DNA of 37,895 nucleotides, from the IMG/VR virus record IMGVR_UViG_3300048579_000033, positions 1-37,895 of that record; one strand, written 5' to 3'. A program made the translations under genes and the position numbers. Positions 1 through 37,895 of the stretch are shown one piece after another. The notes under the pieces were generated by a model. That model searched no databases. It worked only from the letters and a program-made list of their open reading frames with translations, and was not told the DNA's origin. Origin of the DNA: a virus. Taxonomy: Duplodnaviria > Caudoviricetes. Within the stretch, counting starts at the first letter, position 1, and each line of letters begins with the position of its first letter.

Positions 1-547
1 TGACCATCGGCAGGGCCGGGTCGAGGATGGCGATGTCGGGCACCATGTCGGCGGCGACAATCGGGTACTTGATGTGGTTTTCCGTGTCGGTGATCACCGA
101 GAAGGCCGTGATCTCGGAGGCCGTGCCGGACGTCGAGGGAATGGCGACGAAGCGCGCCTTGTTGCGGAGCGGCGGCATGGCGCCGACCGGGATGATGTCC
201 TCGAAGGTGAGGTTCGGATGCTCGTAGAAGCACCACATCACCTTTGCGGCGTCGAGTGCCGAGCCGCCGCCGATGGCGACGATCCAGTCCGGCTCGAACG
301 CCTGCATCGCCTTGGCGCCGCGCCAGACGGTCTCGACCGACGGGTTGGGCTCGACGCCGTCGATGACGATGGATTCGATGCCGCCCTTCTTCAGGATCTC
401 GATCGCCTGGTCGAGGAAGCCGAAGCGCTTCATGGAGCTGCCGCCGGTGACCAGAGCCGCCTTCTTGCCCTTGAGGTCGGCGAGCTTGGAGAGCGAGCCC
501 TCGCCGTAAATGATGGTGCGGGGAATGGAGAAGTTCATCACGGTCAT
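1..547 (-). CDS. Host iron-containing alcohol dehydrogenase (butanol dehydrogenase-like), 3' end outside window
   Basis: Manual translation MTVMNFSIPRTIIYGEGSL...GVEPNPSVETV...AIGGGSALDAAK...AIPSTSGTASE has the GGGS and PTT/SGT motifs of Fe-ADHs; SD AAGGAG before ATG at 547. Not in the ORF track because it is truncated. Confidence 0.92.
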   Translation of the reverse strand, partial: MTVMNFSIPRTIIYGEGSLSKLADLKGKKAALVTGGSSMKRFGFLDQAIEILKKGGIESIVIDGVEPNPSVETVWRGAKAMQAFEPDWIVAIGGGSALDAAKVMWCFYEHPNLTFEDIIPVGAMPPLRNKARFVAIPSTSGTASEITAFSVITDTENHIKYPIVAADMVPDIAILDPALPMV

Positions 548-910
548 CTCAGTCTCCTTGTCGGAACGAGGGGAGGGCTCGTCCGGACATGGGGGTCCGG
601 TCCGTCTCCACGAAGGAAGCGGGCGAGGCGGGCTCTCTATTGCGAGGTCTGGCGCGGGGCCGGGGAGGTCGGCGACCGCAGGAAGGTTATTTCCTGACGA
701 CTAGATCAGACTTTGGTCGCAGAAACACAAGTCATCTAAAAACGTTTAAGTCTTTGGCTCCGTGATATAAACGGTTTATATGTACAATATAATCATCTTT
801 ACTGTGAGGGGAAATACGAGGTCTTTGGTGGAGACTGGATGCCCGGAAAGATGCCTGCGCCGGAGGTGGCCGGCCAGTTCGCTTGATACAAGGGAAATGT
901 AGGGAGCGTT

Positions 911-964
911 TGGTGCGGACGGCGGGGATCGAACCCGCATGACCAAGGCCGAGGGATTTTAAGT
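911..964 (-). other. Prophage attachment junction: orphaned 3' half of tRNA-Leu(UAA), anticodon loop to CCA
   Basis: Minus strand reads ACTTAAAATCCCTCGGCCTTGGTCATGCGGGTTCGATCCCCGCCGTCCGCACCA (anticodon loop, variable arm, T arm, acceptor strand, CCA) with no D arm or 5' acceptor strand; tRNA similarity ends at the 7-nt loop CTTAAAA (957-963). Confidence 0.88.
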
Positions 965-1016
965 GCCTAGGTGGTTCGGGAAAGTGGCGGAATACTGGGG
1001 AAACTTGATGGGCTGT

Positions 1017-1066
1017 TGGTCACATAGCGCGGCGTTCGGGGGTGTTCTGGTCACAGGCTGGTCACA
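1017..1066 (+). repeat. Three direct TGGTCACA repeats, probable integrase arm-type sites
   Basis: TGGTCACA at 1017-1024, 1048-1055 and 1059-1066 (last two 11 bp apart), on the phage side of the att core. Confidence 0.7.
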
Positions 1067-1082
1067 AGTTTCAGAGGCGCGT

Positions 1083-1110
1083 CTTGTCGCCAATTCCCGG
1101 AGCATATAAA
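1083..1110 (+). promoter_or_regulatory. Putative host sigma70 promoter for the phage tRNA
   Basis: CTTGTC...CATATAAA ending about 12 nt before the tRNA; resembles alphaproteobacterial housekeeping promoters but spacing is imperfect. Confidence 0.4.
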
Positions 1111-1122
1111 GCGAGAGGTGAC

Positions 1123-1208
1123 GCGGACGTGGTGAAACCGGTAGACACAGCAGACTTAAAATCTGCCAGCCATTGGCTTTGCGGGTTCAAGTCCCGCCGT
1201 CCGCACCA
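1123..1208 (+). tRNA. tRNA-Leu, anticodon UAA, phage-encoded, CCA encoded
   Basis: Full cloverleaf: acceptor GCGGACG/CGTCCGC, D arm with GG, anticodon stem GCAGA/TCTGC with loop CTTAAAA, long variable arm, T arm GCGGG-TTCAAGT-CCCGC, discriminator A plus CCA. Confidence 0.96.
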
Positions 1209-1358
1209 AGCAAGAATCATAAGCCTACCGCTCAGACTGCCGCCATTCCCTACAATGGTCAGCATGTGCGGAAAAGGTGCGAGACAATATGAAACAACCT
1301 ACCGCAACACCAAAACCTGAAGTAGTGTGCGAAAAAGTCGCGTTGCAGGGGGACCGGA

Positions 1359-2345
1359 ATGGACCTGAAAAAACAAACTCAGCTTAACCCCATCGCTGAT
1401 GAGGTCTTGGCCCTAACCGCTGTCGTTAGGCCCATCCTACTTGGTGTTGTGTCGTCCTTGAAAGCCGACGTTCTCTTTGAGGTTGGTGGTCGGGATAACG
1501 TAAAACTGAAGATGCTAAACAGATTATACAGACCCGGCGACGGGGATGTAGGTATATGTTTTGAGTACGCTGTTCACGATGCGATTACAAATCAGGATAA
1601 TAGAGTAATTGGTCGTGTAGCGGACGCTATGAAACTCTGTAACATCAGGTCAGATGATCCAAGTTCTCTGCTCTTTGGCTTCGAGAAGACGGGGGCGGTT
1701 CAGCTTATTGATACAGCAAGGAATATTCTCACCGACAAGTCACGGGCTTTGACTGGCATTGTCGGACAGCCACCAAAACTGCGTTCTCGCCTAAGCACTC
1801 TCGCAGCAGCGTTCCGGCGCCAAACGGCACGTCAGAGACTACCCGTTTCTATTCGAGGACTCTGGAAGGCTGATCTTTTCATCGGATCAACAAATACTCA
1901 GCAATGGGTTGGCACGTCGGTGAAGGTGAATCAAAGCCAACTAGAGGGAGCGGCTGGATTACGCGTCGGAATCGTCCCAGCCCGTCAAGGTGTGAGTGAC
2001 AACGTAAGGTTTGATGATAGTCGCAATCTAGTAATTTGCCCAATTCAGTATGACGGCGATTTTATGCAAATATTCTACGAAGGCTGGAGACTAGTTAAGG
2101 CTTTTCTGGATGCGGACGCTAATCTACCTAAGGAGGTAATGTTACCACACCCCGTCCATCGGGAGGTTTGTCGACTATTGGTAGAAAGGCGTGAGTTTCC
2201 CGTAGTCGACGTCATTGATGCGCTAAGGGTCTTTAGTCAGCCTGAATTACTTAAAACGGACACAGACAGTGTTTCTCTTGAAGACGTGAAGGGCGATGCC
2301 GAAACTTCAACGCTTGTTGCACCATTGGCCAGACCACTGACTTAA
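1359..2345 (+). CDS. Low-GC moron, hypothetical protein with PD-(D/E)XK-nuclease-like motifs
   Basis: 328-aa ORF opposite to the phage genes, visibly AT-richer; motifs GICFEYAV ... KADLFIG ... WVGTSVK resemble the E / D / xxK layout of restriction-endonuclease-fold proteins. CDS is solid, function is inferred. Confidence 0.75.
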   Translation: MDLKKQTQLNPIADEVLALTAVVRPILLGVVSSLKADVLFEVGGRDNVKLKMLNRLYRPGDGDVGICFEYAVHDAITNQDNRVIGRVADAMKLCNIRSDDPSSLLFGFEKTGAVQLIDTARNILTDKSRALTGIVGQPPKLRSRLSTLAAAFRRQTARQRLPVSIRGLWKADLFIGSTNTQQWVGTSVKVNQSQLEGAAGLRVGIVPARQGVSDNVRFDDSRNLVICPIQYDGDFMQIFYEGWRLVKAFLDADANLPKEVMLPHPVHREVCRLLVERREFPVVDVIDALRVFSQPELLKTDTDSVSLEDVKGDAETSTLVAPLARPLT

Positions 2346-2586
2346 GCATGATAAACATGGAACGGAAATGGGTGAGATGCCCCTCCCTCTGATACAGTAA
2401 ATGTTTGTCGAGATGTCGGCCACGATTGGGTTATGCCACGTCACGAAGTCGTGCATTGACGCCCAACCTCCTTATTATCCAGTACAAAGAACGCAACAAA
2501 ACCATCATCTAGAGCGTCGAAACCTCTTTTAAAATCAACGACAAGACGGACTTCTCCTAGTCCTTTGCTGTCCGCACCATCGTCCG

Positions 2587-2829
2587 TCACCGACGCTGCA
2601 CTCTTTCCGGCCACTGATGCCCCGGGTTGTCATGCCCCGTCACCGGCGGCTTCTTCATGAGCACGAACCCGGCTAGCTCCATGTGCTTGATGAGATGTTG
2701 AGCCATGAGCCGCGCCATGAACTCGTCCCCGTAGTGGAGCCGCTTCTTCCCATCGAAGCGTAGCCCAAACATCAGGGTGTTCATGATGTCGTCGGTGGTG
2801 GCTGGCGCCAAGTTCTTTTCTTCGTGCAT
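2587..2829 (-). CDS. Small hypothetical protein under a LexA box (candidate SOS-induced antirepressor)
   Basis: 80-aa ORF with GAGGA SD and good codon usage; GTTC-N7-GTTC just upstream. Confidence 0.8.
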   Translation of the reverse strand: MHEEKNLAPATTDDIMNTLMFGLRFDGKKRLHYGDEFMARLMAQHLIKHMELAGFVLMKKPPVTGHDNPGHQWPERVQRR

Positions 2830-2846
2830 CGGACGATCCTCAACGT

Positions 2847-2861
2847 GAACGGATGAGGAAC
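2847..2861 (-). promoter_or_regulatory. Alphaproteobacterial LexA box
   Basis: Minus strand GTTC-CTCATCC-GTTC matches the GTTC-N7-GTTC consensus exactly, overlaps a TATGTT -10-like hexamer and ends 17 nt upstream of the ATG at 2829. Confidence 0.8.
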
Positions 2862-2960
2862 ATACGCTAAACCAAACAGGCTGCCTACTGACAGGTGACG
2901 GCGGCAGGAAGCTGCCTATGTGACCCTTCCCGCCCCGTGTTAGCCCCAGACGGGGCCGGA

Positions 2961-3809
2961 TTACTTCGTGACGCTCACGAACGGTGTGGCACCTCCGGGC
3001 ACCATGGTTGTTGGCAGAACGCCGTTCCAGCGCTCCGCCGCTGTCAGCTCGACGAGGTTGGGGTTGTCCCGGAGGGCGGCACCCTTGGCCCTGATGGCAG
3101 CGGCTTCTGCCTCGCCACGGAGGCGAGCCGCATCGGCGTCGGCCTGAGCCTGGGCGCGGGTGGCATCGGCGTCGGCCTTCGCCTTGGTCACGGTGATCTC
3201 CGCTTGGACCTTCTCGCGCTCGGCGTTCTGCTTGAGCTTCTGGACCTCGATCTCGGCGCTCATGCGCTCTTCGATCTTGGCCTCGTATGCGTCCGAGAAA
3301 TCGATGTTCTCGACCTGGACTGCCTCGATTGTGACCGGACCTTCGACAGCTCCCTGAAGGGCGAGCTGAATGTCGGCGTTCAGCTTGGCGCGCTCGGTGA
3401 TGGCGCGGGCGGCGTTGTATTTGCCGAAGACGTTCTTGACCTGAGCCATCAGCTTGCGCTCGACGAGGCGCGACATGAGGTTTTCCTCGTTGCCGTACTC
3501 GCTGTAGACCAGCCCTGCTTTGTCGCCGGGGATCGAGTAGTTGACGGACACGGCCAGCGCGGCGGTCTGCTGGTCGGCGCTGTAGGCTGTCACGTCCGGG
3601 TAAGACTTGGCCTTCGAGCGGATGTCCACGGTAGCCACGCCGTCCACGAACGGCATCTTCCAGTGAAGGCCGGGTTCCTGGACTGCTATGATTGCGCCGT
3701 TCCGGATGACGACACCGCGCTCACCCTGATCGACCACGAAGAACGAACCGAACGAGGCGACGGCGAGAACGAAGGCGGAGGCGCCGAGGACGACGAGCTT
3801 AGCGGACAT
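2961..3809 (-). CDS. SPFH/prohibitin (band 7) membrane protein
   Basis: Start MSAKLVVLG after AAAGGA SD; N-terminal TM helix, VDQGERGVV...GLHWKMPF, IEAVQVENIDFS, AE/EA-rich coiled coil, WNGVLP end. Confidence 0.92.
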   Translation of the reverse strand: MSAKLVVLGASAFVLAVASFGSFFVVDQGERGVVIRNGAIIAVQEPGLHWKMPFVDGVATVDIRSKAKSYPDVTAYSADQQTAALAVSVNYSIPGDKAGLVYSEYGNEENLMSRLVERKLMAQVKNVFGKYNAARAITERAKLNADIQLALQGAVEGPVTIEAVQVENIDFSDAYEAKIEERMSAEIEVQKLKQNAEREKVQAEITVTKAKADADATRAQAQADADAARLRGEAEAAAIRAKGAALRDNPNLVELTAAERWNGVLPTTMVPGGATPFVSVTK

Positions 3810-3921
3810 GGCGATTTCCTTTCTTGGGGGTGTTGGCGGCGGTGGTGAGAAGCTGAGCTGCGGCGGCAAGGCCGAGCAGGAACACGACGGCGACCGTGAA
3901 GGCGCCGATGAAGGCGAGCAT
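3799..3921 (-). CDS. 40-aa single-pass membrane peptide coupled to the SPFH gene
   Basis: MLAFIGAFTVAVVFLLGLAAAAQLLTTAANTPKKGNRHVR; SD AGGAG; stop overlaps the SPFH start region. Confidence 0.7.
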   Translation of the reverse strand: MLAFIGAFTVAVVFLLGLAAAAQLLTTAANTPKKGNRHVR

Positions 3922-4028
3922 GAGGGCTCCTGTTGAGTTGTGAAAAATCCCCCGCTGTGAAGGCGAGGGCCGTTGGTCGGGGAGGCGCTGGCGTTCCCCG
4001 CGATTGAAGGTTGTGCTAGTGTGCTTTT

Positions 4029-4241
4029 ATGCAGACCGACACTAATCCAGACATCCTTGAACGCCTTCGTGCCGCCGCTCTCGGGGCAGACGACATAGAG
4101 ATCAAGGAGCTTGAAGCGCTTCTCGCAGAAGCAGCCGACACTATCGAGACGTTGCGGACGCGATCCGGAGGCGACGACGCCCCTCCGGCAGGGTTCCAGA
4201 CAACCATGAGAAGTGCTTTCAGCAAGAAACCCCCGCGCTAA
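4029..4241 (+). CDS. Small phage hypothetical protein (DILERLR...EAADTIETLR helical motif)
   Basis: 70-aa ORF convergent with the integrase; this helical motif recurs in small phage proteins. Confidence 0.65.
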   Translation: MQTDTNPDILERLRAAALGADDIEIKELEALLAEAADTIETLRTRSGGDDAPPAGFQTTMRSAFSKKPPR

Positions 4242-4342
4242 TCCTTCCTTTTGGAGACAAAGAGCGCTCAGGACGAGGAGGATGCAGCCTCGCCCGTCCT
4301 GGCAAACCGTCACGGTTGCGTCGACGTGCGACGGTCGCTTAC

Positions 4343-5374
4343 CTACGCGACCTGCGCTATTTGTTGGGGTTTCTCAAGGAGTGACACGATGTCCTCCAAA
4401 GAGGTCGGCTTGATCTGCATGTACCGCATGGTCGTGACGATGGCCGAATGGCCCATCCACTCCATGACACGCTTCACGTCGGCACCCCCGAGCACTAACC
4501 GGGTGCAACAGGTGTGCCGCAGGGTGTGCGGGGTCACGTCCTCGAACTGAAGAGCGCCCCGCATCGTGTCCCATCTGGACCTCATGGCCTCCACCTTGAA
4601 CCCCGTGAAGGGCGCGGTCGGGTGCGACTTCTTGCGCCGCTTCAGCACCTCTTGGCACCGCTTGGTGAGCGGAACGGTGCGCGGCTTGTTGGTCTTTGTG
4701 TGCCAGAAGGTGACCGAGCGGAGGCCGGGGCCGAAGGCATCCCAGCGAACCGGGATCATCTCCGAGAAGCACCGGGCGCCCGTGTCGATGAGCAGGATCG
4801 AGAGGTCCCGCAGGTCGTCGTAGCCCATGCGTTCCCAATAGGCGAGCAGGGCGCGCTCCTCCATGTCGTCCAGATACCGGAAGCGGGTCTGTGCGATCTG
4901 GTTCCAGCGAAGCCGGGGGGCTGCGTCGATGACGCCGTTCTCCCGAGCCACGGTGAACATCTTGGAGAGGGCGGCGACCTTGCGGTTGATCGAGGCGGGG
5001 GTCAGTCCCTTGGCGGCGAAGTGAACCTTCATGTCCGCCGCGTCGGCCGCTGTGATCTCCCCGACCACCTTGTTCCGGCCGAAATACTCGACCACCTGCC
5101 GGCCATTCCGCATCAGGGACGCAGAGGACCGCATCTGGGACCACTCGGTGCGGCAAACGTGGTCGTAGAGTTTCCCGAGGGTCGAAAGGTCTCGATCTGT
5201 GGTCTTTCGGGGGACCGAGACGGCCGGGGGGAGGGGCTTTCCCATCTCCACGGCTTCTTTCGCATTGATCTCCCATGCCACCGCCTCCGCTTCGGTGCGG
5301 AAGGTGGGGCGGAGCCGTTGGCCGTCAGCCGTCCGAATGTCGGCTTGCCATAGTTTCCCTCGAAGTCGCGCCAT
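4343..5374 (-). CDS. int: Tyrosine integrase
   Basis: DTGAR, TKTNKPRTVP, HTLRH, MGH and TMRY catalytic motifs; N-terminal arm-binding-like segment; SD AGGAG. Confidence 0.96.
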   Translation of the reverse strand: MARLRGKLWQADIRTADGQRLRPTFRTEAEAVAWEINAKEAVEMGKPLPPAVSVPRKTTDRDLSTLGKLYDHVCRTEWSQMRSSASLMRNGRQVVEYFGRNKVVGEITAADAADMKVHFAAKGLTPASINRKVAALSKMFTVARENGVIDAAPRLRWNQIAQTRFRYLDDMEERALLAYWERMGYDDLRDLSILLIDTGARCFSEMIPVRWDAFGPGLRSVTFWHTKTNKPRTVPLTKRCQEVLKRRKKSHPTAPFTGFKVEAMRSRWDTMRGALQFEDVTPHTLRHTCCTRLVLGGADVKRVMEWMGHSAIVTTMRYMQIKPTSLEDIVSLLEKPQQIAQVA

Positions 5375-5741
5375 AGGCGTCTCCTATTGTTCGATCAATA
5401 TCCTCGCTAAGCCGAGCACCGAGCCGGGTAGGGGCGAGGAGGTTGCCGCGACCGTCGCTGGGGTCGGCGATCTGGGTGAGGAGGTTGAGACCTTCCTTCT
5501 CGGCACCCGAGCCGTCGTCCTTGTAGACGCCGCTCCCTAGGAGCCGAACCGCCCGCGATAAGGCCGCTTTTGACAGGCCGGTCACCTTCATGAGTTCGCT
5601 TGCTCTCATTCCGGGGTGTTCCAGCACCCGCAAGAGCACGGCCAGTTGGCCCATTTCCATGCGCGGATAGTGTTCGCGGATGCTGTCAATGACCCGGATG
5701 AGAGCCCGAATGCCGGCTGCTTTCTGCGAAATGTCGCTCAT
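5325..5741 (-). CDS. MarR-like winged-helix regulator, probable prophage repressor
   Basis: QLAVLLRV..HPG...SEL...TGLSKAALSRAVRLL HTH and wing DPSDGR; directly upstream of and overlapping int. Start could be 5741 or 5753. Confidence 0.85.
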   Translation of the reverse strand: MSDISQKAAGIRALIRVIDSIREHYPRMEMGQLAVLLRVLEHPGMRASELMKVTGLSKAALSRAVRLLGSGVYKDDGSGAEKEGLNLLTQIADPSDGRGNLLAPTRLGARLSEDIDRTIGDAYGATSRETMASRHSDG

Positions 5742-5755
5742 AGCTGACCCCATTT

Positions 5756-5771
5756 GTTCCTGTAATGGGCG
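5756..5771. promoter_or_regulatory. 16-bp operator-like motif, copy 1 (repressor leader)
   Basis: GTTCCTGTAATGGGCG; consensus GTTCCTRTARTGGGWC. Confidence 0.7.
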
Positions 5772-5772
5772 C

Positions 5773-5802
5773 ATCTATGAGTTACAAACACGCCCCCGTC
5801 AA
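5773..5802 (-). promoter_or_regulatory. Putative sigma70 promoter for repressor-integrase operon
   Basis: Minus strand TTGACG-N17-CATAGAT immediately followed by operator copy 1. Confidence 0.55.
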
Positions 5803-5990
5803 TCGGCGCGGATCGTCGTGCTCCGCATTCCTTCGTCGAGCTTCGCTTTGGCCCACGCCAGAGGGTCGGATACATTCTTCCCCTCAGGGTCGCACCCGAG
5901 GGCCATACTCCGCACAGCGCAAAGGATGAACTCAGCGGAGACGGTTAGGGCATCAATGCGAGCTGTAATCTCAGGCGTGAGATGTGTCAT
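5799..5990 (-). CDS. Hypothetical protein, 63 aa
   Basis: MTHLTPEITARIDAL...; AGGAA SD upstream of ATG 5990. Confidence 0.6.
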   Translation of the reverse strand: MTHLTPEITARIDALTVSAEFILCAVRSMALGCDPEGKNVSDPLAWAKAKLDEGMRSTTIRAD

Positions 5991-6066
5991 AGTTGGGTTT
6001 GTTCCTATGCCGAGGGGTTGATCCCCTCCGTTGTGAGCGTCAAAGCCGCGACCGGAGGGCCGCAGC

Positions 6067-6174
6067 CTATCTTCGCCGGAAGAAGGTCTCCCAGAACCCC
6101 CACAGCCCGCCGGCAAGGGTGACGGCGAGGTATGCGGCTTCGATCGCCCCGGCAATCAGGTCTGGCGTGGTCAT
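6067..6174 (-). CDS. 35-aa membrane peptide
   Basis: MTTPDLIAGAIEAAYLAVTLAGGLWGFWETFFRRR; GGAGGAG SD; ATGA overlap with the peptidase stop. Confidence 0.65.
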   Translation of the reverse strand: MTTPDLIAGAIEAAYLAVTLAGGLWGFWETFFRRR

Positions 6175-7166
6175 GGGCTCCTCCATCCGGAGCTGGGACC
6201 GTAGTTGCGAGTGGTTTGCAAATTATCACAATGCAACTCGGAAACATGACTTGCAATGTCATGTTTTGACACACCTAGGCTTTCCAGATAGTCGGCCACC
6301 TCCTCTGGGTAGTCCCTTACAATCGCCAGCATACCATCGCGCCTGGAGGTATAATTTTCCGAGAAATCCCGATGGTACTCATCCTCGTACCGGCCCCACT
6401 CTGGGTAGTCGTTCGTGGGGTCTCGGTCGATTATCAGTTCGCTAACTCTGATTTTAGTTAGGTGATCACGAAGTTCAACTAAGTGTGGAACGTTTTGTTC
6501 TTCGCTGACCCCATGTTGTCCTTTGTACCCGACGGAAATATTTGTGCATTCGGGCACAATGTGAGCGTACTCATTCGTGTCGGTGTACACGCCGGTCGGG
6601 TCGGGCCGATATCCCTTTGGAAGCTGAAGAGCGAGCGACCGGGCGAACGCGTCCGAACACGTTCTCTGTCCCATCTGATGGGTGACGATATCCCGCACAC
6701 CCGCCCTGTCGAAGGCGATTGCAGACCGGAACTGTGACAGCCATTCGGGATCGCCTTTGGCTAAGTCGGCCGAGCCAATACAGCCGCTCTCCTCGCCGTG
6801 GTGGATTACGTAGGTGCCTTCCACCCCGGCCTTGACCATTTCCGTGATCAGCCAGACGCCCGCAGTGTCGTCCGCCCCAAGGCAGTTCGAGGCGCCCCTG
6901 CGCGCCTTCCTCGAAAGCCGGATCACCTTGTCATCGCCGTAGTCGAGGGTCTGGAAGCCCTCTATGCGATGCACGGTGTCCATGTGAGCCGAGAATAGGA
7001 CCGGCGCGTCCCCGATGGAGAGCACGAGGTTCTGATAAGGGTCCCGCTCGAAGCCGAGAGGGGTTAGGAAGCGGTCCACGAATGCCTGTTCCGTGCGCGA
7101 GCCTCGCGGCCGCATATAGGAGAACATGGCAAGCAGGGTGGCCTCGTCGGCGGATAGACGCGCCAT
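6171..7166 (-). CDS. M20/M28-clan zinc peptidase-like protein
   Basis: SAHMDTVH, LGADDTAG, HGEESGCIGS, AFDR, YTDT and C-terminal GQH metal-ligand motifs. Confidence 0.88.
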   Translation of the reverse strand: MARLSADEATLLAMFSYMRPRGSRTEQAFVDRFLTPLGFERDPYQNLVLSIGDAPVLFSAHMDTVHRIEGFQTLDYGDDKVIRLSRKARRGASNCLGADDTAGVWLITEMVKAGVEGTYVIHHGEESGCIGSADLAKGDPEWLSQFRSAIAFDRAGVRDIVTHQMGQRTCSDAFARSLALQLPKGYRPDPTGVYTDTNEYAHIVPECTNISVGYKGQHGVSEEQNVPHLVELRDHLTKIRVSELIIDRDPTNDYPEWGRYEDEYHRDFSENYTSRRDGMLAIVRDYPEEVADYLESLGVSKHDIASHVSELHCDNLQTTRNYGPSSGWRSP

Positions 7167-7209
7167 GGCGGGGTCCTTTCGGTGCTGATGAAGGGAGAGT
7201 GAGGGCCGC

Positions 7210-8802
7210 TTACGCGGCCAGCTCTAGGGTCAGTTGGTCGGGAGCGTGATCGGCGCCCGTCGCGGTGACGCCTTCGCTTTCGAGCCATTCTCGGAGGGCT
7301 GTCAGGCTCGGGAAGCCGTCGCGATCTACCTCGCGGTCATCCGAGAGCGTCAACCTTCCATCCACATTGAGAGACCAAGCATCCGCCGCCGCGCAGAAGT
7401 AGCCATTGGCTTCGGCGTAGCTCAGCTCGCAAGTCCGGTAGTCGGTCAGTCTGACCGCCTCATGAAGGCGAGCCGGATAGTTGGTCTCTGTCACGTCGCA
7501 GTAGAACCAGCGATCCGAAGCGACCATGCGCTCCATCGCGTCGGTCGAGTAGGAATAGTCCTCGCCTTCTGGCGTCGGCGCGCGCTGCTCGTTGGGGTAA
7601 TAGGCGTCGGCGCTGTCGCATCTGAAGTAGTCATCTCGGATGCAGCAGGAGCAGATCACGCGGCCATCGTATGTGGCGTAGCTATCGTCCACGTCGGTTC
7701 CTGCCCCGCAATCGTCGCACCGAAGCACGGGAGCAGAGAGCCCGTTTGTGAACCGTGTATCAATCCCGCCGTGATGATCGATAATCAGATATTCGCCATC
7801 GTCGCGAAGGCGCTCAGACACGTCCACGTAGGGCGCGACAAACCGCTCTTCATACTCGTCGACGGGAATGCGGCGTAGGCGGGCACCTTGGAAGGCGTCT
7901 TCATCCGCTGCCTTCCAGCCGTCGGCCAAAAGCGCCGCCTCCAGTCGCGGCCCGTCGCCGTACCACTTCGGGTAGAAGATTTTCTTCTCCGGCCACACGA
8001 GGCAGCGCGCGTCCGCCTTCTCGGCATCCCCAATGTAGGCAATCCCGAGATCAGGACCGGCATAGACGCGGGCGGGGTGCTCGGGACCACTAAATTCGCC
8101 GTTCCCGAAGTGCATACAGGAGCCGTTATAGGCGCCCCGGTAGACCTGTTCGATTTCGTCAGCGTCTTGAGTGACGTTGAGCTTGCGGAGTGAGTAGGCG
8201 TTCGACCACATGAGGGCCAGTTCGTGGATTTGCTCCTCGCTCAGAACGTCGGCGAAGAACTTCTTGAGGTACTTGCCGGGCTTGATCGGGGTGCGAATGT
8301 TGCGCGCCCGCTTCTCTGGCGACTGGTAGTAGGACAGGAGCCCCGGCACGGTTTCTGAAGGAGCCGGAAGGTGCTCGACCCAGCGAAGGACGTGGGCGCG
8401 GGCCCACGGCATTCGACCCCAAGGACTACGGAAGAACCCCATGAGTTCCCGCCCGTCGTAGCCCCAAGGGTCGTACGCTACGGACTGCGGGAGGAGCATG
8501 ACGTGAGCGAGGCCGGGGCGGCCTGGAGGGAAGTAGAACCGCATCGTCAGGCTCCGCTCAAGATCGTCCGGTGTGGAGCAAACGAAAACGTCCGAGTAAA
8601 TGGAGTAGTCAGCGGAGCCGATGGGACGGCGGACGACTACGAGCGCCAGCCGCTGGTCTGTCCCGGTGAAGGGGTCATGAAGCCCCTTGGTAGGTGCCGT
8701 AGCCGTCAGGGACGGAGTGAGGCGGACGACCCCTTCGGGCAGTTCAGCGCGGTCTTGCGTGGCGGCGGGCTGGTTCGCATTGGCGGAGGTGAACTCGGTC
8801 AT
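7210..8802 (-). CDS. Phage early protein with central SCM/ARCLVW/PYVD domain and C-terminal Cys-rich Zn-ribbon repeats
   Basis: 530 aa; IKPGKYL, GSCMH, ARCLVW, APYVD; CDDC, CSCC and YFRCD/WFYCD/YFC repeats. Confidence 0.8.
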   Translation of the reverse strand: MTEFTSANANQPAATQDRAELPEGVVRLTPSLTATAPTKGLHDPFTGTDQRLALVVVRRPIGSADYSIYSDVFVCSTPDDLERSLTMRFYFPPGRPGLAHVMLLPQSVAYDPWGYDGRELMGFFRSPWGRMPWARAHVLRWVEHLPAPSETVPGLLSYYQSPEKRARNIRTPIKPGKYLKKFFADVLSEEQIHELALMWSNAYSLRKLNVTQDADEIEQVYRGAYNGSCMHFGNGEFSGPEHPARVYAGPDLGIAYIGDAEKADARCLVWPEKKIFYPKWYGDGPRLEAALLADGWKAADEDAFQGARLRRIPVDEYEERFVAPYVDVSERLRDDGEYLIIDHHGGIDTRFTNGLSAPVLRCDDCGAGTDVDDSYATYDGRVICSCCIRDDYFRCDSADAYYPNEQRAPTPEGEDYSYSTDAMERMVASDRWFYCDVTETNYPARLHEAVRLTDYRTCELSYAEANGYFCAAADAWSLNVDGRLTLSDDREVDRDGFPSLTALREWLESEGVTATGADHAPDQLTLELAA

Positions 8803-8810
8803 GGCATTTT

Positions 8811-8826
8811 GTTCCGATAGTGGGAC
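8811..8826. promoter_or_regulatory. 16-bp operator-like motif, copy 2
   Basis: GTTCCGATAGTGGGAC over the RBS region of the 530-aa gene. Confidence 0.68.
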
Positions 8827-8850
8827 TAAATGGGCGCAATAAGGGCGTGA

Positions 8851-9360
8851 TTAGGCGTGGAAGACCGCCACTCCTGCCGAGACATCGACAGTGTGCATAT
8901 CCATCGCGAGGTCACGGGCGAAGCTCTCGTAATCGAAGTAGCGGCTGAGGGGGTCGTCATTGTCCCGCGTAGTCAGCATCTCGTCGGCGGCCTCGTCCGC
9001 GTAGTCGCGGAAGGCGTCGTAGATGCCGACAAATCGGCCTCGGAGGGCGTCTTCCGCCGTGCTCACATCCCCGAAGTCGTCCACGATCTTGGCGATATCT
9101 TCCGGCTCGATGTGGTCGTGTTCGTCCACCAGTTCCATGAACGCGGCGACCGCCTTCAGACCGGCGTACTCCCCGAACACTCGCGGCAAGTCCTCCATGT
9201 CGTGCATCGCCCATTCCTCCGCCAAGGGGACCGGGCTTTCCTTGAGCATTGCGGCGACTTCCAGAGCCATTTCGTCGGCGTCGGAAGTGGCGTCAATCCA
9301 GCGACCATGGAGGATGCCGGCGTTATAACTGGCGAGACAGGCAGCATAGAAGCGGGGCAT
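8851..9360 (-). CDS. ardA: ArdA antirestriction protein (DNA mimic, type I RM inhibitor)
   Basis: YAACLASYNAGILHGRWID, EEWAMHD, YFDYESFARDL; highly acidic. Confidence 0.95.
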   Translation of the reverse strand: MPRFYAACLASYNAGILHGRWIDATSDADEMALEVAAMLKESPVPLAEEWAMHDMEDLPRVFGEYAGLKAVAAFMELVDEHDHIEPEDIAKIVDDFGDVSTAEDALRGRFVGIYDAFRDYADEAADEMLTTRDNDDPLSRYFDYESFARDLAMDMHTVDVSAGVAVFHA

Positions 9361-9366
9361 TGTGTT

Positions 9367-9382
9367 GTTCCTATAATGGGTC
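9367..9382. promoter_or_regulatory. 16-bp operator-like motif, copy 3
   Basis: GTTCCTATAATGGGTC; contains the AGGA SD of ardA on the minus strand. Confidence 0.72.
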
Positions 9383-9385
9383 TAA

Positions 9386-9577
9386 TCAGGCGTAGGAAAC
9401 GGAGCCGTCGGGGCCGACGATCTGGAGCACCCAACCTTGTTGGACCTCCCGAGTGTCGGGGTCCCGGCAAACCTTGTGGAACGCCGTCGTGGCGAGCGCC
9501 CGCCCGCCGGACATGATGAAGTCGGCAGCGGCTTCCATAGCCCCCGCTCTAGAGATGAATAGCGTCGGTCGGCGCAT
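9386..9577 (-). CDS. Hypothetical early protein, 63 aa
   Basis: Fills the gap in the early operon; GGGGA SD. Confidence 0.65.
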   Translation of the reverse strand: MRRPTLFISRAGAMEAAADFIMSGGRALATTAFHKVCRDPDTREVQQGWVLQIVGPDGSVSYA

Positions 9578-9589
9578 CGCGTCCCCCGG

Positions 9590-10168
9590 TCACGTTGGAA
9601 TGTGGACGGCCAGCCGCTCGACGGAGAGACTGGCAGCGAGTTCAGTGGTCCCCACTTCTGGCCGGTTCCGCATCCCCGCAGAGGCAAGGATGAAGACGAA
9701 CCAGCCGCGCCATTTGGGGCCGTGAGGCTCGTACGGGACGCGGACGCCCGGATTTGCGCTAAGCCGGTGCGCCCACTGGTCCGCCCAATGGGCCACTTCG
9801 TGGGCGATGATAACGTCCGTCCATCCCCACTTGGCGAAGTAGGCGCCCGCCGCATTTGCGTTGCAGTGAGAGAGTGTTTCCTTGGTGAAAGCAGCCCGGA
9901 AGGACGAGCGCACCTTCTCTGCGTCCTCGTCGGACTTAATCAGCCCGCTTCCCCGCATGTGGCGGATGGCAGCTTTGACGCATAGCCGGGCGTAGCCCTT
10001 CGCCTCTTGCTGGTCCATCGACTTGGAGCCAGGGCGAAGATGCTTGTTCTCCCAGTTATAGCAGCGCTGCCGATTGCTATCCCGCAAGGTGCCGAGATAG
10101 CCGCCAAGGTGGGACAAAGGAGCCAGCGCGGTCCGCCGGCTGAGCCAGAACTCGGAATGAATGGTCAT
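9590..10168 (-). CDS. HExxH zinc metallohydrolase (SprT/Rv0185-like)
   Basis: RDSNRQRCYNWE, IIAHEVAH and HGPKW motifs; likely start MTIHSEF at 10168. Confidence 0.8.
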   Translation of the reverse strand: MTIHSEFWLSRRTALAPLSHLGGYLGTLRDSNRQRCYNWENKHLRPGSKSMDQQEAKGYARLCVKAAIRHMRGSGLIKSDEDAEKVRSSFRAAFTKETLSHCNANAAGAYFAKWGWTDVIIAHEVAHWADQWAHRLSANPGVRVPYEPHGPKWRGWFVFILASAGMRNRPEVGTTELAASLSVERLAVHIPT

Positions 10169-10176
10169 GTCTCGTC

Positions 10177-10365
10177 TCAACAATAAAGCGTCACGAAGTC
10201 GCCGTTTGGTGCTTCCGCGTCGATCCAGTTGTTCCGCATGGTGCGTAGGTCTGCCGACCACCCGAGAGCCTTGAAAGCTCGTTTGAGTTTGGCTGTGGAG
10301 ACCTCCCCGCAAGCCCATTTGTAGAGGTGGCTTTCGAGGTGGAGGACTTCGTCGTCCCGGCTCAT
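10177..10365 (-). CDS. Hypothetical early protein, 62 aa
   Basis: Tightly packed in the operon with protein-like composition. Confidence 0.65.
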   Translation of the reverse strand: MSRDDEVLHLESHLYKWACGEVSTAKLKRAFKALGWSADLRTMRNNWIDAEAPNGDFVTLYC

Positions 10366-10366
10366 G

Positions 10367-10480
10367 TCACCACCCCATGAAGTGGCCGACGAAGGCCCAA
10401 AAGATCGCGGCCGGCACCGTGTCGGTCACCAGCACCGCCGCACAAGACAAACCCGCAATCGCGGCAATCCAGCTTTCCAT
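10367..10480 (-). CDS. 37-aa hydrophobic peptide, probably first gene of the early operon
   Basis: MESWIAAIAGLSCAAVLVTDTVPAAIFWAFVGHFMGW; GAGG SD. Confidence 0.55.
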   Translation of the reverse strand: MESWIAAIAGLSCAAVLVTDTVPAAIFWAFVGHFMGW

Positions 10481-10676
10481 GAGAAAACCTCGTTGTATCA
10501 GAGCACGAGGAAAGCGCCGCCATACGTGGCGCCTTTCTGGTGCCCTGTCGGTCCCGCTAGGGGACACGACGAGGGCATGATTTGCTTCCGTTCTTGTCGT
10601 CGCGAGACTTCCTCGCTCCGGTCACGGTTTGCTTGACCGGTCCCGCACCTGTTTCCCTGAGGAAGCCGCTTATGTG

Positions 10677-10692
10677 GTTCCTATAGTGGGTC
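10677..10692. promoter_or_regulatory. 16-bp operator-like motif, copy 4
   Basis: GTTCCTATAGTGGGTC in the early leader. Confidence 0.72.
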
Positions 10693-10850
10693 TTTCTGTC
10701 CGCGCCGTCTTAAGGCTTGTTGCGTGGTGCGCTATCCGTGGTGCCGCCGGTCGCCGCTTGGCTTGACCTTCGGCACCCGCTAGGAGCCGCTTTCCCCGCC
10801 CTTGAGCCGCAACTGTCGCGCCGCTTGGTGCATTGGGATGCATATTCACG

Positions 10851-10877
10851 ATTTCAAAGAGCGCCGGGTCGACCCGG
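10851..10877 (-). promoter_or_regulatory. boxB-like hairpin plus boxA antitermination element
   Basis: Minus strand CCGGG-TCGA-CCCGG followed directly by CGCTCTTTGAAAT (boxA consensus GCTCTTTAACA), about 110 nt downstream of the early promoter. Confidence 0.7.
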
Positions 10878-10986
10878 ATATTCTTGCGGGCACAAGCCCC
10901 GCTGGTCCCTTTGAACTCCGCCCCGTCCGCCTTGTTGGCCCCGAGAACCCCGTTGGCCGGTGGCCGTTGCGTCGTTCGATGACCAA

Positions 10987-11016
10987 TAGATAGTCCCATT
11001 ACAGGAACGAATGCAA
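10987..11016 (-). promoter_or_regulatory. Early host-RNAP promoter with operator copy 5 (10993-11008) in its spacer
   Basis: Minus strand TTGCAT-N17-CTATCT; the spacer carries GTTCCTGTAATGGGAC; AT-rich UP-like tract upstream (11020-11080). Confidence 0.7.
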
Positions 11017-11141
11017 GTGAAAAAATGATGCTCGACCAAACTTTTTTATAAGTAGCTGTTTTATCTAGATAAAAAATTGATAGATCGGGCGAATGTCACG
11101 GCCGATTGAGCCGGTTATAGGCGTCGAATGTGGTGGTAATG

Positions 11142-11157
11142 GTGCCTGTAATGGGTC
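11142..11157. promoter_or_regulatory. 16-bp operator-like motif, copy 6
   Basis: GTGCCTGTAATGGGTC. Confidence 0.65.
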
Positions 11158-11333
11158 TGATTTGGGGGCTTGTGGGATCGGAGATCACAGATAGGGACAG
11201 ACAGACAGGGCGAGGGAAGGGCAGGGCGCGGCCCGTGTGTCCCCCGCTTGTGCCCCATAAGTGGCCGCGATAGGCGCCAGAGCATACAAAATGCCTTGTG
11301 GACCTAATCAAATCAGAAGGTTAGCGGCGATCG

Positions 11334-11357
11334 GTGACCAAGGGCGTGACCAAGGGC
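11334..11357 (+). repeat. Perfect 12-bp tandem repeat GTGACCAAGGGC x2
   Basis: Read directly from the sequence. Confidence 0.85.
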
Positions 11358-11676
11358 GCCCGAATGCGAGACAATGAACGCGCAAATGCGGGCGCGCACG
11401 GGAGAAAGCGAGGGGGCACGGGGGGTATGCGCGCTTCCACACCTGTCGAGGTCGGTGCCTCGGATTTTGGGGTCATTTTTAGATGGGTCCCCCTGCCGAG
11501 GCGTTAGCCGAGGGAGGGGGAGAGGGAGGAGGGGAGAGACGGCCACAGGTACCTGACCAGATCGGACACCAAGTATCAGGTCCCGTACCTAGCCAGATTG
11601 TACTTCACTAAACACCTCCCCCTCCATATGTCCCCCATATCCTATGTCCCACATATGATGTGAACCGGGAGTGTTC

Positions 11677-11696
11677 TCCTTAATGGAGGGGTAATT
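11677..11696 (-). promoter_or_regulatory. Phage RNA polymerase promoter (phiOR-like position)
   Basis: AATTACCCCTCCATTAAGGA; near-identical copies at 29391 and 32676; resembles the T3 promoter AATTAACCCTCACTAAAGGGA. Confidence 0.8.
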
Positions 11697-11732
11697 GCCT
11701 TGACACGGTGGAGAATACTCCTGTCACCCCGC

Positions 11733-12095
11733 CTAGCCCTGAATAGCCATGTCCGGCCCTGCTGGCCTGTTCTGCCGGTCATAGTCCGACCGCTCTGCCT
11801 TCGCGATGAGGCCCCTGAGGTTCTCCCAGCTCTTCAGCGCCTTCGCTTTGTGTTCGTCCACGTCGGCTTGCGAGCAAAAAAGGTCCCCACAGGCAGCAAA
11901 ATAAGCAGTCATGGCGCCCAACAAGTTCTCTCTGGCGGCTGCAATCTCTGGTGTGATCACAACGCGGCGAAGAGTTTCATCCAACAGTACACGCGACCTT
12001 TTCAGCCCGTGAGCGGGGCTTAGCCGGTACGGCCCGTTGATTTGCCCTTGAATGAAGTCGAAGACCTCAAGTGCGTAGAATGTCGTCTCAACCAT
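11733..12095 (-). CDS. Hypothetical moron protein, 120 aa
   Basis: GGAG SD, AT-richer than core genes, located after terminase. Confidence 0.7.
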   Translation of the reverse strand: MVETTFYALEVFDFIQGQINGPYRLSPAHGLKRSRVLLDETLRRVVITPEIAAARENLLGAMTAYFAACGDLFCSQADVDEHKAKALKSWENLRGLIAKAERSDYDRQNRPAGPDMAIQG

Positions 12096-12250
12096 TTAGT
12101 TCTCCAGCTCCGAACCCCCAGCGTTCTGTCATGTTGGGGGTCGGCGGCGCCTCTTCAAGCCGCTTAGGAGCCCGTTCATTAAGCTGCTGTTAAGTCTGTC
12201 TGCCTCCGTTAATGTGATACGCACACTCAACTAAATGGAGAGCGGAAAGA

Positions 12251-12475
12251 GTGACAGTCGAGTACTACCTAATTGCCCTGCTGCTGGGGGACGTGAGAGA
12301 CGATCGCATCACCAATCTGGGCACGTTCGCCAGCCTGAGGTCATGCGAGTATGCAGGGCGGACCCTCAAGGAGAAGTGGGACAAGTATGCGGTGAGGCTG
12401 GCCTATGAGTGCGTGTCAGCCGGGCTCCCTGATTCGGTTCTCAGGGGCCCTTCCCCTACACCGCCCTCCGAATGA
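12251..12475 (+). CDS. Small exported/membrane protein (moron)
   Basis: Hydrophobic N-terminus YYLIALLLG, F.S...C...C pattern; opposite strand to the late operon. Confidence 0.6.
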   Translation: MTVEYYLIALLLGDVRDDRITNLGTFASLRSCEYAGRTLKEKWDKYAVRLAYECVSAGLPDSVLRGPSPTPPSE

Positions 12476-14189
12476 GGCTACGGCGCTGGGGCTTGCGGTT
12501 GAGGGCGTGAGCCATGAAGATCCGCAGCTCCTCGTCTAGCGCCTTCTGACGCATCTGTTCCGCCGCTTTAGCTGTGTCTCGGGCCATGGCATCGGTCCAG
12601 TAGTGGACCGCCAGCGCCAGCGCGTCGATCCGGTCGTCCTTGATCAGGGAGCCCCGCTCGCGGGTGATGCGGGTCATCTGGTAGAACAGCCGGTAGCGGT
12701 TCTGGTGCTCCGGGAGGTAACTCTCGGTGGACTTGAAGTCCCGCTCCATCAGCCCCTTGTCCACCACGAGGCGGTGTTGGGCCAGGACGGGTTCCAGCGT
12801 GTCCACGATGCGCTGCTCCTTCTGGCCCTTCGAGCGCTCGCTATCGCTGATCTTGCAGGGGTGGATGCGGGCCATCACGGGGGCGAGGAGCTTGTTGAAC
12901 ATGCCGTCGCCGAAGTTGGGCTCGACGACCACCTCGTTCACGCCGAACATCTTGGCCCGGTTCGCCAGCATCTCAAGGACAGGCTCCGCGTAGCCTCGCG
13001 TATCGCCACCGGCATCGAGCAGGAAGAGGCGACCATTCAGGATCGCGACAATCGCCCAAGTGGTCTCGTCAGCGCCTCGGCCGGAAGGGTCGATTGCCAT
13101 GACGACGCCCGTGTACGGCTGCCAGTCGTCCTTGGAGACCATGAAGGGCTTGTACGCCCGGTCGCCGTCGAACCCGACCATCGGCACGTCGTCCACCGCA
13201 AGGGCACTATCGGAGCCCCACGCCAGCTCCACAGGGGCCATCTTGGCGTTGAGGTCCATGACGACGAGGTCGCGGAGCTTCAGCGGGTAGCGGTCAGCGT
13301 CGGCAAGCGAGGTGTCGAGCATGAACTGAAGGGCGAAGCCCGCCTGTCCGTACTCGGCCATCTTCTCGATCAGCGTCAGCTCGTTGAAGCGGCTGCACAC
13401 GGGCTTTCCGGCGAGCTGCTTGTCTCGGTCCAGATCGGCCGCCACGTAAGCCGCCAATCGGGAGCCATACCGGGCCCGCTGGGGCTCTGTCGGGTACTTG
13501 GCGGGGATGACCCTGATCTCGTAGCCGCGCTCCGGGAGGGCGTTATAGATCGACTGCTCGGTCTGCGGGGTGCCGAGGTAGATGATCTTGGAGCTGTCGA
13601 GCGGCTTCAGGATGGCCGAGAACTCCTTGGTCAGCTCCTTCAGCTTGTCGCGCATCGACTGTGTGGCGGAGTTGTTCGTGACCTCGATGTCGTCGGCAAC
13701 GATGATGTCGGCGCGGGAGCCGGTTAGCTGCCCGGTGATGCCGACGGACTTGACGGACGGCGACTGGTCGGCTCGAGCGGGCCCCACGTCGAACGCGATC
13801 TTGGACGACCGCTGCCCTTCTCGGGGGATGAGGTGCTGGAGGAATGGCACCTCATGGATGAGGCGCAGCGTGAAGGTGGAGAAGTCGTCGGCTCGGAGCT
13901 TCGAGGCCGAGACAACCATGATCTTGAGCTGGGGATTGCAATAGAGAAGCCAGCAGACGTAGGCCGCCGTGACCCACGACTTGCCGATGCCGCGAAAGGC
14001 TTCGATGACGAGCCGGGAAGGCCCGTTTTGGAGCCATTCGGCCATCACGTACTGAGATCGAGTGGGCTCCGGGAGGTTCAGGAACTTCCAGATCAGGAAG
14101 AGGAAGACCTTGAAATCGTCCTTTAGCGGGTCGCCGGATTGTCCCCCGGCAAGGGATGTGGTGGTCAGAAGTGTCTTGTCAGTGGAAAT
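12456..14189 (-). CDS. terL: Terminase large subunit (T7 gp19-like), probable ATT start
   Basis: AFRGIGKSW Walker A, GSRADIIVADDIE, IDPSGRGADET, DDRIDALA; gp19-like N-terminal segment LKDDFKVFLFLIWKFLNLPEPT lies upstream of the called GTG. Confidence 0.95.
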   Translation of the reverse strand: MSTDKTLLTTTSLAGGQSGDPLKDDFKVFLFLIWKFLNLPEPTRSQYVMAEWLQNGPSRLVIEAFRGIGKSWVTAAYVCWLLYCNPQLKIMVVSASKLRADDFSTFTLRLIHEVPFLQHLIPREGQRSSKIAFDVGPARADQSPSVKSVGITGQLTGSRADIIVADDIEVTNNSATQSMRDKLKELTKEFSAILKPLDSSKIIYLGTPQTEQSIYNALPERGYEIRVIPAKYPTEPQRARYGSRLAAYVAADLDRDKQLAGKPVCSRFNELTLIEKMAEYGQAGFALQFMLDTSLADADRYPLKLRDLVVMDLNAKMAPVELAWGSDSALAVDDVPMVGFDGDRAYKPFMVSKDDWQPYTGVVMAIDPSGRGADETTWAIVAILNGRLFLLDAGGDTRGYAEPVLEMLANRAKMFGVNEVVVEPNFGDGMFNKLLAPVMARIHPCKISDSERSKGQKEQRIVDTLEPVLAQHRLVVDKGLMERDFKSTESYLPEHQNRYRLFYQMTRITRERGSLIKDDRIDALALAVHYWTDAMARDTAKAAEQMRQKALDEELRIFMAHALNRKPQRRSLIRRAV

Positions 14190-14225
14190 GGGTGCTCCTT
14201 TCGCGTTGGCAGGTCGCCAGAACGC

Positions 14226-14260
14226 AAAAAGGGCCCCGATAGGCGAACCTACCGGGACCC
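14226..14260 (-). terminator. Intrinsic terminator between terS and terL
   Basis: GGGTCCCGGTAGG-TTCG-CCTATCGGGGCCC-TTTTT. Confidence 0.8.
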
Positions 14261-14290
14261 TAGGGTGGCGCTGGAAGGCGCGCTGCGGGG

Positions 14291-14527
14291 TTAGTTGGGG
14301 TGGTAGTTCTTGATGCTGGCCTGAGCCGCCTGGACGAGTGCGTCGAAGGCGTTCTCGGCGCCCTCACGGTCGCTGGCGAGGCCGTCAATGCCATTGTCCT
14401 TGAGGAACTTGACGATCACGGCCCAATCCTTGGCCTCACATGCGCCGGACTGAAGCCGGTCGAGCATGTCTTGAGCAATGAGGCCGTGGAGCTGTTCGAG
14501 GAGGTCCTGTGTGGCCCTCTTAGTCAT
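14291..14527 (-). CDS. terS: Terminase small subunit (T7 gp18-like)
   Basis: LEQLHGLIAQDML...IVKFLKDNGI motif; position upstream of terL. Confidence 0.88.
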   Translation of the reverse strand: MTKRATQDLLEQLHGLIAQDMLDRLQSGACEAKDWAVIVKFLKDNGIDGLASDREGAENAFDALVQAAQASIKNYHPN

Positions 14528-14750
14528 TGCGATCCTTGCGATTTCGGTAGAGGATTTCGGAGATTTTCGCCCAAATCTGAACGAGCAGCCAAAGGGCGCC
14601 GAGGATTGGAGCGAGCGTGGCAGCGATCTGGGACGCGGTTTGCAGCCACGGAAGCCAGACGGGGCTTGCCACAGCGGAGGCCGCTACGGCAGTCGTGGCG
14701 TTGTCCAAAAGGTTGTTTCCTGTCGTTGAGGGAAGTGAGGGCCCGATCAT
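14520..14750 (-). CDS. Holin-like membrane protein (T7 gp17.5 position)
   Basis: 76 aa, one or two TM segments (ILGALWLLVQIW), basic C-terminus, GGAGG SD, between fibre and terS. Confidence 0.7.
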   Translation of the reverse strand: MIGPSLPSTTGNNLLDNATTAVAASAVASPVWLPWLQTASQIAATLAPILGALWLLVQIWAKISEILYRNRKDRND

Positions 14751-15808
14751 CCGGTCCTCCCGAGGATCGAGCCAGTGTTTGTGAGGGTGACGTTTGCGGA
14801 GCCGAGGAGGCCGTACCCGGCGAGACCGCCAGCGGCGCCAGCCGAGCCGTTCGCTGCGGTGCCGTTCGAGCCGGTGGAACCGGTGGAGCCCGAAGCCCCG
14901 AAGAGCCCCCCGGCACCGCCTGTGCCACCCATACCCGCATTGGTGCCACCAGCAACGCCGTTGGAGCCCGGCGCGCGGGACTGGCCGTAGCCTTCGCCCT
15001 GACCGCCCGCACCGCCAACGCCGCCGGCAGTCGCGACAGCGCTCGTGATGGTGCGATAAATCCCGTAGCCCGAGCCCCGGTTGGTCCCTCGGTAGTAGGT
15101 ATATCCGGCATAGACTACGGACGCTGGAGCCAGCCCGGCATTCCCGGCGATCGAAGTGCTGTTCCAGTTGTAGCTCCACAGCCACATCTTGAAGATGTCG
15201 TTGTAGGTTTCAGTGACTGAATAGGCAGGGCTAGTGCTGAAATATTCCCCCGTTTCCGGCTCTCGGACGGCAGCGGTAGCGGACCCGGCACCACCAGTAC
15301 CACCCTGTCCGCCGCCACCGCCGCCGCCCCTGAGGACGCCCGATAGGAGCAACTGGAGCTTCTGGTTGGCGTTGCCCACACGGTTCGCTTGGAAGGCATT
15401 GCCGCCGACACCGCTGTTTGCCGCGCCTCCCTTACCCGAGATAGTGCCTCGCACGTCGAAGGTCAGCGAGCCGCCCCAAGCCGTGGGCCCGATAGTGACG
15501 GCAGCGTCCAGCGTGGAGGAGTTCCCTCGCTCGACCCCGGCAGGAAGGATGACACGCTTGGCAGTCTCGCCGGTCCAGTCGGACGGGCTGAAGAGGCTTT
15601 CGAGCGTGATGGCCGAACCGCCGGCCGCCAAGGTGACCACGATCTCGGAGGATTTGCCGAGGAAGTCGGAGAAGGATATTGCGCCGGAAGCCTTCGCCGC
15701 GAGCGCCCGCTCGGCGGGACCATTCATGGAGAAGGCCGCGTTAGCGGCTCTCCCCAGCTCGGTGTTGATTTGAGCGGCTGTGATCGATCCGCTGCTCGGC
15801 AGTGCCAT
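14747..15808 (-). CDS. Glycine-rich distal tail fibre/adhesin
   Basis: [10 protein letters not shown]...INTELG...ISFSDFLGK N-terminus, polyglycine runs, aromatic-rich central segment; coupled to the upstream fibre. Confidence 0.8.
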   Translation of the reverse strand: MALPSSGSITAAQINTELGRAANAAFSMNGPAERALAAKASGAISFSDFLGKSSEIVVTLAAGGSAITLESLFSPSDWTGETAKRVILPAGVERGNSSTLDAAVTIGPTAWGGSLTFDVRGTISGKGGAANSGVGGNAFQANRVGNANQKLQLLLSGVLRGGGGGGGQGGTGGAGSATAAVREPETGEYFSTSPAYSVTETYNDIFKMWLWSYNWNSTSIAGNAGLAPASVVYAGYTYYRGTNRGSGYGIYRTITSAVATAGGVGGAGGQGEGYGQSRAPGSNGVAGGTNAGMGGTGGAGGLFGASGSTGSTGSNGTAANGSAGAAGGLAGYGLLGSANVTLTNTGSILGRTG

Positions 15809-16992
15809 CAGGTATATGCCGAGATGTTGCCCTCAGCGGTGATACTGCCGGTGAGGTCGAGGTTAGCGCCCTTGATGGTGCCGGAGAACGTCGGGTTGGC
15901 TCTGGGCGCCAGAAGCGCGAGCATCGTGTCGATTTCCGCCTTTGTGTAATAGTCGCTGTTATGGTTGTGAGCTATCGGCGGGAAGGTCGAAGGCTTGTTG
16001 GTCAGCAGGGTCCAGTCAGTGGGACCAGCGGGGCCGGCAGGACCGGGATCACCCTGCGGCCCTTGCGGCCCCTCGGGGCCTTGGTCGCCCTTAAGCCCCT
16101 GAATGCCCTGAACACCCTGCGGACCCTCGGGCCCCTGCGGCCCCGGTTCGCCTTGCGGCCCTTCTGGCCCCTGCGGCCCCGCGTCGCCCTTCTCGCCTTT
16201 CTCGCCCCTGTCGCCTTTGCCAAATGGAATGCCGTCAGACCACCCAGAGGCCATGCGGATGAAGAGCTGTCCAACATCGGTGGCGAGGAACGCGAAACCC
16301 TTAGCCTCGCTGTCGTAGGCCGCCCGCTCCGCGAGGAAACCCGTGGCATCAACGGTGAAGGACTGCCCGGCCGCGCCGGTGTCGCCCTTATCGCCTTTTT
16401 CGCCCTTATCGCCTTTCACGCCCTGAAGACCCTGCGGACCTTGAGGACCGGTGGCACCCTGCGGCCCTTGAACGCCCTGAGGGCCGGCCGCCCCGGTCAA
16501 ACCTCGGAGCCCTTGAACGCCCTGCGGACCCTGCGGTCCCTGAGCGCCCGCTACTCCAGCCTCGCCCTTAACACCTTGCGGGCCCTGAGGACCGGTAGCA
16601 CCAACCGGCCCCTGTATGCCCTGCGGACCCTGCGAGCCCTGAGGACCGACTTCGCCCTGGGGGCCGGTGGGACCTGCGAGGCCAGGTAGGCCGGGACGTT
16701 CCTGTGCGTGGTAGATGGCCTGAAGAAGAACCTCGTTATAGGTCTCTGCCGGGAGAGGCTTATCGTCCTGAATTGTGTGAAGCGGTACTTCCGGCGTCTC
16801 GCGCCGAATGGTGACTGTCGTTCCGGCCGCCGGGGGCTCGGCCGTCTGGATGCGGCTATCGTTCAGGAACGAAAAGGCGACGGGATCGCCGCCAACGTAC
16901 ACCTTCACATGTTCCTTTCGGAGATACGGGAAGGTCAGATCATAGGTGTTGGTCGAGCCGTTGCCGGTGAACTCGACGGAAGGGGTCGTCAT
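15808..16992 (-). CDS. Tail fibre with T7 gp17-like N-terminal anchor and two collagen (Gly-X-Y) blocks
   Basis: FTGNGS...FPYL...V.IRRET anchor; GPQ/GEK/GDK repeats. Confidence 0.92.
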
Positions 16993-17035
16993 GGTTTCCT
17001 TTGGTTGAGGCCCCGCCCGAAGGCGGAGCCGTTGA

Positions 17036-20000
17036 TTACTTCTCGGGCCGATCAGAGATCAGCATTCCAAGCGCAGCGGTGAGAGGGGCCCAATTCCCAA
17101 GCGGAGCGAAGGCGCGGACGCCCGCCTTGATCTGGGTTTGGGTCATGTCCTCGTCCTCCCAGAACGCCGAAGCCGCCCCTCTCGTGAACTGAGCGGCGCT
17201 CTTAAGCTGGTCCGTCACGGGCGAGCCGAGGAACGCATCAGTGGGTGATCCAGAGGCGCGGGCCTGACCGAATTGTGGGCCAAGCGGGGTGAATTGGAGG
17301 AGGCTGTCGAGGAACATCGGTACTACGGAAGCGGTGGCAGTTCTGGCCCAACCGTTCTTCAGTAGGTTCACCGGGTCCATCGTTTCCTCCCACTTCTCAT
17401 CATCCAGCAGGGCGGTTCCAGATTGCCGAACGGCGAATGTGGCGACGCCGAAAGCCAGCTCCCCGAGCAGGAGAACAAGCATCCTCGGATCCGTGAAGGC
17501 GCCGTGGTTCAGGGACCAGAGCGTGGACTTTGCGAAGGCGCCGAACACGAAGGACCTGAATTGCACGAAGAGGGACGCGACGGGGTTCGACATCCACTTC
17601 GAGAGGGCGCCGTAGTCGTTCATCTGGACTAAGCGGTCGGTGTATCTCCCGAGGAAGACCCGAAACTTGCTGACGGCGTCGGTGTCCCATGCGGCGGTGT
17701 TGATGCCAACAATCTTCCGCCCCTCGAACTCAGAGTGGTCAAGTATGTTACGGAACAAGAGCTTGGCGTCTTTTTCTCCGAGGCCAATGGACGCTAGGCG
17801 ATCGCGGTCGCGCGGCTTGATCTTGGAGAAGTCGAAGCTGCCGTCCGCTCGGCGCGCTTTGCGGGCCATGCCGGCGATCTGCTGGGTAATGGCCTTCATC
17901 GCCCAACGCTGCTGATAGGCGGTGATATGCCGCATTAGAGAGACGTTGGTGGTGAGCCGCTGCCCGGCGTCGAGAACATTGTCCACGAACTGCGTGATCC
18001 GCCCGCCCGTCTCCGCACCCAGCCGGTCATCGGCGAGGCGGAGGTCGTAGCGGCTCCACAGGTTCTCAAGGCCAATTCCGGTCATGTCCGTGAGTTCGTT
18101 CAGGAGCCGGTCGCGGCTTGCACCGCTGGTCTTGGCCGTCCGGGCGAGCGTTCGAATGGCGGGCATCTGGGACACCGCCGCCCGGAAGCCGGTGAGCGAC
18201 ACGATCTTCCACGTCTCCTGCACCTGATTGAGGCCCATGTTGGACATCAACCGAATGAACTGACTGGTCTTGATGCGCCGCGCCCACTGAGCGAATGCCT
18301 TCTCCTGCCCGTAGACCGGAATGCCGTTGATCCGCTTCCAACCGAAGTCGATGTTTTCGAGCATGTTCGCCAGCTCCTTCTCCTTCGCGGAGCGGGGGCC
18401 GGGCATTAGCCGGTAGCTCTCTGCAAGGGACTGTTTGAGCTTGGAGAGGTCGGCTTCGGAACGCAGTCCGTCAGCGATCATCTCACCGTTGGAGGGGTTG
18501 ACGATCTTGGTCTTGGCGAACTCTATCCGGCCGGACATGCTCCGGGCGTAGCGCCGGAACAGCAGCTCAGCGTCATCCTCGAACAGGTCCCGCATTCGGA
18601 GGTCAATCGTGCCCCCTTCGCGCGTCTGAAGGGATGCACGGTAGTCGTAGTCGAGGAGCGTCCGGCGCTTGAGATAGCCGACCCCCTTCGAGCTGTCCGA
18701 TGCCGGCTTTTTCGCCGCGTCCATCATTCCCGACAGGAGGTCGAACACCTGCCCAATCTCATCGTCCGAGAGGAGGTTCTTGTTATCCAAAGCCTCGTAG
18801 AAGGCGTTCTTGAAACCCTCGCGGTCGTTGATGTGGAGGGACTTGGACATCCCATCCTCGATCCCGAAGCCGGCCTTTCGGATGTTGCTCCAGTAGCCGC
18901 GCGCCATCTTCTGCGCCAATTCCTCCGAAATCTCGGACGCGTGCTGCCGGATGGCGTCCTTGATGAACCGCTCCATGACCTCGTTGTGGATCAACTGGTC
19001 GAGGTGGGCGATGCGCTCGTGCTTCGCGACAAGCGGGAGATAGTGGGGGTCAGCAGCGCCGTTCCAAAGCCCCGCCCGGTTCAGCTCATCCGCAAACTCG
19101 GCCATCTGCTTTCGAAGAATGCCGCCCGCCTTCACGACGTGTTGGTTCGTCTCCGGTGAGGGGTGCGGGTCCCAAATGTAATCGGAGACCAGCCGGTTGA
19201 ACTCGGCCTCGCGCTTGGCGCGCCCCGTCATGTTCAGCGTCGAGAGGTTTCCTTCGGCGATATAGGCGTTCTTCGCCGGTAAGTACGTGAGATCGAAGTT
19301 GCCCGTCATCTTTCGATGGAGAGCAACGAAGCGGGAGTTCACGCTGTCCGGGACGACGCTGTGGTCCGCGAAGCCGGCCGTCTCCTCGAAGAAGCTCGCA
19401 CCAATCAATCGGGCCAACGGGTTCTTCGCCGTGGTCATCTGGCCGGTCACGTCGCCCTTGCGGAGCCATCCGCCGAAGCCGCGCGCCACGTCCTCGTCCC
19501 TGATCTCAATGGCAAGTTCCCGATCCGCAGGAATCAAGCTGTCACGCTGGAGGGGGTTGCGGGCGGCACCAGCGTTGCCGGGCAACGGTGCGCCTGAGGC
19601 GGTCGGCAACTGGTTCGCCCTGGCCGCCGCTTCCAGCGCCAGATCAGCCTCGAACCGGGCGTTGGGGGCACGCATCAGCATTCCACCGAAAGCTCCGAAA
19701 ACGGCGCCGATCCCGGCGGCCGCTAGCGGGTCCGCATGGGGGTCCGAGAAGGCGCGCTGCGAGCCATAGTCGATGGCCGCATTGGTGACGGCTCCGACTG
19801 CGGAGGAGGTCGCAACGCGCCCAACGGTGCTGAAGCCCGCGAGCGCAGCACTGCCTATGCCGCCTGTTAGGAGAGACGGAATGGACACAATCGGGTCCAC
19901 GGCACCGGCTAGAAGACTAGCACCAGTGGCGGACCAGCCCCCCGCAGCAAGGCGCTGCTGGCGCTCCACGTCCTCCGAGGCCCACTTCAAACGCTGCTGG

Positions 20001-20776
20001 AGCACGACTTCAGAGCCGGAGGACAACAGGAAGTCCCGGTAGTTCTCCGGGTACTGCTTCGCGATCTCGACGCCGCGCTCTTCGCCGATGGTGAAGTTCG
20101 GATCGTAGGTGCCCTCGCTCGCCCACCGAAGGGCCTGAGCGGTGATCGTCTGTGAGCTGAAAGCGGCCCCGAATTCCTGACTGAAGCTCTCATAAGGCTG
20201 GGGCGCTCGGGCGGCAGCTTCCCGCTGCTCGACGACATTCGCGGGCCTGAAGGACCCAACTGAGGCGCCCGGATCGGTGGTGATCTGTGGTCGAATGTCA
20301 CCGTCAACGGGGTCGAAAGGGTTGGTCTGTTCGGACGGGGTGAACTCGCCGTTCAGGAGGCGGACAGCGTTCTGCTTATGCCCCTCCATCTGCCCATTGA
20401 CCTTGTCGCGGACGGTGCCGGGCGCGCCGCCAGCGGCTTCATCCGATCGGTCGTAGAGACCGGGGCCGCCCGCGTTGATGATGGAGTACATGTCGAGGAG
20501 GCCCATACCGGGCTGATATCCGCGATCTACGAGGTATCGAGCCGAGGCCGCAACCAAGTCCTCAATCGGGGCACCCTCGCTATAGCCGTACTGCTTTCGC
20601 TGGGGGCCGCCCATCTGGATCAGTCCACGGTGTGTTCCCCACTTCGTGGTCGGCCCCTTCTTCCAAGGATCGAAAGTTCCGCCGGTCTCGTAGGACATGA
20701 CGGTGGCGAGGTCCGCCGGGTTCGCTCCAATGCGCGCGGCTTGATCTTTGATAGCCGCCGCCAATCGCTCGTTCAT
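17036..20776 (-). CDS. Internal virion (ejection) protein, gp16-like, with N-terminal lytic transglycosylase-like domain
   Basis: 1246 aa; VMSYETGG...GLIQ SLT-like motif; synteny. Confidence 0.85.
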
Positions 20777-20823
20777 TCACTCTCCTGATGATGGGACCCG
20801 CCGAAGCGGGCCCCGCGTGATGT

Positions 20824-23292
20824 TCAGTGTCCGCCCTTCACCACGGTCTTGCCGTTGATGGTGACGTTCGGGACGAGGTAGCTGAGCCAATCGCTGTATG
20901 CCTTCAGGGCCACGGCTCCGTCCCCGATGACGGTCTTCTTCATGGCTTCCGTCACAGCGTCCTGCTCCTGCCTGACGACGCCGGCCTCTCTGGCGAGACG
21001 GTCGTCTAGGTTCTGCTGGAGCTTTCGGGCGATGGCCTGACTGAGCGGGCCGGTTTGACGGCGCCAGCGGTCAATCGCTGCTCGCTCGGCGGCAATCTCC
21101 TCGTCGTGCTGCTGTTTGAGTGCCGCCCGGTCGGCTTCCTTAGCCTTGGCGAGAGCCCGCATCTTCTCCTCATCTGCGGCAGATTTCTCGGCGCGGATAG
21201 TGGACAGCGTCGCCGGGGTAATGGGGTCGGCGCTGATTGGGGCGAGGCCGTGCGCCTTGCTGTAGACGTACCACCGGTCCTCGGAACCGCTCGGAACCAC
21301 ATAAAGGTCGGAGGGGTCCGTGATGCCGAGGCGGGCCCCGTCGGTCGCAACCCGCTTCTTCAGCGCCTCTTCCATCAGGACCGGGAAATCGTCGGGGAGG
21401 TCCCGGTGATTGAAGACCAGAACCCCGTTGATGGGGATCGCGGTGTTCTTCAGATCGTCCGCGAGGCTGTCCTTGATCTCCGCGTCGGTGAGCCCCATGC
21501 GGGACAGGCTGGAGATGCGGTCCATGACGTGGAGGTAGTTGGGCCCGCGAACGTCAGCCCCGAGTTCGTCGAGCATCTTCCGGGCGAGCCGGTCGGCGTC
21601 GGCGATCTTGATCATGCCCTTGGCTTTCGTGGCCTCAGGCAGCGCAATCTGCTGCGCCGCGTAGACCAACGCTTCGTCCTCCGGCATCCGGCGGGCCGAC
21701 AGCGCGTTGTCGTAGGTCTCTAGGAACTCCTTGGACTTCGGGTCCGTGAGGATGGTGGAGAGGTAGGCCGGATTGACCGCCTTCAGGTCCCGATAGAGCC
21801 GCGCACTGTCCTTGAGGTAGGCCGAGACCTCGCCCTTCTGGAGCAACGTGTCGAGGGTGGCGCGACCGGCGAAGCCGTTGAGGGTGTTCTGCCAGCCGGT
21901 GTTGACGATCTTGTTGCCCGCATACCAGTCCGTTCGGGCCCGGTTGACCTGACGGCGGGCGTCCTCCTCGGAAGCTCCACCGGCGATCAAATCCTCCTGC
22001 ATCCGACCGAAGGCGGCCTCCTTCATTTCCACCACGCGGTCCACGATAGTCTGTTTGGCAATCCGCTTGGTTCCTTCCCCGCTCGGGGCCGCTATCTCAA
22101 CGTCCTTGAGATCGTTGACGCCGCCCATTCGCTCCATGGCTCCGAATGCCTGGGCGTAGACCCGGTCTTCCTGCCGGTCGCTCTCCGCGCTGAGTTCCCG
22201 GCGGCGCTGCTCGTTCGCGTGGCGGGTTTCGGCCGCAAGGCGGTAGCCGCTGGACTGGTCGACCATCGAGGCCAACTCGGCATCGGTGTACAGGCTCGAA
22301 CCCTTGCGCTTCTCCGCCTCGGCAGCGGTGAAGGCGCCACTCCGAACCAGCTCGTCGTCCGTCATGAACTCCGAGAGGCCGGTTTCGCGGGCCTTCTTCC
22401 GGCTCACCTCAGCCGCCTGATCGAGCAGCTTCAGGGCCTTGTCGGTGTACCCTGCGATCTTCGTCAGGGCCGGAACAGTGCGCCCATCGGAGCCCGTTCG
22501 GGTCCCCTCAAGCAGCGCTCGGGCGACCTCCTCGTTGCCCTGAAGGGCGTACTCCTCGGCAACGCGGAAGATCGTGTCATTCTGCTCTTGACCGGAGAGG
22601 CCGAGGAAGTCCCTGTTAGCGGCCGACTTCGTGAAGATCATCGCGGCGATCTCCTGCGGCGTCTTTCCCTCGCGGGCGGCGTCGTCGATGGAGTTGCGGA
22701 AGCCGTCCACGATGGTCGTGTTGAGCTGCTGCTTGGCGTAGCTCACCCGGTCCTCGGTGTCCTTCTCCATCCACGCGGAGAAGTGATCCTTGGTCAGGCG
22801 ATAGAAGTTGCCCTTAGCGATGTCGTTCGGGAGCCCTTCGGCGTAGGTCTGCCGGAGACGTTCGTACTCCCCAGCGGCGTTGCCGGAGGAGCGGTCGAAG
22901 CCGGTGTTATAGAACTCCAGCCACGACTTGCGGAAATCGTCGTTCGCCCGCTCGCCAAGCATGACGTTGAGCGCATCCTCGCGGACCCGAATGCCGTCAG
23001 GGGTGCCGTTCTTGGCTTCCTCTCGGAGCTGATCGAGCGACATCTGCTGGCGCCGGCCGATCCACTCGCGGTTCTCGCGGGACTGCGGATCGTCCTCCAC
23101 CGCGTCCTTGACGGCAGCGTAGTTGAGGAGGGCCGAATTCAGGCCACCAAGAGCGGACGCGAGGGCGTTGAGGTTGCCCCCGACCTGTCGCTCTTGGGGC
23201 CGGACGAAGGTGCTGCCGGGGATGCCGGCGGGCTGAATACGGGTCTGCTGGAGGGGCGCAACGCGCGCGCCCGTGCCAAATAGTCCTGCCAT
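20824..23292 (-). CDS. Internal virion protein, gp15-like
   Basis: 822 aa, helical, syntenic position. Confidence 0.8.
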   Translation of the reverse strand: MAGLFGTGARVAPLQQTRIQPAGIPGSTFVRPQERQVGGNLNALASALGGLNSALLNYAAVKDAVEDDPQSRENREWIGRRQQMSLDQLREEAKNGTPDGIRVREDALNVMLGERANDDFRKSWLEFYNTGFDRSSGNAAGEYERLRQTYAEGLPNDIAKGNFYRLTKDHFSAWMEKDTEDRVSYAKQQLNTTIVDGFRNSIDDAAREGKTPQEIAAMIFTKSAANRDFLGLSGQEQNDTIFRVAEEYALQGNEEVARALLEGTRTGSDGRTVPALTKIAGYTDKALKLLDQAAEVSRKKARETGLSEFMTDDELVRSGAFTAAEAEKRKGSSLYTDAELASMVDQSSGYRLAAETRHANEQRRRELSAESDRQEDRVYAQAFGAMERMGGVNDLKDVEIAAPSGEGTKRIAKQTIVDRVVEMKEAAFGRMQEDLIAGGASEEDARRQVNRARTDWYAGNKIVNTGWQNTLNGFAGRATLDTLLQKGEVSAYLKDSARLYRDLKAVNPAYLSTILTDPKSKEFLETYDNALSARRMPEDEALVYAAQQIALPEATKAKGMIKIADADRLARKMLDELGADVRGPNYLHVMDRISSLSRMGLTDAEIKDSLADDLKNTAIPINGVLVFNHRDLPDDFPVLMEEALKKRVATDGARLGITDPSDLYVVPSGSEDRWYVYSKAHGLAPISADPITPATLSTIRAEKSAADEEKMRALAKAKEADRAALKQQHDEEIAAERAAIDRWRRQTGPLSQAIARKLQQNLDDRLAREAGVVRQEQDAVTEAMKKTVIGDGAVALKAYSDWLSYLVPNVTINGKTVVKGGH

Positions 23293-23295
23293 GGA

Positions 23296-23820
23296 TTACG
23301 ATGTCCGCTTCACATAGTCGGAGTAGGCGCTGAGCCCGGACCCGAAGGCGTTGAGGAGGTATGGGGCGGCGCTTGGTTTCTCAGGCAGCGGGACCGAGTT
23401 GATCTGGCTTTGCCCCTGAGCCTCGGCCGACTTCATTTCGCCGAGGAGGTAGTCGCGGCTCATGCGCTGGTTCGCATCGAGTGCCGCATCGTTCCGCCCC
23501 TGTTGGGCGTAGATGTCGCGGATCATGGCGTCCACGGACAGGCCGGACACTCCGCCCTCTGAGGCCGCTACTTGGGCAGTTGAGGCGGCTTTCGCGGCTT
23601 CAATGCCGGCCTCAGTTTGCTGCTGGACGCGAGCTGCATCCTCCTGCTGAGACCGGATGGAGATGTTGGAATACTGGTTTTCTGCGGCGAGAGAGGCATT
23701 GATGGCGTTCTGCTCATACACCTTCATCTGCTGCTCATACTGAGCATTCGCCGCGCTGTACTGCATGGCACTCTGAGCGATGCCAAGCCCCATAGACGCG
23801 ATGGCGATGAAATCACACAT
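23296..23820 (-). CDS. Internal virion protein, gp14-like
   Basis: MC start, Ala/Gln-rich, EGGVSGLSVD motif. Confidence 0.85.
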   Translation of the reverse strand: MCDFIAIASMGLGIAQSAMQYSAANAQYEQQMKVYEQNAINASLAAENQYSNISIRSQQEDAARVQQQTEAGIEAAKAASTAQVAASEGGVSGLSVDAMIRDIYAQQGRNDAALDANQRMSRDYLLGEMKSAEAQGQSQINSVPLPEKPSAAPYLLNAFGSGLSAYSDYVKRTS

Positions 23821-24286
23821 GGTGGCTAATTCGGGCGAACTCGATCACGGGGACCTTGTGCGCCCCGAAGTTCTCGATCCTTCGGATGAACTTGAAACCC
23901 AGCCACTTGAGCCACCGGTGGTGGACCTCGTTGCGGGCGTCACAGACGTTGAAGAGAGTGTCGTAGGACTTCCCCAGCTCGCTGATCACATCGAGCGATC
24001 CACGCAGGAAGCAGGTACGACGGCGAGTGAGGAGCGAGGTCCCCGAGAGCGCGACAGCGCCCCCGGAAAGTCCGACCGGCACCACCCCCAAAATCCCGAG
24101 AAGGTCACCTTCTGGGGATCGCAGGGTCAGTGAGGGAGCGCCGATCAGGACCCCAAGGAGTAGGTTGTGGATCACAGGCTTTCCCGTGATGTCCTCAACC
24201 TCTCTCCGATCCTCCGGGCGGATGTTCGCCTCCAGCTCGTAAGCATCGGCGAACGTGGCTCGGGTGACGATGCCGTGAGGGGTCAG
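23813..24286 (-). CDS. gp13-like virion assembly protein (GNAT-like fold), probable non-canonical start
   Basis: LFNVCDARN...RWLKWLGF motif; in-frame upstream segment LEANIRPEDRREV looks like the family N-terminus but lacks ATG/GTG/TTG. Confidence 0.8.
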   Translation of the reverse strand: MTPHGIVTRATFADAYELEANIRPEDRREVEDITGKPVIHNLLLGVLIGAPSLTLRSPEGDLLGILGVVPVGLSGGAVALSGTSLLTRRRTCFLRGSLDVISELGKSYDTLFNVCDARNEVHHRWLKWLGFKFIRRIENFGAHKVPVIEFARISHHV

Positions 24287-24297
24287 TGCTTTCTTTC

Positions 24298-26685
24298 TTA
24301 TAGGGAGAGAGACGTGACCTCACCGGTCCATCGGTAGGACAGGACCGAGTAAGGGTAAGGCCCCCGGTTGCCGAATTTCAGCCTGAAATCGTCGGCCTTC
24401 GTCATCACGGAGAGGGCCTTCTTGATCTTGCCGATCACGAGCGAGCCGACCTTGCCGGTCTTAGTCCCGACGAGGGCTGCCGACAGTCGGTAGAGGAAGT
24501 GCTTGCGGTAGTCGCGGGACAGGGTCACGTCGAGATAGGCACATGCGCCCGTCTCAAGAATGACCGTGGCGACCGACAGTTCGGTGCCGGGGATGGCGTT
24601 GCCGTAGGCGCCTTGGTTGTTCTGCGTCCGGTGATGGAGCTTGGACAGAATGCCGTAGCTTTCATAGACGAAGCCAGCGTAGGCCCACTGAGCGTGGTTG
24701 CCGGGAACGCTCAGGGCGTTTCCCGAGGGCGTCGCCGTGTCAGGCTGTAGCCCGAAGTCGGCGCCATCGCGGAACACCAGCGAGGCCCCCAGAGCGCCAT
24801 AGGGCAGCGTGAAGGTGGTCATGTCGCTGGCCGCATCGTAGACACCGAGGACTTCCGTCCTGCGGTCGAGGAAGATCGTCACCTCGCCGTTGTCAGTCCA
24901 CGCCTCGTGGCAGTTGATCGAGAGGATTTCGCGAGACGTGGCCCGGTTGGTGACCACCACAAGCTCCTCGCCGAAGAACTTCATGCCCACGATGGGGTCC
25001 GGAAGGGTCCACTTCTGCCATGCCGACTGTGCCTTCTCGGTGCCGATCCAGAGCCACTTGTAGCAATAGAGCGAGTTCGGCTCATTGGCGGACACCATTA
25101 GAAGTATCTTCAGATCCTCGTCGGCTTCGAGAAGTGTGAGACCAGACGGGATATATCCCGAAACGTGGTCGGTGATCGTCGGCGCCGCCTTGATCCCCAC
25201 GTCTTGATCATAGGTGAACTCGTGTATGAAGCAGCCGGAAGGCACGTCATTCACAAAGTAGAGCCGATCCCCCGCGACAACAGGCCGAACCTTGGCCGAG
25301 GTCTTATTCGACAGGACGGGCTCGATGCTCACCGAAGTCGGTGTGAAGGTGTCGCCGCCGGAAAGGCGGAAGGGAACCGAGGCGGTGAAGAGCATCATCT
25401 GCCCCGAGAACGGTACAGCATGTTTGATGTCGGAGACCTCTGGGTACGAGATCGCAACATCAATTGGGTCCGTGTCGAGCGTGGTCAGAATGCTCTCGCG
25501 GAAGAAGTTGAAGAAGTCCTCGTGGCGGGACAGAGCACAAGCCTCTCCCGAGAAGAAGCCGACGCGGTTCTTGAAGAAGATCATGCCGTCGATGGTATGG
25601 TCGACGAAGGACGGCCACGGGTTCGTCTCCAGATCGCCGACCTCGCGCTCGCCCCAAGCCGCGGCCTTGAACGTGAAGGTGCCGTCGCTCTCGCGGACGA
25701 GAATATGTGGCATGGTAAGCGGATCGAGCTTGTACGGGATCGCGGAGCCGACCGTCTCTTTCCAACGGCCTTGAGCGGCGCCCGCCGCCTTCTCGAACTT
25801 GACATAGTAGTCGTCGTAGGCGGTCTCCTCTGAGCCCGAGATTTCAAGGCAGAACCCCTCGGGCGCCTTTCGGGGCAGCTCAGAGAAAACGGTAGAAACA
25901 CCTTTGTGCGCGCGCGCCTTGGTCTCCGATCCAGCTGAGACCTCCAAGGAGAAGTCTCCGCCATTGGTGCGGCGGACGTGGATCACGTTGTCGTAGACCG
26001 TCAAGAACCAAGCGCTCCCCAAGGTGGAGGAGAGGTGGGAAGCCGGGGCGGCTGGTAAGGTGGCGACGCCGGCCGGGGGGTTACCAAAGGCCAACATGTT
26101 GGCAATGACGCCAGTCCGGGCACCACGTTCGGCCGCTCGGGCATCCGACTCGGTCGCGTAAGGGCCGCCATCGGTCGTGTACCGGGCCTTCACGGCGCCA
26201 TCGATCAGGACCGAGTAATCGTTGTGATAGTCGCCCTGAACAATGTGGATCAGGCCCTCCTTGCCGAACGCAGGGGTCAGGGCCGCCGAGGCTTGTACCT
26301 TCTTGCGCTTGTTCAGGATGAAAGTGTGGTCGGCAACGGTCAGCGCCTCAAGGTCGCCATCTCCAGCACCTGCGAGATACCCGTAGCCTTCGGGGGCATT
26401 CACGGTCTTCGGGTTGCCGGCAAGATCGGTCACCTCGACGCCGTTAGGGTTGATCGTGACCACATATTGCTCACCGTCATCGCGGTCTATGAGGTGGGTG
26501 GTGGAGTTCTCGGGGTTGGTGGAGCCGATGACGCCGCGTAGGCGGGCGGGGTTCCGGGGAACAAGACCGCGTGTGACCGTGGGAAACTGGTTCACGCTGT
26601 CTTCGAGCTGGGAGGTGAGCCGCACCTCGGTTGGCTGTCGGCTCACTCCATTGATCAGGTTGGGAGAACCACCTTCGGCCCTCAA
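24298..26685 (-). CDS. Tail tubular protein B (gp12-like)
   Basis: NLINGVSRQP, INRD-like LIDRD, TVADHTFILN, FFKNRVGF, QSAWQKW; TTG start with GGAGG SD. Confidence 0.95.
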   Translation of the reverse strand: MRAEGGSPNLINGVSRQPTEVRLTSQLEDSVNQFPTVTRGLVPRNPARLRGVIGSTNPENSTTHLIDRDDGEQYVVTINPNGVEVTDLAGNPKTVNAPEGYGYLAGAGDGDLEALTVADHTFILNKRKKVQASAALTPAFGKEGLIHIVQGDYHNDYSVLIDGAVKARYTTDGGPYATESDARAAERGARTGVIANMLAFGNPPAGVATLPAAPASHLSSTLGSAWFLTVYDNVIHVRRTNGGDFSLEVSAGSETKARAHKGVSTVFSELPRKAPEGFCLEISGSEETAYDDYYVKFEKAAGAAQGRWKETVGSAIPYKLDPLTMPHILVRESDGTFTFKAAAWGEREVGDLETNPWPSFVDHTIDGMIFFKNRVGFFSGEACALSRHEDFFNFFRESILTTLDTDPIDVAISYPEVSDIKHAVPFSGQMMLFTASVPFRLSGGDTFTPTSVSIEPVLSNKTSAKVRPVVAGDRLYFVNDVPSGCFIHEFTYDQDVGIKAAPTITDHVSGYIPSGLTLLEADEDLKILLMVSANEPNSLYCYKWLWIGTEKAQSAWQKWTLPDPIVGMKFFGEELVVVTNRATSREILSINCHEAWTDNGEVTIFLDRRTEVLGVYDAASDMTTFTLPYGALGASLVFRDGADFGLQPDTATPSGNALSVPGNHAQWAYAGFVYESYGILSKLHHRTQNNQGAYGNAIPGTELSVATVILETGACAYLDVTLSRDYRKHFLYRLSAALVGTKTGKVGSLVIGKIKKALSVMTKADDFRLKFGNRGPYPYSVLSYRWTGEVTSLSL

Positions 26686-27252
26686 TCAACTCCTCCTTGT
26701 CTTCTCGGAGATGCTTGTGTTGTTCAGGAGGTTGTAGTTGGCGTTCCGAATGGTGGCCTTGTCGAAGGCAACCTTTGCCCGGAGGAGGTTTCGGTTCCTC
26801 GCTTCGGTCACGGCATTGGCGCCGGGGAACCCATCCACGAACCTCTCGACCGCCATGGCGGTGATATATCGGCGGACAACGCTGGGCAGCTCGTCCCATG
26901 CAAGATGCAGGATGACGGAGCACTCAACGGCCGCGCTAAACGTGAAGGTTCTGTTCTCTCTGTCGTAGAGGCGGGGGCCTCGCTGGATGCAGTCTCCATT
27001 GGTGCTGTCGATGCTAAGCACGTTCTGGGGGATGACGATCTCTCCGGCCATGTTCGGCGTCAGGGAGTAAGCGTCTTCGCTGTTGAACCAGTGTCCCTCT
27101 TCCTGAAGGTCCCGAGAGACCGACCGAAGGACCGAAAGGGCGGTGCTGCCGGACGGCGGCAGGTTGTCGAGGCCCTCAACCGGGTCCTCGCCGATGGCGG
27201 CCAGAAGCTCGCTGACCGCCTGAACCTCGCTAGAGGCGCCTAGTGTTTCCAT
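26686..27252 (-). CDS. Tail tubular protein A (gp11-like)
   Basis: AVSELLAAIGEDPV, GHWFN, LYDR, WDELP motifs. Confidence 0.95.
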   Translation of the reverse strand: METLGASSEVQAVSELLAAIGEDPVEGLDNLPPSGSTALSVLRSVSRDLQEEGHWFNSEDAYSLTPNMAGEIVIPQNVLSIDSTNGDCIQRGPRLYDRENRTFTFSAAVECSVILHLAWDELPSVVRRYITAMAVERFVDGFPGANAVTEARNRNLLRAKVAFDKATIRNANYNLLNNTSISEKTRRS

Positions 27253-27265
27253 CTGAGTTCAAACC

Positions 27266-27300
27266 AAAAAAGCAGCCGAGGCCCCCGAAGGGACCCCGGC
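27266..27300 (-). terminator. T-phi-like terminator after the capsid gene
   Basis: GCCGGGGTCCC-TTCG-GGGGCCTCGGC-TGC-TTTTTT. Confidence 0.88.
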
Positions 27301-27308
27301 CAACTTGA

Positions 27309-28253
27309 TTAGGCCGCGATGGCGGCGACTTCGATGGCAGCCTCAGGACGCAGCGGACCATGACCCACGGCGTTGCGGGCAACGAGGTTCGTCGCCTGGA
27401 ACAGGGTCAGGTACTCCGACTGCATCGAGAGGTTCATCAGGCGGACCGTGCCGACAGCGGAGCGGTGCATGATGTGGAAGCCGGTCTTCGAGAAGTCGCC
27501 ACGATACTTCGCGGGGATCGCGGTCTCCGCGTTCTCGTTCGACTGCGGCACGTGGTTAGACTTGACGACGGTGATGCCGGCGACGGTCTCGATCTTGCCG
27601 TCCGCGAGCGAACCGCGACCGCCCCAATCCTTGTTGATCAGGTCGGTGGTGGCAGCGGCAGCGTAGTAAGTCACGGGACGGACGAACGCGAAGCGGTCAC
27701 CTTCCGGGATGTTGTTTTCGTCGAGCTTCTGAGCCGAGGCGAACAGCGCCGCCTTGATCAGGGCACCGTCGGACTTGACGTTGACGCCGCCGTTGATGAC
27801 CGTGCCGCCCGCTTCGCCAGTGATCGTGGCCGCCGCGCGAGCTGCGAGGATCGCATTGCGGGCAACGTTCTTGTCATAGGCCGAAGCCAGAGCCTCGCCG
27901 AGCTGGCGGGTGTACTCCGAGCGGACATCGTAGTGGTTCTTGGCCTCGTCGATGTCTGCGATGAAGACGTTCGCCAGAAGCACATCGTCGATCACGATGA
28001 CGCGCTCGTTGTGGGCGATCGGCGTACCGGTGAGCTGGGTGCCCGGCGTGTGGTACGACGCGGTGATCTTGCCGGTCGCCGGGAACTGGGCCGACTTGCC
28101 GGACTGGATTTCGCGCACGACGTGCTTGTCCTGATAGACGCAAGCAGCGTTGAAGGCGGTGAGCACTTCGCCAGACCAGACCTTGAGGTGGAGAGCATCC
28201 ACATCGCCGGCAAGGTTGATCTGACCGGTACGCGAAATAACGATATCTGCCAT
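27309..28253 (-). CDS. Major capsid protein (gp10-like)
   Basis: ALHLKVWSGEVLTAF, GKSAQFP, HYDVRSEY, GHGPLRPEAA. Confidence 0.97.
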   Translation of the reverse strand: MADIVISRTGQINLAGDVDALHLKVWSGEVLTAFNAACVYQDKHVVREIQSGKSAQFPATGKITASYHTPGTQLTGTPIAHNERVIVIDDVLLANVFIADIDEAKNHYDVRSEYTRQLGEALASAYDKNVARNAILAARAAATITGEAGGTVINGGVNVKSDGALIKAALFASAQKLDENNIPEGDRFAFVRPVTYYAAAATTDLINKDWGGRGSLADGKIETVAGITVVKSNHVPQSNENAETAIPAKYRGDFSKTGFHIMHRSAVGTVRLMNLSMQSEYLTLFQATNLVARNAVGHGPLRPEAAIEVAAIAA

Positions 28254-28317
28254 GTGTGTATTTTCCTGTGATTGTTTTGGATGGAGATGGTCCGTCCAAG
28301 AACGACACGCAGGAGTT

Positions 28318-28373
28318 CAAGATTGTCCGCCGCGAGTTCCCCTCGGGGTCTTCGCTTCGGGTCAAGCCTCTTG
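28318..28373 (-). ncRNA. Putative structured 5' leader element upstream of the capsid gene
   Basis: Nested pairing CAAGA/TCTTG, TTG/CAA, CCG/CGG, GCGA/TCGC, CCC-CGAG-GGG. Confidence 0.5.
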
Positions 28374-28545
28374 TTTGTGTTGCTTGATTGGAACCTGAAG
28401 TCACCGTCGAGTGGACAGTGCGACTATGATTCCCATTCACAGGTCATGGCGGGGTGCCCCACCTACAGCGCGTCCGCTGAGGCATCCCGTAGGCTCGGGA
28501 GTTTCTTGGCTTGCCGGGGCAGAGGCCGAGGGGCGTATCAGGAGG

Positions 28546-28821
28546 TCAGAGGAGGCTTTCGTAGAAGGCGATGAGGCGGAGGCCACATCCCGTCTTGTCA
28601 GCCTCGGACTTCTTGAGGGCGGCGATCAGCGACAGAACGCGCGCCTTCGTCATGGGGCCGGCAACGGGCGCCGGAACAGCGCTGTCAAAGCAAACCGCTA
28701 GGTCAGCGGGCAGCGGGGGGAGTTGCGGCGGGAGCGGAACCGTCGTTCCAGAGGTCCCGCAGCCGGTCAACATCAGGGCCGCTAAGGCACTCCCTATCGC
28801 GGTCCTGAAGAGTTTCGACAT
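28546..28821 (-). CDS. o-spanin (Rz1-like lipoprotein)
   Basis: MSKLFRTAIGSALAALMLTGC lipobox, Pro-rich mature part, overlaps the i-spanin 3' end. Confidence 0.85.
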   Translation of the reverse strand: MSKLFRTAIGSALAALMLTGCGTSGTTVPLPPQLPPLPADLAVCFDSAVPAPVAGPMTKARVLSLIAALKKSEADKTGCGLRLIAFYESLL

Positions 28822-29086
28822 AGTCATTGAGCGAGGTGATCCTGCCGTTGAGCTGGGTGATCTTCTCTGCGTCCACCTTGGCGCGCTCGTTGTGTTGCTG
28901 GAGCACACCGGCAACCTTGATGGCCTGTTCCCGGTAGTGGTTCGCGAGTGCGGTCTTGGTCTGAAGGCTGTGCTCCAGGTCAGCTCGGGCCTTACCCGCC
29001 CGGTAGATCGCGGCTCCCGCCAACACCAGTGCCAGCAGGAGGAGCCCGGTCAGGATCGCCTTCCAGTTCTTGAGGGCCCATACCAA
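28703..29086 (-). CDS. i-spanin (Rz-like)
   Basis: N-terminal TM then coiled coil, C-terminal CLS.PDVDRL; likely TTG start at 29086 after GGAGG. Confidence 0.82.
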   Translation of the reverse strand: MVWALKNWKAILTGLLLLALVLAGAAIYRAGKARADLEHSLQTKTALANHYREQAIKVAGVLQQHNERAKVDAEKITQLNGRITSLNDYVETLQDRDRECLSGPDVDRLRDLWNDGSAPAATPPAAR

Positions 29087-29309
29087 AGGCAGCCTCCGAT
29101 TGGTTGGAGAAGAAGTGGAGGAAGCGGCGATAGTCGAGGTGTCCGACGCCGACATAGGCCCCGTAGAGGGACCCGATCAGTGCCAGCGACGAGGCCACGG
29201 CGGCGCTTCCTTGGTTCGTGTACAGGCTGTAGAAGGCGAGCCCCCAAGCAAGCCCCGTGTTGATCAACAGGACGAGCTTGGAGGTGCGCCGCTTAGAAGT
29301 CTTCCGCAT
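28992..29309 (-). CDS. Holin-like protein
   Basis: Basic N-terminus, two TM segments, start overlaps the endolysin stop. Confidence 0.75.
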   Translation of the reverse strand: MRKTSKRRTSKLVLLINTGLAWGLAFYSLYTNQGSAAVASSLALIGSLYGAYVGVGHLDYRRFLHFFSNQSEAAFGMGPQELEGDPDRAPPAGTGVGGSRDLPGG

Positions 29310-29728
29310 CAGATCAGTTTGCCAAGCGGGTCGGCGCGAACGTCGAACGACGGACAAGCCTTGCGGGCATATTGGTTGTGACCGGTGATCTTCTTAATGG
29401 AGGGGTAATCGGTGCCGAGTTGCTTGCACGTGTTCAGAAGTGCTTCCTTCTGAGCCGGAGTTCTCGTGTCCTTCGCCTTCTTGCCGTCCGCAGTCAGGCC
29501 GCCGATATAGCAGACGCCGACGGTGCCAACGTTCCGGCCTTCGACGTGTGCGCCCACCTTCTCGATGGGGCGTCCCTTCTCAACCGTTCCGTCAAGCAGA
29601 ACAACGAAGTGGTAGCCGATGCCCGACCAGCCCCGCTCGCGGTGCCAGCGGTCGATGTCAGCGGCGGTGAAATGTTTCCCTTCAGGGGTTGCCGAACAGT
29701 GGATGATGATCTCGTTGAGGGGTCTCAT
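29309..29728 (-). CDS. N-acetylmuramoyl-L-alanine amidase endolysin (T7 gp3.5-like)
   Basis: IIIHCSAT, IGYHFV, GAHV, GHN, KACPSF Zn ligands. Confidence 0.95.
   Translation of the reverse strand: MRPLNEIIIHCSATPEGKHFTAADIDRWHRERGWSGIGYHFVVLLDGTVEKGRPIEKVGAHVEGRNVGTVGVCYIGGLTADGKKAKDTRTPAQKEALLNTCKQLGTDYPSIKKITGHNQYARKACPSFDVRADPLGKLI
29391..29410 (-). promoter_or_regulatory. Phage RNA polymerase promoter embedded in the endolysin gene
   Basis: GATTACCCCTCCATTAAGAA. Confidence 0.72.
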
Positions 29729-29765
29729 GCGTGGGCCCCCGGCAAAAACCGGGGACCCTCCTTCG

Positions 29766-30563
29766 TCAGATGTAGGAGCGACTGAGCTTGGCGATCACGG
29801 CTTCCCGATAGGCGGCGTCAGTGCGATATCGGGGGTCGGCCTGTGCGGCGAGGAGCTGATCAAGGCTCTCGAAGCGGTCCCCAGCAGTGGACTTGAGATT
29901 GCCGGCGGGCTTCACGAGCTTGGGGCGCGAGGGATTGGCCTTGTCGAAGTCAACCTTCAGTGCCTTGAGGGCCATCTCGATCTGGCCCCTGTCCTTGGAG
30001 TTGACCGCAGCGTTGAAGGAGGCGGCTTTCTCCTGCGAGTAGGTCTTGCCGGCCCACTCAACCATCTTGTCCACCACTTCGGCGCCGCCCACAGCCGACA
30101 GCACCTCTTCGCGGACGCGCTCTGCCTGGGCGACACGGTAGCCGATGAACTCCTCGGCCATCTCCTTTGTGACGCCGACCTTTGCCAGCTTCTCCAGCTC
30201 GGCTTCCGGAAGCGTCTGGTGCTCCAGCCAATGAGCCTCGATCGCCTCGACGTCGAGGCCGGCCTCGGTGACGATCTTGTCGGCTTCCTCGTCGCCGGTT
30301 TTGCTCTCTTCCGGGGACGCTTCGGTGGCCGTCTCGGGCTCTTCCGTAGCGGCTTCGGTGGTCTCTTCGGTGCCGGGCTTCGGCGTACCGAGCTTGCTCT
30401 CAAGGGCGCTATAGGAGGCCAGAAGAGCTTCTGTGTTCACCGCACCCCTTTCAGGGTCCCAGAACTTCTCCGGCACATTGGCCGGGCGTTCTGCGGTGCT
30501 GGTGCTCGGGGCTTCAGCGGCGGCCGGCTCCGAGGTGATGGTGTACTCGACAGCGGCACCCAT
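29766..30563 (-). CDS. Capsid scaffolding protein (gp9-like)
   Basis: Acidic; ERPANVPEKFW, VGGAE....MVEWA, DPRYRTDAAYR...AKL. Confidence 0.93.
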   Translation of the reverse strand: MGAAVEYTITSEPAAAEAPSTSTAERPANVPEKFWDPERGAVNTEALLASYSALESKLGTPKPGTEETTEAATEEPETATEASPEESKTGDEEADKIVTEAGLDVEAIEAHWLEHQTLPEAELEKLAKVGVTKEMAEEFIGYRVAQAERVREEVLSAVGGAEVVDKMVEWAGKTYSQEKAASFNAAVNSKDRGQIEMALKALKVDFDKANPSRPKLVKPAGNLKSTAGDRFESLDQLLAAQADPRYRTDAAYREAVIAKLSRSYI

Positions 30564-30739
30564 CAGGCAACTCGCGTCTTGATCGTGAGACCGGTGGCGG
30601 TCGTCTCGACGATGAACTTCTGGCCGCCCTCTTCAACCAACTTCTTGCCGGGCTGCGAGGTTTCAGCGGCGATGAACGCGGAAAGGGCCGCATCGTCTTC
30701 AGACTTGGTTCGAGTACCGACGTTGACTTTCGATGCCAT
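30563..30739 (-). CDS. 58-aa hypothetical protein between portal and scaffold
   Basis: MASKVNVGTRTKSEDDAALSAF...TIKTRVA; TAATG and TGATG overlaps on both sides; GGAG SD. Confidence 0.75.
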   Translation of the reverse strand: MASKVNVGTRTKSEDDAALSAFIAAETSQPGKKLVEEGGQKFIVETTATGLTIKTRVA

Positions 30740-32280
30740 TACTGAGGCTGCTCCATTTGTTTCTGTGCCATGCCGCCAAGCTGGTTGACGGCGTTGGGAC
30801 CAAGACGATCCATCATCTGCATCATCATGGCCTGTTGCTGCTGTTGTGCGATCTCCTCTGGGGTCATGAGGAGACCTTCGGTTTCAATGTTCAGGCCGTT
30901 CGCCAGCCGAATAGCGATCTGGTCCCACTTGAGGGACTGAGCCGCCGGGCTCTCGCCGATGAGGCTGAGGAACTGCATGAGGTTGGAGAGGTCGTTGCCC
31001 CGGCCGAGCGCGTCCATGCCGGTGACAATCTTCGGAGTGGCGACCTCGTTGGGCAGCTCCGGCAGTGAGCCGGTGCGCTCAAGGTTCTTGATCTGGATAC
31101 GCGCAAGGGGGAGCTGTAGGTCCACCGACTGCACCGAGTAGGTGCCGCCGAGTGTGTCTTCCAATTCGCGAGCCATGAACCGGATTTCTTCAGCCGTGAC
31201 CCGTTCGCCGGGGCGCTGGATGGCCGTGTTCATGAGGAAGGCGAAGGCGAGCCGGTTGGACAGCTCGTCGATCATTTCCTTGGCTACGCGGAAGTCGTTG
31301 TACCGCTCGATCTGGAGGAAGTGGACATCGCCCTCGTTGCCGATGATCGGCTCCCCGTTCTCCGCTTCCGTGAGGTCTTTCGCCGTCAGGAAGCCGTTCG
31401 GGTTGAGGATCGGGATGACGCGGGATGAGATCGCAACGAACTCGCGGATCGACTTAGAGAGGCTTTCGAGGTGGGCCAGGTCGCCGAGGTATTCCTCGAT
31501 CAGGCCGCGCCCGTAGCTCTCGCCGTCCACCTTGTTGTACCGGAGAACAAGGAACGGAAGCTCCTCGGCCGGGTACTCGCCCTCGGTTCCGGGGATGATC
31601 TCCCCACCGACCTCCTGATAGACAGTATAGGTGCCCTCTTCGTTGAGCAGGACGTGGGTGTAGAGGTCTACCGTCTCGCTGGCGGCCGTCTGTCCGCCCG
31701 AGGTGTCAGTGGGCGACGCGGGGACGGAGTTGCGGATGTCCTCCGGTAGCGCCGCGCGGGCCACGGCCTCCTTAGACACCCACTCGATCAGGTTCCCGGT
31801 CGGGTCCCGAACGCAGACGTACCGGTCCAGTCGATAGACCCGGCAACGGCCGGTCTCGGGGACATACAGGGTTGCGTTGCCGGTGGCTACGAGGAGCCTG
31901 AACACCTCATAGAGGTCGGCACGGAGCGCCCGCCCTTCGAAGTCCGACATGACGCGGCGGACGAACTGGCCGAGCGCCTTGTCAACTTCGTCCTTGAGCC
32001 CTTCCTGCTGGGTCATCTCCAGCGCTGTCAGGGCGTCTACCTCCATTTTGAGGTAGGGCGCGTTCGGGGGGAACAGCGCCATCAGGAGCTTGGCGGAGAC
32101 GTTGTTCACGCCTCGGGCACCGAGCCCTTGTTCAGGGGTTGAAAATCTGGTGGACCCGTTCGCGCCGTCATCGGGAAGGAGCGAGGGGATGGTGAGTTTG
32201 GCGCACTGACGGCCACGGTCCAGATAGGGGCGGCGGTCGGCCTCAAGGGCCGTATACCGCGTCTCTGCTGATCCGGCCAT
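30739..32280 (-). CDS. Portal / head-tail connector (gp8-like)
   Basis: LTIPSL, GARGVNN, YGRGLIEEYLGD, ERVTAEEIR, LGGTYS, GMDALGRG. Confidence 0.97.
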   Translation of the reverse strand: MAGSAETRYTALEADRRPYLDRGRQCAKLTIPSLLPDDGANGSTRFSTPEQGLGARGVNNVSAKLLMALFPPNAPYLKMEVDALTALEMTQQEGLKDEVDKALGQFVRRVMSDFEGRALRADLYEVFRLLVATGNATLYVPETGRCRVYRLDRYVCVRDPTGNLIEWVSKEAVARAALPEDIRNSVPASPTDTSGGQTAASETVDLYTHVLLNEEGTYTVYQEVGGEIIPGTEGEYPAEELPFLVLRYNKVDGESYGRGLIEEYLGDLAHLESLSKSIREFVAISSRVIPILNPNGFLTAKDLTEAENGEPIIGNEGDVHFLQIERYNDFRVAKEMIDELSNRLAFAFLMNTAIQRPGERVTAEEIRFMARELEDTLGGTYSVQSVDLQLPLARIQIKNLERTGSLPELPNEVATPKIVTGMDALGRGNDLSNLMQFLSLIGESPAAQSLKWDQIAIRLANGLNIETEGLLMTPEEIAQQQQQAMMMQMMDRLGPNAVNQLGGMAQKQMEQPQ

Positions 32281-32285
32281 TCAGG

Positions 32286-32483
32286 TCAGACGTTGACCCC
32301 GGTGTTGGCCGAGGCGGCGGTCTGAGTGGCGAGGTCAATGCGTAGCGGGTTGCGCTTCTTGTTGGTCTTGGTCTGGCCGTCCTTCTTGATCTCGACGGGA
32401 TCGGGCGCCTTCTCGGGGAGAGGCGTGGACTGCGGGATGATGTTCTTGACGGGCTGCGTTTTGGGCGAGCCGAACACGCACAT
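32286..32483 (-). CDS. Small virion protein upstream of portal (gp6.7/7.3-like)
   Basis: MC start, Pro-rich, LRIDL...GVNV C-terminus. Confidence 0.75.
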   Translation of the reverse strand: MCVFGSPKTQPVKNIIPQSTPLPEKAPDPVEIKKDGQTKTNKKRNPLRIDLATQTAASANTGVNV

Positions 32484-32668
32484 TAGTTGGCGGATTCCTG
32501 TTTCTGGAGGAGGTTGAGGAGATGGCGGACCAGCCGCCGCTCCCCCGCCTTCATCCAGATTTCACGCTCGCTGTCAGACGGAGAAGGACAGCGTTCGGGG
32601 AACCGCTCATCCAAGTAGCGGATGGTCAAGGGATCGAGAGGCGGGGGAGGGTGAAGCCGATTTTTCAA
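32483..32668 (-). CDS. Small hypothetical protein (gp6.5 position)
   Basis: YLDERFP...IWMKAGERRLVRHL; TTG start just after a phage promoter. Confidence 0.75.
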   Translation of the reverse strand: MKNRLHPPPPLDPLTIRYLDERFPERCPSPSDSEREIWMKAGERRLVRHLLNLLQKQESAN

Positions 32669-32675
32669 GCCGTTT

Positions 32676-32695
32676 TCCTTAATGGAGGGGGAATT
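32676..32695 (-). promoter_or_regulatory. Phage RNA polymerase promoter heading the structural region
   Basis: AATTCCCCCTCCATTAAGGA. Confidence 0.8.
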
Positions 32696-33251
32696 AGGTG
32701 GCTGCCTCGAAGGCCGCAGTCACCTTGGCCTCAAGGTCCGCGATGTCGCCGTCATTAGTGATCACCTCGTCGAACTCGTGGTTCTCCAGAAGCCCCTCGC
32801 TCGGGTGGTCGGAGGTGGGCACGACGCCGGGCCGGACGATCCGCCAAATCTGGCCGCCGCCTTCGCGGATGGCCTCGAACTCATTCGGGAACCGAACGTC
32901 GTCGACAACCAGCAAGTTGGGTCGGTTGCCGGCCTTGACGACAATGTCCCGCCAGAGGTCTTTCGCCACCAGCGTCCGGCCCCAATCGGTGCCCAACGTC
33001 TGCGTTAGGTAGCGGAAGCTCTTGCCCCCAAGCTCCGGGATCGGGTCCTCCTTGCCGAGGTCCATATAGAAGCCGACCTGCTCGGGGGTCAGGCCCGCCG
33101 AAGTCATGAGGTCAATGACCATGCGCTTGAGGGCGAGGGCAAATCCCCGCGTCTCGAAGCCGTAGTTCCTGCCGAGGATGCCGGCGACAGTGCTCTTGCC
33201 CGACTGCTGGGCGGGAGAATAGAGGCCGATCATCATCTGCTCGGTTGCCAA
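32694..33251 (-). CDS. Deoxynucleoside monophosphate kinase
   Basis: SGKSTVA P-loop, FALALK, QTLGTDWGR, VDDVRFPNE, HPSE, ITNDG; likely TTG start at 33251. Confidence 0.92.
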   Translation of the reverse strand: MATEQMMIGLYSPAQQSGKSTVAGILGRNYGFETRGFALALKRMVIDLMTSAGLTPEQVGFYMDLGKEDPIPELGGKSFRYLTQTLGTDWGRTLVAKDLWRDIVVKAGNRPNLLVVDDVRFPNEFEAIREGGGQIWRIVRPGVVPTSDHPSEGLLENHEFDEVITNDGDIADLEAKVTAAFEAAT

Positions 33252-34075
33252 AGAATGGGTTCCTTTCGTTTGTAGTCGTAGTCGCCGTGGCGGAGGATGC
33301 GGGCCACTCGGGCGGTGGTGATTGCGTCTTCTTCCGTGAGGCCGGCCGCCACGTAATGAGTGATGATGCACTCCCAAATGTCGGCGGTGGGCTCGGACAG
33401 CCAGCGTGACTTGAGCTGCCCCTTGTTCGGCCCTCGCTTCACCTCGAAGGTGGTTTGGACCTTGCGGATAGGCTGATCGACAAGCTCGGCCGCACGTTTC
33501 GTGCCGATGCCGGGACAGCCGGAATAGCCGTCCACCATGTCGCCCGAGAGAACCTGTCGGTAGAAGGCAGCGTCAGCCGCCGCGAGGGAGACCTTCGTGG
33601 GCTCTTGTCGCTTCGTCAGGCCCTCCTTCTCGGGGTTCCAGTGCAGCCCCGGAACCGAGCGAAGGTCCTTGTCCATGGTGATGACGATTTTCTCGCCTTC
33701 GACCACCTTCGGGTTGGTCGCCAAGATGCCCATCACGTCGTCAGCTTCGAGGTGCGGACGGACAAAGACCTCGTAGTTTTCCCGGAAGTGGTCCAGCAGG
33801 GCGTGGAGGATGATCGGCCGGCGCACGTTGGCTCGGTTCGATTTGTAAGTCGGCATCACTTCCTTGCGGAAGTTCTTCTCGTCGGAGATCGCCACGATCA
33901 TGCGCTCGCCGCCGAGGCGGGTCATGAAGTCGTCCATCGTGGCGTCGAGATTGAACTTGCCGGCGTCGGCGTCGGCGGTCAGGGCGTATTGGCCGTCGCC
34001 AAAGTCTGTCGCCCGCTCGGTAGCAGCGGCAACCCGATATGCGAACAGGTCACCGTCAACGATCAGGGTGGTCAA
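33233..34075 (-). CDS. 5'-3' exonuclease (gp6-like)
   Basis: IVDGD, YKSNR, LEADDVMG, DKDL, GDMVDGYSGCPGIG; TTG start after GGAGG. Confidence 0.95.
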   Translation of the reverse strand: MTTLIVDGDLFAYRVAAATERATDFGDGQYALTADADAGKFNLDATMDDFMTRLGGERMIVAISDEKNFRKEVMPTYKSNRANVRRPIILHALLDHFRENYEVFVRPHLEADDVMGILATNPKVVEGEKIVITMDKDLRSVPGLHWNPEKEGLTKRQEPTKVSLAAADAAFYRQVLSGDMVDGYSGCPGIGTKRAAELVDQPIRKVQTTFEVKRGPNKGQLKSRWLSEPTADIWECIITHYVAAGLTEEDAITTARVARILRHGDYDYKRKEPILWQPSR

Positions 34076-34254
34076 TCCACCTCCTTCATTTCTATGAGCA
34101 CAGCCTCGCCCTCCCACACTTCAGCGGCCATTTCGGCGGCCTCTTGGGACAGGAAGGTTTGTGCTCGGGCCAGCGTGTGGGTCCACATGACGCGGCGGTA
34201 GCGGTCGCCGAGGTAGCGATCCGCTTTCCGAACCGTCCAAACGTAAGCGGTCAG
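34072..34254 (-). CDS. 60-aa hypothetical protein, probable CTG start
   Basis: (M)TAYVWTVRKADRYLGDRYRRVMWTHTLARAQTF...EMKEVD; GGAGG 7 nt before CTG; stop overlaps the exonuclease start. Confidence 0.6.
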   Translation of the reverse strand: MTAYVWTVRKADRYLGDRYRRVMWTHTLARAQTFLSQEAAEMAAEVWEGEAVLIEMKEVD

Positions 34255-34272
34255 GTCAGAGCCTCCGCGCCG

Positions 34273-34647
34273 TCATCCGGTGCCATCACCTCGGCGATCC
34301 CGTACTTGCCCCTCAGGAGCGCCGCATGGGCCGCCCGATCCGAGGCGGTTAGCGACGAGGTCAATGAGACTCGCGGCATCGTCGGGGTGTGTGAGAAACC
34401 ATTCGCCATTCTGTCGCTGACCGGAGTAGAGGCGCCGAAGAGTGCGCTCGGCTTTGCAAACATCGGGGAAGTAGCGGTGATAGTAGAGCTGGAAATCACG
34501 ATGCGGGCTCGCTGTTTGGTAGGTTCGGAAGCGGGAGAGAAGACCGGTGGTACGCCCAATCTTGACGTACCCCGGCCAAGCGGGGTTGGTGATGACGTAC
34601 AGGTGCCCCCCGCCGTGGTTGCGCCTGTGGCTACTAGTGGGTTTCAC
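34273..34647 (-). CDS. GIY-YIG-related T5orf172-type protein
   Basis: LYVITNPAWPGYVKIGRT...YQTASP...GEWF. Confidence 0.85.
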   Translation of the reverse strand: MKPTSSHRRNHGGGHLYVITNPAWPGYVKIGRTTGLLSRFRTYQTASPHRDFQLYYHRYFPDVCKAERTLRRLYSGQRQNGEWFLTHPDDAASLIDLVANRLGSGGPCGAPEGQVRDRRGDGTG

Positions 34648-36718
34648 ACCAGTTCATCCCTTGGTCGGCGTTGCCCGCGAGCGGACAGGCAAACTCAAGC
34701 TCTTCACCGGCCTTTCGGATGGCGTCTTCGGCCGTCTTCATGACGAACTCCACATGCATGGGGAGAACATCGATCTGCCACTCGTCGTGGACGTTTGCGC
34801 AGAATTCGTAGTCGATGCCGGGAACAAGGCCCTCCGCTTGGAGGTCTCGGTCTAGGATCACGAGCGCTTGCTTCATGATGATGGCGCCCGCCGACTGGAG
34901 CAGCGTGTTGAGCGCGGCATGGGCGTGACGCACTTTGAGCTTTCCACCGTCCAGGCCGACGAGGAAACCCCTACCGGGGACCCATTTCCCGGCCTTGTTC
35001 ACGTAGCCGAAGGCGCGGTTCTTGACGTTCTGGACCAGCTTCCCGAGAGCTGGAAGGCCGGTCAGGAAGTTCTCACGGGACCGCTTTCCAGCCCGCAGGA
35101 TGGCGTTGGCATCCCCCTTGGTGCCCATGATGGCGCCGAGCTTGAAGTCGCCCGCACCGTAGATGAAGGCATAGAACCACGTCTTGGCGATGTCTCGCCC
35201 GCTGATCCCCTTGCCGTCGATCTCGTAGGTCTTCTTGGGGGCCAGTCCAAGCGCGCGGGCGTTGACCGAGTGCATGTCCGTGCCGAGGCTCTTGTCCCCG
35301 GACAGGATGGTCTCGATGTACGCGCCTCCGTCGTAGCGGGCCATGTACCCGCCAAGGCACCGCAGCTCGAGCGCATCGGCGTCACAGCCGACGAGCACGA
35401 AGCCGGAAGTGGAGGTGAACAGAGCCCGACATTCGGCACCGTAGGGAGACCCGACCTTTGGAACTTGGGCCACGTTCGGGTTGTTGTGGGTCATGCGCCG
35501 GGTGACAGCGCCGGCCGTGATTACGGACCCGTGGATGCGCCCGTTCCGTTCCTTCTTGAGCCACGCCTGTTTGCCCTCGGCGAGCTGCCCGATGCGCTTG
35601 GCAACGGTCAGGTACTCCGAGATTAGACGGGCTTCGGCCCAAGGAAGGCGGGAGATCACGGTTTCGTCGAGCTTCGGATCGCCGCTCTTGGTGAACTCAA
35701 CCGGCTCCCAGCCGAACAGCTTCTTCAGCCGGTCGGCGATGTGGTGGTTGCTCTTGGGGTTGAACTGGACCCGCTTGAGCTTCTGGTAGCGGGAGCCTTC
35801 GGCATACTCTTCCTTGACGAAGATGGGCTCTTGGGTGCCATCGCGTTTCGTCTTGAAGGCGACCGGCGGGAAGTCCTTCCGGTTCACCCGGCGCGTCCTC
35901 GTCACGGTCACCGGTTTGCCGTCCGGCGCCCACCACTCGCCGAAGGTCTTGCGAAGTTCGGTCTCCAGCTTCTCGCGCTCAGCGATCAAGCTGACGTAGA
36001 ACTTCTCGGCGGAACGGACATCGAATGCGAAGCCCCAGCGCTCTTGGCGGGCGAGGATAGCCGCAACGTCCATCTCCAGCCAAACCGAGCGGTCGCTAAC
36101 CGGGACGATCTCGACTGAGGTCTCCGGTTCCCGGTCCCGCTTCGCCTTCTTGAGGCGCGCTTCGGTGTCGGGGTCGATGCCGGACCAGACCTTCAGGCAA
36201 CGCTGATAGAGGGCGTCTGTGACCTCGACATCGAGTTCACAATACTCCTGCATCTCCGGGTTCCAAGAGGCCCACGGATCGAGCCCCTTGGCCTTCATGA
36301 TCTCGGAGTATTCGCCCTTCTGAAGCCCCAGCCGGTAGCCGAAGCTCTCAAGGCTGTACTTTCCGGTGAGCTTCTTGGGCAGCGTGCCCTTCTTGACGCG
36401 ACCGGCATCGCTGTCGCCGATCTCAGGCCAGAACAGCCGCGAGAGGACAAGGGTGTCGAGGACGCGCCCCTTGGGCTCGAACCACGGGTAGAGCTTCTTG
36501 AGCGCTGGGATATCGAACTTGATGATGTTGTGGCCGATGATCTCTTCGGCCTCCATGAGCATTCGAACGCCATCGGCGACGTTCTGCTCAACAGGCTCGT
36601 CATGCTGTCGGAGCGAGTAGACCCGCCCGGTGTCGGCGTCTTTGAGGACGAGACAGTGGACGGTGGTCAGTTCCTCCAACAGCCCGTTGGTTTCACAGTC
36701 GAAGAGGTATCGGCTCAA
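34634..36718 (-). CDS. DNA polymerase, family A (T7 gp5-like)
   Basis: FDCETNG exonuclease motif, DADALELR motif A, RDIAKTWFYAFIYG motif B, VHDEWQ motif C. Confidence 0.98.
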   Translation of the reverse strand: MSRYLFDCETNGLLEELTTVHCLVLKDADTGRVYSLRQHDEPVEQNVADGVRMLMEAEEIIGHNIIKFDIPALKKLYPWFEPKGRVLDTLVLSRLFWPEIGDSDAGRVKKGTLPKKLTGKYSLESFGYRLGLQKGEYSEIMKAKGLDPWASWNPEMQEYCELDVEVTDALYQRCLKVWSGIDPDTEARLKKAKRDREPETSVEIVPVSDRSVWLEMDVAAILARQERWGFAFDVRSAEKFYVSLIAEREKLETELRKTFGEWWAPDGKPVTVTRTRRVNRKDFPPVAFKTKRDGTQEPIFVKEEYAEGSRYQKLKRVQFNPKSNHHIADRLKKLFGWEPVEFTKSGDPKLDETVISRLPWAEARLISEYLTVAKRIGQLAEGKQAWLKKERNGRIHGSVITAGAVTRRMTHNNPNVAQVPKVGSPYGAECRALFTSTSGFVLVGCDADALELRCLGGYMARYDGGAYIETILSGDKSLGTDMHSVNARALGLAPKKTYEIDGKGISGRDIAKTWFYAFIYGAGDFKLGAIMGTKGDANAILRAGKRSRENFLTGLPALGKLVQNVKNRAFGYVNKAGKWVPGRGFLVGLDGGKLKVRHAHAALNTLLQSAGAIIMKQALVILDRDLQAEGLVPGIDYEFCANVHDEWQIDVLPMHVEFVMKTAEDAIRKAGEELEFACPLAGNADQGMNWCETH

Positions 36719-36957
36719 CCGACGAGCCTAATCGAAGCGCGGAGTTCGCGGACCCGCCGGTCCCGGCGCTGCTGGAGCATGGACGCGTAGATCTTCTCCT
36801 GCTCGGTCGCCGTCCGGGAACCGGCGATTTCGCGCGCACGAACCAGTTCCCCGTAGGTGAACCGCTGTTCCTTCAGGAGATCAGAAGGGAGCTTGGTCGT
36901 CGAACTCGTCGGCTCCCGAGAAGTCGTGGGATTTTTCACCGGAGGTCTCCTTCCCAA
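36715..36957 (-). CDS. Small hypothetical protein between helicase and polymerase (start uncertain)
   Basis: C-terminal part fills the gap and its stop overlaps the polymerase TTG start. Confidence 0.45.
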   Translation of the reverse strand: MGRRPPVKNPTTSREPTSSTTKLPSDLLKEQRFTYGELVRAREIAGSRTATEQEKIYASMLQQRRDRRVRELRASIRLVG

Positions 36958-37895
36958 AGGGGTCCTCCATGCACTCCGTCAGCCGCCCGGTGTCGGGGTC
37001 ATAGCTGAGCCATCCCGCTTCGCCGGTCTCGCCGGTGTATCGGTTCTTCAGAATGCGGAGGGTGGTGATGTTCTTGTGTTCGCCCTGCTGGTCTCGCTCG
37101 GCTCCGATCACGAAGTCCGAAAGCTGAGCGATGGCGTGTGAGCCTCGAAGCTGGGCCAGCGACGTTCGGGCTCCGTCCTCGTGGCCCCGATCGCCCTGGG
37201 GGCGCTTGAGGTGCGAGACGAGAATGATCGCGATGTTCAGCTCCATCGCGAGCGTCTTCAGTTCGGTCATGATGTTGTCGATGAGGCGCCGCTCGTCGCC
37301 GTCCTCGGTGCCCGAGACGATGATCGAAAGGTGATCGAGGATAATCACCTTGCAGTCGCAGCCGACCGCCATGTACCTGATCTTGGACACGATATTGTCG
37401 ATGTCCGAAGACCCGAAGTGGTCGTAGAGGAAGATGCGGTTGGTGCCGAGGGTGGCAGTGAAGCCATCCCTCTTCTCCTCGTCCGTCAGTTCGTTCCAGA
37501 TGGCATGGGCCGGGCGGTTGATGGCGAGACCCATCAGGCCCCTCGCGGTGCGCTTGACGTTCTCCTCCAGCATGATCATTCCGACCGTCTCGCCAGAGAT
37601 GACGAAGTGGTAGGCGATCTCGCGCACGATGGCGGACTTGCCGATGCCGGAGCCGGCCGTGAAGGTCCAAAGTTCCCCCAGCCGGACCCCGAGCGACATC
37701 CTGGAAAGGGCGTCGAAGGGCAGCGGGAGGGTGTACTCCTCGTCCTGCTGGTTGATGGTGTCCCAGAGGTCCACGCCCGCGACGATGCCATCCGGGCGGT
37801 ACGCCTTCGCCCCGAAGATCGCGTCGATCACTTCAGCGCCTCGACCGGCCTGAAGCATCTCGTTCGGGTCCTTCAGGGGGAGCTTGGCGACCTTG
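36881..37895 (-). CDS. Primase-helicase (gp4-like), 5' part outside window
   Basis: LKDPNEML end of TOPRIM domain, TAGSGIGKS Walker A, ILDHLS, LRGS..IAQLSD, acidic tail ending in F. Confidence 0.96.
   Translation of the reverse strand, partial: KVAKLPLKDPNEMLQAGRGAEVIDAIFGAKAYRPDGIVAGVDLWDTINQQDEEYTLPLPFDALSRMSLGVRLGELWTFTAGSGIGKSAIVREIAYHFVISGETVGMIMLEENVKRTARGLMGLAINRPAHAIWNELTDEEKRDGFTATLGTNRIFLYDHFGSSDIDNIVSKIRYMAVGCDCKVIILDHLSIIVSGTEDGDERRLIDNIMTELKTLAMELNIAIILVSHLKRPQGDRGHEDGARTSLAQLRGSHAIAQLSDFVIGAERDQQGEHKNITTLRILKNRYTGETGEAGWLSYDPDTGRLTECMEDPFGKETSGEKSHDFSGADEFDDQAPF

What the first reader, a model, noticed from the sequence alone, without database searches (positions are those of the whole stretch)
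911..1208. Prophage splits a tRNA-Leu(UAA) at the anticodon and carries its own replacement with a different anticodon stem
Seen: the junction is the 3' half of a tRNA-Leu(UAA) cut at CTTAAAA, and about 160 bp inside the phage, in inverted orientation, is a complete tRNA of the same isoacceptor. The two share the acceptor 3' strand and T stem but differ in the anticodon stem (TCTGC vs TCCCT) and variable arm. The phage flank CCTAGGCA forms a 6/8 inverted repeat with TCCCTCGG around the 7-bp core, as expected for integrase core sites. Known: some mycobacteriophages need their own tRNA to complement the attB tRNA. Inference: this T7-like phage may destroy the host gene and complement it in trans, and the altered stem may stop its own tRNA being an Int target.
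Basis: partly seen in the sequence, partly recalled or inferred. Interest (0 to 1): 0.85.

Follow-up and report, generated by a model that had tools for sequence, protein, structure and literature searches.

The report
Prophage splits tRNA-Leu, carries spare copy
A T7-like prophage ends in the anticodon loop of its host's leucine(UAA) tRNA gene and carries its own complete copy 160 bases inside that end, which likely keeps the host alive because the host gene is likely left broken, as it is in related prophages whose two ends can be seen; this strategy is already described.

Summary
Observation confirmed. Window 911-963 (-) is the displaced 3' half of a host tRNA-Leu(UAA); the host is Pleomorphomonas by its flanking ADH gene. 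A 7-bp core and three arm-type repeats mark the junction, and a complete, oppositely oriented tRNA-Leu(UAA) with another anticodon stem lies at 1123-1208. The far end is outside the record, so non-restoration is inferred from relatives. The host 5' half is left unrepaired in the nearest provirus (G001) and in 5 of 5 GTDB elements with this layout. Phage Pasto, the closest cultured relative, has a bare core beside the same reversed tRNA. The gene is single-copy in 23 of 23 matched family genomes. In G036 an identical tRNA, left in a decayed prophage at the same site, is the only tRNA-Leu(UAA) found. This is tRNA-dependent lysogeny: shown experimentally in mycobacteriophages and already inferred for T7-like Rhizobium and Pelagibacter phages, including the idea that a divergent stem blocks self-integration. 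That idea stays untested. The stems differ in 11 of 11 cases, but capture from other species would often give that too. Verdict: new member of a known kind.

The parts
2..547 (-). Host iron-containing alcohol dehydrogenase, 5' part; fixes the host as Pleomorphomonas-like
   Evidence: PF00465; 98% to cluster representative P0121, whose named members are mostly Pleomorphomonas
911..963 (-). Displaced 3' half of host tRNA-Leu(UAA), from anticodon loop to CCA (attR)
   Evidence: 52 of 53 bases equal to the intact gene in G042; intact gene upstream of ADH in 7 family genomes; contig in run X2 continues into the 5' half
957..963 (-). 7-bp core CTTAAAA = anticodon loop; predicted strand-exchange region
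   Evidence: the same loop-centred cores in all split relatives
964..971 (-). Phage-side flank CCTAGGCA, imperfect inverted repeat of the host 3' flank; predicted core-type integrase site
   Evidence: 6 of 8 by direct reading; 1 mismatch in 5 next to the core
1017..1066 (+). Three TGGTCACA direct repeats (1017, 1048, 1059); predicted arm-type integrase sites
   Evidence: kept in G036, similar TGGCAC repeats in Pasto
1084..1112 (+). Candidate promoter of the phage tRNA, TTGTCG-17 bases-TAAAGC
   Evidence: Spacing and -10 region kept in G036; not called by the consensus scan, which needs a T at the last -10 position; untested
1123..1208 (+). Complete phage-borne tRNA-Leu(UAA), stem GCAGA/TCTGC, with encoded CCA
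   Evidence: ARAGORN; 86 of 86 to the G036 copy, 81 of 86 to chromosomal genes of G030/G033, 68-69 of 86 to host-type genes
1359..2345 (+). Cargo gene of unknown function (phrog_30306) in a 50% GC stretch
   Evidence: no Pfam or PADLOC hit
2961..4313 (-). SPFH/Band 7 gene, also between integrase and tRNA in Pasto and after the integrase in G001
4343..5374 (-). Tyrosine integrase
   Evidence: PF00589, phrog_1; 70% to G001, 57.5% to Pasto
5325..5774 (-). MarR-like regulator upstream of the integrase
   Evidence: PF12802
12456..37858 (-). T7-like packaging, virion and replication genes (terminase to primase/helicase); record ends here
   Evidence: terminase 79.7% to Pasto

Best explanation
A Pasto-like temperate T7 relative has its right end in the anticodon loop of the Pleomorphomonas tRNA-Leu(UAA) gene, likely leaves that single-copy gene unrepaired at its unseen left end, and carries a complete tRNA-Leu(UAA) that likely replaces it and is likely needed for the lysogen to live. 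Shown in the window: displaced 3' half, core, arm repeats, complete reversed tRNA, integrase and MarR genes. Inferred: the integrase crosses over within the 7-bp loop; attP holds only this core with short inverted flanks and no tRNA half; after integration the host promoter and 5' half run into the phage RNA polymerase region and the 3' half has no promoter; the phage tRNA, 192 bp core to core from the junction and facing away from lytic transcription, is made from its own promoter and reads UUA codons. No other tRNA is expected to read UUA (established decoding rules), so the copy acts as a lock: losing it without precise excision would be lethal.
For: (1) G001, nearest integrase (71%, starred clade in the quick tree): host 5' half + core is followed by non-tRNA sequence and RNA polymerase 313 bp on; its other end runs into a reversed tRNA-Leu 3' part where the record is cut. 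(2) Of 17 GTDB loci with integrase identity 50% or more, 5 have this layout; the far junction was found and is unrestored in 5 of 5, and the element's tRNA was the only complete gene of that anticodon found by pattern in 5 of 5 genomes. Three of the 5 are T7-like prophages with RNA polymerase just behind the broken 5' half. (3) Unintegrated forms: Pasto has a reversed tRNA-Leu(UAA) and a lone core 207 bp away with no tRNA half; L103 likewise for UAG. (4) One intact Leu(UAA) gene in each of 23 of 23 matched genomes of 27 in the family; 298 of 329 matched genomes of 401 in the order have one pattern match (hand count). (5) G036: same junction and identical tRNA in a 2-kb remnant with no integrase hit; no host-type 5' half found with up to 3 mismatches, and the upstream host gene runs on without tRNA. 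(6) Only 10 of 845 Leu codons in 27 phage genes are TTA, so the phage has little lytic need for it.
Against: The left junction of this phage is not in the record, and no attP copy was found (0 matches). 12 of the 17 GTDB loci do not show the layout: 1 restores the gene by a direct repeat (L028), 8 have a full tRNA nearby, 6 of them with short 3'-end repeats, and 3 have no tRNA in the locus. A 2.3-kb element at this same tRNA in run X4 carries the 3' half at both ends, so restoring elements use this site too. Split and other states are mixed across the integrase tree, so relatives do not guarantee the state. G011, G014 and G036 are draft assemblies with the ends on different contigs. Expression and essentiality are untested.
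Confidence: 0.87

Rival explanations
1. Ordinary tRNA-site integration: attP carries a 3' half that rebuilds the host gene at the unseen left end, and the tRNA at 1123-1208 is a spare picked up by imprecise excision.
For: The left end is unseen. L028 (same integrase family, 57%) restores Leu(UAA); a restoring 2.3-kb element occupies this tRNA in run X4; G203 appears to rebuild the gene with an element-supplied 5' half.
Against: None of the restoring cases has an inverted full tRNA about 190 bp inside a displaced 3' half; every element with that layout and a visible far end is unrestored (G001, 5 GTDB cases, L267). Pasto's attP region has no tRNA half.
Confidence: 0.06
2. Two nested elements: 964 to about 2456 is a separate or older element that split the tRNA, and the T7-like phage ends elsewhere, for example by integrating into the tRNA at 1123-1208.
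For: 964-2560 is 50% GC against 62% for the rest. A 582-base contig in run X1 matches 2018-2456 and its other 143 bases do not lay on the window. Small non-phage elements with this layout exist (L025, L037, L267).
Against: Pasto, G003, G011, G014 and L103 have the order integrase, variable genes, reversed tRNA, core. G036 links the same junction and tRNA to the phage's SPFH gene with different cargo between. No third exact CTTAAAATC in the window. Both stem strands of the 1123-1208 tRNA pair with each other and not with the host type.
Confidence: 0.04
3. Sub-question: the different anticodon stem is selected so that the integrase cannot use the phage's own tRNA as a target (first reader; also proposed in PMC8631192), rather than being a by-product of capture from another species.
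For: Element and host 3' stems differ at 2-4 of 5 positions in 11 of 11 measured cases. G001 is reciprocal: host arm GCAGA, phage 3' stem GCCCT. The window's changes fall 3-5 bases from the core, where core-type sites are expected (recalled, lambda paradigm).
Against: Among 33 chromosomal Leu(UAA) genes only 28% of pairs share the stem (mean 1.55 mismatches), and the 11 cases are not independent (window/G036 and L025/L259 are near duplicates). A 71%-identical integrase targets GCAGA-core-TC. attP flanks themselves differ from the host arms by 0-4 of 5, so these integrases tolerate mismatches.
Confidence: 0.5
4. The phage tRNA mainly serves lytic growth (codon supply or a counter to tRNA-cleaving defence).
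For: General proposals cited in PMC10865867; a divergent stem could escape a host nuclease (inference).
Against: TTA is 10 of 845 Leu codons. The element's anticodon tracks the target site: UAA, UAG or CAA in 11 of 11 cases. The gene persists in elements with no lytic genes found (L025, L037, L253, L267, G036).
Confidence: 0.03

Closest known systems
tRNA-dependent lysogeny of actinobacteriophages (Fionnbharth, Cluster L, Cain, Gaia; PMC10865867, parts 1, 2, 4, 5 of 8 read)
   Same: Tyrosine integrase, short core inside the anticodon region, arm-type repeats, no rebuilt tRNA, phage tRNA of the same anticodon on the opposite strand, mixed split/restoring relatives.
   Different: T7-like podophage in an alphaproteobacterium; Leu(UAA); tRNA fixed about 190 bp from attP; requirement not tested here.
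Rhizobium vTRX32-1/RHEph01-like temperate Autographiviridae (PMC8631192, passages read)
   Same: T7-like prophages that interrupt a host tRNA-Leu at a 12-bp motif and carry a tRNA-Leu lacking the motif; authors propose replacement and prevention of super-integration.
   Different: Their motif is the UAG loop; terminase only 57-58% identical and their integrases were not among the 17 hits at E<=1e-30.
Rhizobium phage Pasto (MT708545)
   Same: Closest cultured phage: terminase 79.7%, integrase 57.5%; order ArdA, peptidase, HTH, integrase, SPFH, reversed tRNA-Leu(UAA), bare CTTAAAA core, RNA polymerase. PMC10134795 (passages) states that it integrates in Agrobacterium, citing Boeckman 2022.
   Different: Different host, stem (CCGGA/TCCGG) and cargo. 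Boeckman 2022 was not held, so whether it describes the split is unknown to me.
Pelagiphages HTVC119P, HTVC200P, HTVC025P, HTVC019P (bioRxiv 10.1101/410191, passages and section 11 read)
   Same: T7-like phages that break tRNA-Leu(TAA), tRNA-Leu(TAG) or tRNA-Cys without repair and carry the cognate tRNA, said to be likely used instead.
   Different: SAR11 hosts; the Leu(TAA) gene lies upstream of the integrase.
Lo5R7ANS-like prophages of Sinorhizobium meliloti (PMC11476347 and PMC12429752, passages read)
   Same: Central disruption of tRNA-Leu(UAG), replaced by a prophage copy closer to other species' genes.
   Different: Integrase 35% identical; tRNA in direct orientation in Lo5R7ANS.

Membership tests
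tRNA-dependent lysogeny | Tyrosine integrase acting at an attB inside a host tRNA gene | tested here: met
   PF00589 gene 3.4 kb from a junction in the anticodon loop, with arm repeats; the catalytic link is inferred
tRNA-dependent lysogeny | Short common core; host tRNA not rebuilt at either junction | tested here: inconclusive
   Right junction has no 5' half. Left junction absent from the record; unrestored in G001 and 5 of 5 GTDB look-alikes, bare core in Pasto
tRNA-dependent lysogeny | Phage encodes a tRNA with the same anticodon | tested here: met
   tRNA-Leu(taa) 1123-1208
tRNA-dependent lysogeny | Disrupted host tRNA is non-redundant | tested here: inconclusive
   Host genome not held; one copy in 23 of 23 matched family genomes of 27
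tRNA-dependent lysogeny | Phage tRNA is expressed and required for lysogen survival | not testable with these tools
   Needs deletion and RNA data; indirect support from G036, where it is the only copy found
Temperate T7-like phages (Autographiviridae, Pasto-like) | T7-type virion and replication genes in T7 order | tested here: met
Temperate T7-like phages (Autographiviridae, Pasto-like) | MarR-like regulator and integrase module | tested here: met
   5325-5774 and 4343-5374
Temperate T7-like phages (Autographiviridae, Pasto-like) | Single-subunit RNA polymerase | tested here: inconclusive
   Not in the window, which ends in the helicase gene; present behind the left junction in G001, G003, G011, G014
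Canonical tRNA-restoring integration | attP carries a tRNA half that rebuilds the gene | tested here: inconclusive
   No 5' half supplied at the visible junction; 3' half at the unseen junction cannot be excluded; absent in look-alikes

The most novel reading that the evidence does not exclude
These phages permanently swap their hosts' tRNA alleles. The spare tRNA locks the element in; when the prophage decays, the host's own 5' half and promoter can be lost and the phage copy becomes the cell's gene (G036; 0.8-kb remnant in G014). The phage-type allele also sits seamlessly at the native locus in G030 and G033. Sister phages carry reciprocal stems, so host allele and integrase specificity may chase each other, with the swapped allele giving immunity to the phage that delivered it.
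Probability: 0.3. Interest if true: 0.58.

Novelty: new member of a known kind. Interest (0 to 1): 0.32.

Why it matters
The mechanism is known; this adds a Pleomorphomonas case and shows that a fixed module (attP core, arm repeats, reversed tRNA 179-204 bp away) recurs across Hyphomicrobiales for three leucine anticodons, in full prophages and in 4-8 kb islands. It offers two things the papers I read lack: a natural end state in which the phage tRNA is the only copy found after prophage decay (G036), and a reciprocal pair of stems (window and G001) that makes the self-target-avoidance idea directly testable, with Pasto as a cultured model.

Tried and rejected
The laid genome is only the window. 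An exact search for the phage flank plus core in viral contigs gave 0 matches. No RNA holder listed, so nothing on expression. Runs X1 and X2 show little cover beyond about 2500; low-depth contigs, not used as evidence. Inversion switch between the two inverted cores: rejected, the hybrid stem would pair at 3 of 5 positions, one of them G-U. First idea that G001 restores its tRNA at the integrase end (note): rejected once its left end showed the unrepaired 5' half. The promoter scan called nothing upstream of the tRNA. RNAfold does not give a clean cloverleaf for either intact tRNA, so folding energy was not used; the window junction and the G001 junction fold no better than shuffles. The cargo gene's 20 relatives sit in unrelated contexts: 1 of 10 scanned loci had a tRNA, a Met. 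The Rfam scan of five genomes gave no anticodons and was not used for copy number. The integrase tree is the quick tree only, with two long branches meeting. G036 had no hit for the integrase or for window 18000-37895. Searches of our findings by the first word set and by sequence were empty. No listed paper combined Pleomorphomonas with a prophage in the top 10 of 452. Boeckman 2022 not held; supplementary figures of PMC8631192 and 10.1101/410191 were not seen and may hold att alignments that bear on novelty.

Full report
Observation. The window is a whole virus record of 37,895 bases. Bases 2-547 encode the start of an iron alcohol dehydrogenase; the rest is a T7-like phage read on the minus strand: SPFH gene, tyrosine integrase, MarR-like regulator, ArdA, terminase, virion genes, DNA polymerase, and a primase/helicase cut by the record's end. 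On the minus strand 963->911 is the 3' half of a tRNA-Leu(UAA) starting at the loop CTTAAAA. The only tRNA gene is Leu(taa) at 1123-1208 on the plus strand. Three TGGTCACA repeats lie between the core and the tRNA and nowhere else in the window, as expected for arm-type sites of a lambda-like integrase (expectation from PMC10865867).

Host and empty site. The ADH clusters with proteins named mostly for Pleomorphomonas. In the family of G003, 23 of 27 genomes matched a Leu(UAA) 5'-half pattern and each has one intact gene. Seven have it intact upstream of the ADH: five with stem AGGGA/TCCCT and two (G030, G033) with GCAGA/TCTGC. G042 matches window 1-968 at 94% and its 3' half differs at 1 of 53 bases. 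A contig in run X2 covers 705-968 and goes on into a tRNA 5' half. So 911-963 is host DNA and the crossover lies in the loop. In a sample of 401 genomes of the order, 329 matched and 298 of these once (hand count; several doubles are plainly not tRNAs).

The unseen end. G001, a complete provirus with the nearest integrase (70%), has the host promoter and 5' half, CTTAAAATC, then non-tRNA sequence and RNA polymerase. Its other end runs into a reversed Leu(UAA) 3' part where the record stops. The GTDB scan kept 80 of 364 loci, 17 with identity of 50% or more. Five of the 17 show a complete tRNA reversed against a displaced 3' half: L024, L032, L035 (UAG), L025 (UAA), L037 (CAA). The far junction is unrestored in all five, and the element's gene is the only complete one of that anticodon found by pattern. 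G003 holds a 42-kb T7-like prophage with both junctions on one contig. The other 12 loci do not show the layout: one restores Leu(UAA), eight have a full tRNA nearby (six with short 3'-end repeats), three have none. Of 80 metagenome loci kept from 101, I examined the ten closest plus L265; L259, L262 and L267 show the layout, L267 with both ends and unrestored. Unintegrated genomes agree: Pasto has a reversed Leu(UAA) gene and a lone core with inverted flanks 207 bp away, before its RNA polymerase; L103 does the same for UAG. Core-to-core distance is 179-204 bp in 10 of 11 integrated cases, 192 in the window.

A natural end state. G036 has the same junction, the arm repeats, the candidate promoter and a tRNA identical to 1123-1208. 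Two kb on, a truncated SPFH gene meets ROK and ABC-transporter genes; no integrase or virion-region match was found. The gene that normally lies upstream of the tRNA (PF03330) is on another contig and is followed by no tRNA; a 27-base 5'-half pattern with up to 3 mismatches finds only the phage-type copy. The two contigs end in what look like halves of one ABC operon, the second ending in a transposase-like tail (transposase reading recalled), so adjacency is inferred, not assembled. G014 has a 0.8-kb insert in Leu(UAA) that holds a complete copy in direct orientation and no integrase hit. Both fit a tRNA that cannot be lost.

Mechanism. Shown: anatomy of the right junction, the complete tRNA, the integrase module. 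Inferred: crossover in the 7-bp loop, no repair on the left, expression from TTGTCG-N17-TAAAGC (not called by the scan), and dependence of the lysogen on the phage gene. Lytic codon need is unlikely: 10 of 845 Leu codons are TTA, and the carried anticodon follows the target in 11 of 11 cases.

The stem. Element and host 3' stems differ at 2-4 of 5 positions in 11 of 11 cases, and G001 is reciprocal to the window. Against selection: only 28% of pairs among 33 chromosomal Leu(UAA) genes share a stem, the cases are not independent, attP flanks differ from host arms by 0-4 of 5, and G001's integrase uses the GCAGA arm. G203 has the same 5-base stem on both sides but looks like repair by a supplied 5' half, with a 36% integrase. 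The window's tRNA is 81 of 86 identical to the chromosomal genes of G030 and G033 and 68-69 of 86 to the host type. G030 and G033 form one clade nested among AGGGA genomes in two midpoint-rooted trees, which leaves open whether they gave the allele to the phage or received it. I put selected avoidance at even odds.

Known work. PMC10865867 (parts 1, 2, 4, 5 of 8 read) defines and tests tRNA-dependent lysogeny. PMC8631192 (passages) describes T7-like Rhizobium prophages that interrupt tRNA-Leu and carry a copy lacking the att motif, proposed to replace the gene and prevent super-integration. bioRxiv 10.1101/410191 (passages, section 11) reports it for pelagiphages at Leu(TAA). PMC11476347 and PMC12429752 (passages) report it for Lo5R7ANS-like prophages. 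PMC10134795 (passages) states that Pasto integrates, citing Boeckman 2022, which was not held. Seven searches listed no paper whose title or seen passages cover a Pleomorphomonas case or permanent replacement after decay; I saw only listings for most hits. An earlier finding of this scan (e1-4237312) reaches the same reading in another genome; it is an unchecked note, not support.

Verdict. Real, well supported by relatives (0.87), not proven for this phage, and a new member of a known kind. Interest 0.32. The part worth following is the permanent allele replacement and the reciprocal stems.

Noticed in passing
G036: L249 9304-11400 and L336 2840-3050: Decayed prophage remnant at the same site; its tRNA is identical to window 1123-1208 and is the only Leu(UAA) found; host promoter and 5' half not found.
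   Followed up: yes
G030 L231 1454-1539; G033 L233 1484-1569: The phage-type tRNA allele (81 of 86 identical) sits at the native chromosomal locus with a host-type promoter and no second half nearby; donor or recipient unknown.
   Followed up: partly
G014: L253 14300-15190: A 0.8-kb insert splits tRNA-Leu(UAA) and holds little besides a complete copy in direct orientation; the same genome has a T7-like prophage splitting Leu(UAG).
   Followed up: partly
L025 9267-17165; L037 9290-16450; L267 88-3985: Islands of 4-8 kb with the same split-and-replace module and no T7 virion genes found; L025 carries an AAA_13 ATPase, a CAP12/Pycsar TIR protein and a resolvase, so the tRNA may lock in defence cargo.
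   Followed up: partly
L027, L029, L031, L033, L034, L036: Close homologues of this integrase (54-60%) lie inside 8-19 kb stretches bounded by 3'-end repeats of tRNA-Ala, Thr, Leu(CAG) or Phe; no second homologue in these loci; L027 and L030 carry an internal-virion-protein gene. Possibly satellites or retargeted integrases.
   Followed up: partly
run X4, 3113-base contig laid on window 898-968: A 2.3-kb element with the tRNA 3' half at both ends occupies the same tRNA: the site is used by restoring elements too.
   Followed up: no
window 1359-2345: phrog_30306 cargo gene, facing against the phage genes, 50% GC; no Pfam or PADLOC hit; replaced by other cargo in G036.
   Followed up: partly
G203: L376 1750-11776: A 10-kb element with helicase and a 36% integrase leaves the host 5' half broken and ends in a full Leu(UAA) in direct orientation, likely repair by a supplied 5' half.
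   Followed up: partly
G001: L255 and L002: In G001 the terminase and tail fibre hits lie on the opposite strand to portal and capsid within one stretch and also near the integrase, suggesting a duplication or inversion in this 56-kb record.
   Followed up: no
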